In this document: positions 1 to 64,000 of the stretch, in pieces
Numbering within the stretch: position 1 is the stretch's first letter
Layout of the letters: every line of letters starts with the position of its first letter
Origin: Polyangiales bacterium
GTDB lineage: Bacteria > Myxococcota_A > Polyangia > Polyangiales > Ga0077539
Direction of reading: 5' to 3'
Assembly: GCA_044229975.1 (NCBI GenBank)
Contig: JBGARZ010000014.1
Span: forward strand, 158,865-222,864
DNA: 64,000 nt
The notes under the pieces: generated by a model
Databases searched by the model: none
What the model was told of the DNA's origin: nothing
The model's input: the letters and a program-made list of their open reading frames with translations, nothing else
Program-made: the position numbers and the translations under genes

Positions 1-693
1 GATCTCCGTCGGGAAGCGCAACGCGCTCGGGGAGGGGATGACGACCTGCTGCGTGGCGGCGTTCCAGCGCGCGAGCCCGCTCCCGAGGTGGGTGAGTCCG
101 AAGTGGGGGCCGCCGTCGGCGCGAAACATCCGATAGGTCACCCGCGTCTCCCCGTTGAGTCGATAGCCACCCGTGACCTGAACGACGAGCGCCGGGTCTC
201 CTCCCTCGACCGTGACCATGGAGCGAGGGGTTCCGCCTGCGAAGACGGGGTCGCGAGGACAGGTGCCGAATGGAGCGCTCGGATCGACCTCGAAGGCGAC
301 GTTGCGGAGCTGCGTGCCCGACGCAAGCGTGACGTCCTCCGCGATCCAGAGGCAGCGGTCGATGGTAGGGATGCGTACGAGTGATCCGCCCACCGAGCGG
401 ACCTCCCCACCGGGACGAAAGAGCGGTCGGCACACCGGGCCCTGGTCGACGGAACGCTCGTAGGTCCTCGACCCCGTCGGGCAGCGCCAGGTGAGGGTGT
501 CGTCACAGACCGCGGGCACGACGCGGGGCGCACCGCACGGGTCCTCGTTGGGGGCGACACAGACGGGGGAGGTGGCCGGGCAGGTCGCCATGTCGGCGGC
601 CACTGAAGCATCCAGAGGTTCGTGGAGCCCGGTGCGAGAACCACAGGACACGAGCGCCCACGAGAGAAGCGCGAGGGGTGCGAGGGACTTCAT
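1..693 (-). CDS. Cys-rich putative lipoprotein, 3' end runs off the window start (partial)
   Basis: Own translation from ATG at 693: MKSLAPLALLSWALVSCGSRTGL..., a signal peptide with lipobox-like VSC; open to position 1. Absent from the ORF track because it has no stop in the window. Confidence 0.75.
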   Translation of the reverse strand, partial: MKSLAPLALLSWALVSCGSRTGLHEPLDASVAADMATCPATSPVCVAPNEDPCGAPRVVPAVCDDTLTWRCPTGSRTYERSVDQGPVCRPLFRPGGEVRSVGGSLVRIPTIDRCLWIAEDVTLASGTQLRNVAFEVDPSAPFGTCPRDPVFAGGTPRSMVTVEGGDPALVVQVTGGYRLNGETRVTYRMFRADGGPHFGLTHLGSGLARWNAATQQVVIPSPSALRFPTEI

Positions 694-760
694 CGCCGCA
701 GGAGGATAGCAACGGCAGGGCCACCTCCGGGCGGGAGGCGCCGGTGTACCGTGGGTCCCG

Positions 761-1420
761 ATGTCGCGCTCGGTGGTCAGGCTCGTCACGACGGTCGCGA
801 TGGTGCTGGCGATCCCCGTGGCGTGCGTGACGGGCGTCGCGCTCTACGGCAAGGCGCTGTCCGAGTCGGACGTCGCCATCGGAACGCTCGTATCCCCCGA
901 GGTCGCCCGCGCTCGACTGCGTGAGCTGGAGGCCCGCTTCCTCGCCATGACACCCGCCCAGCACCTCGCGGAGGCCCGTCGGGCGCTCGACGCCGGGCGC
1001 AACCCCGGTCGACGGATGGGCGGCAACCCGGGGCTCGCGCAGCAGCACCTCGACGCCATCCCGGCGACGGCCCCTGAGCATGCGCAGGCGGAGTTGATGC
1101 GCGCGGAGATCGCCAATCGCCGATTGTTCTTCCTCCGCGCGTTGGCGACGCGCGTGGGAGAGCACCTGCGAGCTGTCGCGCCCGGGAACGACGAGCAACG
1201 ACGACGCGCGCTGGCGACGGCGCTCGATCAGCGTCCTCCGGTTGGGCTGGGCAACGTTCACGTCGACGGCGACGCGGGCACCACGCTGCGGCTCGACCGG
1301 CGACGGTGCGACCAGCCGATGCTCGACGCGGTGTTTCCCTCGGAGCATCAGCAACGGATGCGCGCGCTGGGCTTCCGCGTCGTGCGGTGTGGCAACGACG
1401 CGGGCATCCTGGCGTTCTGA
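761..1420 (+). CDS. Hypothetical protein with N-terminal TM/signal anchor
   Basis: 219-aa ORF with hydrophobic N-terminus and GC3-biased codons; sits just upstream of the DUF362 gene. Confidence 0.7.
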   Translation: MSRSVVRLVTTVAMVLAIPVACVTGVALYGKALSESDVAIGTLVSPEVARARLRELEARFLAMTPAQHLAEARRALDAGRNPGRRMGGNPGLAQQHLDAIPATAPEHAQAELMRAEIANRRLFFLRALATRVGEHLRAVAPGNDEQRRRALATALDQRPPVGLGNVHVDGDAGTTLRLDRRRCDQPMLDAVFPSEHQQRMRALGFRVVRCGNDAGILAF

Positions 1421-1444
1421 TAGCTTCACGAGAGGATCACCTCC

Positions 1445-2527
1445 ATGCCCAACCGCTCCCTCAGTCGTCGTCATCTGCTCCAGTCCGCGAGCGTCGCCCT
1501 GGGCGCGGCGGCGGGCTGTTCGGACGACGCGTTGCCCGATGAGCCCATCGTCCCGATCCCGGCGGGGATGTCGGCGGTGGGCGTGGTCGGAGGCGCAGAC
1601 GTCGCCGCCGCGGTGGAGCGGGCGGTGGCGCTCGCCGGCGGCATCAACGAGATCAAGCCGGGCGACACGGTGTTCATCAAGCCCAACGTGGTGCACCCGG
1701 CGACGCGCGGGTTTCCCGCGGTCGTGACGAGCCCCGAGGTGTTGGCGGCCGTGATCCGTCTGGTGCGGCGACGTCGTCCGTCGAAGATCATCGTGGGCGA
1801 TCGGCCCTCGCGCATCTTCACGTCGGAGCTGGTGTTCCGGCTCACGGGCATCCGCGAGGCGGCGATGGCGGCGGGGGCCGATGAGGTCTTCGAGGCGCCG
1901 ATCCCGACCCGCGACCCGAGCGAGTGGGTGATGGTGCGGCCGCCGGGCTGGGAGGGCACCTGGGGCGCGCAGGGCGGCATCCTCGCGATGCGAAAGATCC
2001 TCGAAGCCGACCACTTCATCGAGGTCCCGGTGTGCAAGAACCACCGCTGGGCGGGCGTCTCGCTGTCGATGAAGAACCTCATCGGCGCAGTAGGTGACAG
2101 CTCGCGCGACGCGTTTCACTTCAACGAGGGCGACCCCGACCGCCTCTCGCGCGACATCGCGGTGATGAACCAGGCGTTCCGGCCGCTCATCTCCATCATC
2201 GACGCGCGGTCTGCGCTCATCAACGGCGGCCCGGAGGGCGTGGGCACCGACCGCGTGACGGTGACGCCGGGGTTGATCTTCGCGGGCCGCGACCGGGTGG
2301 CCCTCGACGCCGCCGCCGCGTCGCTCATCAAGATGGAGCTGGAGCGCACTGCCGTGCCGATGCCCGACGCGGTCCACGCATACCTTCGACGGACGCGGAC
2401 GTGGGCCTTGCCGCAGATCGTGCACGGCGCCGCGCACGGCCTCGGGGTGGCGAGCGCCGATCGGGTCGCGCTGCGCTTCGAGGGGGTCGCCGAGTCGGCG
2501 GCGATCGAGGCGGTCTTCCGGGCGTAG
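1445..2527 (+). CDS. DUF362 domain protein, Tat-exported lipoprotein-like
   Basis: SRRHLL twin-arginine signal followed by AGC; family motifs VFIKPNVV, EVPVCKNH, SLSMKNLIG, DRVALDA. Confidence 0.85.
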   Translation: MPNRSLSRRHLLQSASVALGAAAGCSDDALPDEPIVPIPAGMSAVGVVGGADVAAAVERAVALAGGINEIKPGDTVFIKPNVVHPATRGFPAVVTSPEVLAAVIRLVRRRRPSKIIVGDRPSRIFTSELVFRLTGIREAAMAAGADEVFEAPIPTRDPSEWVMVRPPGWEGTWGAQGGILAMRKILEADHFIEVPVCKNHRWAGVSLSMKNLIGAVGDSSRDAFHFNEGDPDRLSRDIAVMNQAFRPLISIIDARSALINGGPEGVGTDRVTVTPGLIFAGRDRVALDAAAASLIKMELERTAVPMPDAVHAYLRRTRTWALPQIVHGAAHGLGVASADRVALRFEGVAESAAIEAVFRA

Positions 2528-2534
2528 CAAGCAA

Positions 2535-2565
2535 CGGAACGTCTCACGGTCGTTGACACGTTCCG
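2535..2565. terminator. Hairpin after DUF362 gene
   Basis: Perfect 8-bp inverted repeat CGGAACGT...ACGTTCCG; no U-tract. Confidence 0.35.
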
Positions 2566-3111
2566 CTGTCTGAAGGGCGACTGGAGGCCGCGGTCGTCGA
2601 CGACGCCAACCGCGTCACGTGGCGCGAGGTGCCCGACCCGCGCTGGGAGGGTGAGGTCCCCACGCGCATGCAGGTGGCGGAGAGCACCGTGTTCCGCGGC
2701 GGAGAAGGCATCTGGTACCACGACGGCGTCGTGTACTTCAGCACCAAGGGAACCGGTCGGGTGTGGGCCCATCACGTGGCTTCGGCGACCCTCGAAGTCA
2801 TCTACGATGGTCCATCGATGGCCGCGCCCGCCATTCGCGGCGTCGACAATCTCACCGTGTCCTGCTGCGGCGACGTGCTGGTCGCGGAGGACCGCGGCAC
2901 GATGAAGGTCGTCGCGATCCTGCCAAGCGGCGAGTTGAAGCCACTCTTGCAGGTCGTGGGGCACGACGACTCCGAGGTCACCGGCCCGGCCTTCGACCCG
3001 AGCGGAACGCGGCTCTACTTCAGTTCGCAGCGCGGAGTGGGCGCTGACGCTAGGACGGGCACCGGCGTGACCTACGAGGTGGCCGGTCCCTTCCATGCGA
3101 CGCGTGCCTGA
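2563..3111 (+). pseudogene. phoX: 5'-truncated PhoX (DUF839) alkaline phosphatase, C-terminal part only
   Basis: Motifs GGEGIWY, DNLTV, LVAEDRG, SEVTGPAFDPSGTRLYFSSQRG, GVTYEVAGPF. The frame extends upstream only to an in-frame TGA at 2554-2556. No Tat signal or N-terminal half. Confidence 0.8.
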
Positions 3112-3152
3112 CGCGTGGCGCAAACGGCGATGGATCGCGGCGTCAGACGCAG

Positions 3153-3194
3153 AAACGGCGGGGGAGCCCTGGGGGGGGCTCCGACCCGCCGTTT
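3153..3194. terminator. Hairpin downstream of ssrA (terminator or att-associated)
   Basis: AAACGGCGGG-GGAGCCC...GGGCTCC-GA-CCCGCCGTTT inverted repeat. Confidence 0.5.
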
Positions 3195-3237
3195 GCTACA
3201 CGCGAGCCGATTCGTGAGGAAAAACAACCAGTTAAAC

Positions 3238-3601
3238 GGTGGAGGCGCCGGGAGTCGAACCCGGGTCCGCAAGTGCTCAACGATGACTTCTACACGACAT
3301 AGCCGATGATCAGGTCTCGTCAGGTCTCGTGCTCATCGGCAGGCACTCCACCCAACCAGCACCCCCTGAATCTCGCCTCTTACCCGGGGCACCCTGGTGA
3401 GAAGCCAGCCAGTTCATTTACGCACCTCGCCGAGCACTGGCAGCCTCGACGGGGCACGGCGTTACGGGTTCTTAGGCCGCGAACGCGAGAGGAACGTCAT
3501 TATCGTTCGCATCTCTGGATTCCCGCAGTATTTACGCCGTTACGGGCCGGCGGTCGTGCCATCGATCGCGTCACAACCCACGTCGAAACCGTTTCGCCCC
3601 C
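3238..3601 (-). ncRNA. ssrA: tmRNA (transfer-messenger RNA)
   Basis: 5' GGGGGCGAAACGGTTTCGAC; 3' GCGGACCCGGGTTCGACTCCCGGCGCCTCCACC; acceptor stem with G3-U wobble; internal tag ORF. Confidence 0.97.
3472..3510 (-). other. tmRNA proteolysis tag reading frame (A)ANDNDVPLAFAA*
   Basis: GCG AAC GAT AAT GAC GTT CCT CTC GCG TTC GCG GCC TAA. Confidence 0.95.
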
Positions 3602-3669
3602 TGTTGAAGTTGTCTGCGGTTTCACCCGCGTCGCAACCACCAGAGTCATGGATCACCAACGCACGGCGC

Positions 3670-3699
3670 ACCATGAGGCCCTCCCCCGCGGCGCGTCAA
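3670..3699 (-). promoter_or_regulatory. Putative sigma70-type promoter of ssrA
   Basis: TTGACG-18 nt-CATGGT on the minus strand, about 70 nt upstream of the mature tmRNA 5' end. Confidence 0.4.
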
Positions 3700-3765
3700 G
3701 TACGCTCCCATCCCCGCGAGACCTCTCTTGACCCTTCCGCAGCGCTGGGGCACCTAACCGACCCG

Positions 3766-4395
3766 ATGCCTGTCGAGCCGCCGCCGAAGAAGGAACAGTT
3801 CCAGAAGCTCCTCGAACGCGGCAACGTGTTCGTCCACCTCGACCCCCGCGTCGCTGGCGTCGTCGTCCCCGCCGGGCACGCTCAGAAGCCCCAGCTCGTG
3901 CTCCACCTCGGGCTCAATTTCGCCGTCCCCATCCCCGACCTCACCGTCACCGAGCGCGGCATCCGCTGCACCCTCTCCTTCAATCGCACGCCCTTCACCT
4001 GCGACCTCCCGTGGCGCGCCATCTACGCCATGGTCGCCGAAGACGGTCAGGTCACCCTCTGGCCGACCGAGCTGCCGCCTGAGCTTGTTCCGAAGCCCGC
4101 GCCGGTTCGCCGCGTCGCCCCGACCTCGCGCGGCAGTCGCAATCGCGCCACCGTCGACCCGCCCGCGCCCGAAGCCGAGCCCGACGAAGCCGCCGCCGAG
4201 CGCCCGCGCCCGCACATCGCCGCCGTCCCCTCGAAAAACGCCCCGCGCCTCGCCCCCGTCACGCAGCTCAAGCCGCCGACCCCCGCCCCGGCCGCCGCCC
4301 TCGACGCCGACCCGCCGGGCGACGAGCCGACCCCGGCCTCGACCGATCGTAAGGGCGCGCGCGAGCGGCCTGCCTGGCTTCGCGTCGTCAAGTAG
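3766..4395 (+). CDS. sspB: ClpXP protease specificity-enhancing factor SspB-like
   Basis: VFVHLDPR..GVVVP, LVLHLG, DLTVTERGIRCTLSFNR, LPWRAIYAM; disordered tail ending PAWLRVVK (ClpX-binding-like). Confidence 0.85.
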   Translation: MPVEPPPKKEQFQKLLERGNVFVHLDPRVAGVVVPAGHAQKPQLVLHLGLNFAVPIPDLTVTERGIRCTLSFNRTPFTCDLPWRAIYAMVAEDGQVTLWPTELPPELVPKPAPVRRVAPTSRGSRNRATVDPPAPEAEPDEAAAERPRPHIAAVPSKNAPRLAPVTQLKPPTPAPAAALDADPPGDEPTPASTDRKGARERPAWLRVVK

Positions 4396-4432
4396 TTCGG
4401 TCTACCAACCATCGCCCCGCGGCGATGCCCCG

Positions 4433-5032
4433 CTACACCGCGCGCGAATCCTCGAGCTCCTCCGCCAGGAAGGCGAGAATCACCTCATCGAGCGATCGTT
4501 CGGAGACCAACGACTCGCCAAACACCGCGTGCTTCGCGGCCGCGAGCGGCAGCGGCGGAACCGACGCCGCGACCGACAGCGGTGGCGCCGACGGCGCCGT
4601 GGGGAGGTTCGATCGCGGCGGGGGAGGGGGAGGCGCCCCGCGGCTGATCGGCAGGCTCGGCGTGAGCGGCGTCGGCGCGGCGGGCGGCACCGAGTTGCTC
4701 TCGTCCGTCGGGATGCTCGCCTCGACCGCAGCCGCAGGCGCCGCCACGTTGACGCCCGCCATCTCGTCGAACTGCCCCTCGCGCAGGGCGATGAACATCG
4801 CCTTGTGCTGGTCCTGCATGAGCTTCTTGACCTGCTTCTCCAGGTCGTCGGTCTCCAGCAGGTGCGCGTAGCCCGTCTTCTGCGACTTCAGGATGCGTCC
4901 GCCGTCCGCGAACAGGTGCGTCATCACGTGAGGCTTCTGGATGCCAGAGTCCTCCGTCTGGATGTGGAACACCTTCCCCTTGTGGCGGACGTTGGTGTTG
5001 TATCCGAGCAGCGGTGACTGCACCTTCGCCAT
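4433..5032 (-). CDS. Conserved hypothetical protein (GYNTNV/HIQTED domain, Pro-rich linker, C-terminal SLDEVIL motif)
   Basis: 199-aa ORF with strong codon bias; last gene of a minus-strand operon. Confidence 0.85.
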   Translation of the reverse strand: MAKVQSPLLGYNTNVRHKGKVFHIQTEDSGIQKPHVMTHLFADGGRILKSQKTGYAHLLETDDLEKQVKKLMQDQHKAMFIALREGQFDEMAGVNVAAPAAAVEASIPTDESNSVPPAAPTPLTPSLPISRGAPPPPPPRSNLPTAPSAPPLSVAASVPPLPLAAAKHAVFGESLVSERSLDEVILAFLAEELEDSRAV

Positions 5033-5047
5033 ACGGGGATCTCCGTT

Positions 5048-5302
5048 CTAACCCACCAACCGGTCGAGCAGGCGCCCCGGCACGAACCACAGCGCGGCCC
5101 AACCAATCAGGCACGTCCACCAGCCGATCGCCAGCCGCTTCCAACCTGCCCGCCAACCCGCGAGCGGAGGAAACAGCAACCGCTGCCACCACGGCGTCCC
5201 GGTGAGCCTCACGGCGAGCGCCCCGTGCTCCAACACGAAGAGCGCCGCCAGAAACGCCTGCAACACCAGGCACACCACCGCCGTCGTCAGGTAGCGCTCC
5301 AT
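5048..5302 (-). CDS. Small membrane protein
   Basis: 84 aa with hydrophobic segments; tight operon spacing. Confidence 0.7.
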   Translation of the reverse strand: MERYLTTAVVCLVLQAFLAALFVLEHGALAVRLTGTPWWQRLLFPPLAGWRAGWKRLAIGWWTCLIGWAALWFVPGRLLDRLVG

Positions 5303-5308
5303 CTCCCC

Positions 5309-6445
5309 TTATCCCTCGGCGCTCACCGACGTTCCGTCAATGGGCACCGCCACCGGCCGACGACCGCCGCGCAGCGAGCGCCACCCCGACCACGCCTCGC
5401 CCAGCGCCTCGGCCGCCCGCGACTCCAGCGCCGTCACGTCACCGCCGCCCGCTCGCATCTCCTCGATGACCGCCGCCGCCGCCACCGCCCGCCGCGTCTC
5501 CAGGTAGCACCGCGCCAGCGAGGGCAGCACCGTCGCCCGCAGCGCCCCATCCAGCGCCATCGCGCGCCGCAGCGGGCCGATGGCCTCCGCGTACCGCGCC
5601 TGCGCCACCAGCGCCTCGCCCAGCGCGACGTACACCTCCGACGCCGCCGGGCCGTCGTGCGCGTACTGCGCGGCCAGCCGCAGGGCGTCGCCGCACTCGT
5701 CCGCCCGCTCGATGCGAACCAGCGACCGACCCAGCGCCACCAGCGCCCGCGCCACCACCGCCCGACCCTCCGGCCCCATCGCCGCGCCGTCGGGCGTTCG
5801 CAGGTAGGTCACCAGCACGCCGAACTGCGGCGCCATCACCGACACCACGTCTTCGTCGCGGCCCTCGGCGCCCGCCTCGCGCACCGCGTCGAGCTGCGCC
5901 AGGTCGATCGTCACCCCGCGCGGTCGGCCCGCCCGCAGCACCTCCACCACCCGCGCCCGCAAGAACCGACGCACCTCGTCGAGCGGCACCTCGACCTCGC
6001 CGTCGTCCGCTCCCAACGCCAGCGCCGTCGACCCCTCGGCCAGCAGCGCCGCCTTCATGTCGATGCCGAAGAGGGGAGCCAGCAAGATCGTTCGCATCCC
6101 TACGATCGCTCGCAGTGCGTCGTCGTCGATGCGGCCCTTCACCGTCGGCGACGCCTCGTCCTCCATCAGCGTCGCGATCACCGCGTCGCGCAATTGGTCC
6201 GGCGTCCCCGAGCCCTGCACCTCGGCCGCGCCCGCGACGTCACGCACCCACTGGAGGTCGCCCACCGCGTTGGTGTTGCGGTCGACCGAGGCCGAGATCA
6301 CCCGGTAACCCGCCACCAGCGACAGCGCCACCAGCGCCTCGCCCACGCCCGCGCACAGCCGCCCGAGCGCCGGGACGCCCTTCAGTACGCGATCGAACCA
6401 ACCGTCCGCCCGAACGCCATCCAGCGCGTAGCGCTGGGCGCTCAT
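5309..6445 (-). CDS. TPR-containing protein
   Basis: Start MSAQRYAL overlaps the upstream stop (ATGA); C-terminal TPR-like helices (VYVALGEAL..RYAEAIGPLRRA). Confidence 0.75.
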   Translation of the reverse strand: MSAQRYALDGVRADGWFDRVLKGVPALGRLCAGVGEALVALSLVAGYRVISASVDRNTNAVGDLQWVRDVAGAAEVQGSGTPDQLRDAVIATLMEDEASPTVKGRIDDDALRAIVGMRTILLAPLFGIDMKAALLAEGSTALALGADDGEVEVPLDEVRRFLRARVVEVLRAGRPRGVTIDLAQLDAVREAGAEGRDEDVVSVMAPQFGVLVTYLRTPDGAAMGPEGRAVVARALVALGRSLVRIERADECGDALRLAAQYAHDGPAASEVYVALGEALVAQARYAEAIGPLRRAMALDGALRATVLPSLARCYLETRRAVAAAAVIEEMRAGGGDVTALESRAAEALGEAWSGWRSLRGGRRPVAVPIDGTSVSAEG

Positions 6446-7422
6446 GGGCCGCCCTGTGCCTCGCGGGCGAGCTTCTCGCGGTACCACGCGATGGTCCGCT
6501 CGATGCCGTCCTCCAGCTCCACCTTCGCCTGGAACCCGAGCAGCTCCTTCGCCTTGCTCGTGTCCGGGATGCGCAGCTCCACGTCCGCGAAGGGCCAGTC
6601 CACGAACTTGATCTCCGACGTCGACTTCGCCAGCGACACCACCATCCGCGCGAGCTGGTAGATGGTCACCGTCGCCCGCGTGTTGCCGATGTTGAACGCG
6701 TGGCCCACCGCCTCGTCGCGCTCCAGCGTCAGCAGCACGCTGTCGACGATGTCGTCGATGAAGCACCACGAGCGGATCTGGTCGCCGGCGTTGTGGATGG
6801 TGATGGGTTCGTTCTTGATGGCGCGCAGCACGAACGCGTGGACCGCGCCCTCGCCGACCTGCCCGGGCCCGAAGATGTTGAAGGGCCGGATGCTCACCGT
6901 CGGGAGACCGAACTGCTTGTGGTAGCAGTGCGCCAGGTGCTCCGTCGCGAGCTTGCTCACGGCGTACGTCCACCGCGCCTCGCCCACCGCGCCGAGGGTC
7001 GTCACGTCGCCCTCACCCACCCTGAACGCGTACCGACCGAACACCTCGCTCGTCGAGAAGTCGATGAAGCGCTCGACCAGCGGCAGCCGCTCGCGGGCGC
7101 AGCGCAGCGCCGTCATGGTGCCTTCGAGGGCGATCTCCATGGTGGGCACCGGGTTCTTGAGCACCGTGTCGACGCCCGCGATGGAGGCCAGGTGCACCAC
7201 GTGGGTGCAGCCGTCCATCGCCTTGCCCAAGGCCGCAGCGTCGCGGACGTCGCCCGCGATGAGCGTCACGTTGGGGTGCTTGTCGAGGCCCGCCGGGCCG
7301 AGCGCGTTGCGGCGCAGCAGGTCGAACACCACGCACTCGTTGCTCTCGCTGAGCTTTCGCACGAGCCCCGTGCCGATGAAACCCGCGCCGCCCGTCAGGA
7401 GAATCCGCTTGCCCGTGATCAT
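6442..7422 (-). CDS. NAD-dependent epimerase/dehydratase (extended SDR)
   Basis: ILLTGGAGFIG, STSEVFG, YAVSK (YxxxK), RPFNIFGP. Confidence 0.92.
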   Translation of the reverse strand: MITGKRILLTGGAGFIGTGLVRKLSESNECVVFDLLRRNALGPAGLDKHPNVTLIAGDVRDAAALGKAMDGCTHVVHLASIAGVDTVLKNPVPTMEIALEGTMTALRCARERLPLVERFIDFSTSEVFGRYAFRVGEGDVTTLGAVGEARWTYAVSKLATEHLAHCYHKQFGLPTVSIRPFNIFGPGQVGEGAVHAFVLRAIKNEPITIHNAGDQIRSWCFIDDIVDSVLLTLERDEAVGHAFNIGNTRATVTIYQLARMVVSLAKSTSEIKFVDWPFADVELRIPDTSKAKELLGFQAKVELEDGIERTIAWYREKLAREAQGGP

Positions 7423-7523
7423 GTTGCGCTCAGGTCTGTACCCCAATCCCACGCCCGGCGGAACCCTTCGTCCGCTCTCCCCGCGCATCCCAATCCCCGC
7501 CACGACGGTGTTAGCGTCGAGCG

Positions 7524-9059
7524 GTGACATCCCGTCGACTCGTCCACGTCGCCCTCGCTCCGGTCGTGCTGCTCGCCTGCGCGGCGCAAGACAACGTCGG
7601 CTTCGTCGATCGCCTCGACGGAGGCGCCGCGCGTGACGCCCGCGTCGACGTCGGCAGAGGCACCGACACCGGTCGCGTCGATCGACCCGTTGCGAACACC
7701 GACCAGGGCGTGGTCGTCGCGCCCGAAGACCAGCCCTCCGTCGAGCCCGCCGACGTGATGAGCGTCTACGACGACGCCTCCGTCCCCGCCGCGGACGGCT
7801 GCGCCATGGGCGCCGCCTGCACCCCGCGACCCGACGGCTGCGAGGCGACCGAGCGCTGCAACAACGGCCTCGACGACAACTGCAACGGCATGAGCGACGA
7901 GGCGTGTCCGTGCGTGCCGGGGACGGTGCAGGACTGCTTCCTCGGGCCGCCCGGACGGCAGGGCGTCGGGCAGTGCCGCGCGGGGACGCAGCGCTGTCAG
8001 GGGACGGGGGAGTTCGGGACGTGGTCGGCCTGCGCGGGTGGCATCTCGCCGGGCGCCGAGTCCTGCGACAGCCTCGACAACAACTGCGACGGCTGCGTGG
8101 ACGAAGGGCTCTGCTGCCGCTCCGAGCTCTTGTGTCCGGGGCCGGGCGATCCGCGCGTTCCCGACGGGCGTCCCTTCGGGCTGTATCCGCTGCGCGGCGG
8201 GATGTTCTTCGTGGGCGATGTGGCGCGCTGGCAGTGGACGATCCGCGGTGGTCCGTGTGAGTCCGTGCTCCCGCGGCCGACCTTCGAGACCTACGGGCTC
8301 GACACCCGCGACGGTGCCTTCCGTCCAACGCTGTCGGGCGACTACACCGTCACGCTCACGGTCACCACCCGGCGCGGCGAGACCTTCACCTGCACCTTCG
8401 TCGTCCACGTCGCGGGGCCGGGGCTGCGCGTCGAGCTCTGCTGGGACACCAGCACCACCGTCGACGTCGACCTCTACCTGCACGACCCGCGCAACATGCG
8501 GCCGTGGTTCAGCAGCACCGCGGGGCCGCTCACGTCGACCACCAACGACTCGTGCAACTGGTCCAACTGCGAGTCCAACATCCGCGGGAGCATGGGCCGC
8601 GTCTCCTGGGGGTACGCCAACACCCCGCTCGCCAATTGCGAAAACGGTCCCTTCGGCGCCGGGTGGCGGGCTCTCGGCTTCTGCGCCAACCCCCGCCTCG
8701 ACATCGACAACAACCTCTCGAAGGCCATCGGCGTCCCCGAGAACGTCAACGTCGACGCCCCCCGCGACGGCGAGAGCTTCCGCATCATGGCGCAGAACTT
8801 CACCGGCTCCGCGGCGCGCCCCGTGGTCAACGTCTACTGCGGCGGTCGCCTCCGCGGGACGCTCGGCGCGGCCCCCGACTCGCTGCCCGACTTCACCGGG
8901 TCGTCGGGGCACACCAGCGTCGGGGCGATGTGGCGCGTGGCGGATGTGGCCGTTCATGTCGACGCGACGGGCGCAACGACGGGCTGCGACGTCACGCCGC
9001 TGCACCCGCCGGGGATGCGCGCGGGCTTCGACGTCACACGCAACGACCCGCGGTACTGA
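7524..9059 (+). CDS. Cys-rich lipoprotein with MopE-like metal-binding repeats
   Basis: Lipobox LLAC; repeats ERCNNGLDDNCNGMSDE and ESCDSLDNNCDGCVDE; C-terminal DVDLYLH...PENVNV domain. Confidence 0.8.
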   Translation: MTSRRLVHVALAPVVLLACAAQDNVGFVDRLDGGAARDARVDVGRGTDTGRVDRPVANTDQGVVVAPEDQPSVEPADVMSVYDDASVPAADGCAMGAACTPRPDGCEATERCNNGLDDNCNGMSDEACPCVPGTVQDCFLGPPGRQGVGQCRAGTQRCQGTGEFGTWSACAGGISPGAESCDSLDNNCDGCVDEGLCCRSELLCPGPGDPRVPDGRPFGLYPLRGGMFFVGDVARWQWTIRGGPCESVLPRPTFETYGLDTRDGAFRPTLSGDYTVTLTVTTRRGETFTCTFVVHVAGPGLRVELCWDTSTTVDVDLYLHDPRNMRPWFSSTAGPLTSTTNDSCNWSNCESNIRGSMGRVSWGYANTPLANCENGPFGAGWRALGFCANPRLDIDNNLSKAIGVPENVNVDAPRDGESFRIMAQNFTGSAARPVVNVYCGGRLRGTLGAAPDSLPDFTGSSGHTSVGAMWRVADVAVHVDATGATTGCDVTPLHPPGMRAGFDVTRNDPRY

Positions 9060-9101
9060 CCGCCCCTTGTCGCGAGCGCCCGCGTCTGGAATTCTCCAGG
9101 C

Positions 9102-9278
9102 ATGCCGACGTGCCCCGTGTGCAAGGACGAAGTCGACTCCCTGAAGGTCGCCAAGGTCGATGGGAAGAAGAAGAAGCTCTGCGAGGACTGCTACGACCGC
9201 GCGGTGGAGTCCGACACCATCGCCCAGGAGAGCGAGTCGGCGGTGCAGTCGATGATGGGGTTCAAGGGAAGGCGCTGA
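9102..9278 (+). CDS. Small (58 aa) CxxC...CxxC zinc-finger-like protein
   Basis: Own translation MPTCPVCKDEVDSLKVAKVDGKKKKLCEDCYDRAVESDTIAQESESAVQSMMGFKGRR*; strong GC3 bias; fills the intergenic gap. Confidence 0.8.
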   Translation: MPTCPVCKDEVDSLKVAKVDGKKKKLCEDCYDRAVESDTIAQESESAVQSMMGFKGRR

Positions 9279-9290
9279 GGGAGAGGCGGG

Positions 9291-10124
9291 TCAGGTCGTC
9301 GGCTTGTCGTCGGCGACGGTGGCCTTCGCGCGCTTGCGGGCGACGTGGCGCGTGGGCAGCGCGGGGATGTGGTCGCGCAGCTTCGGGCCCCAGACCGCAC
9401 CGCCGGCGCGTTCGATCGGGTCGTAGCTGCGGACGAGCAGCGTGAAGAGGCGGTCGCGGAGGTTGGCGGCCTCACGCTGCGACTCCGTGCGCCGGCTGAC
9501 GGGCGCGGCGCCAGAGGGCTGGAGCCGCTCACGGAGCTGGGTGCCGAGCTCCAGGGCGCGCGCGAGGCGCTCCGGGGGCGTTCCGCCGTTGGTGTTCATG
9601 ATGGGGTGCGCGTTGTGGAGGATCGCGAGGTCCACGAGGTCCTTCGCGGCGTCGACCGGGCCGGTGCCCTTCGCGATGCGCTTCACCTCGTCGGCCGGGC
9701 ACTGGCCCGCCAGGACGTGGAAGCGAGCGTTGGAGAGCAGCAGCTTGCGGAGCTTGCGACCCTCGCGCAGCAGCGTGAGGAGCTCGCCGGTGATGCGCGG
9801 GTTGGCCGCGGTGCGGTCGGCGGTGTGGAGGACGGCGCGGCAGAGCGAGTCGAGCGTCGCGAGGCCCTCCCAATCGAGCTGGTAGCCCGTGGCCTCGACC
9901 GCCGCGCGGACCTTCACGATGGCGTCGCGGCCCCGCAGGGCGTTGTCCATGGCGAGGCGGGCGTCGACGCGGAAGGGGCGAACGTCGGCGGGGGACAGGG
10001 CGAGGGCGGCGGCGCGGTGCTGCGCGACGTCGGGGGAGTTCCCCCTGGCGTCGACGGTGGGGTCCGTGTCGATCACGGACGGGTTGCTGGTGGCGGACGA
10101 CTGGGATGATTGAACGTTTGCCAT
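9291..10124 (-). CDS. Uncharacterised helical protein (myxobacterial-type hypothetical)
   Basis: GGAGG RBS before ATG at 10124; 277 aa; RDRLFTLLVRSYD C-terminal motif. Confidence 0.8.
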   Translation of the reverse strand: MANVQSSQSSATSNPSVIDTDPTVDARGNSPDVAQHRAAALALSPADVRPFRVDARLAMDNALRGRDAIVKVRAAVEATGYQLDWEGLATLDSLCRAVLHTADRTAANPRITGELLTLLREGRKLRKLLLSNARFHVLAGQCPADEVKRIAKGTGPVDAAKDLVDLAILHNAHPIMNTNGGTPPERLARALELGTQLRERLQPSGAAPVSRRTESQREAANLRDRLFTLLVRSYDPIERAGGAVWGPKLRDHIPALPTRHVARKRAKATVADDKPTT

Positions 10125-10211
10125 GATGGCCTCCTGCCGACCTCTTCGCGGCGGGGCCTGGACGATGTTTCCGGGTCGGTGACGAATTCTGCATCGCGCA
10201 GAAACCACGCT

Positions 10212-10417
10212 GGTCTCGTCGGAAGGGTCGAGGCTTCGAACGAGACCGCGACGGTGACCGCGGGTAGGTCGTGAGCCTCGTGACGTGACTGTGTTGGTCT
10301 CATCGGAAGGGTCGAGGCTTCCAACGAGACCGCGACAGTGACCGCCGGGCCGCTCAGGTGGCCCAACCGGAGACTGCGCTGGTCTCGTCGGAAGGATCCG
10401 AGGCTTCGAACGAGACC
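10212..10417. repeat. Array of three palindromic 36-37 bp repeats with 48-49 bp partly variable spacers
   Basis: GGTCTCGTCGGAAGGGTCGAGGCTTCGAACGAGACC at 10212-10247, 10296-10331 and 10381-10417. Confidence 0.9.
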
Positions 10418-10424
10418 GACGGGG

Positions 10425-11993
10425 TCAGCGCCCCGCGCGCTCGGCCGCCAGGCGGGCGCGGTCGAGTGTCGGCGCGAGCCTCTCGTCGGCCAGCGTCGCC
10501 GCGATGGTCGCGGGCATTCGCCACGTCCAGTTGTGCGGGCCCACCGTCGAGGGCGTGTTGATGCGGTCGAGCGATCCGACGACGTCCTGCCAGAGCAACA
10601 GCACGAGGTCGCTCGCGGCGCCCATCAGCGTCGACAACAGCGTGGCGTGCACGGCGTCGCTCCACTCGGCGCCCGCTCCCTGCATCGTGGGCAGCCGCAG
10701 GAATGCGTCGCGCTCCCACGTCGGGAGCGAGCGCCACCACGAGGCGACCGAGTCGGTGTCGTGCGTCCCGAAGCACGCCACGCTGAGCGCGGGGTACGCG
10801 GCTGGATCGCGAAACTTCCCGTTGTCCTGCTCCCAGCGCAGCACCTTGTAGCCGGGGACGCCGAGGCGCTGGAGCGACGGGCGCACGAAGTCGGGGATGA
10901 CGCCGAGGTCCTCCGCGATGACGTGGGCGCCGTGGTGTCGCGCGCCCTCGATCATGGCCGTGAGCACCGCCTCGCCGTGGGCGAGCTGCTCGGGCTCCGT
11001 CGGCGGATCGAAGCCTCCCGGGAGAAGCTTGCCCTCGGCCGAGCGGAGCTGGTCGAGCTTGCGCGAGTACGTCCGGTAGAAGCCCACGAGGTGGTCGACG
11101 CGGAAGCGCTCGCCGAGCAGCCCCGCGTACCGCGCCCGCGCCCGCAGCCAGCGAAAGCCGTTGGTGCGCATCACGGGCCAGTTGTACGGCGGCAGGCCCC
11201 ACTCCTGGCCCTCGGGGTCGAACTGGTCGCCCGGCACGCCGACGCTCGCGTCATCGCGAAACTCGTCGCGCTTCGACCACACGTCCGCGCTGTCGCGACC
11301 CACCATGAAGGGCAGGTCGCCCATCAACGACACACCCTGCTCCGCGAGCCTCGCGCGCGCCTCGGACCACTGCGAGTGAGCGATCCACTGGGCGTACTGA
11401 TGGCGCTGAACGGCGTCGCGCAGGCGGGCGGCTTCGTGTTCGAGCTGGGTGGCGTCGCGGTCGCGCATGGCCGCGGGCCACTGCCACCAGGCGGCGCCGC
11501 CGTGGTGGTCCTTGAGGGCGCGAAACACCGAGAGGTCCCAGAGCCAGTCGCCGTGCTCGCGGACGAAGGCGGCGAAGGCGCGGCCGCGCTCGGTGTCGCG
11601 CCCGAGGTGCTGCCGACCGAACGACCCGTACGCCGCGTCGAGCAACCCACGCTTGAGCGAGCGAACGCCCTCGTAGTCGACGGTCGGGCTCGATCGCAGG
11701 CGCGCGATGTCGGCGGAACGCTCGTCGAGCGCGGAGGGCGGCAGGTCTTCGACGGAGGCCCAGCCGATGTACGCCGGGTCGATGCCGAAGGCGCTGAGCG
11801 CGCCGTAGGGGGACGTCTCGGCGCCGGACAGCTCGCCGATGGGGAGGAGCTGGATGAGCCGCAGGCCCGCCCGTCGGGCGAGGGCGCCGGCGTCGGCGAG
11901 GTCGGTGATCTCGCCGATGCCCAGCGAGCGGTCGGTGCGAAGGGAAAACAGCGGGATGGTGAGGCCGGCGAGGCGGGTGCGCGTGGGGTCCAT
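10425..11993 (-). CDS. malQ: 4-alpha-glucanotransferase (amylomaltase, GH77)
   Basis: IQLLP, SPY, GDLPF, QEWGLPPYNW, FRVDHLVGF, AEDLG, GTHD motifs. Confidence 0.93.
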   Translation of the reverse strand: MDPTRTRLAGLTIPLFSLRTDRSLGIGEITDLADAGALARRAGLRLIQLLPIGELSGAETSPYGALSAFGIDPAYIGWASVEDLPPSALDERSADIARLRSSPTVDYEGVRSLKRGLLDAAYGSFGRQHLGRDTERGRAFAAFVREHGDWLWDLSVFRALKDHHGGAAWWQWPAAMRDRDATQLEHEAARLRDAVQRHQYAQWIAHSQWSEARARLAEQGVSLMGDLPFMVGRDSADVWSKRDEFRDDASVGVPGDQFDPEGQEWGLPPYNWPVMRTNGFRWLRARARYAGLLGERFRVDHLVGFYRTYSRKLDQLRSAEGKLLPGGFDPPTEPEQLAHGEAVLTAMIEGARHHGAHVIAEDLGVIPDFVRPSLQRLGVPGYKVLRWEQDNGKFRDPAAYPALSVACFGTHDTDSVASWWRSLPTWERDAFLRLPTMQGAGAEWSDAVHATLLSTLMGAASDLVLLLWQDVVGSLDRINTPSTVGPHNWTWRMPATIAATLADERLAPTLDRARLAAERAGR

Positions 11994-12042
11994 GTGCGGG
12001 TTCGTCGGACTCTACCGCGGCGTCGCGGTAGGGTGACTCGCG

Positions 12043-12789
12043 ATGAGCGGAGCGACGGTGCTGAGGGCGGAGCTGCTGACGCGGGCAGGGGTTCGACACG
12101 GGTTCAGCACGCGCGAAGGAGGCGTGAGCGATGGGGCGTTTGCGGCGATGAACCTCGCGCGAAACGTGGGCGACGATCCGGAGGCCGTCGCGGAGAACCA
12201 CCGACGCTTCGCCGAGGCGGTTGGGTACGCGCCCACGCGGCTCTTCGAGAGCTCCCAGGTACATGGCGCGCGGGTGCTGCGGGTGGACGGTGCGGAGGTC
12301 GCCGCGACGCGCGTCGAGGAGGCCGATGGGCTGATCTGCACGACGCCGGGTGACGCGGTGGCGGTGCGAGTGGCGGACTGCGTTCCGGTGCTGCTCGCGG
12401 CGCCGGGGCGGGGCGTGGTGGCGGCCGTCCACGCGGGCTGGCGCGGTGTCGCGAAGGGCATCGTGGAGGTGGCGATCGCGGAGATGGGCGCAGACGCTGG
12501 TGAGGTGATCGCGGCGGTGGGGCCGTGCATCGGCGGGTGCTGCTTCGAGGTGGGCGACGAGGTGGCGGCGGAGATCGCGGCGGCGTCGGTGGACTCGGTG
12601 GTGGTTCGAAGCGCGGGGGCGAAGCCGAAGGTCGACCTGCGGGCGGCGGTGGCGTGGCAGCTACGGCGCGCGGGGGTCGGGGCGGTAGAGCAGGTCGGGG
12701 GCTGCACGATGTGCGAGGCCGCGCGGTTTCACTCGTTTCGGCGCGACGGCAAGGCCAGCGGGCGGTTGCTCGGGGCGATCGTGGCGTAG
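12043..12789 (+). CDS. pgeF: Peptidoglycan editing factor PgeF / YfiH-family purine nucleoside phosphorylase
   Basis: HGFSTREGGVS, QVHG, ADCVPVLL, HAGWRG, GPCIGGCCFEVG, FHSFRR. Confidence 0.93.
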   Translation: MSGATVLRAELLTRAGVRHGFSTREGGVSDGAFAAMNLARNVGDDPEAVAENHRRFAEAVGYAPTRLFESSQVHGARVLRVDGAEVAATRVEEADGLICTTPGDAVAVRVADCVPVLLAAPGRGVVAAVHAGWRGVAKGIVEVAIAEMGADAGEVIAAVGPCIGGCCFEVGDEVAAEIAAASVDSVVVRSAGAKPKVDLRAAVAWQLRRAGVGAVEQVGGCTMCEAARFHSFRRDGKASGRLLGAIVA

Positions 12790-12920
12790 CGGAGATCGTC
12801 GGGCGGGGGACGTGCGTTCAAAGGGACTGAAAGAACGGGCGTCGAAGGCCGTACTGACGATGATCTTGTTCGGGTGAGGCGCGGATGGTACCCCAAGCCA
12901 CGAGTCCAGGTTCGAACCCT

Positions 12921-15113
12921 ATGCGCACTTGCCCCGTCTGCGGTCGGCAGTACGAGCCCCCTGCGCAGTTCTGCCAGGTGGACGGCGTCGCTCTGCGCAT
13001 CGACGCCCCGTCGGTCGACCCGTACCTCGGGACCAAGATCCTGGAGCAGTTTCGCCTCGACCGCATCATCGGCGCGGGCGGCATGGGCATCGTCTACGAA
13101 GGCTGGAACGAAGCCCTGAGCCGCCGCGTCGCGGTGAAGATCCTCCACCGCGACCTGGTCACCAACAAGGACATCGTCACGCGCTTCCACCGCGAGGCGC
13201 AGATCGCCTCGCAGCTCGACCACCCGGGCATCGTGCGGGTGATCCTCTTCGGGCAGCTCGCCGACGGAAACCTCTACCTCGTGCTGGAGTTTCTCGAAGG
13301 CCCGACGCTCGCCGAGGCGCTGGAGAAGGACGGCTCGTTTAGCCTCGACCGCGCCGTTCGCACCATGGGGCAGGTCGCCGACGCCATCGGGTATGCCCAC
13401 CAGAAGGGGATCATCCATCGCGACCTCAAGCCGGAAAACGTCGTGCTGACGACGCGCGAGGGCGAGGAGATCCCGAAGGTCCTCGACTTCGGCATCGCGA
13501 AGTTTCTGGTGGGCGCGGCGTCGTTCGTCACGCAGTCGGGGCTCATCTTCGGGACGGCGCGGTACATCTCGCCGGAGGGTGCTGCGGGCGAGAAGGTCGA
13601 CCAGCGCTCGGATGTCTATTCGCTCGGCATCATGACCTACGAACTGCTCGCGGGGAGGGCGCCCTTCGAGGCCGACGAGCCGGTGCAGCTCCTCGTGAAG
13701 CACATGCACGAAGTGCCCGCGCCGCTGCGGAAGTGGGGGCCGTCGACGGGCGTTCCGCAGGTGGTCGAAGACGTGGTGATGCGCGCGCTCGCCAAGAACG
13801 CCGACGCCCGCCAGGAGAACGCCACCGTCTTCGCCCGCGCGCTCCGCGAAGCCTTTGCGGAGTGGCAGGGCACGCCGATTCGCAGCGTGGTTCCGACCGC
13901 GGCGATGTCGCTCAACGTCACGCGCGACTCGCTGCCGATGCGTGCGCCCGACACGCTCGCGCCCGCGGAACACGTAGCGACCGTCGCCCCGGAGGCGACC
14001 GTGTCCGACCCCGCGCCGGTGGTTCACCCGACGCCCGTGGTCAACGGCTCGATGCGCGCGGGGACCAACGGCGCGATGGTTCCGGCGCACTCGACGCAAC
14101 TGCCGCCGCGGGAGGAGTTTCCGGCCGTCGATCCTCGGGCGGTGACGCCCACGGTGGCCCCGGTGACGGCTGCGCCGGTGCTCTCGACGCCCGCCACGGT
14201 GGCGATGCCCGAGCTCGTCGCGGGGCAGGTGATTCCCGTCGACGACGACATCCGCGTGTCGGGGCTGCCCACGCGTCGACCGAGCCCGCCGCCGCCGATG
14301 GACGAGTACGAGCCGCTGCCTCGTCGACGGAGCGCGTGGCGCTCATTGGGGGTGGTCCTGCTCGCGGCGTCGCTTGCGGCCGGCATGGTGGGCGGCGGCG
14401 CGTGGGCGATGCGGGTGTTTCCCTCGCAGCGACGGGCGGACGACGTCGCGCGGCTCTTGCGGCAGGCCAACGATGCGATGGTCGCCGACCGGCTCTCGCA
14501 TACGAGCAACGGATACAGCGTCGAGGACTACACCAATCAGGTGCTCGCCATCGAGCCGGGCAACGCGCGGGCGCGACAGCTCCGTCGATCGGCGGCCGTG
14601 CGGCTCAGCAACGCGGCGACCCAGGCCCGCAACGACCACCACCCCGAGCTCGCGATTCCGCTGCTGGAGTCGGCGTTGCGCTTGATGGACGACGCCGCGC
14701 TGCGCCAGGAGCTCGTCGCGACCCGGCAGGAAGTGGAGCAGATGCGCGCCCCGGCGCCGACGCCCGCTCGCCCGCGCCCGACGCCCCGCGCTCCGACGCC
14801 AGCGCCCGCGCGCCCGGCGGCGCCCGCGACGGTCGCTCCGACGACGGCGCCCGCTCCGGCGGCGCGGCCGACGGCGGCAGCGTCCCGGCGACGAGCGGCC
14901 AACACTCCGCCGCCCGCTGCTCCGGCCGAGCCCGGGGTGACGTTTACGCCTGGGAGAAGCGCCGATGCGGCGACGGAAAACACCCAGCAGGTGGTGATTC
15001 CGACGCCGTTGGGTCCGTTGCCGGTGACCTTCCCGCGGCTACCGGTCGAGCCCGAGCCTGAGCCCCCGCCGAGCGAGACGTCCAGCAACACAGCCCACAC
15101 CGGCGAGTTCTGA
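12921..15113 (+). CDS. Transmembrane Hanks-type Ser/Thr protein kinase
   Basis: N-terminal CPVC..CQVD zinc-ribbon-like motif; GAGGMG, VAVK, HRDLKPEN, DFG; TM segment then Pro-rich tail. Confidence 0.93.
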   Translation: MRTCPVCGRQYEPPAQFCQVDGVALRIDAPSVDPYLGTKILEQFRLDRIIGAGGMGIVYEGWNEALSRRVAVKILHRDLVTNKDIVTRFHREAQIASQLDHPGIVRVILFGQLADGNLYLVLEFLEGPTLAEALEKDGSFSLDRAVRTMGQVADAIGYAHQKGIIHRDLKPENVVLTTREGEEIPKVLDFGIAKFLVGAASFVTQSGLIFGTARYISPEGAAGEKVDQRSDVYSLGIMTYELLAGRAPFEADEPVQLLVKHMHEVPAPLRKWGPSTGVPQVVEDVVMRALAKNADARQENATVFARALREAFAEWQGTPIRSVVPTAAMSLNVTRDSLPMRAPDTLAPAEHVATVAPEATVSDPAPVVHPTPVVNGSMRAGTNGAMVPAHSTQLPPREEFPAVDPRAVTPTVAPVTAAPVLSTPATVAMPELVAGQVIPVDDDIRVSGLPTRRPSPPPPMDEYEPLPRRRSAWRSLGVVLLAASLAAGMVGGGAWAMRVFPSQRRADDVARLLRQANDAMVADRLSHTSNGYSVEDYTNQVLAIEPGNARARQLRRSAAVRLSNAATQARNDHHPELAIPLLESALRLMDDAALRQELVATRQEVEQMRAPAPTPARPRPTPRAPTPAPARPAAPATVAPTTAPAPAARPTAAASRRRAANTPPPAAPAEPGVTFTPGRSADAATENTQQVVIPTPLGPLPVTFPRLPVEPEPEPPPSETSSNTAHTGEF

Positions 15114-15196
15114 AGCCGGGCCAGCGCGCGCTGGTACGGCGCTCGCAAAGGTGTTCTCCGTCGCGGCGTCATCGCCGCCAACCAAGGAGAACCACC

Positions 15197-15457
15197 ATGA
15201 GCTTTCTGCTGTTTGCTGTCTTCGGTCTGGTGATCGGTGCGCTCGCCAAGCTCATCATGCCGGGGCGTGACCCGGGGGGCTTCATCATCACCGCCATCAT
15301 CGGCATGGTCGGCTCGATGCTCGGCGCCTTCCTCGGCCGCGCGGCGGGTCTCTACGGCCCCAACACGCAGTCCGCCGGCTGGATCATGTCGATCATCGGC
15401 GCGATGGTGCTGCTCGGCATCTACCGCCTGATCGTCGGGGGCCGCGCCGCGGCGTAG
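15197..15457 (+). CDS. GlsB/YeaQ/YmgE-family (transglycosylase-associated) membrane protein
   Basis: GLVIGALAKLIMPGRDPGG pattern; AAGGAG RBS. Confidence 0.9.
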   Translation: MSFLLFAVFGLVIGALAKLIMPGRDPGGFIITAIIGMVGSMLGAFLGRAAGLYGPNTQSAGWIMSIIGAMVLLGIYRLIVGGRAAA

Positions 15458-15655
15458 CGACTGCGACAGCGACCATCGCCTGGACGGGCGCGGCAGAGCG
15501 AGATGCTCCGCTGGCGCCCGTCGTCGCATTTGAGGGCGACGGTCCCACGGGTGGCACGACGCCTGTGCGCCCGCGCACAGCGTGGCGAAGTCGCTGGTCT
15601 CCCGACCGGGAGATTTCCGAGAACCCCGCCAAGGAACGGGCGTCACACCGTGTCG

Positions 15656-16981
15656 ATGCTCCCCCTCCGGCGACCGCTCCTCGGGCTCCTCGGCTGCCTC
15701 ATTCTCCACTCCCTCCCGGTCGGCGCGCAGAACGCACCTGCGGTCGAGCGCGACGGCGACGACGACCCCGAAGACACGGGCACCGGGCAGCTCCCGACCG
15801 CGGGACGCCTCGAACGGGTCGGCCGCGGCCCATCCGCCCTGCGGCGCATCTGCGACCTCACGCCCTTCCGCGGCGCGCTCTACTCCGCCCACGCGGTGTC
15901 ATCGCTCGGCTCCGATGGCGCGACCATCCTCCGCTACGACCCCGCCGACACACTGCATCCCTTCCGCCTCGCCTTCGACTGGAACCGCCCCGGCCGACCC
16001 ACCGCTGGCGGCGCCGGTGGACAGGGGTTTCTGCGCGTCCACTCCATCGGGTCGCGGCTCTTCGTCGCCGACGCCGACCCTCCGTATGGGGGCTTCGGGC
16101 TCGTCGATCACGGCACCGAGGGGTACGTCTTCCTCTCCGACCACGACGGCAACTTCGCCCCGGCGCGCGGTGAGCGCCTGCTGCCTCCCGCGGCACCCGA
16201 CGCCGCGGGCAGACCCGGCGCAGCGGTGCTCCCGCGGGCCTACCACGTCATCGACGTCATTCGATATCGCGGGATGACGCTGGCCTCGACGGGGTCGGTT
16301 CCGCCGCGTGAGCGCGCGTGGTACGGGGCGTCGCCGGGAGCGCTGCACATCGCCGACGAGACGCTGCGCCGCTGGACGTACGCCATCGACTACCCCCATC
16401 CCTGGCAGAACGGCGTCTGGCGCATCGGCTTCATGGTGCGCTTCCGCGGGCGTCTCTTCGGAGGGTTGCAGGACTACAATGGTCGGGAGCCCAACGACAT
16501 GGTGGTGATCGACGCCCCGCCCGGCGCCACGTCGCTCACCCAGTCGATGCTGCGCGGCGTGCGCGTGACCCCGATGGGCGCCTCACTGACCATGCGATGG
16601 TACGTCGATGGAACGACCCTCTACTGGATCGCCTGGCAGCGGCGGGGAGGCGTTCATTTGTACCGGACGACGGACGGGGATCACTGGTCGGAGGTGGCGC
16701 TACCCGCGGGGTCGGGCGCGCCGACGGACATCACGCGCTGGCGCGACGGCCTGGTGCTGCTGACGACGCAGGGGGTGTGGCGCCTGGACGGCGATGCGCT
16801 GCGGCTCATCGCCCCGGTGACGCGGCCGATGGTCGACCGCCGGCGGGGTGGGCCCTTCGACCTGGGCGACGGGTTCTGCGCGGCGCCGCTCGCGGTGCTC
16901 AACAACACCCTGTACGCGGGCTCGCAGCGGGACGGCGCGCTGTGGCGGGTGGTCGAGGAGCCTCAGCCCGGCAGCCAGTGA
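15656..16981 (+). CDS. Secreted hypothetical protein, probable beta-propeller
   Basis: Signal peptide (LLGLLGCLILHSLPVGAQ); repeated FRGxLY/LF blade-like motifs; start codon uncertain. Confidence 0.7.
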   Translation: MLPLRRPLLGLLGCLILHSLPVGAQNAPAVERDGDDDPEDTGTGQLPTAGRLERVGRGPSALRRICDLTPFRGALYSAHAVSSLGSDGATILRYDPADTLHPFRLAFDWNRPGRPTAGGAGGQGFLRVHSIGSRLFVADADPPYGGFGLVDHGTEGYVFLSDHDGNFAPARGERLLPPAAPDAAGRPGAAVLPRAYHVIDVIRYRGMTLASTGSVPPRERAWYGASPGALHIADETLRRWTYAIDYPHPWQNGVWRIGFMVRFRGRLFGGLQDYNGREPNDMVVIDAPPGATSLTQSMLRGVRVTPMGASLTMRWYVDGTTLYWIAWQRRGGVHLYRTTDGDHWSEVALPAGSGAPTDITRWRDGLVLLTTQGVWRLDGDALRLIAPVTRPMVDRRRGGPFDLGDGFCAAPLAVLNNTLYAGSQRDGALWRVVEEPQPGSQ

Positions 16982-17733
16982 GCTTCGAGCCAGTCGAGGG
17001 ACACGGGTGCCTCGCGTAGCGCGCGGTCGACGGCGCGCACCTTCTCGTCGGGAGCGAGCGCGCTCGCGGCGTACGCACGGGCGTAGAGAATCCAGTTGGA
17101 CAGCTCGTAGTGGTGAAGCAGCGCGATGAAGCGGTGGCTGCTGAAGCGTTCGAGGGCGGCGGTGGCCTCGTCGACGGTGGATGCGTGGACGAGCGACGAC
17201 GCGACGTCGAAGAGCAGGGCGCGGAGGTCTTCGAAGGCGCGCTCGGGGTCGTCGGCGACGGCGGTGAGCAGCTCCTCGAAGTCCTCGTCGGACATCCCGG
17301 CGCGGCTGGCGGCCTCGGCCATGGCGGGAACCTGCGTTTCGAGGAAGTCGCAGGGCGGGCGACCGAGCGTGCGGCCCACGAGGTAGAGGTCGAAGGCGCT
17401 CGCGATGGACTCACCCAGGAAGAGCGCGTCGGCGCTCATGCCGTTGGCACCGAGGGCCTTGCGAGCGGCGTGGTGCCACGCGACGTGACAGACGACGTCC
17501 GCGTCGAGCGTGTCGTCGACGAGGACGTCGCTGGGGTTGGAGGCGTTCCAGAAGGTGAGGTTGAGGAAGAGGGCGCGGTCCCACGAGGCGTGGGGGGAGC
17601 CCGGCGCCGGGACGCGGAAGCGGAGCCCGTCGGCGCGCACCATCTGCTTGAGCGTGTCGTAGAGGCCGATGTGGCGGAGGGCGGGCTCGTCGCGGAGCGT
17701 GAGGTCATCGAGGGTGAGGGTGCGCAGTGCCAT
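16963..17733 (-). CDS. Conserved hypothetical protein with HxxxH...ExxA zincin-like motif
   Basis: CHVAWHHAA...GESIASAFD; strong codon bias. Confidence 0.75.
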   Translation of the reverse strand: MALRTLTLDDLTLRDEPALRHIGLYDTLKQMVRADGLRFRVPAPGSPHASWDRALFLNLTFWNASNPSDVLVDDTLDADVVCHVAWHHAARKALGANGMSADALFLGESIASAFDLYLVGRTLGRPPCDFLETQVPAMAEAASRAGMSDEDFEELLTAVADDPERAFEDLRALLFDVASSLVHASTVDEATAALERFSSHRFIALLHHYELSNWILYARAYAASALAPDEKVRAVDRALREAPVSLDWLEAHWLPG

Positions 17734-17760
17734 GGCGCGCACCCTATCACCGCAACGGTG

Positions 17761-18531
17761 TCACTCCTGCGAGGGGGCGTCGGGGCCGTCGGGCGGCGGC
17801 GGCGCGTCGGGGCCCGGGCCGTGCTGTGCCATGTGCGTGCGGAGCTCGTCGACGCTCAGCGCGCCGTCGTGGTTGACGTCGCCCACGGCGATGCGCTGGG
17901 CGAAGCGCGGGGGCAGCTCGGCGAGTTCGACGGTGCCGTTGTGGTTGGCGTCGAAGTGCTCGACGAAGCGCGCCGGGTCGGGCGGGCCGTGCGGGCGGCG
18001 ACCGTGGGGGCCGTGACCCGGCGGGCGCAGCGCACCGCTCGCGTGGGCCTGCTCCAGCTCCGCGCGGGTGATGCGGCCGTCGTGGTCGGCGTCGGCGACC
18101 TGCATGTGGGCCCAGCGCTCGGCCGGAACCTCCGCGGCCGTCACCGCGCCGTCGTTGTCAGCGTCGATGCGGGCGAAGCGCTGGGCGCGCTGTGTGTCGA
18201 CGTGGGCCGTGAGCTCGGCGACGGAGAGCACGCCGTCGTGGTCGGCGTCGGCCGTCGCGAGGCGCTCGCGGGCGTGCTCGGGGAGCTCGGTCACCTCGAC
18301 GCGGCCGTCCTGGTTGCGGTCGAAGAACTGCGCCATGCGCGCCGGGTCGGGCGGGCCGCGGTGGCGGCCGGGGCCATGGCCGTGGTCGTCGGCGAGGCCG
18401 GGGGCGTTGGGCGATGCGACGAGCTGGGCGCTCGCGGCGGTGCCGGTGCCGTCGGTGGCGCCGCAGCCGGTGGCGAGGAGGGCGGCGAGGGACGAACCGA
18501 GGATCCAACGGGTCGAAGAGAGAAGCGTCAT
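17761..18531 (-). CDS. EF-hand repeat lipoprotein, His/Pro/Gly-rich
   Basis: Lipobox ATGC; six DxDxDG/DxNxDG-type loops; GAAGGAGG RBS. Confidence 0.88.
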   Translation of the reverse strand: MTLLSSTRWILGSSLAALLATGCGATDGTGTAASAQLVASPNAPGLADDHGHGPGRHRGPPDPARMAQFFDRNQDGRVEVTELPEHARERLATADADHDGVLSVAELTAHVDTQRAQRFARIDADNDGAVTAAEVPAERWAHMQVADADHDGRITRAELEQAHASGALRPPGHGPHGRRPHGPPDPARFVEHFDANHNGTVELAELPPRFAQRIAVGDVNHDGALSVDELRTHMAQHGPGPDAPPPPDGPDAPSQE

Positions 18532-18680
18532 GAAGGCCTCCTTCAAGGCGATCGGGTTCGAGGGGCTTCGACGACCGGGGCGTGAAGGTCCCTACGGTAC
18601 CGGAGAATTTTCTTGTCGGCGCAGACCGACCGTAGGAGGCGTGGCGGTCGAGGCGTCTGGTACAACAGCGTGAACGGTCG

Positions 18681-19223
18681 TTGCGAGGCAGTGGATTGGA
18701 CGAGCTCGATGAGGCAGTGCGCCGCGTGGTGCGCGGAGACGCCGAAGCCTTCCGCAAGATCGTGGACGCGACGAGCGACGGGCTCGTCCGGCTGGGTGCG
18801 CGAATCGTCGGGTCGTTGAGCGAAGCGGAGGACGTGGTGCAGGACGCGTATGTGAAGGCCTACCAGGCGTTGACGAGCGGTCGCTTCGAGCAGCGATCGA
18901 GCGTGCATACGTGGCTGCGGCACATCGTGACCAACACTGCGATCGACGCGCTGCGGAGCCGGTCGCGGAGGCCCGTCCCGAGCGAGACCATCGCCGAGTC
19001 GGGGTGGGACGGCGAGGCCGGGGCGCAGGCCGCGGTGGCGCTCGCCGAGCTCAACGACCTGCTTGGGGGATTGCCTCCCGACCAGCGGGCGGCGGTGGTG
19101 CTCCAGAGCGTCGAAGGGCACGCGGTGTCGGAGATCGCGGTCATCCTCGGGTGCTCCGAGGGGGCCGTGGAGCAGCGTCTGGTGCGCGCGCGGGCCACGC
19201 TGCGAGAGAGGAGCGGATCATGA
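18681..19223 (+). CDS. ECF RNA polymerase sigma factor
   Basis: AEDVVQDAY, TWLRHIVTN (region 2); LPPDQRAAVVL...SEIAVILG..EGAV..RLVRAR (region 4); start may be TTG 18696. Confidence 0.92.
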   Translation: MRGSGLDELDEAVRRVVRGDAEAFRKIVDATSDGLVRLGARIVGSLSEAEDVVQDAYVKAYQALTSGRFEQRSSVHTWLRHIVTNTAIDALRSRSRRPVPSETIAESGWDGEAGAQAAVALAELNDLLGGLPPDQRAAVVLQSVEGHAVSEIAVILGCSEGAVEQRLVRARATLRERSGS

Positions 19224-19498
19224 GCCTCGATCGGAACGAATCCCTGGAGCAGCGGCTGGAGCGACTCGGTGGGGCGACGGCGGGGTTGCGTCCGCGCGGC
19301 GGGTTCAACGACCGGGTGATGCGGGCGGCGCGGGCGTCGCAGCCGGGGGTGTTCGACGCGGTGGTGCGCTCGGCGCGGGCGATGGTGCCGGTGGCGTTGA
19401 TGGCCGCGGTGCTGGCGACGGGCTGGGCGGTGCGCACCGACCGGGCGGCCGATCAGGCGTTGGCGTCGAGCTTCGACGTGATGGAGATGGAGTGGTGA
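19220..19498 (+). CDS. Putative single-TM anti-sigma factor
   Basis: ATGA-coupled to the sigma factor; GFNDRVM motif and one TM helix. Confidence 0.75.
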   Translation: MSLDRNESLEQRLERLGGATAGLRPRGGFNDRVMRAARASQPGVFDAVVRSARAMVPVALMAAVLATGWAVRTDRAADQALASSFDVMEMEW

Positions 19499-19932
19499 AC
19501 GCGCGGGTGACAGGCGCCGCGGTGCTGGCCGCGGTGTTCGCGCTCGGCGCGGTGGCTGGCGGCGGCGGGGCGTACGCGTGGCTGCGGCGCGACGAGGTGG
19601 TGGAGCGGCCGGGCATGCGCGACCCGCGGCGACTGCGGGCGCTGGAGCGCGAGCTCGACCTCACGCCGACGCAGCGCGAGCAGGTGAGGGCGATCCTCGA
19701 TCGCTCGGGCGAGCAGCGTCGGATGCTGGCGCAGCAGATGTTCGAGCGCTGTGGGGCGGAGGTGCGGGCGCAGCACGACGCGGTGTCGGCGGAGATCCGC
19801 ACGCTGCTCACGCCCGCGCAGCAGCCGCGCTTCGACGCCATCACGGCGCGCCAGCACGACCGCTTTCCCTTCGGGCTGGGTCCGCCCGGAGGCGGTCGTG
19901 GTCGCGGCCCGCGAGGACGCGAAGGCTTCTGA
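19495..19932 (+). CDS. Spy/CpxP-like periplasmic sensor/chaperone
   Basis: GTGA-coupled; N-terminal TM; LDLTPTQREQV and LLTPAQQPRF (LTxxQ motifs). Confidence 0.8.
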   Translation: MNARVTGAAVLAAVFALGAVAGGGGAYAWLRRDEVVERPGMRDPRRLRALERELDLTPTQREQVRAILDRSGEQRRMLAQQMFERCGAEVRAQHDAVSAEIRTLLTPAQQPRFDAITARQHDRFPFGLGPPGGGRGRGPRGREGF

Positions 19933-19992
19933 CGGGCCATCAACGGCCTTCCCCCGCGCGGGTCGGTCGTGGTGTCGTATGGCCCAACGACG

Positions 19993-20853
19993 ATGAGTGA
20001 ATCAGCAGTGCTCGGGGTGGTCGGTGGCAGCGGGCTCTATCAGATGCCGGGGCTCACGGAGGTCGAGTCGCTGAGCGTGACGACGCCCTTCGGCGCGCCC
20101 TCGGATGGCATCGTGCGGGGGAAGCTCGGGGGCACGTCCGTGGTGTTTCTCCCGCGGCACGGGCGGTCGCACTCCAACTCGCCGTCGACGCTCAACTACC
20201 GCGCGAACATCTACGCGCTGAAGTCCCTCGGGGTGACGCACGTGCTCTCGGTCTCCGCGGTGGGATCGCTGCGCGAGGAGATCGCGCCGGGAGACCTCGT
20301 GGTGCCCAACCAGTTCATCGACCGGACCACCTCACGGGTCGGGACCTTCTTCGATCGCGACGTCGTGGCGCACGTCTCCATGGCCGACCCGGTGTGCCCC
20401 TTCATGGCGGCGGCCGTGGCGGTGGCGGCGCAGGCCACGGGCGCGACGACGCACACGAGCAAGACGTACGTGTGCATCGAGGGGCCGCGCTTCAGCACCC
20501 GCGCGGAGAGCCGACTGTTTCGCCAGTGGGGCGCCGACGTCATCGGCATGACCAACGTGCCCGAGGCCTTCCTCGCGCGCGAGGCGGAGCTCCCGTACGC
20601 GACGCTCGCCCTGGCCACCGACTATGACTCGTGGCGCGAGCAGGACGAGGCCCACGTCGACGCCATCATCGCCGTCATGAACCAGAACATCGCCCGCGCC
20701 CGGGCCGTGGTCGCCGCGCTCGCTGCGGCGCTGCCCGACGTGTCGGCGAGCCCCGCGCAGGGGGCGCTGAAGCACGCGGTGATGACCCAATGGGCCTCGG
20801 TCTCCGACGAGGCGCGCGCCCGCTACCGGCTGCTCCTCGGCGAACGGGGCTGA
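19993..20853 (+). CDS. mtnP: S-methyl-5'-thioadenosine phosphorylase
   Basis: GVVGGSG, TPFGAPS, FLPRHG, EGPRFSTRAES, GMT..PEA.LARE, TDYD. Confidence 0.93.
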   Translation: MSESAVLGVVGGSGLYQMPGLTEVESLSVTTPFGAPSDGIVRGKLGGTSVVFLPRHGRSHSNSPSTLNYRANIYALKSLGVTHVLSVSAVGSLREEIAPGDLVVPNQFIDRTTSRVGTFFDRDVVAHVSMADPVCPFMAAAVAVAAQATGATTHTSKTYVCIEGPRFSTRAESRLFRQWGADVIGMTNVPEAFLAREAELPYATLALATDYDSWREQDEAHVDAIIAVMNQNIARARAVVAALAAALPDVSASPAQGALKHAVMTQWASVSDEARARYRLLLGERG

Positions 20854-20856
20854 GGC

Positions 20857-22266
20857 TCAGGCCGCGGGCGCAGGTGGCAGGTACAGCGTGAAGCGGCTGC
20901 CGCGATGGGCGCGGCGCTCGGCGACGATCCAGCCGCCGTGGTCGCGCGCGATGGTGTAGGCCACCGAGAGCCCGAGCCCGGTGCCTTCGCCGACGGCCTT
21001 GGTGGTGAAGAAGGGCTCGAAGACCCGCGCGAGGTCTTCCGTGGCGATGCCGGTGCCCTCGTCCTCGACGGCGATGAAGAGCCAGCGCCGCGACACCGAG
21101 GCCACCTCCGCGGGCGCCGCGACGTCGCGCTCGCCGACGGTGATGGTGAGCGCGCCTCCATCGGGCATCGCGTGGATGGCGTTGACCGTGAGGTTGGTGA
21201 GCACCTGGTGGATCTGCCCGGGGTCGACGAGCGCGGAGGTCGCGCCCTCGTCGCGGAGCTCGAAGCGCACGCCCTTCTTCTGCGCCATCGGCCCGAGCAT
21301 CGACTCGGTCTGCGCCACGACGTCGATGAGCTCGGTCGGCTGCATCGACGGGCCCTTGCGCCGCGCGAAATCGAGGAGCTGCCGGATGAGGTCGGTCATC
21401 CGTCGGGTCTGCTCGTCGATGATGCGCGCGCTCTCGACCACCTCGTCGGCGGTGTTGCCCCCGCCGATGAGAAGCCCCGCGTGGCCGAGCACCACGTTGA
21501 GGGGCGTTCCGAGCTCGTGCGCGAGGCCCGAGGCGAGCTGCCCGACGGTGCGCAGGCGGTCGGCGTGGCGGAGTTCTTCGACCGCGCGGAGGCGCGCGCG
21601 GTAGTGGGCGTCGGCGTTGTCGTGCGCCTCGGCCAGCCGGTCGCACATCGCGTTGAGCTCCTGGGCGAGCTCGGCGATCTCGTCGTCCTGTTGGAGCACG
21701 AGGGGCCCGGTGAGGTCGCCCGCCCCGACGCGGCGGGCCTTGGTGCGCAGGGCCCGCACGGGGTCGCCCACGAAGTGCGCGCCGAGCAGCGCCGTGACGA
21801 GCCCGCTGATGAGCACCGTGACGAGGCCGATGCTGCTGTTGCGAATGACGCTGACCGCGACGAACTCCCGCTGCGAGGTGGTCGACTCGCGCAGCTCGAT
21901 GACCCGGCGCCCGACGCCCGGCACCTCGAAGGGGTAGCAGCTCACGTCGTAGCCGCTGAGCTCCAGGTGGCGCTCGCGACCGTCCCAGCGCTCGCCGAGG
22001 CAGGGACCGTCGGAGCGCGCGCGGACGGCCACCGCGGCGTAGGCCGCGTCGACGTCGACGATCATCGCGTCGGCGTGGTCGGCGTCGGCGAGGCGCCACA
22101 CGTCGACCCAGGCGGCGCGCAGGGTGCGGCCGACGAAGTCGTGGTCGCGGCGGGTGTCCTCGCGAAACCGCGCGCGCTCGCGGGTGATGCGAAACACGGT
22201 GTTCACCATCGTGACCAGGGTGATGGTGAGGAAGATGCCGAGGATGAGCTTGCGGGTGACCTTCAT
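20857..22266 (-). CDS. Sensor histidine kinase (2 TM, HAMP, HisKA, HATPase)
   Basis: AHELGTPL, NLTVNAIHA, DEGTG, FEPFFTTK, GTGLGL; no cognate response regulator adjacent. Confidence 0.93.
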   Translation of the reverse strand: MKVTRKLILGIFLTITLVTMVNTVFRITRERARFREDTRRDHDFVGRTLRAAWVDVWRLADADHADAMIVDVDAAYAAVAVRARSDGPCLGERWDGRERHLELSGYDVSCYPFEVPGVGRRVIELRESTTSQREFVAVSVIRNSSIGLVTVLISGLVTALLGAHFVGDPVRALRTKARRVGAGDLTGPLVLQQDDEIAELAQELNAMCDRLAEAHDNADAHYRARLRAVEELRHADRLRTVGQLASGLAHELGTPLNVVLGHAGLLIGGGNTADEVVESARIIDEQTRRMTDLIRQLLDFARRKGPSMQPTELIDVVAQTESMLGPMAQKKGVRFELRDEGATSALVDPGQIHQVLTNLTVNAIHAMPDGGALTITVGERDVAAPAEVASVSRRWLFIAVEDEGTGIATEDLARVFEPFFTTKAVGEGTGLGLSVAYTIARDHGGWIVAERRAHRGSRFTLYLPPAPAA

Positions 22267-22287
22267 GGCCGTCGGCCGCGGCGCCGC

Positions 22288-23118
22288 TCAGCGGAAGATT
22301 CCGCGCCGCTCCTTGAGCCCGCGGTTGAGCATGCTCTGGACGGTGCGCTTCACGTCGAGCGCGCGCTCCTCGACGCCGGCGTCGTCGTCGTCGGGGTCGC
22401 CCGTGAACGCCATCGGCTCGCCGAAGTAGATGTGGTACTTCGTCGGCAGCGGCAGGAAGCCTCCGGGCAGCAGGAGCTGCGGGAGCACCGGAAAGGCGGG
22501 CATTCCGAAGAGCTTCGCGAGGGTGCTCAGGTCGGCGAGGGAGACGTACTGCTCCTCGGCGCCGATGACCGCCACCGGGACGATGGGCGTGTGCGTCTGG
22601 AGCGCGAGGCGCATGAAGCCGGTGCCAAACTCGGTGAGGCGGTAGCGCTCCGAGAAGGGCTTGGAGATGCCGCGGCTGCCCTCGGGGAAGACCAGGATGG
22701 CCTCTTCTTCCTCCAACAGCCGGGCGCAGTTTTCGGGCACGCCGACGATCTGCCCGAGGCGAGGGAAGAGCACCGAGACGAAGGGCAGCGTGGCGCTCCA
22801 GCGCTCGACCATGCTGCGCACGAAGCGCGGGGGGTCGCGGTCGAGCAGCAGCGAGCAGGCGATGGCCATGCCGTCGAGCGGAACCTGCCCCGAGTGGTTG
22901 CTGATGAGCAGCACGCGCCCGTCGGGGACGTTCTCCATGCCGTGCACCTCGACGCGAAACCAGTCGCGGTAGAGGGCCTGCGCCACGAGCACGCCGTAGC
23001 GGGCGACCTTCGGGTCGAAGCCGAAGGGGTCGACGCCGGCGGCCGTCTCGTGCCACGCGATCTGCTCGAAGCGGCGCCGGGTGTCGTCGCCGAGCCAGCG
23101 GTCGACGGTGTCGTCCAT
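22288..23118 (-). CDS. Lysophospholipid acyltransferase (PlsC/LPLAT family)
   Basis: NHSGQVPLD, VFPEG, PIVPVAVIG; start uncertain. Confidence 0.88.
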   Translation of the reverse strand: MDDTVDRWLGDDTRRRFEQIAWHETAAGVDPFGFDPKVARYGVLVAQALYRDWFRVEVHGMENVPDGRVLLISNHSGQVPLDGMAIACSLLLDRDPPRFVRSMVERWSATLPFVSVLFPRLGQIVGVPENCARLLEEEEAILVFPEGSRGISKPFSERYRLTEFGTGFMRLALQTHTPIVPVAVIGAEEQYVSLADLSTLAKLFGMPAFPVLPQLLLPGGFLPLPTKYHIYFGEPMAFTGDPDDDDAGVEERALDVKRTVQSMLNRGLKERRGIFR

Positions 23119-23379
23119 GCGCTTGCGGACGGCCTCGCGCGTCCGCTCGACGAGCCGTAGCGGGCTGAGGTTGCGGGCGCTGGCCCAACCCGGTGCGTAG
23201 CGTCTCACGGCGCGACGGTGATACCCGCGGTGACACCCCCACGACAAGCTCCTGCGCAATGCCTGGAGTTGAAGCCGTCCGGGGAGGTGCGATCTGCTCC
23301 GCGCGGTGTTCCGGATCAACCTTGCGACGGCCACGCTGCCCGCCGATCGCGAGACGGTCATCACCGGGATGACGCCGAC

Positions 23380-23801
23380 GTACGGCTCGGGCGCACCTCG
23401 ATGACGGTCACGCTCGCTGATCCGACCGCGACGGTGATTCCCGCCGGGGTCTTCGGGCTCGACAACCGCACCGTGCGACTCCCGGCGCGCGCCAGCAACC
23501 ACCGCGCGACGATGTCCTGCCGCCCCCACCGCACCATGAACGTCTTCGCGGTGCTCGGGCACATGCACAAGTACGGCTCGCGGGAGGTTCCGGCGTTGCG
23601 GCTGGTTGCGCCGGGTGACCTTGCGGCGAGCTGGCTGATGATCAAGCTCGATGGGACCATGTCGCAGCGCGCCAAGTGCCGCGCCGACCCCCGGATGTGC
23701 GGCGTCTCGATGCCCCAGGGGATCCCCATCCTGAGCCGCGGCGCGCGTGACCTCGTCCGCACTGGATCAGCATGGGCGCTCCCGGTCCGCGCGACCTTTG
23801 A
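23380..23801 (+). pseudogene. Chimeric relic: Cu-monooxygenase-like C-terminal fragment joined to a cytochrome-c-like C-terminal fragment
   Basis: VFAVLGHMHKYG followed directly by LVAPGDLAASWLMIKL...CGVSMP...LVR, then a frameshift to WISMGAP...TGA 23799-23801; no credible start. Confidence 0.55.
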
Positions 23802-23805
23802 CGGG

Positions 23806-24879
23806 TCAGCGACGCCGCGCGCGACGCCGCGCGAGCCCGACCAACGCCAGCGCCATCAGCCACCCCTTGGACGTCTCGTTGCGCGTCGGCAGCGTGCGAC
23901 ACCCGCAGCCCGGCTCTTCGGTCGGTGGCGCGGCGGTGCCCGCATCGACAACCTCTTCGCCCGCATCGACGTCGACCTCGCTGCCGACATCGACGGGCTC
24001 GGGTCGATCGGGCGCGCCCACGTCCACGGTCACGTCGCGCGCGACGGGGGCATCCACTCCGACGTCGCGTGGTGCGTCGACGCCGAGGTCGCGTGGGACG
24101 TCGCGGACGATGTCCGTGGGGATGTCTCCTGGGACATCGCGCGGGATGTCGATGGGGACGTCCCTCGGTACATCGATGGGCGTCCCCGCGTCGCGCGGCG
24201 GACCCGCGTCGGGGTCGGTCACGCTCAAGAGACGTTGGTATGCCTCGATGAGCGCGCCGTAGGTCGGGGCGTAGACGGTTCCGAAGCCGGTGACGGCGCG
24301 GTTGAGGTTGAAGTGCAGGTGGATGGTGGTGGCCGTCCCGCCGAAGTTGTTGGAGACGCGGCCGATGCGGTCGCCGCGCACCACGCGGGCGCCCACCGCG
24401 ACCTGCACGCTGCGCATGTGGAGGTAGTCGTAGCGGGTGCCGTCGTCGCCGGTGAGATAGACGGAGTACGAGCCCACGTTGGTGATGCGCCCCGTCGCCG
24501 CCGCAACCACCCAATGAACGTTGTCCATGCAGTTGGCCGCGCGGATGTCCTGCCCCTGATGGCCCATCCCTGAGGGGCACATCGGCATGTCCCACTCGCG
24601 GCTCTCGCAGTAGTTGTCACGCCAGGGGTAGGAGCGGTTGCGGGCGTCGCACTGCGATCCGCTGGGCCCCTGGCTTCCGCCGACGCCCCACACCTGGGAG
24701 TTGGCGTACGCGGGGGCGCTCTCGATGGGGAAGCGCATGCCCGGCGCGTAGCTGGTCATGTCGGGTCGGCCGCGTCCGCTGCCGGTGACGAGCTCGCCCG
24801 CGGGGCGATAGGTGAACTGCGCCTGCGCCGCGGGGGCGCACAGCACAACGGCGAGGGCGGCGACGGTCGCGCGCGTCAC
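23806..24879 (-). CDS. M23-family metallopeptidase with Asp-rich stalk and MYXO-CTERM anchor
   Basis: Signal peptide; HQGQD, YLHM, HLHF; tail GCGC...WLMALALVGLARRRARRR; GTGA-coupled. Confidence 0.9.
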   Translation of the reverse strand: MTRATVAALAVVLCAPAAQAQFTYRPAGELVTGSGRGRPDMTSYAPGMRFPIESAPAYANSQVWGVGGSQGPSGSQCDARNRSYPWRDNYCESREWDMPMCPSGMGHQGQDIRAANCMDNVHWVVAAATGRITNVGSYSVYLTGDDGTRYDYLHMRSVQVAVGARVVRGDRIGRVSNNFGGTATTIHLHFNLNRAVTGFGTVYAPTYGALIEAYQRLLSVTDPDAGPPRDAGTPIDVPRDVPIDIPRDVPGDIPTDIVRDVPRDLGVDAPRDVGVDAPVARDVTVDVGAPDRPEPVDVGSEVDVDAGEEVVDAGTAAPPTEEPGCGCRTLPTRNETSKGWLMALALVGLARRRARRR

Positions 24880-25427
24880 GGGCGCACCTCGACGAGCGAC
24901 TCGGCGAGCGCGCGGAGGTAGTCCTCCTGCACGCAGCGGGCGTCGAGGTCGGGGCGGTTGCTGCACTCGACGTCGAGCGACCAGGCGACGCCGCGCTCTT
25001 CCCAGGTGGCGACGCGGATGAGCTCGTTGCGGGACACGGTGGCCGGGAGCCCGCGCAGGGTGCCGGTGTGTCGGAGGGTCACGCCGGGCGGCGGCGGTTG
25101 GAGGTTGGCGTTGCCGTGGATGGCGATGGTGAGGTCGGCCAGCGCGATGGACGCGGCGACCCAGCGCGGACCCGACGTGACCACGGCGACGGCGACCATG
25201 CGCTCGTCGCGCGGCAGCAGCAGGGGAACGGTCGACGTGTCGAGCTCGCGACGTGACTCGGGGCGCAGGAGGTCACGCAGGCGCCGCGGGTCGACGGTGG
25301 TCGGCGTGGTGGGCGATGGGGCGACGACGGTGGGCGGCGTGGCGGGCGGCGACGACGTGGGCGCGTCGCGACGACACGCGAGCAGGAGCAACGGGAACAG
25401 CGAGAGGGACAGGCGCACGGGGCTCAC
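24876..25427 (-). CDS. Lipoprotein translationally coupled to the M23 peptidase
   Basis: Lipobox LLAC, Pro/Thr linker, VPLLLP...SLDVEC...ARC; GTGA overlaps at both ends. Confidence 0.8.
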   Translation of the reverse strand: MSPVRLSLSLFPLLLLACRRDAPTSSPPATPPTVVAPSPTTPTTVDPRRLRDLLRPESRRELDTSTVPLLLPRDERMVAVAVVTSGPRWVAASIALADLTIAIHGNANLQPPPPGVTLRHTGTLRGLPATVSRNELIRVATWEERGVAWSLDVECSNRPDLDARCVQEDYLRALAESLVEVRP

Positions 25428-27223
25428 GCCTTCTCGGCGTACATCGCCTCGATGGCGTCGTTCCAGACCTTGTAGACGATGGCGCGCTTGATCTTCAGCG
25501 TCGGCGTCAGCTCGCCGTGCTCGATGTCGAGCGGGCGCGGCAACACGGTGAAGCGCTTGATGGTCTCCACCCGCGCCAGCCGCGAGTTGGTGTCGTCCAC
25601 CGCCTTCTGCAGCTCCGCTCGCACCGCGTCGTCCGTGTGCGCGGTCTTCGCCAGCGCGTCGGCGTCCTTGCCGTTGGCCTGCGCCCAGCGCGCGAGACCC
25701 TCGGCCCGCAGCACCACCAGCGCCGTGAGGTACGGGCGCCGATCGCCGATGACCACGACTTCTCCGATGAGGTCGTGGCGCTTCAGGTCTTCCTCGATGT
25801 TCTTCGGGGTGATGTTCTTGCCGCCGGAGGTGATGAGGATCTCCTTCTTGCGGCCGGTGATGCTCAGGTAGCCGTCGGCGTCGAGCTTGCCCAGGTCGCC
25901 CGAGCACAGCCATCCGTCCTTCAGCGTCGCCGCCGTCGCCTCGGGGTCTTTGAAGTACCCCATGAAGACGTTGGGGCCCTTCACGAGAATCTCGTCGTCC
26001 TCGGCGATCTTCACCGTCACGCCGGTGATGGCCTTGCCCACCGTTCCGAAGCGCGTGCTCCCCGGCATGTTGAACGACGTCGGCCCCGTGTCCTCGCTCT
26101 GTCCGTAGACCTCGCGCACCGGCAGGTCGAGCGACGTGAAGAACTCCAGCACCTCCCTTCCGACAGGCGCCGCGCCGCTCACGCAGATGGTCGCGCGGTT
26201 CAAGCCCAGCACCTTCTTCAGCTTCGAGTAGACCAGCTTGTCCGCCAGCCGATATTGCAGCTCCAGCAAGCCCGGCAGCGCCTCACCCCGATCGCGTCGG
26301 GCGTGCACCTCGGTCGCCACGCCGCGCGCCCACTTCGCGATGGCCGCCTTCGCGCCGGTGGCCTCCTTCAGCTTGCCGTCCACGCCCGCGTAGAACTTCT
26401 CCCACACCCGCGGGACCCCGAAGAACACATCCGGCTGCGCGTCGACGAGGTTGTCCTTCAGCTTCTCGATGCTCTCGGCGAAGTAGATGGTGATGCCGAT
26501 GGTGATGGCCCCGTGGATGGAGAACATCTGCTCGGCGATGTGCGACAGCGGCAGGTACGACAGCATCACCTGGCCCGCCTTGCCGTCGACCAGCTTGGCG
26601 GCGGCGGTGGCCGTCCACGCGATGTTCTCGTGCGAGAGCATCACGCCCTTCGGCGGCCCGGTGGTGCCCGACGTGTAGATGAGCGTCGAGAGCCCCGTCG
26701 GCTCGATGGCCTCCACCCGTCGCTCGACCTCGGCGTCTTCGGTCGCCATGCCCGACTCCGCGAAGGCCTCCCAGGTCATCACCATCGCGTCGTCGGCCGG
26801 GGCCGCGGTGCCCTTCATCAGCACGATGCGCTTGAGCGCCGGGAGGCGGTCGCGGACCTTCAACACCTTGTCGAGCTGCGCGGCGTTTTCGACGAGCGCC
26901 ACGAGGCACTCGGCGTGCGCGAGGATGTACTGCACCTCGTCGGCCGAGCACGTCGTGTAGATGCCCGCGGGGGCGCCGCCGGTGAGCAGCGTGGCGGTGG
27001 CCATCGACACCCACTCGGGGCGGTTGGTGCCGAGGATGCCGACGGTCTTGCCGGGACCGACGCCTTCGCCGATGAGCGCGCGAGCGACGCGACGGGTCTC
27101 CGAGACGTGGTCGCGCCAGCGGGTCGCCCTCCACGCGCCGTCGACCTTCACGAAGTACGCATTGCCCTCCGGGCGCTGCTTCGCCTGGGCCAGAAACCTT
27201 GCCGGAATGGAGTCGTATCCCAT
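25424..27223 (-). CDS. fadD: Long-chain fatty-acid--CoA ligase
   Basis: YTSGTTGPPKG, YLPLSHIAE, EVYGQSE, SGDLG, ITGRKKE, TPTLKIKR. Confidence 0.92.
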   Translation of the reverse strand: MGYDSIPARFLAQAKQRPEGNAYFVKVDGAWRATRWRDHVSETRRVARALIGEGVGPGKTVGILGTNRPEWVSMATATLLTGGAPAGIYTTCSADEVQYILAHAECLVALVENAAQLDKVLKVRDRLPALKRIVLMKGTAAPADDAMVMTWEAFAESGMATEDAEVERRVEAIEPTGLSTLIYTSGTTGPPKGVMLSHENIAWTATAAAKLVDGKAGQVMLSYLPLSHIAEQMFSIHGAITIGITIYFAESIEKLKDNLVDAQPDVFFGVPRVWEKFYAGVDGKLKEATGAKAAIAKWARGVATEVHARRDRGEALPGLLELQYRLADKLVYSKLKKVLGLNRATICVSGAAPVGREVLEFFTSLDLPVREVYGQSEDTGPTSFNMPGSTRFGTVGKAITGVTVKIAEDDEILVKGPNVFMGYFKDPEATAATLKDGWLCSGDLGKLDADGYLSITGRKKEILITSGGKNITPKNIEEDLKRHDLIGEVVVIGDRRPYLTALVVLRAEGLARWAQANGKDADALAKTAHTDDAVRAELQKAVDDTNSRLARVETIKRFTVLPRPLDIEHGELTPTLKIKRAIVYKVWNDAIEAMYAEKA

Positions 27224-27429
27224 CGGTCGAATACCCCGTGTGGCGTCAGTCCGCGCGCGAAGTGCCCCGCGGCGGCCGAACGGTCGAAGACGGCACCGCA
27301 AGTGTCAAGAGCGAACGTCGGCGGGTTGGCGCGCTACGGGGTGCAGTCGGTCGCGAAGACGACGCCCGCGGTGCCGCCCGCGCTACCGTTCGCGGGACAC
27401 TCGAAGCCGGCCGGGGCGACGGGGCAGTT

Positions 27430-27620
27430 CTGCGTGCCGTCGACACGCCCGGCAAGGTCGACGCGCTGCGCCTCGGCGCCGACGACTACATGACCAGGCC
27501 CTTCTGGCCGGAAGATCTCCTCGAACGCGTCCGCGCCCGCCTCCGCCGCCCGGCGCTGCGCCGCGGGGCCGCCATCGAGGTGGGCGCGCTGCGTGTCCAT
27601 CTGGAGGCCCGCGGGGTGAC
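27430..27620 (+). pseudogene. Internal fragment of an OmpR-family response regulator
   Basis: KVDALRLGADDYMTRPFWPEDLLERVRARLRR...IEVGALRVHLEAR; no N-terminal receiver acidic pocket and no winged helix. Confidence 0.7.
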
Positions 27621-27716
27621 CGGCTTGGCCCGCTGGTGGCGCGCGTGCGGCGGCTCACGGCGGCGCCGTCCCGTCGGTGATTGACGACAAGCGCGCGACC
27701 CTGTGCAATCCGGTCG

Positions 27717-28460
27717 GTGTCCCAAGGTGCGTCCGACGTGGTGGTGGAGGCGCGCGGGCTTACCAAGCGCTTCGGCGATCGGGTCGCCCTCGACGGCCTC
27801 GACCTCGCTCTCACGCGCGGCGAGATCTTCGGTCTGCTCGGACCCAACGGCGCGGGCAAGAGCACGACGCTCAACCTCTTCATGGGCTTCCTCCAGCCCA
27901 CGGCCGGGACGGCGCGCGTGGCGGGCATCGATTGCTCCCACGACCCCAGGTCCGTCATGCGCCTCGTGGGGCACCTCCCCGAGGAGCCCGCGCTCTTCGA
28001 GAACCTCACCGGCCGCGAGCTCATCTCCTTCGTTCTCACCATGCGTGGCGAGGACATCCCGTCGCGCTGGTCGGAGGTCGACACCTGCGCCGAGCGTCTG
28101 GGCTTCCATCAAGACCTCGATCAGCTCGTGGCGGGCTACTCCATGGGCATGCGCAAGAAGCTCGCGCTGGTCACGGCGCTCGCCCACGACCCGGCGGTGC
28201 TGCTGCTCGACGAGCCCACCAACGGCCTCGACCCGGTGGTCGCCCGCGAGGTGCGCGCCCTGCTCGAAGAGCGCGCCGCGCGAGGCGTGACGGTGGTGCT
28301 CTCGACGCACCTGCTCGACGTGGCGCAGCGGGTCTGCCATCGCCTCGGGGTCATCGTGAAGGGGCGCCTGCAAGCCGTCGGTGACGCCGCCGAGGTGTGC
28401 GCGCAGGCGGGCGGCGCGGAGACGCTGGAGGGGGCGTTCATGGCGTTGACGGCGCGATGA
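27717..28460 (+). CDS. ABC transporter ATP-binding protein
   Basis: GPNGAGKS, YSMGMRKK, LLLDEP, STH. Confidence 0.93.
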   Translation: MSQGASDVVVEARGLTKRFGDRVALDGLDLALTRGEIFGLLGPNGAGKSTTLNLFMGFLQPTAGTARVAGIDCSHDPRSVMRLVGHLPEEPALFENLTGRELISFVLTMRGEDIPSRWSEVDTCAERLGFHQDLDQLVAGYSMGMRKKLALVTALAHDPAVLLLDEPTNGLDPVVAREVRALLEERAARGVTVVLSTHLLDVAQRVCHRLGVIVKGRLQAVGDAAEVCAQAGGAETLEGAFMALTAR

Positions 28461-30655
28461 GCGGGGCGTCCCCGGCGGCGCAGGGGTGGGCGCTCGCGCG
28501 GATGTCGTGGCGCGGCGTCGTCAACTCGCTGCGGCACCGGCAGGGGGCCGGGGCGCTGGTCGTGTTTCCGCTGCTGCTGACGGTGCTGGTCTTCGAGCTC
28601 GCGCGCTTCGGGGGAAGGGGGGCCGACGGCGTCCGGCGCTTCCTCGCCGCCGCGCCCACCGACAAAGGAACCCACTTCGTCGCCCTCTGGCTCACCGTGA
28701 TGGCCCTCGCCATCGTGGCGCTCAAGTACGCGCGCGCCATCCCTGGTCGCGGCGCCCGACCGCTCTTCGACACGCTGCTCTTCCGCTCGCTGCCCGTCTC
28801 AGCCGTCACCCGCACGGCGTTTGAGCTGCTCGTCGGCAGCACCCACTCGGCGGGCTTCGTCGCGCTCGCCTTCGCGCCCGCGCTCTACGGCGTGGTCACC
28901 CAGCGACTCGCGGGCGCCACCGCCGTCGCGCTGACCGCCGCCCTCGCGGTGGGGGTCAACCTCGTGGCGACGCTCGTCGCGCACGCCCTCCACGCGCTCG
29001 TGTCTCGATTCCTCGGCGGTCGCGCGCTCGACCTCGTGCGGGTGGTGACGGCGTGCGCGGGCTTCCTCCTCGTGGGGCTCTTCTCGACGGTGGGGCCCAT
29101 CGGCGTGGGCTTCGCGCGCACGCTGCGCGTCGGTCGACCGGCGCCCGCGTGGAGCGCCGTGCTGCCGCTGCGCGGGCTCGTCCGCTGGCTGCGCTTCGAC
29201 GACCCCTCCGGGCTCGTCGCGCTCTCCGCTTGGACCCTCGCGCTGGTGGCGCTCTCGGTCGCCGCGCTCGTGTGGCGGGTGCGCGCTCCGACCGACCTCT
29301 CCCTCGACGGCCCGACCTCCCCGACCGGCGCGGGTCGCTGGGAGGCAGGTCTCTCGGGGTGGCGCGCGGAGTGGCGGATGCTCACCCGCCAGGCGCCCTA
29401 TCTCGTACTGGCGACGCCCGCGTTCCTGGTCTTCTTCTTCGCGGTGGTGAAGGGATCGCGCTCGGCGACCGGCGCCGACCTCCCCTTCGTCACGCTGATG
29501 GGGCTCATCGGGTGGGCGATCATCGTCCAGGGAACGGCCCTCACTGGCGCGGCGTCGCGTCGCTGGCGTCGAGTGCTCTGGATTCTGCCCGCCGTGGGTC
29601 GCGACCACCGTGACGCGATCCGTTCGCTCGCGCGCACGCACCTCACCATGACGGCGGGTCTGTCGCTCGGGGCCTTCCTGCCTTGGTGGTTTCTCCAGCG
29701 GCCGTTGTGGTGGTGGTACCCGCGACAGTTCGTCGGGATGCTGCTGGCCATCGCGGTCGGGCAGTGGGCGCAGTCGGCGGCGCTCTTCCTGCTCATCGAC
29801 CCGTCGCCCGATCGGCTCACGGGGCTGTCGGTCGGCGGAGTCTTCGGCGTGCTGGTGACGGCGCTCCCGACGGCGGCGCTGCTGGCGCTGCTCTCGGCGA
29901 TGCCCTTCGCGCGGTGGCTATCTCTGCTCGCACTGCTCGCGCTGCTCGCGTGGGCGATGGAGTCGTCGGCCGTGGCGCGGCTGCGCTGGATCCGCGAGCC
30001 GACAGGCGACCCCGAGGCGCCGCTGCGGACCTGGCCCGCGCTGCGAACCTTCGGCATCGCGGGGCTCGCGCAGGTGGTGATCGCGGAGACCGGCGACGCG
30101 CTGGGCTTCGGCGCGACGACGACGCTCGTGCTGGCGCTGGTGGTGTTTGCGGCGGTGCTGCTGCCGCTCGGATGGAGGGGCGCGCGCTCACACGCCGTCG
30201 CCGACGCAGTGCGCTGGTCGCTCGGGAGGAGCATCGCAACGGGCGTCGGCGTCGGCGTGATGAACTTCGGTCTGGCCCTCGGTCTCGCGCGACTTGCGCA
30301 CAAGGCGGGCGCGGGCGACTCGCCCTTGGCGGCGGCCTTCACGCAGACGCGCGGGTTCACGCTGGTGGCGGTGGCGCTGACGGCGACGACGGTGATCCCG
30401 CTGGCGGAGGAGCTGTTCTTCCGCGGGTGGTTGTTGCCCGCGCTGCGACGAGAGCTGGGGAGCGCGCGGTCGGCGGTGGCGGTGTCGGCGGCGGTGTTCG
30501 CGCTGGTTCACGCGGGCGCGGCGTGGGCGCCGGCGCTGTGGGCGGGCCTGCTCGCGGGCGCGCTGGTGTTGAAGAGCGGGCGGCTGGCGACCTCGGTGGC
30601 GATGCACGTCACCAACAACGCCATGGTCGTACTCGCGGTGCTCATCGGGCGGTGA
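28457..30655 (+). CDS. ABC exporter permease fused to a CPBP (CAAX/Abi) intramembrane metalloprotease
   Basis: ATGA-coupled; many TM helices; C-terminal EELFFRG, FALVH, HVTNN. Confidence 0.85.
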   Translation: MSGASPAAQGWALARMSWRGVVNSLRHRQGAGALVVFPLLLTVLVFELARFGGRGADGVRRFLAAAPTDKGTHFVALWLTVMALAIVALKYARAIPGRGARPLFDTLLFRSLPVSAVTRTAFELLVGSTHSAGFVALAFAPALYGVVTQRLAGATAVALTAALAVGVNLVATLVAHALHALVSRFLGGRALDLVRVVTACAGFLLVGLFSTVGPIGVGFARTLRVGRPAPAWSAVLPLRGLVRWLRFDDPSGLVALSAWTLALVALSVAALVWRVRAPTDLSLDGPTSPTGAGRWEAGLSGWRAEWRMLTRQAPYLVLATPAFLVFFFAVVKGSRSATGADLPFVTLMGLIGWAIIVQGTALTGAASRRWRRVLWILPAVGRDHRDAIRSLARTHLTMTAGLSLGAFLPWWFLQRPLWWWYPRQFVGMLLAIAVGQWAQSAALFLLIDPSPDRLTGLSVGGVFGVLVTALPTAALLALLSAMPFARWLSLLALLALLAWAMESSAVARLRWIREPTGDPEAPLRTWPALRTFGIAGLAQVVIAETGDALGFGATTTLVLALVVFAAVLLPLGWRGARSHAVADAVRWSLGRSIATGVGVGVMNFGLALGLARLAHKAGAGDSPLAAAFTQTRGFTLVAVALTATTVIPLAEELFFRGWLLPALRRELGSARSAVAVSAAVFALVHAGAAWAPALWAGLLAGALVLKSGRLATSVAMHVTNNAMVVLAVLIGR

Positions 30656-30672
30656 TACGAGTCCCATCCGCC

Positions 30673-31614
30673 ATGGGACAGAAGCTCGACCTCGCGCTCG
30701 GTGTCCTCAACGGCGCCGTCGGTGACTACCTCGTTCGCACGGGCAACGGCCTCGCGCTCGACATGGCCTTCCACCGTGACGGAGCGCCCATTGCGATCAC
30801 CCGCGCCGCCCTCTCCGCGGCGTACCCCGCGGCCACGGCGCGCGTCGTGGTGCTCGTCCACGGCCTCATGAACACCGAGTCCATCTTCGCGATGCCCGAC
30901 GGTCGCGACTACGGATCGCTCCTCCGCGACGACCTCGGCTTCACCCCGCTGTACCTCCGTTACAACTCGGGTCGGCCCATCGCCGACAACGGCGCCGCGC
31001 TCTCCGCGCTGCTCACCGCCCTCGTCGCGGAGTACCCGGTTCCGCTCACCGAGGTCGTGCTGCTCGGGTACAGCATGGGCGGCCTCGTCGTGCGCGCCGC
31101 CTCCCACGCTGCGTCCGTGGGCGATGCCCCGTGGCTCCCGCTTGTGCGCAACGCCCTCTACGTCGGGACGCCTCACCGCGGTGCCCCGCTCGAACGCGCA
31201 GGCCGCGTGGTGAGCGCGGTGCTCCAGGCGATTCCCGACCCGTACACGCGCCTCATCGCCGACATCGCCGACCTCCGCAGCGACGGCCTGAAGGACCTCG
31301 GCGACGCCGACCTCCGCCACGAAGACCGCGCGCTCCGCACGGTGCGCTTCACGCTGCGGGACAAGCGGCACCCGGTTCCGTTGTTGCCGTCGATCGCGCA
31401 TCACCTCGTGGTCGGGTCGCTTACCCACGAGCCGTGGGTCGCGGCGCTCTTTGGCGACGGGGTGGTCCCGGTGTCGAGCGCCAACGGCGGTGGCGCGCTG
31501 GGCGCGGGGCTCGACCCGTCGCGGGTGCGGGTGTTTCCGGGCCTCGGGCACGGCGCCATCCCGCGCTCGCTGGACGTCTACGCGCAGCTCCGCGCATGGT
31601 GCGAGGCGCCATGA
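30673..31614 (+). CDS. Alpha/beta hydrolase (PGAP1-like lipase/esterase)
   Basis: VLVHGL, RYNSG, GYSMGG nucleophile elbow, GTPHRGAPLE, GDGVVP, His near the C-terminus. Confidence 0.88.
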   Translation: MGQKLDLALGVLNGAVGDYLVRTGNGLALDMAFHRDGAPIAITRAALSAAYPAATARVVVLVHGLMNTESIFAMPDGRDYGSLLRDDLGFTPLYLRYNSGRPIADNGAALSALLTALVAEYPVPLTEVVLLGYSMGGLVVRAASHAASVGDAPWLPLVRNALYVGTPHRGAPLERAGRVVSAVLQAIPDPYTRLIADIADLRSDGLKDLGDADLRHEDRALRTVRFTLRDKRHPVPLLPSIAHHLVVGSLTHEPWVAALFGDGVVPVSSANGGGALGAGLDPSRVRVFPGLGHGAIPRSLDVYAQLRAWCEAP

Positions 31615-31907
31615 CCGACACCCGGACGCAGCGATGGTTGGGCCTCCAACGACTCGTGCAGGACGCCGTCGAGCACGGGGCCACGGCCGTCGAGCGTGTG
31701 CACCGCGAGACCGCCGATCGCACCTTCGCGGTGCTGGAGGCGATTCCCCCCGTGGCCGAGCCCGCGAAGGTCGTGCACAGCGTCTTCGGCCTGGTGCTGA
31801 CCGGGAGCTACGGCAGCGTGCGGTTGGTCAATCGCGCCGTGGGCGCGGTGCTGCATGCGGTGATCGAAGAGACGACCCGCGGGGTGGGTGACGCAGGCGA
31901 GCAATGA
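31611..31907 (+). CDS. Small helical protein coupled to the lipase
   Basis: ATGA overlap; MTDTRTQRWLGLQRLVQDAVEHGATAVERVH... Confidence 0.75.
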   Translation: MTDTRTQRWLGLQRLVQDAVEHGATAVERVHRETADRTFAVLEAIPPVAEPAKVVHSVFGLVLTGSYGSVRLVNRAVGAVLHAVIEETTRGVGDAGEQ

Positions 31908-31957
31908 TGGTAACCGCCGGTGGGTCGACGACCGCCGCCGACGGAGTCCATTCAGCG

Positions 31958-34129
31958 ATGCGAACGCCCCTGTTTCGAGTGTTGTCGTTGCTCTCCCTGG
32001 CGGGCGTCTCGGCCTGCGGTGTTCCGTCGGAGGGAGATGACATCACGGGCGTGGACGACGCGGGTGTCGCGCGCCGCGATGGCTCCGTGGTGCGCGACGC
32101 TGGCGTGTCGGGTGCTCCCGCCGCGGTGCTCGAGCTCTACCTCCTCGACCTCTGGTCGCAGCCGCTCCCGATGGACGACGTCACGCTCACCGTGACGCTC
32201 GACGGCCAGCCCGTGACCAGCGTGGAAGGCGCTCAGCCCTACGTGCGCCGCATCGACCTGCGCACCCACGGCCGCCTCTCGGTGACGCTCTCGGCGCCGC
32301 AGCACCGCACCCTCCGCGCCGACCTCGACTTCGACGGAACCCGCCGCGCCGACGGCCTCACCGCGCGCCTCACGAGCGATGCCACGGCGCAGGGACTCTC
32401 GCTCACCCACGGCACGCGCACCGTCTCGGGGCAGACCATTCCCCTGCACACCGTTGCGCTCGGGTTGCGGCACCTGTGGTTCTCGGCGCAGGGTCGCCCC
32501 GCGCGTCGCGGCAACCGGGTCGATCTCCTCATGGACGGTGAGGAGGCATGGCGCACCGTGCACGCCGACCTCCAGACGGCGCGGACCACGGTCAACGTCT
32601 CGACCTGGTGGTGGGAGTCGGACTTCGAGCTCATCCGCGACGCGGCGACGCACCCGACGTCCACCGAAGATCAGCGCCGACGCAACACGGTGCTCTCGGT
32701 GCTGGAGCGCTCGCCCGCGCGCAAGCGGGTCATCGTGGGGCAGTTCCTGTCGATGGACGGCGTGGCCTCGACGCTCTCGTCGGACGCGGCGCTGCGGGCG
32801 CACGGGACGCTCGCCAACGACAACTTCGAGTACATGGGGCAGGCCAACGAGACGCGCGGGATGTTCGACTTCGCCGTCGCGCCGTTCTCCTTCCGCGACC
32901 GGGTGCGCGAGACGTTTGCGTCGCTGTCGTCGGCGACCTTCGCGTCCGAGTCGTTGGTGCGGAGCGAGGTGCCGGGGCACGCCGTCGACCTCACGCATTG
33001 GCCCGTGGTCATGGCCGACGTGCAGGCGGCCTCGTATCACCAGAAGTTCATGACCATCGATCAGCGCCTGGCGTTCATCGGCGGGATGAACCTCCGGCGC
33101 GTGGACTGGGACACGTCGCGGCACCGGGTGTTCGAGCCGCGGCGGATGTTGTTCGGGTCGAGCGCGAGCGCGCGGCAGGAGGTGGTGAGCCGCGATCACC
33201 TGCCCGACAACGGACCGCGCAAGGACTACATGGTTCGCATCGAGGGGCCGAGCGCCATCGATGCCGAGTCGGTGTTCCACGAGCGGTGGCAGTTTCTGCG
33301 GAGCACCAACGCGCGCTTCAGCCCTGACAGCTCGGCGTTCACGGTGGGCGATGCGCCCGCGGCGGTGCAGGGCGGGGTGCAGCTTCAGGTGACCGCGACG
33401 CTGCCGCAGCCGTTCAACGAGAACGCCATCGCGGAGACATGGTTCAACGCGGTCGCCCAGGCGCGGCAGTACATCTACATCGAGGACCAGTACTTCCGCA
33501 TGCCGATGATGACCGACGCCATCGTGCGGCGGATGCAGGAGGTCCCGACGCTGCAACTGGTGGTCGTCACCAAGCCGATCAGCGAGTGGTCCGACCCCGG
33601 CTGCGCGTGGACGCGGCGGGTGCACGAAGACCTGCTCGCGCGCTTCCCCAGTCGCTACTCGATGCTGCAACTGCGGGCCTTCGACACGCAGGTGACCTGG
33701 GGCGTCGACGAGACCGAGGCGCGCTTCGTCGACATGGACACGCACTCCAAGATGTTCATCGTGGACGACGTGTTCATGAGCGTCGGGAGCGCCAACAAGA
33801 ACAACCGCGGCATCGTCTACGAGGGCGAGCTCAACGTGGCGGTGTATGATCCGACGTGGGTGCGCGCGGCGCGTCGGCGCATCCTCGCCAACATCCTGCC
33901 AGCGGGCGTGACGGTCTCCGACGATGCGGTGCAGTGGCACCGGCAGCTCCTCGACGCGGCCATCTACAACGACAACGTCCGAGAGCGGTGGACCGACGAG
34001 GGCGACGACCTCGACCTCGACGGCGACGCGCTGCCCGCCGAGTACACCCCGCGGGGCTTCGTGTATCAGCTCCCGATGCGCGGCGTGATGCGCTGCCTCA
34101 TCGAGGACATCGGCCCCGACATGGTGTGA
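31958..34129 (+). CDS. Phospholipase D superfamily lipoprotein
   Basis: Lipobox VSAC; two HKD motifs HQKFMTID...GGMN and HSKMFIVD...GSAN. Confidence 0.9.
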   Translation: MRTPLFRVLSLLSLAGVSACGVPSEGDDITGVDDAGVARRDGSVVRDAGVSGAPAAVLELYLLDLWSQPLPMDDVTLTVTLDGQPVTSVEGAQPYVRRIDLRTHGRLSVTLSAPQHRTLRADLDFDGTRRADGLTARLTSDATAQGLSLTHGTRTVSGQTIPLHTVALGLRHLWFSAQGRPARRGNRVDLLMDGEEAWRTVHADLQTARTTVNVSTWWWESDFELIRDAATHPTSTEDQRRRNTVLSVLERSPARKRVIVGQFLSMDGVASTLSSDAALRAHGTLANDNFEYMGQANETRGMFDFAVAPFSFRDRVRETFASLSSATFASESLVRSEVPGHAVDLTHWPVVMADVQAASYHQKFMTIDQRLAFIGGMNLRRVDWDTSRHRVFEPRRMLFGSSASARQEVVSRDHLPDNGPRKDYMVRIEGPSAIDAESVFHERWQFLRSTNARFSPDSSAFTVGDAPAAVQGGVQLQVTATLPQPFNENAIAETWFNAVAQARQYIYIEDQYFRMPMMTDAIVRRMQEVPTLQLVVVTKPISEWSDPGCAWTRRVHEDLLARFPSRYSMLQLRAFDTQVTWGVDETEARFVDMDTHSKMFIVDDVFMSVGSANKNNRGIVYEGELNVAVYDPTWVRAARRRILANILPAGVTVSDDAVQWHRQLLDAAIYNDNVRERWTDEGDDLDLDGDALPAEYTPRGFVYQLPMRGVMRCLIEDIGPDMV

Positions 34130-34135
34130 CGCCCC

Positions 34136-34999
34136 TCAGTCGTCGAGCGAGCCGCAGTGTGGCGCCACGAGGTCGCCCGTGATGGTCCCCTCGGCGAAGG
34201 TCACCGTCACCGTGAGCGAGACGCTGCCGTCGCGCAGGTAGGCGCGCGGCGTCACCTCCGCCGCCATCGCGCGCAGCAGCGGCGCGCTGGTGAGGTCGCC
34301 GCCGAAGTCGAACAGCGTCGCCGTGATGCCGTCGGTCTGCGGCGTGGCGTCGGAGGTCGCGCGGATGCCGCGGATGGTGAGCGTTCGGCGCGGCGTGGGC
34401 GAGCTCGCGGTCGGGCACGCCGGGTCGCCGCCGAAGTGGGCCTCCACGAGGAGCCGGTCGGCGCCCACGTTGCCGTGCTGCGCCCGCTCGAAGGTCGCGC
34501 GCCGACTCCCGAACATGGCCGCCAGCGCAGTGCCTCCAGCGCCAGCATCGGACATCGCGGCGGGGTCGCGCGCGCAGAACCTACCGATGCCCGAGATGGA
34601 CAGGCAGCGGGGCAGGGCGGCAGGGCAGTCGACGGGCGCGGCGCAGGTGTCGGAGCAGAGGGAGAATGCCCCGTTGGCCTCGACGCAGAGGGCGCTCGCG
34701 CAGTCGTTGCCCGAGGTGCAGCGGGTGACGCCGGAGACGCCGGCGCCGCGGGTTCCTGGGGCGCAGCGGCACCCGGCGGCGTCGTCGCACACGCAGCGCT
34801 CGGCGGTCACGCAGTCGCGGTTGAAGGAGCAGGTCCCGCCGCCCACGCCGCCGTCCTCGGCAGAGACATCGGGCGCCAGGACGTCGATGACGTCGGCGAC
34901 GTCGAGCGCGACAGGGACGTCCGTGATGGTCGACGCGGGGGGAGGGGACCCACACGCCGCGACGGCGAGGACGAGCAGGGCGACGGAGCGAGCAGGCAT
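34136..34999 (-). CDS. Cys-rich lipoprotein
   Basis: Lipobox VAAC; CxxxxDC repeats. Confidence 0.8.
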   Translation of the reverse strand: MPARSVALLVLAVAACGSPPPASTITDVPVALDVADVIDVLAPDVSAEDGGVGGGTCSFNRDCVTAERCVCDDAAGCRCAPGTRGAGVSGVTRCTSGNDCASALCVEANGAFSLCSDTCAAPVDCPAALPRCLSISGIGRFCARDPAAMSDAGAGGTALAAMFGSRRATFERAQHGNVGADRLLVEAHFGGDPACPTASSPTPRRTLTIRGIRATSDATPQTDGITATLFDFGGDLTSAPLLRAMAAEVTPRAYLRDGSVSLTVTVTFAEGTITGDLVAPHCGSLDD

Positions 35000-35015
35000 G
35001 ACCCGTGAGCGGCGG

Positions 35016-36011
35016 TCAGACCTCTTGGATGATGGGCTCGCGCTTCTGGATGAAGCGGTCGATGAGGGCCCAGGCGTCGTTGGAGGCCTGCGTGATCTCG
35101 ATGCCCATGCCGGGCGCGGAGGTCGACTCCGCGCTGGCGTCGCGGCGCCACCGAACGGACCCGCGAAACTCCACCTGGTAGTCGCCTGGAAACTTCAGCG
35201 CGACCTCGCACGCGGTGCCGACGGCGAGCACGGCGTAGGTCGCGACGAAGATGCCGCCGTGGTCGCGGATGTCACCGAGGAAGTTCGTATAGAAGTTGGT
35301 GTCGCTGAAGGCCTCGACCTCGGCCTCGACGCGCGGCAGCCCATGGGGACCCAACGGAACCTTCGCGGCCGTCTCGGGGAAGACGGTCTTGTGTGCGGGG
35401 TCATTCGCCCGCGCGGCGCCGGGCGCGGGCCCGCGGTTGGCGGGTTGGGTGAGCGGCATGGGCTGCGCGGCGGGCTGGGTGAGCGGCATGGGTTGCGCGG
35501 CAGGCTGCGTGAGCGGAATCGCGGCCGCCTGCGGCTGAAACGCCGGCTGCGGAGGCGGCGGCTGATGCACGACCGCGGGTGCTGGCGGAGGCTGCTGCAC
35601 GACGGCGGGCGGGGTCGGCGTGGGGGCGCGGGGCACCGACGGGGTCGGCGTCGGCGGGGGCGCGGCCTTCGCGGGACCAGGGTCGACGATGCCGTGCTCC
35701 TTGATGGCCGCGAAGAGCATCCCGAGGGACTGCGCGATGGCGGCCGTGGCGTCGCTCACGCCGGGGTACGCCTGATCGACGGTCTGCATCTGACCGAGCG
35801 TCTCCTGGAGCACCGAGCGCGCCTGGAAGAGCAACGACGCATCGCCGCTGCCGCGCTCGACCTGGAAGAGCGGACCCATGGCGCGCGCCAGACCCTGCAC
35901 GATGTTGAGCACCGCCGCGGGCACCGCCGGATCTTGCTGCAACGTGGACAGTGAGCTGGCGAGGCGCTGGCGGGCGGCCCCGGCGGTTGCGGCGATGGGT
36001 GTGTTGCTCAT
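35016..36011 (-). CDS. Protein with C-terminal TIGR02266-type (PilZ-like) domain and Pro/Gln linker
   Basis: SDTNFYTNF...GGIFVATY...VRWRR...PGMGIE...FIQKREP. Confidence 0.85.
   Translation of the reverse strand: MSNTPIAATAGAARQRLASSLSTLQQDPAVPAAVLNIVQGLARAMGPLFQVERGSGDASLLFQARSVLQETLGQMQTVDQAYPGVSDATAAIAQSLGMLFAAIKEHGIVDPGPAKAAPPPTPTPSVPRAPTPTPPAVVQQPPPAPAVVHQPPPPQPAFQPQAAAIPLTQPAAQPMPLTQPAAQPMPLTQPANRGPAPGAARANDPAHKTVFPETAAKVPLGPHGLPRVEAEVEAFSDTNFYTNFLGDIRDHGGIFVATYAVLAVGTACEVALKFPGDYQVEFRGSVRWRRDASAESTSAPGMGIEITQASNDAWALIDRFIQKREPIIQEV
35437..35516 (-). repeat. 30-bp in-frame tandem repeat (AAQPMPLTQP, about 2.7 copies)
   Basis: Direct repeats GGGTGAGCGGCATGGG with 30-bp period. Confidence 0.85.
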
Positions 36012-36067
36012 GAGTGCGGGCGGCAGCCTATCGTGCCCGCGGGGGCGCGATCAACGACGCTCGCGCG

Positions 36068-36499
36068 TCACAGGTCGCGCGTGAAGACGAAGCGGTCGCG
36101 GCCGGGGCCCGCGTAGTCGGCCACGAGGTCGACCCGGTAGCCGAGCGCGCGGTGAAACTCGATGCTCCCCTGGTTGCCCGGGGTGGTGATGGCCTTGAGG
36201 CACTTCATCCCGCGCTCGCCCGCGCGCGCCGTGAAGCTCGCGTAGAGCCGCCGACCGACGCCGCGCCGCCGAACGCCCGGGTCGATGCCCACCAGATGGA
36301 TGTACCCGGTCCCCTTCGACGTCATGAACCCGAGCAGAAAGCCCACGATGCGCCCCTCGTCTTCCACCACGAGCGCGTCCTCGCCGAGCTCGTGGAAGAA
36401 GAGCGGGTGCGCGAGCGCCGACGTGGGCCCGCCCCACCACTTGTCGATCACCGAAACGATGAAGCCGAAGTCCTCCTGGGTGATCCCGCGCGTCTCCAT
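36068..36499 (-). CDS. GNAT acetyltransferase
   Basis: YIHLVGIDP..RRRGVGRRLY, N.GSIEFHRALG. Confidence 0.9.
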   Translation of the reverse strand: METRGITQEDFGFIVSVIDKWWGGPTSALAHPLFFHELGEDALVVEDEGRIVGFLLGFMTSKGTGYIHLVGIDPGVRRRGVGRRLYASFTARAGERGMKCLKAITTPGNQGSIEFHRALGYRVDLVADYAGPGRDRFVFTRDL

Positions 36500-36617
36500 G
36501 GGGTCGGCGCCATTGCAGTGATTCGACACCGCCGTCAACACCCTCCCGGTCGTTGTCGCGGTGCGTCGTTTCTGGGGATGGCACCGATCGTCGATGCCGT
36601 GCTACTGGAGTCGCGTC

Positions 36618-37280
36618 GTGCTGCTCGTGCTCGGATCACTCTTCGGCCAGGGGCTTCTTCACGGGGTGGGTCCCGACCACTGCCTGGCCATCGGCGCGCT
36701 CGCGTCGAAGGGCGGTCTGCGCCGCGCGGTGGCGGTGAGCGTTCGCTTCGGTCTCGGCCACATGGTGGTGCTCGGGTTCTTCGCGACGGCGGCGGTGTTG
36801 GCGGGCGTGGTCATTCCCGCGCGCTGGGAGTCGGCGCTCGAAGTGGTCGGCGGCGCGTCGCTACTGGCGCTCGGGTGCTGGACGTTGTTGAGCGGCGCCC
36901 CGGGCGAGGCGACGCATCACCACGGCGACGGCGTGATGCACGCGCACGACCTCGCGGAGCACGACGCGGCGAAGCCCGCGGTGCGTTCGTCGCTGACGAC
37001 GCGGGGGCCCTTCTCGCTGGTGGCGGGCGCTCTCTTCGGGCTGTCGGGCGTGCGCAGCCTCGTGCTCGCGCTGCCGCTCATGGTGCAGCGCAGCCCGCTC
37101 ACGCTCGTGGCCGGCGTCGGGCTCTTCGGGCTCGGGGTGCTGCTTTCCATGGTGTGCGTCGGCTACCTCACGCAGCGCATCGCGACGGCCGCGCATCGCG
37201 CCGAGCGCGGGCTGCGCGCGCTGGTGGGTCTCACGTCCATGGCGTGCGGCGCCTGGTGGGTGATCGACCACATCGGGTGA
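36618..37280 (+). CDS. UreH/NiCoT-like nickel/cobalt transporter-type membrane protein
   Basis: GLLHGVGPDH, FGLGH, His-rich loop THHHGDGVMHAH; GGAG RBS before the GTG. Confidence 0.78.
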   Translation: MLLVLGSLFGQGLLHGVGPDHCLAIGALASKGGLRRAVAVSVRFGLGHMVVLGFFATAAVLAGVVIPARWESALEVVGGASLLALGCWTLLSGAPGEATHHHGDGVMHAHDLAEHDAAKPAVRSSLTTRGPFSLVAGALFGLSGVRSLVLALPLMVQRSPLTLVAGVGLFGLGVLLSMVCVGYLTQRIATAAHRAERGLRALVGLTSMACGAWWVIDHIG

Positions 37281-37345
37281 GCCACGGACGCTCACTCGGC
37301 GCGGGCGAATCGTGGCAGGCTGGCGCTCGGAGGACAGTGAGCCCG

Positions 37346-37708
37346 ATGAGACAAACAACCTGGTTGGTGGCGCTGACGGCGGTGGTGTTGGCCTTCGGGT
37401 GCGGCGACGTCTTCGACGACATCCTTCCCTCCAAGGGGAGCTGTACGATCCCGTCGCCGCGCGCGTGCACCGACTACACGGGCAGCGCGTGGAGCACCCC
37501 GAGCAGCGGCAGCCGCGCGTGTGCCGCGGTCGGCAACGGGGCGACCTACTCGTCGGCGGCGTGCTCGACGTCGGGCCGCGTCGGATCGTGCGTGGTCAAC
37601 AGCGGGCAGGCGTCGGAGGTCGTCATGCGCTTCTACCCCCCGTCGACGACGGCCACGGCGCAGGCCATCTGCGGCATGCAGTCGGGCTCGCGCTTCGTCC
37701 CCAACTGA
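37346..37708 (+). CDS. Small Cys-rich lipoprotein
   Basis: MRQTTWLVALTAVVLAFGC; six further Cys. Confidence 0.8.
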   Translation: MRQTTWLVALTAVVLAFGCGDVFDDILPSKGSCTIPSPRACTDYTGSAWSTPSSGSRACAAVGNGATYSSAACSTSGRVGSCVVNSGQASEVVMRFYPPSTTATAQAICGMQSGSRFVPN

Positions 37709-37724
37709 CACCTCCCCCACCACC

Positions 37725-38933
37725 ATGAACGACCGTCTCATCCTCGCGCTGCGCCCGTGGACCTACTCGGACGTGGGCGTGATGTTCGCCGTGCTGTTGG
37801 GGCTGATGTTTCTCTCGGTGGTGCTCCAGGGCCGCGGTCGCGCGCGCACCGCACACCGGGTGATGGCCGCCGCCGGTGCCCTCGTCACGGCACAGCTCGG
37901 ATGGCACCTCGTCTCGCACTACGCGCGCTGCGACGCCTGCCCCGTTGCCTTCGACGTGTGCCCCAACCCGTCGAGCTGGGCCTTCCTCTACGACTACCTC
38001 GCCTGCCAGGTGGTGCTGTCGCTCTTCGCGTTCCAGGAGTCGCGCCGCTACGGGCTCGCGCACCCCGTTCGTTGGGCGCTCGCGGTGTTCGCGGCGCCGC
38101 TCGTCGGCACGCCGCTCTTCTTCGCGCGCCTCCATGACCTCGAAGAGGGCGGCGCTACGCCGACGGCGAGCGTTCCGTCGCTGCGCTGGGCCTTCGCTGC
38201 GCTGGTGGTGTTGAGCGCGCCCTTCGTGATGCCCGCGCTGCCCTTCGACCACTTCGGCGCGCTCGGCGGGGAGTTCTATTGGGACGGAACCTCCAACGCC
38301 CTCAACACCTACGTCGCGTACTCGGTGCTGCTGCTGTTCGGGCAGGTGTTCGTCTTCACGCTCCCGCGCACCAGGGGCGTCGCGTGGCAGGTGGCGTCGC
38401 TCTTCCTCGCCTTCAACTGCCTCGCCGCGTACATCGCGCTCTTCTTCGTCTTCTACGACCAGCGCTTCACCGCCGACACCTCGACGCCGCGCCACCGCTT
38501 CGCCCCGCGCGGTGAGATCGGCATCATCGGCGCCATCGTCCTCGGCAACCTCGCCGCGATGATCTTCGGCGTGACCCTTCGCTACACGCACTTCGTCGTG
38601 AAGAGCCCGGAGCAGGTGTGCCACGAGGGCCTCGTCACCACCCGCCGTGCGCTCGCGGCCTGCGTCACCGACCTCGAAGCCGCCCTGCCCGCGAGGCAGC
38701 AGGCCGCCGTCGCGTCGGGCGCCAACTCCTACGCGCGGGCGCTGCCCGGCGAGACCCAGGCGTGCCTGACCCTCGCTCGTGGCGCGATCGCGGGCGACGA
38801 GCGCGAGCGCCGGGAGCTCACCCGGCGTCTCGCGATCCATCACGGCAGCGACCTCCCGTCGTGTCAGGAGGCCGCGTCGGCCAACTACGCCGTGCTCAAC
38901 GAGTGTCCGATCATTCCCCCGCTCAGCCGCTGA
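37725..38933 (+). CDS. Multi-pass membrane protein with DUF2834-like segments and a Cys-containing C-terminal soluble domain
   Basis: FLYDY...ESRRYG...PLFFARL resembles the DUF2834 pattern; many TM helices; 3' end overlaps the megasynthase by 11 bp. Confidence 0.65.
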   Translation: MNDRLILALRPWTYSDVGVMFAVLLGLMFLSVVLQGRGRARTAHRVMAAAGALVTAQLGWHLVSHYARCDACPVAFDVCPNPSSWAFLYDYLACQVVLSLFAFQESRRYGLAHPVRWALAVFAAPLVGTPLFFARLHDLEEGGATPTASVPSLRWAFAALVVLSAPFVMPALPFDHFGALGGEFYWDGTSNALNTYVAYSVLLLFGQVFVFTLPRTRGVAWQVASLFLAFNCLAAYIALFFVFYDQRFTADTSTPRHRFAPRGEIGIIGAIVLGNLAAMIFGVTLRYTHFVVKSPEQVCHEGLVTTRRALAACVTDLEAALPARQQAAVASGANSYARALPGETQACLTLARGAIAGDERERRELTRRLAIHHGSDLPSCQEAASANYAVLNECPIIPPLSR

Positions 38934-41900
38934 CCACCTCCGGGCCGCGCTCGCCATAGAGCTTGCGTGCGAAGGCGGCGACCCACCGATCGACGGGCGA
39001 GTCGCCGAGCACGAGGCGACCCGCGCGTGCACCGTCGAGGATGCGCCGCGTGTCGGGCGACGGGTCGGGGAGTGCTTCGAGCACGGCGCAGATGATGTTC
39101 CAGAGGGAGTTGGCGCCGGTGCGGGCCGACCACGCGGCGACGGTCTCGCCGAAGGCCGGGTCGGGTACGCCGGGCTCTTCGACGGCGTTGCTGGGGCCGA
39201 GGCCGTTGATGCCCGCGAGCACCCGCTCGCTGCGCTCGACGAAGCCGAGGTCGGTGAGCTCTTCGGGGAGGATGGGGCGACCGATCCAGTAGACCTGCTT
39301 CGTGTAGCCGACGGGCACATCGATCTTCTCGTCGAGGGGATCGGCAGGCAGGCCGCCGGTGAAGCGCACCGGGATGATGGGCGCGCCCGTGGCGAGGGCC
39401 ATCTCCACGAACATCGGGTTGAGCACCTGCACGGGCTCGCGGCAGTTGGTGGAGCGCGTCCCCTGGACGTGGACGAGCACGTTGCGGGTGTTGGTGCTGA
39501 GCGCGGTGGCGAGCTCGTTGATGCGGTCGCCGATCTCCTCGGGCTTGGAGCGGTCGATGAACACATACGTCTTCGGATGAACCACGCCCGGGTACGCGAA
39601 CATGTGCTCCATGAACCAGCCCATGTCCCCGGCCAGGCCCTCGATCTTGGCGAGGCCGACGAGGTGCTTGCCGCTCAAGCCCGCCATGATGGTGGAGAGC
39701 ATCGCGGGCTCGGCCGACACCTGATGGTTGGCGAGGTAGAGGCAGCCGCGGTCGCGCACGCGCTCGAAGGCCGCGCGATCTTCGAAGGCGACGTGGTCGA
39801 CGAAGCGGCGGATGAAGCCGAAGACGACGTCCTCGAAGGGCCAGCGCGAGACGCCGAAGTGGTGGCGCCAGTAGGCGAGGGGGACGTCCATGTCATGGCC
39901 CGCGATGCGCTGGATGTCCGAGGCCTTCGGCGCGACCGCGACCACTGGCGCGGCGGCGGGTTCGGCGCGCGGGGCGGCGCGTTTTGCGTCGACGCGGCTG
40001 AGGGCATCGGCGACGCGGGCGAGGGTGCGCTGCTCGTAGAGGAGTGATGTCGCGACGGCCCAGCCGAGCCAGTCGGAGAGCTGCGTGACGAGCGTGGTGA
40101 TGGCCAGCGAGTCGAGCCCGAGCTGCTCGATGGGGGCGTCGAGGTCGACCGTGCTGCGGCTCGTCCTGGCCACCTTCGCGACGGCCCCGGTGAGCCAGCC
40201 GCGCAGCTCGTCGACGGAGCGCGCCGGGCGCGTGGAGACGCCCGCCGCGGCGTCGCGTGAGTCGTCGTCACCGAAGTGCCGCGCGACGAGCGCCTCGGCG
40301 TACGCCACGTTGCACTCGATGAGCTCGAAGTTGAACAAGCTCCCGCAATAGAAGGTGGAGTTGCTGCCCTGGAGCGCTTCGAGGCGCGCGTGGAAGCCCT
40401 CCGCGGCGGCCTCTGGGTCGACGTGGGGGAAGTACCTCCAGCGCTTCTGGAGCAGCACCTCGCCCATGGTTCCCCCGATGGCGGTGACGTCTTCGCGGAG
40501 GCGGGCTTCGATGTCCCGGCCGTCGAGCGAGTCGTTGCCGTAGGAGTAGAAGAGCACCACGTCGGAGCCTGGGTGGCGGTGGTGCATCGCGACGCAGTGA
40601 CCCACGCGCGAAGGGTCGTCGGTGTTCTGCCGGAGGATGTAGAAGCCCTCTTCGGGGAGCGACTGCGCGCGGGCGACGGTCGTGTAGTAGTCGAGGTGCT
40701 GCACCTGCCCGAAGAGCTCGCGCTCCTCCAGCGTCGCATCGAGGAACGGCAGCGCGTCGTCCACCGACAGCGCGAGCACCAGGCGATCGAACTCCAGGCG
40801 CTCCTTGCCGACGGACACGCGGACCTTGCCGTCACGTCGCTCCACCGCGCGCACCTTCACGCCGCGGCGAACGTCGGGGAGCTTGGAGGCGACGCGGTTC
40901 CAGAGCGTCTGCATGCCGCCCGCGACGGTCCAGTACTGGAGCAGATCGGGGTGACCATCCTTGGCGAGCAGACCGGCCGTCTCGGCCGCCTTCAGGAAGT
41001 ACACCGCGGGGATGTCCCCGCCCTTGAGATAGCCGTATCCCGTCGAGGTAAAGCTCGCGCCGATGGCATCACCGAGGGCGCCGAGCCCGTGGCCGTCGAG
41101 CCACTCCAGGGCAGGCTGCGCGGCCGCCGTCGCAACGCTCGCGAGGCCCGGTCGGTCGAACCCGGCGAGCTTGTTCTCCCGCAGCGCGCGGTACTTCAAG
41201 AACGCCTCGCGCAGCGCCGGGCCCTCGTCCCACGGGATCACCCGCCGCGCCTCCATGTCGTAGTTGAACGTCGGCGTCGCCTTCTCCATGTGCAGCCCCA
41301 TCGAGGCCACCAGGCGCGCGACGGCCTTGTACTGCGGCGTGCAGAGGTGCCCGCCCAGGTCGTACGCATGGTCGTCGACCGTGATGGACGCGCACTTGCC
41401 CGCGACCTCGGGTGCCGCCTCGAGCACGGTCACCTGATGGCCCTGCTGGTGGAGGTTCCAGGCGGCGGTGAGCCCGGAGGCACCCGCGCCGATGACGCAC
41501 ACGCGGAGGGACTTCTTCTTCGTCGCGACCGGCGGCGCGGCGCCGGGTGCGTCGGTCATCAACGCGGCGAGCGACGGAGGCAGCGTCTGCCCGAGCCGGG
41601 CGCACGCAGAGACTTCGTAGACCACCTCACGCAGTGTCTCCAGCGACGCGAACTCGCTGGCCGATCGCGCGGGCGGTGGGGCGAGCTCGATGGGCGCGTT
41701 GAGCGAATTGAAGCGCAGTGACTCCACGGCGTCGTCGTCGGCGACGCGGTCGAGGTGCAGGCGCATCGCGACGCGCCACGGGTGATCGGCCTCGCTCCAC
41801 GGGCGGGTGCAGTCGAGGGCGGCCTCGTCGACGTCGTGGAGCTGGACCTCCAGCACATAGTCGATGCCTCCGTCGGCGAGTCGGGCGCGCAGCTCGTCGT

Positions 41901-44301
41901 GGAGGAAGGTGGACGGGCGCGTGTCGTCGTCACGCCGCGGAATGGAGTCGGGCGGCAGCAGCGCTTCGCCGTGGACGAAGGCGCCGTCGGCGTCGAGGTC
42001 GGGGCGCCGTAGACGGAAGCGCGCGTAGCAGCGGGAGCCGTCACGCGCGGAGAGCAGCGAGGCGGTCTTCGAGTGGTAGTAGACCTCGGTGTAGGAGAGC
42101 GGCGCGCGGAACATCTCCCACGCGGCGGTCGCGACGTGGGGGTTGGCCTTGGCGATCGCGTCGCGCTCGGTGGGGCTGCCGCCCATCCAACGCAGGAAGC
42201 CTTGCGCGGTGGGCGCGAGGAAGCACCGCCCGGTGGTGAGCAGGAGGTCGAGCAGCGGCGTGTCGAGCGATGTGCTGTCGGGGTCGAGCACGCGCACCGT
42301 GGCGCCGCGGTTGTCCCAGGCGGCGTCGTCGTCCTGCACGCCGTTGGCGTGACGCACCAGCACCGGGTAGCGGCGACCGCTCGCGAAGAGCCCGATGGGC
42401 GGAACCGCTCCGTCGGCCGTCGCCTCGACGAAGCCCAGGAGCGTCGTGGCGCGCTTGTGAAACATCCTCCCGCCGCGCTCACGAGACGCGCGCGCGAACC
42501 AGCGACCGACGTTCGCGGCAATGGTGCGGAGGCCATCGTCCATGCCCTCGACGATCTCGGCGAGGGTCGGCGCATTGCCCGCGCGGTCGACGTGCAGCGC
42601 GGCGAAGGCACCCCGCTCGAAGGCTTCGCGGCACGCGCGACGACGAAGCTTGCCGCTCGACGTCTTCAGCACCGCTCCGGGTCGCGCGAGGATCACCACG
42701 GCGCACGCCTGTCGGTGGTCGCGGATGATGCGAGCGCGCACGGCCGCCGCCACGGCCTCGGCCTGCGCGGGGTCGACGGAGTGGTCGCGCAGCTCGACGA
42801 TCACCGCGAGCTCATCGCCTGCCGCCGCGGGGCCGCGCAGGCCGAAGGCCGCGACGCCGCCGGGGCGCACGAGGTCGTGGCAGCCACGCACGCTGTCTTC
42901 AATGTCCTGCGGGTGGAGGTTGCGGCCGCGGACGATGATGGTGTCCTTCAGGCGACCGACCACGAAGAGCTCGCCCTCGTGGAGGAAGCCGAGGTCACCC
43001 GTTCGGAGGTAGGAGAGCGGGTCGTCGGGGAGGGTGGCTTCGAAGGTGTGGCGCGTCTCCTCGGGCAGTCCGTCGTAGCCAGCGGCCTTGCTCGGGGAGC
43101 TCACCCACAGCTCACCCACGCGACCCATCGGGAGCGCTTCACCGGACTCGGGGTCGACCACGCGCACGGTCACTCCCTCCGAGGGGCGACCGCAGCCGAC
43201 GCACTCCACCGCGGGCGCGTCGCCGACGACGGGCGTGACGCGGCGGTGGTGTTCGAGCTCGGCGCGGTCGAGGCGGGCGGTGGCGCGGCCGCGCACGGAG
43301 ACGCCGACGGTGTGCTCGGCGAGCCCATACGCAGGGCAGAACGCCTTCGGATCAAACCCGCTCGCCGCGAACGCATCGCAGAAGGCGCGCACCGTCTCCG
43401 GGCGCACGGGCTCGGCGGCGCTCATGGCGACGCGCAGCGAGGAGAGGTCGAGCGCGCTGCGCTGCTCGGCGGTGCTCTTGCGGACGGCGAGGTCGTAGCC
43501 GAAGTTGGGGCCCGCGATGTGCGTGGCGCGAACACGCGACGCGAGCTCCATCCAGACGTGCGGCCGCTGGACGAAGGAGAGCGGCGACATCATCCACAGC
43601 GAGCCGTTGCCGTGCAGCGCCGCGAGGATGCCGCTGACGAGTCCGAAGTCGTGGTAGTGCGGCACCCACATCGCCATGCGCGCGTCGGGCCCGAGTCCGA
43701 GGTCGTGCGCGTTGACCGTGAGCTGGTGGGCGAGGTTGCCGTAGGTGATGAGCACGCCGCGCGGCGCCGAAGTCGACCCCGACGTGTACTGCACGAACGC
43801 CACGTCCTCGGTCGACGGCGACGGGCGCGCGGGAGCGGGCGAGCGGTCATCGGCCGCGGTGGTGTCGAGCCACGGGAGCGCGGGCAGCGAGACCTCCGGG
43901 TTGTTGGCGACGTACTCGCGGAGGCCGGCGTAGACGCCGTCGGTGAGCAGCGCCTTCGCGCGCGCCGAGCGGACGATGTTGGCGATGGCCGGGAGGTCCT
44001 GCGCGAGGTTGTACGGGTTGGGCGACGCGACGGGCACGGGCACCACGCGGGCCACGAGGCACCCGATAAACGCGCGCACGAAGTCCATCGACGGCGCGTA
44101 GATGAGCACCGCGCGATCACCCGCTTCGAGGCCCGCGCGGCAGAGCTGTCCGGCGACCGACTCGGCCTCGGTGAGGGTGTCACCCCAGGTCATGCGCGCG
44201 GCGTCGGAGCCCGCGTCGTCGACGAAGGTGTACAGCAGCTCGGTGGGGGTCTCGCGCCCCAGCCGACGCAGGCGCTCGATCACGGTCTCCGACGTATTCA
44301 T
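38923..44301 (-). CDS. Multidomain lipid enzyme: FAAL - catalase-related (AOS-like) heme domain - PAI-like FAD oxidoreductase/isomerase - ACP - acyltransferase
   Basis: FAAL: QYTSGST, WVPHYHDFGL, YGLAE, RTGDLG, KTSSGK. Catalase-like: RMFH615, VRHAN..DDD, REVVY895. FAD: VIGAGASG938, GKC, WRYFPHV. ACP: GLDS1398L. Acyltransferase: NH1526QVSAE, VQGTR, PIIPV. Confidence 0.92.
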   Translation of the reverse strand: MNTSETVIERLRRLGRETPTELLYTFVDDAGSDAARMTWGDTLTEAESVAGQLCRAGLEAGDRAVLIYAPSMDFVRAFIGCLVARVVPVPVASPNPYNLAQDLPAIANIVRSARAKALLTDGVYAGLREYVANNPEVSLPALPWLDTTAADDRSPAPARPSPSTEDVAFVQYTSGSTSAPRGVLITYGNLAHQLTVNAHDLGLGPDARMAMWVPHYHDFGLVSGILAALHGNGSLWMMSPLSFVQRPHVWMELASRVRATHIAGPNFGYDLAVRKSTAEQRSALDLSSLRVAMSAAEPVRPETVRAFCDAFAASGFDPKAFCPAYGLAEHTVGVSVRGRATARLDRAELEHHRRVTPVVGDAPAVECVGCGRPSEGVTVRVVDPESGEALPMGRVGELWVSSPSKAAGYDGLPEETRHTFEATLPDDPLSYLRTGDLGFLHEGELFVVGRLKDTIIVRGRNLHPQDIEDSVRGCHDLVRPGGVAAFGLRGPAAAGDELAVIVELRDHSVDPAQAEAVAAAVRARIIRDHRQACAVVILARPGAVLKTSSGKLRRRACREAFERGAFAALHVDRAGNAPTLAEIVEGMDDGLRTIAANVGRWFARASRERGGRMFHKRATTLLGFVEATADGAVPPIGLFASGRRYPVLVRHANGVQDDDAAWDNRGATVRVLDPDSTSLDTPLLDLLLTTGRCFLAPTAQGFLRWMGGSPTERDAIAKANPHVATAAWEMFRAPLSYTEVYYHSKTASLLSARDGSRCYARFRLRRPDLDADGAFVHGEALLPPDSIPRRDDDTRPSTFLHDELRARLADGGIDYVLEVQLHDVDEAALDCTRPWSEADHPWRVAMRLHLDRVADDDAVESLRFNSLNAPIELAPPPARSASEFASLETLREVVYEVSACARLGQTLPPSLAALMTDAPGAAPPVATKKKSLRVCVIGAGASGLTAAWNLHQQGHQVTVLEAAPEVAGKCASITVDDHAYDLGGHLCTPQYKAVARLVASMGLHMEKATPTFNYDMEARRVIPWDEGPALREAFLKYRALRENKLAGFDRPGLASVATAAAQPALEWLDGHGLGALGDAIGASFTSTGYGYLKGGDIPAVYFLKAAETAGLLAKDGHPDLLQYWTVAGGMQTLWNRVASKLPDVRRGVKVRAVERRDGKVRVSVGKERLEFDRLVLALSVDDALPFLDATLEERELFGQVQHLDYYTTVARAQSLPEEGFYILRQNTDDPSRVGHCVAMHHRHPGSDVVLFYSYGNDSLDGRDIEARLREDVTAIGGTMGEVLLQKRWRYFPHVDPEAAAEGFHARLEALQGSNSTFYCGSLFNFELIECNVAYAEALVARHFGDDDSRDAAAGVSTRPARSVDELRGWLTGAVAKVARTSRSTVDLDAPIEQLGLDSLAITTLVTQLSDWLGWAVATSLLYEQRTLARVADALSRVDAKRAAPRAEPAAAPVVAVAPKASDIQRIAGHDMDVPLAYWRHHFGVSRWPFEDVVFGFIRRFVDHVAFEDRAAFERVRDRGCLYLANHQVSAEPAMLSTIMAGLSGKHLVGLAKIEGLAGDMGWFMEHMFAYPGVVHPKTYVFIDRSKPEEIGDRINELATALSTNTRNVLVHVQGTRSTNCREPVQVLNPMFVEMALATGAPIIPVRFTGGLPADPLDEKIDVPVGYTKQVYWIGRPILPEELTDLGFVERSERVLAGINGLGPSNAVEEPGVPDPAFGETVAAWSARTGANSLWNIICAVLEALPDPSPDTRRILDGARAGRLVLGDSPVDRWVAAFARKLYGERGPEVVSG

Positions 44302-44390
44302 CCCGAGTTCTCCTCACTTACGCGGCCCAAGACGCCGCAGGTACAAGGTCGGATTGCGGGTGGTCAAGGGCGCGGAGATACTCGCAGCCC

Positions 44391-45083
44391 GTGTCTGGAA
44401 TTGCGTTCTTCGACGTCGACCGAACCCTCCTCTCGGTCAACTCCGCGACCCTCTGGATCAGGCGTGAGCTCAAGCTCGGCCATGTGTCGCGTCGAGATGC
44501 GATGCGCGGCGCGCTCTGGCTCGGTCTGTACGCGATGGGCTTCGCTCCGATGGAGGCCGCCCTCATCGACGCGGTGGGCACGTTGCGTGGAAAGCGCGAG
44601 AGCGACATCCGCGATCGGACGCTCGCGTTCTGGCGCGACGAGGTGCGCCATCTCATTCGTCCGGGCGCTCGCGGCGCGCTGGCGATGCACCGTGCGCGCG
44701 GCGACGCGATCTACCTCCTCACCTCGTCATCGACCTATCTCTCGGGCGAGCTCGCGGCCGAGCTCGGCTGTGACGGCTACCTCTGCAACCGCATGGAGGT
44801 CGCCGACGGACTCTTCACCGGCGGCATCGTGCGCCCGGTCTGCTTCGGCGCGGGCAAGGCCACGCTCGCCGCGACCCTCGCCGCCGAGCGCGGCGTTGCC
44901 ATGTCCGACTGCGCCTACTACGGCGACAGCTACAGCGACCTGCCCATCCTGCTCGCGGTCGGAACGCCCGTCGTGGTCAACCCCGACCTCCGCCTGCGCC
45001 TCGCCGCGCGTCGCCGCGCATGGCCCATCGAAGACTGGAGCCGCGCGCCCGCGCTGCTGCCCGCTCCCGCGCGCGACACCTGA
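44391..45083 (+). CDS. HAD-IB family hydrolase (SerB-like/lipid phosphatase-like)
   Basis: FFDVDRTL, LTSS, GK, YGDSYSDLP, VNPD. Confidence 0.9.
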   Translation: MSGIAFFDVDRTLLSVNSATLWIRRELKLGHVSRRDAMRGALWLGLYAMGFAPMEAALIDAVGTLRGKRESDIRDRTLAFWRDEVRHLIRPGARGALAMHRARGDAIYLLTSSSTYLSGELAAELGCDGYLCNRMEVADGLFTGGIVRPVCFGAGKATLAATLAAERGVAMSDCAYYGDSYSDLPILLAVGTPVVVNPDLRLRLAARRRAWPIEDWSRAPALLPAPARDT

Positions 45084-45090
45084 GCGAGGT

Positions 45091-45351
45091 CTAGCTCGTC
45101 TTGATGGGTGCGGCCCCGCCGACGACCTGCGCTTCGCGCTCTGCCGCCGGGTCGGCGGACGCCGGCGCGCTGCGCTCGACCGAGACGCCCAGCGCCGCCA
45201 GGTCGCCTGCGCCGAGGCCCAGCAACTTCGCCACGGCGTCCCGATGGTCGCGCTCGTGCTCGTGGCCCAGCGCGCCGACCTCAGACTCGTAGTCGACGGT
45301 GATCCTCGGCCCGTCGGCGGTCTCCACCAGCCGAATCTTCATGGTGGCCAC
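45091..45351 (-). CDS. Small protein, FtsH-ternary-system X3-analog-like
   Basis: MKIRL...ITVDYESE..ALGHEHERDHRDAVAKLLG; family assignment from recall. Confidence 0.7.
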   Translation of the reverse strand: MATMKIRLVETADGPRITVDYESEVGALGHEHERDHRDAVAKLLGLGAGDLAALGVSVERSAPASADPAAEREAQVVGGAAPIKTS

Positions 45352-45354
45352 CGC

Positions 45355-45885
45355 TCAGACCTCCACCGTGATGGTCGTGACCCGCTGCCCGTCGGCGTCG
45401 ACGCTCTCCACGGGATCTCCTGCCCGACCGAGCTGCCCGGCCTTCCGGACGAGCGCCTCCAGCAGCGCCGCGCGCACCGCACCGCCCACCTCGTCGCGCA
45501 CCGCCTCCTCCGCTCGCATCAGCGCGCGGTCGGCCTTCGCCTTCGCCTCGCGCTCGAAGTCCGGGCGACGACGTTCGGCGTCCTCGCGCGCCGCCGCGTC
45601 GCCGCGCCCGTCATTGTCCGCGGGGTCGTAGCTGCTCCCGATCACGTCCGCGGTGGCCTGCGCGTTGAGCTCCAACGCGGGGTTCTCCAGGTCGATGCTG
45701 AGCTCCGCGGCGTCGACCGTCTTGCGCGCGGTCTTGCCGTCGTCGTCGATCGCCCAGCCCGCCTTCGCGAGCTCGGCGCCCAGCAGCGCGGGCATCTCCG
45801 GAACGATGGGCGGACACACCACGACCCGCCGGTCGCGGCTCTCTCCCACCACCGTTCCGAGCTTCACCCTGTACGTCTTGCTCAT
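45355..45885 (-). CDS. Hypothetical protein, FtsH-ternary-system X5-like
   Basis: ATGA-coupled to the radical SAM gene; MSKTYRV...EALVRKAGQLG...TITVEV; family assignment from recall. Confidence 0.7.
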   Translation of the reverse strand: MSKTYRVKLGTVVGESRDRRVVVCPPIVPEMPALLGAELAKAGWAIDDDGKTARKTVDAAELSIDLENPALELNAQATADVIGSSYDPADNDGRGDAAAREDAERRRPDFEREAKAKADRALMRAEEAVRDEVGGAVRAALLEALVRKAGQLGRAGDPVESVDADGQRVTTITVEV

Positions 45886-46478
45886 CGTGTCCCTCTCACG
45901 ATCGATCGTCCCGTCGCCGCGCCCGTCACCGGCCACCCGTTGACCACCACCTCGCCGTCGCGGAGGTGGATCTCTAGCGTGTTGCGCTGCGCGAAGCACG
46001 GGTCGTCCGCCCGGTAGCGATCGGTGAGGAAGACCATCCGCTGGTTGGTCGAACCCACCCAGCGCCGCGCGCTCGTCCGCAGCGACGCCTCGTAACGACC
46101 GTCGACCAGCAGGTCCGTCGACGCGAGCAGCGCGCGCACCCCGTCGTCCTCCATCGCCCCGAGCTCCTCCAGCGTGTAGCCCGTAAACACCATCACCGAG
46201 AGCCCTCCCGCGCGCACCAGCGACGCGAAGCGCGCGAGCTCCGTCGCCTGCGCCATGGGCTCGCCACCCAGCAGGCTCACGCCCTCCACGCCCGCTCGTA
46301 GCGCGCGCTCGGCCAGCGCCTCGGCCGTCATCGTGTCGCGCTCCACGAACGCGAGCTGCTCGGGGTTGCAGCACTCCCGGCAGCGGAGGGGACAGCCCTG
46401 CACCCACACCGCGAAGCGCACGCCCGGCCCCTCGGCTTCGGTGCGATCGACCACGTTGGCGACGTTGAGCGAGGGCAC
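45882..46478 (-). CDS. Radical SAM protein, NrdG-like 4Fe-4S single-cluster family
   Basis: EGPGVRFAVWVQGCPLRCRECCNPE (CxxxCxxC), GGEP, FTGY, DLLVDGRY, GSTNQR. Confidence 0.9.
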   Translation of the reverse strand: MPSLNVANVVDRTEAEGPGVRFAVWVQGCPLRCRECCNPEQLAFVERDTMTAEALAERALRAGVEGVSLLGGEPMAQATELARFASLVRAGGLSVMVFTGYTLEELGAMEDDGVRALLASTDLLVDGRYEASLRTSARRWVGSTNQRMVFLTDRYRADDPCFAQRNTLEIHLRDGEVVVNGWPVTGAATGRSIVRGTR

Positions 46479-46554
46479 GAGAGACTCTTACCACGCGGGC
46501 GTCGATGGTCCGCTCTTTCACCCCGCGCGATGGGCTGCGCTATGGTCGCTCGCG

Positions 46555-48249
46555 ATGACCCCCGGCGCCGCCTCCACGCCCGACGCGAACGCCGTCGACG
46601 AGCTCGCCCGCTCGCTCCAGCTCCACCCCCTCGTGGCGCGCGTGCTCGTGGGTCGCGGGTTCACGCAGGCCGACGCCACGCGCTCGTACCTCTCGCCGCG
46701 CCTCGCCGAGCTCACGCGGCCCGACGGCATGGCCGACCGCGACGCCGCCGCCGAGCGCCTCGCGGACGCCGTTCGCAAGCGCGAGCGCGTCGTCGTCTTC
46801 GGTGACTACGACGTCGACGGGATCACCAGCGCCGCGCTGCTCACCCGCGCGCTGCGGGCGATGGGCGGCGACGTGTCGTGCCTCGTCGCGTCGCGCTTCG
46901 ACGGCGGCTACGGGCTCTCCGACGCCGCGCTCGACCGCGCGCTCGCCCTCAACCCCACGGTGCTCGTCACCTGCGACTGCGGAACCTCCGACCACCCGCG
47001 CCTCGAACGCGCCCGTCAGCGCGGCGTGGATGCGATCGTGGTCGACCACCACAAGGTCCCCGACGAGGCGCTGCCGGTGGTGGCCTTCCTCAACCCGCAC
47101 CGCGCCGACTGCCGCTTCCCGTACAAGTACATGGCGAGCGTGGGGCTCGCGTTTTCCATCGCGGCCGCCGTGCGCGCGAAGCTCGGCGCCACGCTCGACC
47201 TCCGCGAGTACCTCGACCTCGTCGCGCTCGGAACCATCGCCGACGTCATGCCCCTCACCGGCGACAACCGCACGCTCACCCGCCACGGCCTGGAGCGCAT
47301 CGCCGACGGCCACGGCGGCCCGGGCGTTCGCGCGCTGCTCGCCGAGTCGAAGCTCCGCTTTCGCCTCGTGGCGCGCGACGTGGCCTTCTCCCTCGCGCCG
47401 ATGCTCAACGCGCCCGGACGCCTCGGGCCCGCGACCCCGACGCTCGAGCTCCTCCTCAGCGAAAACGACCGCGACGCCCAGCCCCGCGCGCTCGCGCTCG
47501 CCGAGGCCAACGTCCGCCGCCGCGAGATCTCCGCGCAGCTCGTCGACACCGCCATCGCGCAGGCGCAGTCACTCTATGGCGACCGCACCCCAGCGGGCGT
47601 GGTGGTGGCCGGCGACGGCTGGCACGCGGGCATGGGCGGCATCGTGGCCGGTCGCCTCGTCGAGCGACTGCAAGCCGCGGTGTGCGTCATCGCCGTCGAG
47701 GGCGATCTGGGCACTGGTTCTGTGCGCGCTCCCCGCGGCATCAAGCTCTACGACGCGGTGTACGCGTGCCGCGACCTGCTCGAAGGCTTCGGCGGCCACG
47801 ACGCCGCCGCGGGCGTTCGCATCCGCCCCGCGAAGATCGACGCCTTCCGCGCGGCCTTCGCCGAGGCCGTCGCGAACTCAGGAGGCGCCGTGGTCGCGAG
47901 CCGCTCGCCCGAGGCCGAGCTCACCGAGGCCGACCTCACCGCCACGCTCGCCCGCGACCTGCGCTCGCTCGAACCGACGGGCGAGGGCAACCCCGAGGCG
48001 CTCGTTCGCATCCGCGACGCGAGGCTCTCGGAGTCGCGACCCGTGGGCGAGCAGCACCTGCGTCTGTCCTTCGGCGTGGGGCGACGGATGGTCGCGGGCT
48101 TCTACCGCGACGGACTCGCGCTGCGGGCGCGTGGTGAGCTTCCGCCGGCGCAGTCGCGCGTCGACGTGGTGGGCGTGCTGCGCACCGATCCGTGGTCGGG
48201 GCCCGATGCGGTGCAGCTCGACGTGCAGACCGTCACACCGGCGCGGTGA
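46555..48249 (+). CDS. recJ: Single-stranded-DNA-specific exonuclease RecJ
   Basis: FGDYDVDG, TCDCG, DHH, GTIAD, NAPGRL, GSVRA, FGGH. Confidence 0.93.
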   Translation: MTPGAASTPDANAVDELARSLQLHPLVARVLVGRGFTQADATRSYLSPRLAELTRPDGMADRDAAAERLADAVRKRERVVVFGDYDVDGITSAALLTRALRAMGGDVSCLVASRFDGGYGLSDAALDRALALNPTVLVTCDCGTSDHPRLERARQRGVDAIVVDHHKVPDEALPVVAFLNPHRADCRFPYKYMASVGLAFSIAAAVRAKLGATLDLREYLDLVALGTIADVMPLTGDNRTLTRHGLERIADGHGGPGVRALLAESKLRFRLVARDVAFSLAPMLNAPGRLGPATPTLELLLSENDRDAQPRALALAEANVRRREISAQLVDTAIAQAQSLYGDRTPAGVVVAGDGWHAGMGGIVAGRLVERLQAAVCVIAVEGDLGTGSVRAPRGIKLYDAVYACRDLLEGFGGHDAAAGVRIRPAKIDAFRAAFAEAVANSGGAVVASRSPEAELTEADLTATLARDLRSLEPTGEGNPEALVRIRDARLSESRPVGEQHLRLSFGVGRRMVAGFYRDGLALRARGELPPAQSRVDVVGVLRTDPWSGPDAVQLDVQTVTPAR

Positions 48250-48252
48250 TCT

Positions 48253-51200
48253 TCACGGCCGCAGGTCGACGGTCGGCAACCCGCGCGTGATGATCGCCTC
48301 GGCCAGCGCACGGTGCTCCAGCACCCCTTCGCGGCAGCGCTTCCTGCGCTCGTCGTCGTGGATGTTGGCGAGCATCGTGTTGACCCGCGACCACGCGCGC
48401 ACGAAGGCGTCGTCGGCCTCCGCGCGGCGGTTGAGCTTCGCCAGCACGTCGGCGTAGACCCACCGCGCAAACACATCGCCGTCCTCCAGCGTCACCCCCG
48501 CGTCGAGCAGCGCCACGGCCTCCTTCGCGTGCACGAGCGCGCCGTCTCCGTCGCGGTGCAGCAGCAGCAACCGGGCGTGCGCCGCGCGCAGGAGGCACCG
48601 CAGCGGAGCATCGCCCCGCGCTTCGTCGGCGGACATCGACAGCCAGCGCAGCGACGCTTCGGCGTCCGGGCGCCGCGGGTCGAAGCCCTCGATCCAGGCC
48701 GAGTACACCCGCGAACGAGCCGCGATGCGCGCGAGCCCGTGGCGCGTCGCGAGCGCCAGCGCGTTGCCCTCGACCCGCAGCGCCTCGGCCCCGTCGCCGC
48801 GGCGCGCGAGGGCCACCCCCAGGTGTTGCAACGCGATGGTCTCGTAGAGCGCCATGCCCAGCCGCCGGGCGTCGTCTCTCGCGCGCTCCAGCCGCTGCAC
48901 CGCGCGGGCGTGATCGCCCAGCCGCGTGAGCACCCGACCCTCCGCGATGGCCGCCTGGAACATCCGCGGCAGGTCGCCGTCTCGGGCCGCGCGATCGAGC
49001 GCCTGCTCGCACGCGTCGCGGGCCTCCTCCAGGCGTTGCAGCCCGAGCAGCGCGCCGCCCACCACGGCGTCGGCGAGCGAGCGGGCGGCGTCGCGGTCGG
49101 CGCTCGGGGTGCGGGCGTCGTTCATGGCGGCGTGGGCGAGGTCGAGCGCGTCGCGGGCGATGCCGCGCTGGTTCATCAGGTGCGCCTGGCGCAGCGTCGC
49201 CGACAGCCACAGCGCCGGCGGAACCTCCGCCTCCCCAGGGCCGCGCGCGATGGACGCCGCCCGCGCGCAGGCCACCTGCAACACCGCGAGCCCGGCGTCG
49301 ATGCGACCCTGGAGCGTCTGCCCGTTGGCCACGCACAGCGCGACCCGCAGCCGCTGCGCCGCCGTCGCGCCGGGGATCGACTCCGCCGCGCGTGCGTCGT
49401 CGAGCGCCGTCCCGCTGTCGGCCAGAGCAAACGACGCATCGGCTCGCACGCACAGGGTCTCGCGGCGCTCGTCGGGCGGCGGTGACCCGGCGAGGGCGCG
49501 CGTGGCGTGGTCGAGGGCGGCGTGGAAGGCCTGGTCACGCAGGGCGTCGCGGGCGGCGCGGAGCCACCAGACGCGGGCGAGGTCGGGCTGCGCGGCGAGG
49601 TCGTAGTGGCGGGCGACGAGGGCGGCGTCGGCGCGGTCGCGCGCGGCGAGCCACGGAGCCACGCGGGCGTGCAGGGCGCGGCGGTCGTCGTCGAGGAGCG
49701 TCGCGTACGCGGCATCGCGCACGAGGTCGTGGCGGAAGGTGTACTCGGCCGTCCCCTTCACACGAGACGAGGCGCGGGGGCTGACGAAGCCCTGTGCCGT
49801 GAGCGCGCGCAACGGTCGGTCGAGCTGTGACTCCGGGCTCACGCCCACCAACGCCGCGAGGCCCTCCCGCCAGAACACCGCACCAAACACGCTCGCCGCC
49901 CGCACGAGGCGTCGCGCTTCCGTGTCGAGTCCGTCGAGGCGGAGCTGCACGGCCGACAGGGCCGCGGTGGGAAGCTCCAGCGCAGGCGCGCGGCCGGGGT
50001 TGCGCGCGGCGGCGTCGCGCACGACGGCGAGGAGTTCTTCTAGGAAGAGGGGGTTGCCGCCGCAGCGGGCGACGAGGTCGGCGCGCAGTCGGGAGTCGTC
50101 GAGGCCGCCGAGGCCGCGCGCGGCGAGCGTGACGAGCACCGGGGCGGCGAGCGGCGGCAGCGGGACGTCGACGCGGTCGAGGGCGTGCCAGACGCGACCG
50201 AGGCGGGCGAGGGCCTCGGGCTCGGGGCGCGTGAGGGCGATCACCGCGAGGCGCGCGTCGGGCAGCGCGTCGAGGATGGAGGCGATGACGTCGAGCGTGG
50301 AGCCGTCGATCCACTGGGCGTCTTCGAGGAGCAGCAGCGCGGGGCCGTGCTGGTTGGTCGCGCGGATGAGGCCAAGCAGCGAACGCAGGAGGCCGTCGCG
50401 GAAGAGCTCGGGGTCGCGTCGCGCCGCGCGCATCACGCTGCCTTCGGCGCGCAATGGGACGCGCGCGATGTCGGCGAGGAAGCCCAGCGAGGTCTCGTCG
50501 AGGGCGCCGTCGACGAGGTGTTCGAGGCGGGCCCGCTGGGCCTCGGGGGAGGCGCCGTCTTGAATCCCCGCGCGCTCGCGCAGCGCCCGGCCGATGGCGC
50601 CGAGCGGGGTGTGGCTCGCGAGCAGATCGCCGCGCAGCGTGAGGAGCGGCGCGGCCCCGGGTTCGACGGCGTGGTCGTCGAGGAGGCGAGCGATGACGGC
50701 GCGGGCGAAGGTGGACTTCCCGATGCCGGGCTCACCCTGGACGAGCAGCAGCGTCGGACGGCGCTGGCTCCACGCGGTGCGGAGGTGGACCAGCGTGGTG
50801 GCGAGCGCCTCCTCGCGGCCGGGGAGCTCCCCGGGTTCGTAGAGGGTGGGGCGGGCGACGACGGACTGGAGGCGTTCGAGGTCGCGGCCGACGCGCAGTC
50901 CGCCGCGGGCAGCGTCGGTCTCGAAGCGCCCGCCGAGCAGCACCGAGGTCGCCGCGTCGATGACGAGCTCGCCTTCGCTGGTCGCGGCGAGCAGGGCCGC
51001 CGCGCGGGTGAGGGCGGGCCCGTCGAGCACGTCGCCGAGCCGTCGGGTGAGCCCGGTGACCACCACGGCGCGCAGCCCCTTGCCGCGCACCTCGACGGCC
51101 GCCCGCACCGCGCGCACGGCCTCGTCGCCGCGCAGCCGGTGGTCGCCAAACACCGCACGAACGCCGTGTCGTCCGTCGGTCTCGACGCTGGCGCCGCGCT

Positions 51201-52155
51201 CGGTGAGCAGAGCCGCCGCGTCGTCGAGGCGTCCGCGTGCGTTGTCGTGGGCCGCGCGGACGAGGGCCACCACGCGCACCCGCTGCTCGCTGCGCCCGAG
51301 CAGCGTCGCCTCAGGAACGCCATCGGGTCGTGTGGTCACCAGCTCCAGCACGGTGCTCACCTGCTCGACGAACTCCACCACGCCGACGGGGCGACGCGCG
51401 GGGTCCTTGGCGAGGGCGCGCTCCATGAGGGCGTCGAGCGCGGCAGGCAGGTCGGGGCGCAGCTCGCGCAGCCGCGGCGGCGCATCACGAACGATGCGCT
51501 GGAGCACAGTGCGTGTGTCGATCCCCTGGAAGGGTCGAAACCCCGTGAGCAGCTCGAAGAACACCACCGCGAGGGCATACAGATCCGACGCGGGGGAGGG
51601 CTCTTCGCCGCGGAGCTGCTCGGGCGCGATGTAGTAGGGGCTGCCGACGACGGTTCCGGCGCGGGTGAGCGCGAGGTCGCCGTCGCCCACGGCGATGCCG
51701 AGGTCGATGACCTTCACCACCGCTCCATCGGCGCCCGCGGAGAGGAAGAGGTTGGCGGGCTTCACGTCGCGGTGGATGACCCCGACGGCGTGCAGGGCGG
51801 CGAGGCCCATCGCGCTCTCCTGGAGCATGCGGAGGGACGACCAGTCGCCGGGGCGTTCGCGCTCCATGACGGCCTCCAGCGTCTCGCCCGCGAGCCACTC
51901 GGTGGCGAGGTAGAGGCGCCCCTCGCCGTCGACGCCGTGGGCGACGTAGGCGACCACGTTGGGGTGGTCGAGCTCGGACAGGATGCGGGCCTCGCGCTCG
52001 AAGCGGGCGCGGGCGACGGCGTCGTCGCGGTCGATGCGCAGGCGCTTGAGGGCGACCTCGCGGCCCGTGAGCTCGTCGAGCGCGCGGTAGACCTCCGCGG
52101 AGCCCCCGCTCGCGACGCGCTCGTCGAGACGAAACCGGCCGACCCTGTCGCTCAT
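48253..52155 (-). CDS. Ser/Thr kinase - degenerate cyclase - STAND AAA ATPase - TPR protein
   Basis: HRDVKPAN, DLG; GEPGIGKS Walker A, LLLEDAQW, GGNPLFLEE, YTFRHDLVR; TPR tail. Confidence 0.92.
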   Translation of the reverse strand: MSDRVGRFRLDERVASGGSAEVYRALDELTGREVALKRLRIDRDDAVARARFEREARILSELDHPNVVAYVAHGVDGEGRLYLATEWLAGETLEAVMERERPGDWSSLRMLQESAMGLAALHAVGVIHRDVKPANLFLSAGADGAVVKVIDLGIAVGDGDLALTRAGTVVGSPYYIAPEQLRGEEPSPASDLYALAVVFFELLTGFRPFQGIDTRTVLQRIVRDAPPRLRELRPDLPAALDALMERALAKDPARRPVGVVEFVEQVSTVLELVTTRPDGVPEATLLGRSEQRVRVVALVRAAHDNARGRLDDAAALLTERGASVETDGRHGVRAVFGDHRLRGDEAVRAVRAAVEVRGKGLRAVVVTGLTRRLGDVLDGPALTRAAALLAATSEGELVIDAATSVLLGGRFETDAARGGLRVGRDLERLQSVVARPTLYEPGELPGREEALATTLVHLRTAWSQRRPTLLLVQGEPGIGKSTFARAVIARLLDDHAVEPGAAPLLTLRGDLLASHTPLGAIGRALRERAGIQDGASPEAQRARLEHLVDGALDETSLGFLADIARVPLRAEGSVMRAARRDPELFRDGLLRSLLGLIRATNQHGPALLLLEDAQWIDGSTLDVIASILDALPDARLAVIALTRPEPEALARLGRVWHALDRVDVPLPPLAAPVLVTLAARGLGGLDDSRLRADLVARCGGNPLFLEELLAVVRDAAARNPGRAPALELPTAALSAVQLRLDGLDTEARRLVRAASVFGAVFWREGLAALVGVSPESQLDRPLRALTAQGFVSPRASSRVKGTAEYTFRHDLVRDAAYATLLDDDRRALHARVAPWLAARDRADAALVARHYDLAAQPDLARVWWLRAARDALRDQAFHAALDHATRALAGSPPPDERRETLCVRADASFALADSGTALDDARAAESIPGATAAQRLRVALCVANGQTLQGRIDAGLAVLQVACARAASIARGPGEAEVPPALWLSATLRQAHLMNQRGIARDALDLAHAAMNDARTPSADRDAARSLADAVVGGALLGLQRLEEARDACEQALDRAARDGDLPRMFQAAIAEGRVLTRLGDHARAVQRLERARDDARRLGMALYETIALQHLGVALARRGDGAEALRVEGNALALATRHGLARIAARSRVYSAWIEGFDPRRPDAEASLRWLSMSADEARGDAPLRCLLRAAHARLLLLHRDGDGALVHAKEAVALLDAGVTLEDGDVFARWVYADVLAKLNRRAEADDAFVRAWSRVNTMLANIHDDERRKRCREGVLEHRALAEAIITRGLPTVDLRP

Positions 52156-52253
52156 GCTTGGGCCCTTCAGTGACTATCACGGTCCCGGCGGAAGCGAGGG
52201 CCTCTCGCCAGAAACTGGCGTGCCCGCTCCGGGCTCTGCTAACCGCGCAGCCC

Positions 52254-52772
52254 ATGCGCCGACTCGCCTGCTTCGTGGTGGCTGCGACGATGTGGATCTC
52301 CGCCGGGTGCGCCCACCCGCCGCGTCCCGCCTACTCCTTCGACGCCCAGCCCGGGGCGTGGGAGCTCGAGTCCCACGAGCAGCAGCGCGCCTTCAACGTC
52401 GAACGCTACAACCACGCCGTCCACGGCGAGCGGCTGGAGATGTTCGAGGTGCGAACGGCGGCGCCCGCCACGACGGCGGCGGCCTTCAACGCGCTGCCGC
52501 AGGGCCGCCGTGGACTTCCGCCGCTGGGTTCGCCGGGCGCGGTCGACCGGGCCATCGGCGACGAGGTGCTCGGCAGCACCGCGGGCTTCTGGGTGTCGCA
52601 GCACGGGCACGACGGCGACGGCGAGATGCAGGGGGCGATGTTCGTGGTGCCGCGGGGGAGGCGGTTCTTCGCGGTGCGGATGCACTCCAGCGAGGACGAG
52701 TTCGGGCAGCTCCAGGCGTGGGTGCGCGACATCGTGACGCGCAACGTGCGCTTCCCTGCCGCGACGCCGTGA
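52254..52772 (+). CDS. Putative lipoprotein
   Basis: MRRLACFVVAATMWISAGC lipobox. Confidence 0.75.
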   Translation: MRRLACFVVAATMWISAGCAHPPRPAYSFDAQPGAWELESHEQQRAFNVERYNHAVHGERLEMFEVRTAAPATTAAAFNALPQGRRGLPPLGSPGAVDRAIGDEVLGSTAGFWVSQHGHDGDGEMQGAMFVVPRGRRFFAVRMHSSEDEFGQLQAWVRDIVTRNVRFPAATP

Positions 52773-52815
52773 AGCGGTCGCGCTCGGGGCCCGACTTGCG
52801 GTAGTCACCGCGGCC

Positions 52816-53988
52816 ATGACCTCCGTCGAGCTCCGCCTCCGCAAGCCCGTCGAGCGCGCCATCGCCGGCGGCCACCCCTGGATCTACCGCGACGCCCTCC
52901 ACCCCTTCGAGGCCCCTGCCGGGTCCATCGCCACGGTGCGCGACGGCGGTGGGCGCTTCGTCGCGCGCGGCCTCGTCGACGGCGACGCCATCGGCGTGCG
53001 CGTCTTCACCACGCGCGACGAAGCCCTCTCCCGCGACCTCATCGCGCTGCGCTTCAACCGGGCGCTGGAGCTGCGGCGCAAGGTGGTTCCGCCCGAGACC
53101 AACGCGTGGCGGGCGCTGCACGGGGAGGGCGACCGGCTGCCGGGCTTCGTGTGCGACCTCTACGGCGACGCGGCGGTGCTCAAGCTCGACGGGCCCGGCG
53201 CCGAGGCGCAGTGGCCCCTGGTGCGCGAGGCGATGCGCGAGGGCATGGCAGCGCTGGGCGTGACGACGTTGATCCTGCGACGACGGTCGCCCGATGGTGC
53301 GAAGGTGGAGGTCATCGACGGCGAGCTCACCAGCGACGTGCGCGACGTGATGGAGCGGGGAATGGTGCTGCGCGCCGACCTGCGCCACGGGCAGAAGACG
53401 GGGCTCTTCCTCGACCAGCGGGAGTCGCGCCATCGGGTGCGCAGCATCGCCGCCGGGTTGAGGGTGCTCAACCTCTACTCGTACACGGGCGGGTTCTCGG
53501 TGGCGGCGGGCCTGGGCGGGGCGAAGGCCGTGACGAGCGTGGACGTGGCGCCGGGGGCCATCGCGTTTGCGAACGAGACCTGGGCGGCCAACGGGCTCGA
53601 CGCTGGGGCGCACGAGGGCGTGGTGGCAGACGTTCCGGCGTGGTTGCAGGAGGCGACGCGGGCGCGGCGGAGGTTCGATCTGGTCATCGCCGACCCGCCG
53701 AGCTTTGCGCCGAACGACGCGTCGGTTCCGATGGCGATGAAGAGCTATCGGGCGCTGCACGCGGCGTGTCTCGCGCTGGTGTCGCCGGGCGGGTGGTACC
53801 TCGCCGGGAGCTGCTCCAGCCACGTGACGCGGGAGATGTTCGTGGACTCGCTGGAGGAGAGCGCGTCGAAGGGGGCGAAGGTGCTCCAGGTGGTCGACGT
53901 GTGGGGTGCGCCGGGCGATCACCCGCGGCTGCTCGCCTTCCCCGAGGGGGACTACCTGAAGAACGTGTTGATGCGCGTGACGGACTGA
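52816..53988 (+). CDS. rlmI: Class I SAM-dependent rRNA methyltransferase, RlmI family
   Basis: GHPWIY PUA-like start, GQKTGLFLDQR, LNLYSYTGGF, DPPSF, SCS, YLK. Confidence 0.85.
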   Translation: MTSVELRLRKPVERAIAGGHPWIYRDALHPFEAPAGSIATVRDGGGRFVARGLVDGDAIGVRVFTTRDEALSRDLIALRFNRALELRRKVVPPETNAWRALHGEGDRLPGFVCDLYGDAAVLKLDGPGAEAQWPLVREAMREGMAALGVTTLILRRRSPDGAKVEVIDGELTSDVRDVMERGMVLRADLRHGQKTGLFLDQRESRHRVRSIAAGLRVLNLYSYTGGFSVAAGLGGAKAVTSVDVAPGAIAFANETWAANGLDAGAHEGVVADVPAWLQEATRARRRFDLVIADPPSFAPNDASVPMAMKSYRALHAACLALVSPGGWYLAGSCSSHVTREMFVDSLEESASKGAKVLQVVDVWGAPGDHPRLLAFPEGDYLKNVLMRVTD

Positions 53989-54021
53989 CGTCGGCGGGAG
54001 TTCGGCCGAGCGCTAGGTCCG

Positions 54022-54097
54022 GAGAGCACCCGCCCACGCCCGCGGTCGACGGCCTTACCCGAAGGGACGCGACCGCGCGGCCCGCGGTCGACGGCCT
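54022..54097 (+). repeat. Left REP-like repeat block (one full and one partial unit)
   Basis: CCCGCGGTCGACGGCCTTACCCGAAGGGACGCGACCG; reverse complement of the right block. Confidence 0.9.
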
Positions 54098-54587
54098 AAC
54101 GCGACGAGTGGCGCTCGACGTATTCGATCGCGCACCGGAGGTGGGCGTAGCTGGTGACGGCGACGAAGTAGTCGCTCTCCGACCAGAAGCGCGCGCCCGG
54201 CGGGCGAAGGTTCCGCACGAGAAGATCGTGGAGGGTGTGTTCCCGCATCCGAGCGAACACGTCGACCCCCGAGAGAGCCGCTTGGACGACCGCGTGGAGG
54301 TGGGTCGGATCTGCGCCGACCGCGTAGAGCCGCCAACCTTCCCGCGCGCCGAGGGCCTCGATCGACTCGACGAGGGCTTCGACGACGGACGCGCTGAGTA
54401 CCACCGTCGGGTCGCGCTGGATCTCTCGGGCTCGCGCACGAAGGATCGGCGACGGCGGTCGCGGCGGCCCGGAGGGATCGTCTCCTTTGCGGTGCCACCC
54501 GCGGGAGTCGCCGGGAAGCCACGTCCCGTACGCTCGGAGTCGGACGTGGTACGCGAGCGGGAACGAACGAATGCCGGTGGACGCCAT
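54096..54587 (-). CDS. REP-associated tyrosine transposase (RAYT)-like HUH Y1 nuclease
   Basis: YHV...AYGTWLPGDSRG, PTHLHAVV (HUH), FW, AIEYV (catalytic Tyr). Confidence 0.82.
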   Translation of the reverse strand: MASTGIRSFPLAYHVRLRAYGTWLPGDSRGWHRKGDDPSGPPRPPSPILRARAREIQRDPTVVLSASVVEALVESIEALGAREGWRLYAVGADPTHLHAVVQAALSGVDVFARMREHTLHDLLVRNLRPPGARFWSESDYFVAVTSYAHLRCAIEYVERHSSR

Positions 54588-54660
54588 GGGTCCTGATCGT
54601 CGGAACGGAACTTCGGGTTGCGTCTCGACGATCGCCAAGAGGCGCCGCTCGCCGCGAAGC

Positions 54661-54760
54661 GCGCGGTCGCGTCCCTCCGGGTAAGGCCGTCGACCGCGGG
54701 CCTCGCCGGTCGCGTCCCTCCGGGTAAGGCCGTCGACCGCGGGCGTGGGCGGGCGCTCTC
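54661..54760 (-). repeat. Right REP-like repeat block (two full units)
   Basis: CGGTCGCGTCCCTCCGGGTAAGGCCGTCGACCGCGGGC twice, then GTGGGCGGGCGCTCTC. Confidence 0.9.
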
Positions 54761-54828
54761 TCGGGGCGTCGCTCCCTCCGCTAGCACCACGGCCACCACT
54801 AGAAGTACGGTCCGCCCGCTCCGCCCCG

Positions 54829-55896
54829 ATGAACACCTCTCCGACACGCCTCCTCGCCGCCCTCCCGCTCGCTGCGTCCCTGCTCCTCTCCGCGAGCGCC
54901 GCCGCGGCGCAGCAGCCGTCGACCCCGCCGACGTCCATCGAGGAGCCCGAGACCGACGACACCCCCGTCCCCGACCCCGCGACGGCCGCCGCGCTCGCCG
55001 ACCGTCGCCCCATCACCGTCGTCCCGCTCCTGCCCGGCGGCGATGTCCTCGCCACTGGTCGTGGCGTCACCGTCACCGTCGCCGAGCTCTACGCCATCCT
55101 CAACGAGGCCACTCCACCCCTCCTGCGCCGCTACGCCCAGAGCCCCGCCGCGCTCCAGGCCGTCGTCGATCGCCTCGTCAGCGACCGCCTCCTCGCCGCC
55201 GAGGCCCGCCGCCTCGGGCTCGACCGCGACGCCGTCGTCGTCGCCGCCCTCGAACGCGCGCTCGTCTCCCGCCTCCGCGCCACCGTCCTCAGCCCCCGCG
55301 CGGGCGGAACCGATGCTGTCACCGACGACGACATCCGCCGCTGGTACGACGCCCATCCCGACCGCTTCCACATCCCCGAGCGACGACGCGCGCGCGCCAT
55401 CTTCCTCACCGACCGCGCCGAGGCCCAGCGCGTGTTGCGCCTCGCGCTCCAGCGACGCGGCCGTCGACACCGCAACGATTTCAGGGTGCTCGCCGCGCAG
55501 CACAACGCCGCGCCCGATCTGCGCGCCACCCGCGGTGAGCTCCATGAGGTCGCCCGCGGCCCGTGGAGCTACGCGGTGCAGGTGGACGAGTCCGTTCGTG
55601 AGGCGCTCTTCTCGGTGAGCCACGAGGGCGACGTCGTCGGCCGCGTCGTCGAGGGCTCGTGGCTCGGAACCCCCGGCTTCTTCGTGCTCCGCTACGTGGC
55701 GCGGCGGGCGGCCATCGAGCGCTCGCTCGACGACTCGCGCGAGTGGGTGCGCCACCGCATCGTGCTCGAGCGCCGCGTCGCCGCCGAGCAGGCGGAGGTC
55801 GAACGTCTCGCCACCGAGGCGCATCTCACCCGACTGCCGGTCGACCGCGCGGTGCGGTTGGATCCGGCACCGATGGCGACTCCGGCCCCCCGCTGA
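54829..55896 (+). CDS. Secreted PpiC/parvulin-type foldase-like protein
   Basis: Signal peptide; LLAAEARRLGLD, VTDDDIRRWY...PERRRARAI, RGEL. Confidence 0.78.
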   Translation: MNTSPTRLLAALPLAASLLLSASAAAAQQPSTPPTSIEEPETDDTPVPDPATAAALADRRPITVVPLLPGGDVLATGRGVTVTVAELYAILNEATPPLLRRYAQSPAALQAVVDRLVSDRLLAAEARRLGLDRDAVVVAALERALVSRLRATVLSPRAGGTDAVTDDDIRRWYDAHPDRFHIPERRRARAIFLTDRAEAQRVLRLALQRRGRRHRNDFRVLAAQHNAAPDLRATRGELHEVARGPWSYAVQVDESVREALFSVSHEGDVVGRVVEGSWLGTPGFFVLRYVARRAAIERSLDDSREWVRHRIVLERRVAAEQAEVERLATEAHLTRLPVDRAVRLDPAPMATPAPR

Positions 55897-55919
55897 AAGT
55901 GACCCGCGCGCGGCGCGGA

Positions 55920-55948
55920 TTGACACCCCGGCGGGCGACAGGTAAGCG
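55920..55948 (+). promoter_or_regulatory. Putative sigma70 promoter of metK
   Basis: TTGACA-17 nt-TAAGCG; perfect -35, weak -10. Confidence 0.45.
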
Positions 55949-56008
55949 CGTCGGCATCGGCGATCGTCGACGGTCGCCTCTTCTCCCTCCCTCATTCCAG
56001 GAACGATC

Positions 56009-57169
56009 ATGGCACGCACCCAGTTCACCTCCGAGTCGGTCAGCGAAGGGCACCCGGACAAGGTCTGCGATCAGGTCTCCGACGCGATCCTCGACGCCAT
56101 CCTCGCCGAAGACCCGAAGGCCCGCGTGGCCTGCGAGACGATGGTCAAGACCGGCTTCGTCGTCATCGCCGGTGAGATCACCACCACGGCGCGCATCGAG
56201 TTTCCGGACGTCATCCGCGCGGTGGTGAAGGACATCGGGTACACGAGCTCGGACATGGGCTTCGACGGCGCGACCTGCGCCGTGATGACGGCCATCGAGC
56301 GCCAGAGCCCCGACATCGCGCAGGGCGTCAACGAGGGTCAGGGCGACTACAAGGAGCAGGGCGCCGGCGACCAGGGGATGATGTTCGGCTTCGCGGTCGA
56401 CGAGACCCCCGAGCTCATGCCCGCCCCCGTGCACTACTCGCACGTCCTCGTCCGCAAGCTCGCCGAGGCCCGCAAGGCCGGCGTCGTCAACTGGCTGCGC
56501 CCTGACGCCAAGAGCCAGGTGACCATCGACTACGTCGACAACCTCCCGGTGCGCATCAACACCGTCGTCATCTCCACGCAGCACGCCCCCGAGGTCGAGC
56601 AGTCGACCATCAAGGAGTTCGCCATCGAGGAGATCATCAAGAAGAACCTCCCGGCGAACCTCCTCGACAAGGACACCAAGTTCTTCATCAACCCGACCGG
56701 CCGCTTCGTCATCGGCGGCCCGATGGGCGACTCCGGTCTCACCGGCCGCAAGATCATCGTCGACACCTACGGCGGCATGGGCCGCCACGGCGGCGGCGCC
56801 TTCTCGGGCAAGGACCCGTCGAAGGTCGATCGCAGCGCGGCCTACTACGCCCGCTACATCGCCAAGAACATCGTCGCCTCGAAGATCGCCCGCCGCTGCG
56901 AGGTGCAGATCGCCTACGCCATCGGCGTCGCGCAGCCCGTCGGCGTCTACGTGCAGACCTTCGGCACCAGCAACGTCCCCGACGAGAAGATCGCCGCGTG
57001 GGTCCAGGCCAACTTCGACATGCGCCCCAAGGCCCTCATCGAAGAGCTCGACCTGCTGCGCCCCATCTACCGCCCCACGGCCGCCTACGGTCACTTCGGC
57101 CGCACCGGCGAAAACTTCACCTGGGAGCGCACCAACCGGGCCGAAGAGATCCGCAAGGCCCTCGGCTGA
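56009..57169 (+). CDS. metK: S-adenosylmethionine synthetase
   Basis: [35 protein letters not shown]. Confidence 0.98.
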
Positions 57170-57236
57170 GACTCCGTCCGATCACCCACCCGACGCGGTA
57201 GCGATCACGCGCCGCGCCGGGTAGGTTCCCCACCCC

Positions 57237-57827
57237 GTGACACCCGACCACGAAGACACCCCCGAGGCGACCGAGACACGACCGCGCGCCATCCCGACGC
57301 TGGCTGCGGTGTCGATGGGGCTGTCGTTCTTCGGGGTGCAGAGCGCCGAAGGGGGCCTCGGTCTGGTTCGCGCGCCGCAGATCGCTCCGCCCAACGACCT
57401 CAACGCCGCCATCCTCCACGCCATCTGGCGCACCACGCAAGACCACCGGGCCCTCTGCGCGGCCACCGAAGTGGGTCACCTGCTGATGTATCTGCTGCTC
57501 TTCGTCGCGAGCAGCCGGGTGCTCTTCCGCCCGCGCGGCGGCGGTTGGTTGTGGCGGCAGGCGCTCCTCGGCAGCGTGCTCGTGGGAGCAGCCGGAACGG
57601 TGGTCGAGCAGGTGCTGCGGCCCGGTCGCGTGGCGGCGCTGCGGGCCATTCTCGCCAACCCCGCGACGCGCTTCGCTCCGCCCGCCGGCTGGCAGGGCAC
57701 GTCGCTCGACTACGGGACCACGGCCCTGACCTTCACCACCATCGGCTCGTGGGTGACGGTGGGGCTCTTCGCGGCGACGCTCGTCTACGCGACGCGCGAG
57801 CGCACCCGCGCCTGGATCGACGCGTAG
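57237..57827 (+). CDS. Hypothetical membrane protein (about 4 TM)
   Basis: 196-aa ORF with hydrophobic segments. Confidence 0.65.
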   Translation: MTPDHEDTPEATETRPRAIPTLAAVSMGLSFFGVQSAEGGLGLVRAPQIAPPNDLNAAILHAIWRTTQDHRALCAATEVGHLLMYLLLFVASSRVLFRPRGGGWLWRQALLGSVLVGAAGTVVEQVLRPGRVAALRAILANPATRFAPPAGWQGTSLDYGTTALTFTTIGSWVTVGLFAATLVYATRERTRAWIDA

Positions 57828-57829
57828 TC

Positions 57830-58042
57830 CTACGCCGCGCGCGGCGACTTCGAGCGCCTCGCGCCCGTCACGCTCACCGGGAAGAGCGCGCGCAGCTCGT
57901 CGATGCTCACGGGCGCCGGGATGATCCATCGCGCGACGCTGTCGTGCGTCGGGCACAGCCACGCGCGACCTCGCCAACGCACCATCGGTGCTTCGTGGGT
58001 CTTGCACACCGCGCAGTGGATCTTGATCGCTCGGGCCGTCAT
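57830..58042 (-). CDS. Small CxxC...CxxH protein
   Basis: MTARAIKIHCAVCKTH...WLCPTH...; 70 aa; fills an intergenic gap. Confidence 0.5.
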   Translation of the reverse strand: MTARAIKIHCAVCKTHEAPMVRWRGRAWLCPTHDSVARWIIPAPVSIDELRALFPVSVTGARRSKSPRAA

Positions 58043-58254
58043 CGCGGCGGACACCACCACGGCCGTCGAGGCACGTTCAAGGGCTTGACAGCGACTTCCT
58101 GGACGATGGTCGCAACCCCGCGATTTCCCGTGCGGCGATTTGCTCGAATGGGCCTTGAAACGAGCGCTCCGCTGTGTCGTCGCGCGACCATTTGCCCGCG
58201 GCTGCACCGACGGATTGACGCCGTCGCGCGCTTCAAACTACCGTCCGCGCCGCC

Positions 58255-60249
58255 ATGCGCCGAGCCCTTCGTCCGAGCCTCCTTGCCGCCTTCGCCGCCA
58301 CGCTCGCCCTCAGCTCTCCCGCGGCCGCGCAGGACGGAATCAACCCCTCCAACGGCGGGGGCTTCGACCTCCGGCTCTTCCGCCCCGCGGTGGACTCCAA
58401 GGGCCTCATCACCGTCAACGGCACCGACATCCTCGGCTCGCGGTCGTTCTCCTTCGGCCTGATGCTCGACGCGGGCACGGCGCTCGGTCGCATCGGGGCC
58501 GGTGGCTACGGCCTCGTCAGCCAGATGATCACCGGCAACTTCTCCGCCAACATCGGCATCGCCAACCTGCTCGTCGTCGGTGTGCAGCTCCCCATCCACT
58601 TCGTGGGCGGCCCCGGCAACGCGAGCGACGGCATGGGCGGCGCGGTGGGCACCAACGGCTTCCTGCTCAGCCAGTACAATCCGCAGGCGGCCAACCTCGA
58701 CTACCAGGGCCTCGGCGACATCGTGCTGCACGCGAAGCTCCGCTGGCTCCGCGCCGAGTACTGGCCCGTCGGCCTCGCCGTCATCCTCCAGGCGGGCATT
58801 CCCGTGATGGGCGGGTCGCGGCAGTTCGTGGGCGAGCCCGCGCCGTGGATCTGGCCCTCGGTCGCCGTCGAGCGCCGCTTCGGTCGGCGCTGGCGCCTCG
58901 CGGCCAACCTCGGCGCGCGCATCCCCTTCGGGTCGGGCTCGGCGCTCACGCCGGCGACGTCCGTGATGAGCATGCAGACCAGCGACACGGTCACCTACGG
59001 GCCGTCGCTCACCGTCGGCCTCGGCGTGTCGTTTCGCGCGAGCTCGTTCATCGACTTCATGGCCGAGACCTACGGCGCGCAGTACCTCAACGGCTTCGGT
59101 CAGGCTGGGGCCACGACGCCCTTCGAGGCCGTCGGCGGGATGAAGATCTTCGTCGACCGCAACTCGTACCTCACCCTCGGCGCGGGCGGCGGGTACACCA
59201 GCGGCCTCGCGGCGGCGGGCTTCCGCGGCTTCGTCGGGTTCGTGTTCGAGCCGTCCATCGCGGACACCGACGGCGACGGCTACCGCGACGACGTCGATCG
59301 TTGCCCGCTGGAGCCTGAGGACTTCGACAACTTCGAGGACGAGGAGGGCTGCCCCGAGCCCGACAACGACCGCGACGGCATCCTCGACGTGGACGACCAG
59401 TGCCCGTTGGTTCCGGAAGACCGCAACGGTCAGCAGGACTCCGACGGCTGCCCCGACGCCAACGTGCAAGACCGCGACGGCGATCAGATCTCGGACAACG
59501 TCGACCAGTGCCCGGACGACCCCGAAGACCGCGACAGCTTCGAGGACGAAAACGGCTGCCCCGACCCCGACAACGACCAGGACCAGATCCTCGACACGGA
59601 CGACCTCTGCCCCAACGAGCCCGAAGACCGCGACGGCTTCGAGGACGACAACGGCTGCCCCGACCCCGACAACGACCACGACGGGATTCTCGACGCGCAG
59701 GACCACAGCGCGAGTGGCGTCGACTGCCGCAACGACCCGGAGGTCTTCAACGGCCTCGAAGACACCGACGGCTGCCCCGACAACGGCGTGCTGCGCCGCG
59801 TGGGCACCGAGATCCAGTTGAACCAGCAGATCAACTTCGAGACCGACTCGGCGCAGATCATCGAGAGCGACACCAACCGCACCATCATCGAGCAGATGAG
59901 CGCGCTGCTGAACACCAACCCCGACATCCAGCTCGTGGAGGTGGAGGGCCACACCGACGAGCGCGCGCCCGACGACCACAACCTCCAGCTCTCCCGCGAC
60001 CGCGCCAACAGCGTGGTGCAGGCGCTGGTGGGTCGCGGCGTCGCGGCCACCCGCCTCGTCGCGGCCGGGTACGGCGAGTACTGCCCGCTCGACCCGCGCT
60101 CCAACCTCGAAGCGTGGACGCGCAACCGCCGCGTGCAGTTCTTCATCATCCGCACCGAGGTGGAGGGGCGCAGCACGGCCGCCGCCGGCTGCCCGCGCGG
60201 TCGCCAGTACATCCCGGCTTCGGTGGGAGCTCCCCGCCGCGCCGAATAG
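58255..60249 (+). CDS. Outer-membrane beta-barrel - TSP3 repeats - OmpA domain protein (TraB-like architecture)
   Basis: Signal peptide; amphipathic beta strands; DxDxDG...CP repeats; VEGHTD, LSRDRA, NRRVQF. Confidence 0.92.
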   Translation: MRRALRPSLLAAFAATLALSSPAAAQDGINPSNGGGFDLRLFRPAVDSKGLITVNGTDILGSRSFSFGLMLDAGTALGRIGAGGYGLVSQMITGNFSANIGIANLLVVGVQLPIHFVGGPGNASDGMGGAVGTNGFLLSQYNPQAANLDYQGLGDIVLHAKLRWLRAEYWPVGLAVILQAGIPVMGGSRQFVGEPAPWIWPSVAVERRFGRRWRLAANLGARIPFGSGSALTPATSVMSMQTSDTVTYGPSLTVGLGVSFRASSFIDFMAETYGAQYLNGFGQAGATTPFEAVGGMKIFVDRNSYLTLGAGGGYTSGLAAAGFRGFVGFVFEPSIADTDGDGYRDDVDRCPLEPEDFDNFEDEEGCPEPDNDRDGILDVDDQCPLVPEDRNGQQDSDGCPDANVQDRDGDQISDNVDQCPDDPEDRDSFEDENGCPDPDNDQDQILDTDDLCPNEPEDRDGFEDDNGCPDPDNDHDGILDAQDHSASGVDCRNDPEVFNGLEDTDGCPDNGVLRRVGTEIQLNQQINFETDSAQIIESDTNRTIIEQMSALLNTNPDIQLVEVEGHTDERAPDDHNLQLSRDRANSVVQALVGRGVAATRLVAAGYGEYCPLDPRSNLEAWTRNRRVQFFIIRTEVEGRSTAAAGCPRGRQYIPASVGAPRRAE

Positions 60250-60302
60250 TGCGCGCGAGCGTCTGTACAAGTCGCCCGTGATGGGCTAATCGGGGCGCCA
60301 CC

Positions 60303-60425
60303 ATGGGTACCCCGCAAGATCCCCCCGCCCGCCGTAAGCAGAAGCAGCGCCGCCGCGCGAAGGAAGCTCGTCTCCGCCGCAAGGCCGAAGCCGCTGCTGC
60401 CGCCGCGCCGGTCGCCGCCAAGTAG
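60303..60425 (+). CDS. Small basic protein (40 aa)
   Basis: Own translation MGTPQDPPARRKQKQRRRAKEARLRRKAEAAAAAAPVAAK*; followed by a strong hairpin. Confidence 0.65.
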   Translation: MGTPQDPPARRKQKQRRRAKEARLRRKAEAAAAAAPVAAK

Positions 60426-60449
60426 TCCAGTCAAAACCCCTCAGCCGTG

Positions 60450-60511
60450 ACGACCCCTCTCGTCCCAATCGCTCCCGATCACCGATCGGAAGCGGGGACG
60501 AGAGGGGTCGT
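60450..60511. terminator. Long stem-loop
   Basis: 17-bp perfect inverted repeat ACGACCCCTCTCGTCCC / GGGACGAGAGGGGTCGT enclosing an inner CCGATC/GATCGG stem. Confidence 0.65.
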
Positions 60512-60537
60512 GACGCATCGACGGTAGCACCGCCCCG

Positions 60538-60569
60538 CGTGACACCGCCGTGACTCCCTGCGCCATGAC
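60538..60569 (-). promoter_or_regulatory. Pho-box-like direct repeats upstream of phoD
   Basis: CGTGAC at 60538 and 60549 (11-bp period; GTCACG on the minus strand) plus CATGAC at 60564. Confidence 0.45.
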
Positions 60570-60653
60570 ATGGCCACGCGAGAGGCGATGCGACTATGGT
60601 CGCGCCCCGCGCGGGCCATACCACCACCAACGCCCGCTCCGGAGCACCTCTCC

Positions 60654-62366
60654 ATGTCGACGCTGACCCGCCGTGAACTTCTCCAGGTAGTGGGCGCCGC
60701 CGGTTTGACCGCCGCGGGCTGCTCGGACGACCCCGCGCCCGTCACCGACGCGGGCACCGACCTCGGCAACCCCGTCGATGGCGGCGCCGACGCGGGCTCT
60801 GACGCGGGCTTCGATGCGGGCACTCCACAGGACGTCGGCGTCGACGCGGCGAGGGACGTCGTGCGCGGGGACGTCGAGACGCGGACGGGCCTCTTCCTGC
60901 ACGGCGTCGCGAGCGGCGACCCGACCGCGGAGGCGGTGATTCTCTGGACGCGCGTGACCGCGCCGGAGGGCATGACGGCCGACGTGGTGGTCACCTGGGA
61001 GACCTCGCTCACCGTCGACTTCGCCGCCATCGCGACGACGGGGATGTTCACCACCGGCGCGATGCGGGACTTCACCGTGAAGGTCGACGCGACGGGGCTG
61101 CGCGCGGCGACGACGTACTACTTCCGCTTCCGCGCCAACGGGATGACCTCGCCGGTCGGCCGCACCCGCACCACCGCCGCAAGCGCGACCGCGCTCGACC
61201 GGGCGCGCCTCGCGGTGGTGTCGTGTTCGAGCATGGCGCACGGGTACTTCCACGCGTACCGCGCGGTGTCGCGTCGGCTCGACCTCGACGCGGTGATCCA
61301 CCTCGGCGACTACATCTACGAGTACGGAACCGGTGAGTACGGCAACGTGCGGGAGTACGACCCGCCCACGGAGATCCGCTCGCTGTCGGACTACCGTCGC
61401 CGCCACGCGCACTACAAGCGCGACGCCGACCTGCGGGCGTGCCACCAGCAGCACCCGTTCATCTGCATCTGGGACGACCACGAGTTTGCCGACAACACCT
61501 GGGAGGGCGGCGCGCAGAAGCACATGCCCGCGACCGACGGCGAGTGGTCGGCCCGCAAGGCCGCCGCGATGCAGGCCTACTTCGAGTGGATGCCGATCCG
61601 CGAGCAGGCCGACCGGCGCATCTTCCGCAAGCTCCAGTTCGGGACGCTCATCGACCTCGTGCTGCTCGACACGCGCGTGTGGGGTCGCCCGCTCCAGACC
61701 ATGGGGATGAACCCGCCCTTCAACGACCTCTCGCGCACGCTCCTCGGGGCCGACCAGGAGACCTGGTTTCTCGGGCAGATCATGACCTCGCGCGCGACCT
61801 GGAAGGTGGTCGGGCAGCAGGTGATGATGGGGCAGCTCCCGCAGTTCCTGAACACCGACGCGTGGGACGGCTACCCCGGCGCGCGCAACCGCTTCTTCGC
61901 GCTGCTCCGCACGATGATGGTCAACGACGTGGTGGTGCTCACCGGCGACATCCACTCGTCGTGGGCGATGGACCTCACCGAAGACCCCAACAGCACCACG
62001 GCCTACGACCCGGCCACCGGGCGCGGCTCGCTCGCGGTGGAGTTCGTCGGCCCCGCGGTCACCTCGCCGGCCTTTCCCCCGGGCGTGGTCACCGACGCGG
62101 CCAACCGCCTCCTCGTGAACAATCGGCACCTGAAGTACTTCGACCTCGTGCGCCGTGGGTACGTGATCCTCGACGTGACGCCGACCCGCTTCCAGGGGGC
62201 GTTCTATCACTACGAGCACGGCACCACCTTCGTGCCGGAGGCCGCGACGGAGAGCTTCTCCAGCGCGTGGTCGACGGTGCCCGGCCGCAACCACCTGGAG
62301 CGCGACTCCATGGCCGCCGCCGCGCGCGCCGACGCCCCCGCCGCCGCGCCCGCTGAAGTGGGGTAG
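60654..62366 (+). CDS. phoD: Alkaline phosphatase D, Tat lipoprotein
   Basis: TRRELL...AGC; HGVASGDP, HLGDYIYE, WDDHE, LLDTR, DAWDGY, LTGDIH. Confidence 0.95.
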   Translation: MSTLTRRELLQVVGAAGLTAAGCSDDPAPVTDAGTDLGNPVDGGADAGSDAGFDAGTPQDVGVDAARDVVRGDVETRTGLFLHGVASGDPTAEAVILWTRVTAPEGMTADVVVTWETSLTVDFAAIATTGMFTTGAMRDFTVKVDATGLRAATTYYFRFRANGMTSPVGRTRTTAASATALDRARLAVVSCSSMAHGYFHAYRAVSRRLDLDAVIHLGDYIYEYGTGEYGNVREYDPPTEIRSLSDYRRRHAHYKRDADLRACHQQHPFICIWDDHEFADNTWEGGAQKHMPATDGEWSARKAAAMQAYFEWMPIREQADRRIFRKLQFGTLIDLVLLDTRVWGRPLQTMGMNPPFNDLSRTLLGADQETWFLGQIMTSRATWKVVGQQVMMGQLPQFLNTDAWDGYPGARNRFFALLRTMMVNDVVVLTGDIHSSWAMDLTEDPNSTTAYDPATGRGSLAVEFVGPAVTSPAFPPGVVTDAANRLLVNNRHLKYFDLVRRGYVILDVTPTRFQGAFYHYEHGTTFVPEAATESFSSAWSTVPGRNHLERDSMAAAARADAPAAAPAEVG

Positions 62367-62419
62367 CGCGGGACAATTTCCGTCGTCGCCCGTAGTCTCC
62401 GCCCCCATCTCTAAAGCCT

Positions 62420-63343
62420 ATGTGGATCGCCCATGATTTCCGCGCCGCCCGTCGGGGCGCGCCCACTGCTCTCGCCATCGGCAACTTCGACGGAGTTCAT
62501 CGCGGGCACCGCCACCTGCTCGACCGCGTGAAGGCCGCCGCGGCTTCGTTCGGTGGAGAGTCCGTGGCGCTCACGTTTGATCCGCACCCGACGCGGGTGC
62601 TGGCGCCCGACCGCGCCGCGCCGCTCGTGGTGGGCCTCGACCGCAAGCTGGAGCTGCTGGGCGCGACGGGCATCGATGCCGTGGTGGTGCAGCGCTTCGA
62701 CCTGTCCTTTGCGTCGCAGTCGCCGGAGGAGTTCGTCGGCAGCGTGGTGCTGGGTCTACGGGCGAAGGAGGTCTTCGTCGGCGAGGACTTCCACTTCGGT
62801 CGCAACCGCGAGGGCAACGGCGCGGTGCTGGTGGCGCTCGGGCAGACGCTCGGGTTTCGCGCGCACGTGGTGGCGCCGCTGGAGGAGTCGTCGGTTCCGG
62901 TGAGCTCGTCGCGGGTGCGGCGGGCGCTGGCCGACGGTGACCTCGCGCTGGCGAAGTCGCTGCTCGGGCGCGACTACGACCTCGATGGCCTGGTGATCAC
63001 CGGGCACAAGCGCGGCCGGACGCTGGGCTTCCCGACGGCCAACCTGGCGACGGAGTGCGAGGCGCTCCCGAAGGACGGCGTGTACGCGGTGCGTGTAACA
63101 GCGCTCGACGGCGGCGTGGTCGATCACCCCGCGGTGATGAACCTCGGGTCGCGGCCGACGTTTCGCGCGGGGCGCAGCCTGGAGGCGCACCTGCTCGACG
63201 CGGACGTCGACCTGTACGGGCGCACGCTGCGGGTGACCTTCGCGGCGCGGCTGCGGGACGAGCAGCGCTTCGACGGGGTCGATGCCTTGAAGGCGCAGAT
63301 CGCCGCGGACGTCGCGGCGGCGCGCGTGGTGCTGGGTGCTTGA
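62420..63343 (+). CDS. ribF: Bifunctional riboflavin kinase/FAD synthetase
   Basis: IGNFDGVHRGH, TFDPHP, SSSRVR, GRTLGFPTAN, EAHLLD. Confidence 0.96.
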   Translation: MWIAHDFRAARRGAPTALAIGNFDGVHRGHRHLLDRVKAAAASFGGESVALTFDPHPTRVLAPDRAAPLVVGLDRKLELLGATGIDAVVVQRFDLSFASQSPEEFVGSVVLGLRAKEVFVGEDFHFGRNREGNGAVLVALGQTLGFRAHVVAPLEESSVPVSSSRVRRALADGDLALAKSLLGRDYDLDGLVITGHKRGRTLGFPTANLATECEALPKDGVYAVRVTALDGGVVDHPAVMNLGSRPTFRAGRSLEAHLLDADVDLYGRTLRVTFAARLRDEQRFDGVDALKAQIAADVAAARVVLGA

Positions 63344-63358
63344 GAGGGCGGTGACGAG

Positions 63359-63985
63359 ATGAGCCGAGAGCTGGACGACGCGGTGACGTTCGAAGACGAG
63401 GACGGCGAGGCCAACACGCTGTCGGCAGAGTTTGCGACGTCGACCATGGGGCACGTGCTGCTGGGGCAGGGGCGGGCGGACGCGGCGCGCGAGGTGTTTC
63501 GCGCGGTGCTGTCGAAAGACCCGGCGGACGCGGAAGCCCTGCGAGGACTTGCGCTGCTGGGCGTGACGGCGGTGGCGCCGACGACGGCGGTGGCGCACGC
63601 GGTGGATGCGACGACGGCGTACGCGCGCTGGTCCATCGGTGGGGCGCGGCCGCGGGAGGGCGCGTCGCTGGTGCTGGTGGTGGTGTCGCTGTGGATCGAC
63701 GGTCGGGCGCTGCGGCGCGACGAGCGCGAGTACGCGGTGGAGTCGCTGGAGGGCGAGCGCTTCGTGGCGGGGCTCCGGCCGGGGGCGGCGCATCACCTCG
63801 CGGTGGGTTGGCGATCGGCGGACGGGTTCAGGCCGCTGGCGACGATGGGGCCGGTGCACACGCCGGGCGCGGCGCCGAGCAGCCGCGTGGCGACCGACCT
63901 CGCGACGGTCGGTCGGGCGCCGACGCAGACCGTCTTCGAAGAAGTGCTCGACGCCTGGCAGCGCGCCGCGATGCCGAGCTCGTAG
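63359..63985 (+). CDS. Hypothetical protein: TPR-like helix pair plus DUF4912-like beta domain
   Basis: TSTMGHVLLGQG..AAREVF; VDATTAYARW...VGWRSADGFRPLA...VHTP. Confidence 0.7.
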   Translation: MSRELDDAVTFEDEDGEANTLSAEFATSTMGHVLLGQGRADAAREVFRAVLSKDPADAEALRGLALLGVTAVAPTTAVAHAVDATTAYARWSIGGARPREGASLVLVVVSLWIDGRALRRDEREYAVESLEGERFVAGLRPGAAHHLAVGWRSADGFRPLATMGPVHTPGAAPSSRVATDLATVGRAPTQTVFEEVLDAWQRAAMPSS

Positions 63986-64000
63986 CCGCCACCCGCCGCC

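Follow-up and report, generated by a model that had tools for sequence, protein, structure and literature searches.

Oxylipin synthesis is generally held to begin with a lipoxygenase (LOX) or a heme dioxygenase acting on a free or lipid-bound fatty acid. The P. acnes isomerase PAI (2b9w) abstracts a bis-allylic hydride from a fatty acid, converting a 9,12-diene to a 10,12-diene, and Arg88, Phe168, Phe193 and Gly406 are its substrate-site residues, with Arg88 and Phe193 forming the gate for the free carboxylate. Ligase, carrier and acyltransferase are combined without a KS in ElbD, an ether-lipid enzyme of Myxococcus xanthus by which a fatty acid is modified and put on a glycerolipid; ElbD tailors by reduction and, unlike the enzyme described here (P0001), is not known to have a heme or a PAI-like domain. 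The acylation of a glycerolipid by myxobacterial Pfa3 is described with the word "presumably" (PMC6731297). The proposed Sorangium maracen cluster comprises a PUFA synthase, a LOX, a P450 and two flavin amine-oxidase-family genes, with an oxygenated PUFA as product, but these are separate genes, and Table S7 part 1 holds no FAAL, ACP-fused or catalase gene (PMC12800573); since no such fusion is found in that part, the cluster was rejected as the product route of P0001. In plants, proteins with a HemY/amino-oxidase-FAAL-ACP-catalase layout have been noted, their function being given as unknown (Patil et al. 2021, PMC8460268). Our literature search found no characterised member of the family in print, in agreement with a preliminary description of this locus, made from the sequence, whose author knew of no characterised enzyme with this architecture.

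P0001 is encoded in a 64,000-nucleotide stretch of DNA, hereafter the window (Table 1), by an intact ORF of 1792 aa with an ATG start and no internal stops, in the order FAAL, catalase-like, PAI-like flavin, ACP and Pfa3-type acyltransferase, and it is soluble by hydropathy. Pfam matches above cut-off were AMP-binding (32-409), Amino_oxidase (942-1255), PP-binding (1369-1434) and Acyltransferase (1514-1647), while KS, condensation and thioesterase families were absent among the 18 Pfam families listed. The single ORF, the five domain calls (by Pfam, phmmer against the PDB and comparison with the genome's own Pfa3), the lack of KS, C and TE domains and the placing of the motifs given in the preliminary description were all confirmed: RMFH at 612 and REVVY at 891 in the heme domain; GAGASG at 938, WRYFPHV at 1288 and LQGSNSTFYCG at 1310 in the flavin domain; GLDS at 1395, NHQVSAE at 1525 and QGTR at 1613 in the carrier and acyltransferase. 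FAAL, catalase-like, PAI-like and AGPAT domains occur together in 11 of 30 homologous proteins (self counted; one N-terminally cut), among which sequence identity drops evenly across all five domains. Because these independent homologues have the same layout and GC3 along the gene is even (0.88-0.94), a chimeric assembly, a concern raised at the time, can be ruled out. Contigs from four sequencing runs were all short, none reaching across this stretch. Two long opposite-strand or shifted ORFs (42073-46017, plus; 37623-39566, minus) were rejected as having no family match, and no sigma-70 promoter or terminator pattern was detected at the locus.

Table 1. Features of the locus, numbered from the first letter of the window
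Feature	Position	Strand	Evidence
Convergent partner gene (P0033), 402 aa	37725-38933	plus	all-helical membrane protein, weak DUF2834 match
Five-domain enzyme gene (P0001)	38923-44301	minus	one ORF, homologues sharing layout
Pfa3-type glycerolipid acyltransferase (aa 1469-1782), HxxxxE	38956-39897	minus	Pfam PF01553
ACP (aa 1366-1436), Ser1398	39994-40206	minus	Pfam PP-binding 46.4 bits
PAI-like FAD domain (aa 930-1345)	40267-41514	minus	2b9w match, conservation
Catalase-related heme domain (aa 595-915)	41557-42519	minus	1u5u match, tree, residue table
FAAL domain (aa 4-570)	42592-44292	minus	Pfam AMP-binding E=3.6e-57
Divergent HAD-IB phosphatase gene, 89 bp upstream of enzyme gene	44391-45083	plus	TIGR01490 above cut-off

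FAALs, and not acyl-CoA ligases or A domains, are the nearest kin of the N-terminal domain: its top NCBIfam and PDB matches are FAALs (250-350 bits), and acyl-CoA ligase models score at most 137. Candidate motifs for the FAAL-specific insertion/helix and the blocked CoA pocket were located. Its cognate ACP lies in the same chain, with D1397-S1398 invariant in all 22 aligned sequences. At the other end, the acyltransferase scores 30.7 bits against PF01553 (cut-off 23) and 35.8 bits against TIGR00530, under that model's cut-off of 103. The likeness to the Pfa3 AGPAT domain proposed earlier is borne out by 37% identity (203 bits) with the C-terminal domain of the same genome's Pfa3, which also carries HxxxxE; this motif, rather than the canonical PlsC/AGPAT HxxxxD, is present in 9 of the 10 rows shown. 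Unlike the PUFA synthase, P0001 has no KS, AT or DH, and its chain would be imported rather than built.

The heme domain was undetected by Pfam, and its best PDB match by phmmer is the coral allene oxide synthase cAOS (1u5u; E=1.1e-25, aa 612-896). It shares with coral cAOS-LOX (1u5u, 3dy5) the catalase fold, the distal His615 (cAOS His67), the proximal Arg891 and Tyr895 (Arg349-equivalent and Tyr353) and a position immediately N-terminal to the oxidising partner, but the partner is a flavoprotein, the substrate would be carrier-bound, Phe614 stands in place of Thr66, and Thr689, invariant in 22 of 22, in place of Asn137. A Thr before the distal His is generally the rule for catalase-related AOS chemistry, and Thr-His is reportedly called a hallmark of these enzymes in the title of one paper. 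With its Phe-His pair, the P0001 domain departs from the standard allene oxide synthase; the cAOS type assigned in the preliminary description is thus supported for fold and homology and not, at these two residues, for chemistry. In PMC5617202, T66 is named as catalytic, yet a Thr-His coral AOS is reported to have catalase activity and Asn137 to be dispensable, and heme-pocket residues are therefore imperfect predictors of chemistry. Among the best 150 catalase-like matches, 43 carry a PAI-like domain and 24 a LOX. The PAI-fused members form one branch of the heme-domain tree (support 0.89, midpoint root), and since Cat-LOX fusions occur at its base (two, alongside Thr-His members), flavin domain and LOX share the slot behind the heme domain. 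Proximal Arg/Tyr is retained in 45 of 46 PAI-fused domains, the distal site reads Phe-His in 30 and Thr-His in 4, and the distal His is missing in 5.

PAI is by far the best PDB match of the flavin domain (E=4.8e-41, aa 930-1343; next match 4e-9), with full-length homology well above other amine-oxidase-fold proteins and an FAD motif present. Homology to PAI had been predicted and stands, but a plain PAI isomerase is not supported, since all four substrate-site residues differ: Arg88, Phe168, Phe193 and Gly406 correspond to Pro1010, Thr1087, Lys1114 and Glu1326, the Phe193 region being gapped, and the domain, unlike PAI, is fused to an ACP and a heme domain. Glu1326 is no marker of carrier-linked chemistry, because all 79 ungapped rows, stand-alone relatives included, have an acidic residue at this position. 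In the flavin-domain tree, the catalase-coupled members of bacteria and plants form a single clade (0.93).

The convergent gene P0033, which the preliminary description had overlooked, overlaps the 3' end of the enzyme gene by 11 bp. It occurs in 2 of 61 genomes (G000, G012), adjoining the five-domain gene in both, and by this linkage it is a dedicated membrane partner of the enzyme. There are 19 homologues; DUF2834 is matched in 16 of the 20 family members (best E=2.5e-7), no match was found in Atlas, NCBIfam or PDB sequences, no internal repeat was detected, and the structure model (pLDDT 80) gave no Foldseek match. Among the other 11 acyltransferase-type proteins, 5 had no partner on a contig of matching length, three of them lying on contigs under 6 kb. 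The divergent HAD-IB gene, possibly a lipid-phosphate phosphatase, keeps its position in L001 and is not at that position in G012. The same genome encodes a pfa1-3 PUFA synthase and, on C19, a lipoxygenase with its own catalase-like neighbour, and the G012 locus additionally carries a desaturase; of the 3 neighbours scanned at the G486 locus, none is a lipid gene. Neither a lipoxygenase nor another source of fatty-acid hydroperoxide is encoded among the scanned window genes, and no lipoxygenase lies beside the G012, G761 or G486 genes, which argues against a version in which the heme domain transforms a hydroperoxide made elsewhere by a lipoxygenase.

By its domain composition, P0001 is a member of a wider family with exchangeable exit domains. 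Myxobacteria, cyanobacteria, actinobacteria and land plants all have proteins with the catalase-like, PAI-like and ACP core, and the exits vary among acyltransferase, thioesterase, reductase, condensation and Pls-like domains. Neither this family, plants included, nor the exchange of exits had been seen in the preliminary description. A domain that structure modelling alone assigns to the class II terpene-cyclase fold (Rv3377c match E=2.6e-13, TM 0.71; [D/E]xDx[T/S] in 18/20) is found in 20 of 67 Cat+PAI proteins, with no Pfam or PDB match by sequence and an hhalign probability of 3%. An epoxide-hydrolase-like gene lies immediately downstream in G761 and G056 (5ng7 E=3.9e-39), both examined cases falling in the His-less heme branch and not in that of P0001, and a SnoaL-like insert (0.84) in 6 of 67 is a lead only. 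The cyclase-fold and epoxide-hydrolase accessories suggest that the intermediate is an epoxide or a cation. The acyltransferase never shares a protein with any of the three accessories, and P0001 lacks them all. In a sibling family, also present in this genome, a P450-like domain replaces the heme domain; it is probably a peroxide-using heme, because the I-helix acid-alcohol pair is absent in 11 of 11. Spread is patchy (4 of 31 family genomes); the genome-collection scan gave 1 locus and plasmids 1 partial flavin match. Class-wide matches in G244, G134 and G409 were rejected as family loci because they are LOX-linked (G348 left out).

We consider it somewhat short of an even chance (about 0.45) that the flavin and heme domains add oxygen to a polyunsaturated acyl chain tethered to the carrier and that this chain is afterwards passed on to a lysophospholipid; the general logic of activation, tethering, modification and transfer to a glycerolipid in the preliminary description is upheld as an overall scheme at the level of sequence. 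The FAAL would form the acyl-AMP and load Ser1398, as is the function of its family, and the flavin domain would take a bis-allylic hydride, as PAI does, with the electrons likely passing to O2, giving either a conjugated chain and H2O2 or a hydroperoxide. The heme domain would then likely spend the peroxide on an epoxide or epoxy-allylic cation of the tethered chain, and the acyltransferase likely acylate 1-acylglycerol-3-phosphate; perhaps P0033 processes the product in the membrane, like the cyclase or hydrolase elsewhere in the family. This reading is supported because heme and flavin domains travel together and because accessories elsewhere in the family act on epoxides or cations, and the PUFA synthase and the G012 desaturase make substrate supply plausible. 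It is weakened because the one full-length relative of the flavin domain with a solved structure catalyses a redox-neutral isomerisation, the distal His is sometimes lost, the cyclase fold could instead use a prenyl substrate, P0001 is without the three accessories and its partner without a fold match, five acyltransferase-type relatives have no partner on a contig of matching length, and lipid genes are missing from the neighbours scanned at G486.

In a conjugated-lipid synthase, the flavin domain would isomerise or oxidatively desaturate the chain to a conjugated polyene and the heme domain scavenge H2O2, the lipid gaining no oxygen. That PAI is the nearest solved relative fits this, as does the hydrophobic residue before the distal His, more catalase- than cAOS-like across the 46 domains, and a class II cyclase is able to start from an alkene; however, the heme domain comes from the cAOS/LOX-linked group and not from classical catalases, another residue takes the place of the distal Asn and the distal His is missing in some members, a scavenging role would be strange for an atypical P450, and epoxide-hydrolase neighbours occur, and we judge this version unlikely. 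The version first proposed, in which a LOX-made hydroperoxide is loaded by the FAAL and handled by a PAI-type isomerase and a cAOS/HPL-type enzyme, draws on cAOS as best PDB match, the retained His, Arg and Tyr, the Thr-His of basal family members and the lipoxygenase on C19, but this LOX already has its catalase-like neighbour, none was found at the loci scanned and Thr66 is Phe in P0001, which makes it distinctly improbable.

Repair or salvage, by which oxidised fatty acids are taken up, their peroxide reduced or rearranged and the chain returned to membrane lipid, seems more remote still: FAAL, ACP and acyltransferase resemble acyl-recycling enzymes, and the host produces PUFA, but both the patchy spread and the thioesterase, reductase, condensation and Pls-like exits look biosynthetic. 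The formation of furan or cyclic-ether fatty acids (9,12-diene to 10,12-diene, heme oxygenation, cyclisation to the 10,13-epoxy furan, transfer onto lipid) is a special case of oxygenation of the tethered chain, and in this particular form very unlikely. The known bacterial furan route involves a methyltransferase, and none is linked in the loci read, although the core is also carried by plants. The diene positions do match the 10(13)-epoxyoctadecadienoic acid mentioned in PMC11719350.

If the oxygenation reading is true, a KS-free single chain in which flavin and heme both act on an acyl group bound to a carrier would represent a new route, and one to oxylipins independent of lipoxygenase. 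More tentatively, the family as a whole may be a LOX-free, carrier-tethered oxylipin line, also in land plants, in which a PAI-like flavoenzyme is the peroxide source for a catalase- or P450-derived heme, and plug-in exits (glycerolipid acyltransferase, thioesterase with terpene-type cyclase, reductase, Pls-like polymerase) would direct the epoxide or cation into membrane lipids, cyclic fatty acids or polyesters. It includes a class II terpene-cyclase fold, as modelled, fused to a fatty-acid line. The land-plant proteins, without a function since 2021, have the catalytic core of P0001: the Selaginella protein P0049 and the Eucalyptus P0104 cluster share its four core domains and subfamilies (heme 181 bits/35%, flavin 214 bits/32%, FAAL 35%) and are nested in the same branches. 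Their function could be addressed in E. coli, because P0001 is predicted to be soluble and shares this core. Plant proteins differ from P0001 in domain order, in a Lys at the distal Asn site and in membrane Pls/PosA-like repeats (TIGR02353, under cut-off) in place of the acyltransferase.

P0001, the five-domain enzyme, is encoded by a gene of even GC3, and a motif check found every motif of the preliminary description where it had been placed. Pfam reported AMP-binding, Amino_oxidase, PP-binding and Acyltransferase domains over cut-off and, as had been claimed, no KS, condensation or thioesterase domain in this protein. The N-terminal domain has FAALs as its nearest matches, in keeping with its assignment; residues 930-1343 match Propionibacterium acnes PUFA isomerase (PAI, 2b9w) at E=4.8e-41, far ahead of the runner-up (4e-9), which upholds the flavoprotein call, and the host genome's own Pfa3 has an exit domain that matches the final 320 residues of P0001 (37%, 203 bits), as expected of the proposed Pfa3-like acyltransferase. 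The cAOS-type heme domain held up in part: residues 612-896 are homologous to coral allene oxide synthase (cAOS, 1u5u; E=1.1e-25), but two cAOS features are missing from P0001, the Thr before the distal His and Asn137. The residues at these sites are Phe614-His615 and Thr689, respectively; the domain likely binds heme. Heme-pocket residues are, according to the accessible text of PMC5617202, an imperfect guide to chemistry.

Coordinates of the genes and loci discussed (G000, host genome; G004, comparison genome; L, locus; C, contig)
Feature	Position	Strand	Description
Five-domain enzyme gene (P0001)	window 38923-44301	minus	single ORF, 1792 aa
Convergent partner gene	window 37725-38933	plus	402-aa helical membrane protein
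Divergent HAD-IB gene	window 44391-45083	plus	
fvmX5 domain gene	window 45094-46478	minus	FtsH ternary system; beside recJ; radical-SAM-like neighbour (motif spotted by eye)
Genes 5-13 kb downstream of P0001	window 25427-34129		acyl-CoA ligase, ABC transporter, CAAX-protease-like, PGAP1-like hydrolase, phospholipase D
Second megaenzyme of host	L002:9576-15029 (G000:C39:71575-77028)	plus	P450-like / PAI-like / FAAL / ACP / thioesterase, 1817 aa; P450-like domain without acid-alcohol pair; flanked by Mpo1-like gene and P450; 10 homologues
Catalase-like/lipoxygenase pair	L006:7453-11245 (G000:C19)	minus	membrane-anchored catalase-like gene, then lipoxygenase; kinase-AAA-GAF-cyclase gene alongside
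PUFA synthase	L003:1581-18440 and L005:718-5553 (G000:C10)		pfa1-pfa2-pfa3, then 1611-aa one-chain biotin carboxylase
Two stand-alone PAI-like genes and the RPE65/carotenoid-oxygenase-family gene between them	L032:10836-14991 (G004:C62)		aldehyde dehydrogenase adjoins

A search with the heme-flavin region of P0001 returned 30 proteins, of which 11 (P0001 included, one shortened) have the FAAL, catalase-like, PAI-like and acyltransferase layout, with one further fragment of the same type; the remainder mostly end in a thioesterase plus another domain. A heme-domain profile (E<=0.001) gave 869 representatives, and the best 150 of these comprised 43 with a PAI-like domain, 24 with a lipoxygenase (LOX), 11 partial FAAL/plant-type chains, 60 stand-alone domains or fragments and 12 other fusions. 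Archangium, Polyangiaceae, Coleofasciculus/Trichocoleus, Lentzea, Selaginella, Eucalyptus and Flectonema supply the named members, and the distribution is patchy (4/31 genomes of the host family; 4/401 in a phylum sample). Of the named relatives detected, a Myxococcaceae MAG lies nearest, at 74% over the heme domain. The Selaginella protein (P0049) scores higher against P0001 than the solved enzymes do, with 181 bits against 94 (cAOS) for heme and 214 against 144 (PAI) for flavin. In the accessible text of Patil et al. (2021, PMC8460268) plant FAALs lie between HemY and catalase domains, their function unknown; this HemY-FAAL-catalase family is the family of P0001. Four plant-type members (P0049, P0108, P0120, P0164) carry C-terminal Pls/PosA-like membrane repeats, below cut-off, which suggests a possible polymerising exit. 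P0149 (Flectonema) and P0124, one of them from a protist transcriptome, have condensation and reductase domains.

Literature searched by title and abstract start, with few subscription papers covered, held no description of the P0001 architecture and likewise no characterised enzyme, in line with the preliminary description. The matched text of two FAAL surveys (PMC12820801, PMC11837247) contains no such enzyme; one may be listed in the supplementary files of these surveys or in that of the Patil figures. We take P0001 for a variant among KS-free FAAL-ACP tailoring enzymes; it would be categorically new if LOX-free oxygenation is true.

The heme-domain tree (midpoint root) held 149 of 156 supplied domains, after removal of seven short or doubled ones. 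PAI-fused domains, plants too, formed a single branch (0.89) separate from most LOX-linked domains, with Thr-His members and two Cat-LOX fusions in its basal part. The distal pair in 46 PAI-fused domains was Phe-His in 30, Ala-His in five, Thr-His in four and Leu-His in two, with His lost in five, and the proximal Arg/Tyr was present in 45; Thr- or Ser-His occurred in 19/23 LOX-fused domains.

Catalase-coupled flavin domains form one clade (0.93), in which acyltransferase forms are monophyletic (1.00). By alignment, Arg88, Phe168, Phe193 and Gly406 of PAI correspond to Pro1010, Thr1087, Lys1114 and Glu1326. Arg88 and Phe193 we take to be substrate-site residues, and their replacement would fit an esterified substrate. 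The Glu1326 position is acidic in all 79 ungapped rows of an 81-row alignment, including stand-alone relatives.

On the most likely reading, to which we give a probability of about 0.45, P0001 would activate and tether an unsaturated fatty acid, its flavin domain would couple hydride removal to O2, the heme domain would spend the resulting peroxide on an epoxide-type chain, and this chain would pass to lysophosphatidic acid by analogy with Pfa3, for which that transfer is itself presumed in the accessible text of PMC6731297. The 10-Mb host genome (71% GC) has a pfa cluster of myxobacterial type and also encodes two phosphopantetheinyl transferases. Production of a conjugated lipid, with heme as a scavenger, we consider unlikely. 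Less likely again is cAOS chemistry on a LOX-supplied hydroperoxide: no lipoxygenase was found among the window ORFs scanned (27 + 7 more), and the host's LOX is adjoined by its own catalase-like gene. In that gene Thr-His and Asn are kept and the proximal Arg/Tyr is replaced by Glu/Ile; pairs of this type recur in three comparison genomes (G006, G019, G030). Furan ring formation is improbable, and a repair function no less so.

Other architectures bear on the intermediate. A sibling family has a P450-like domain in place of the catalase-like one, lacking the acid-alcohol pair in 11/11. Among 67 proteins with catalase-like and PAI-like domains, 20 (P0018 and 19 others) carry a C-terminal class II terpene-cyclase-fold domain of ~520 aa, undetected by Pfam (model pLDDT 92; Rv3377c match E=2.6e-13, TM 0.71), six a SnoaL-like insert (lead, 0.84) and 12 an acyltransferase, with no two of these in any one protein. 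An epoxide-hydrolase-like gene directly follows the family gene in G761 and G056, both members being from the His-less heme branch. Taken together, the lack of a LOX among the window ORFs scanned, the P450-like sibling, the cyclase fold, the SnoaL-like insert and the epoxide-hydrolase neighbours favour a putative epoxide or cation intermediate in the family, and by extension only in P0001; alternatively, the cyclase-fold domain could act on a prenyl substrate.

The partner gene occurs in two of 61 genomes (host and G012), adjoining the five-domain gene both times; in G012 a fatty-acid desaturase gene precedes it. Its product matched DUF2834 weakly and no known fold. A homologue is linked in six of the 11 other acyltransferase-type proteins (on the same contig in G012, read directly; for five, inferred from a contig of identical length), and none was found for the other five, three of which lie on contigs shorter than 6 kb. 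Enzyme and partner are correlated in their pairwise identities (rho 0.98, 21 non-independent comparisons), which shows that the two are inherited together and does not bear on function. The HAD-IB gene is absent from this place in G012 and present there in the Myxococcaceae MAG.
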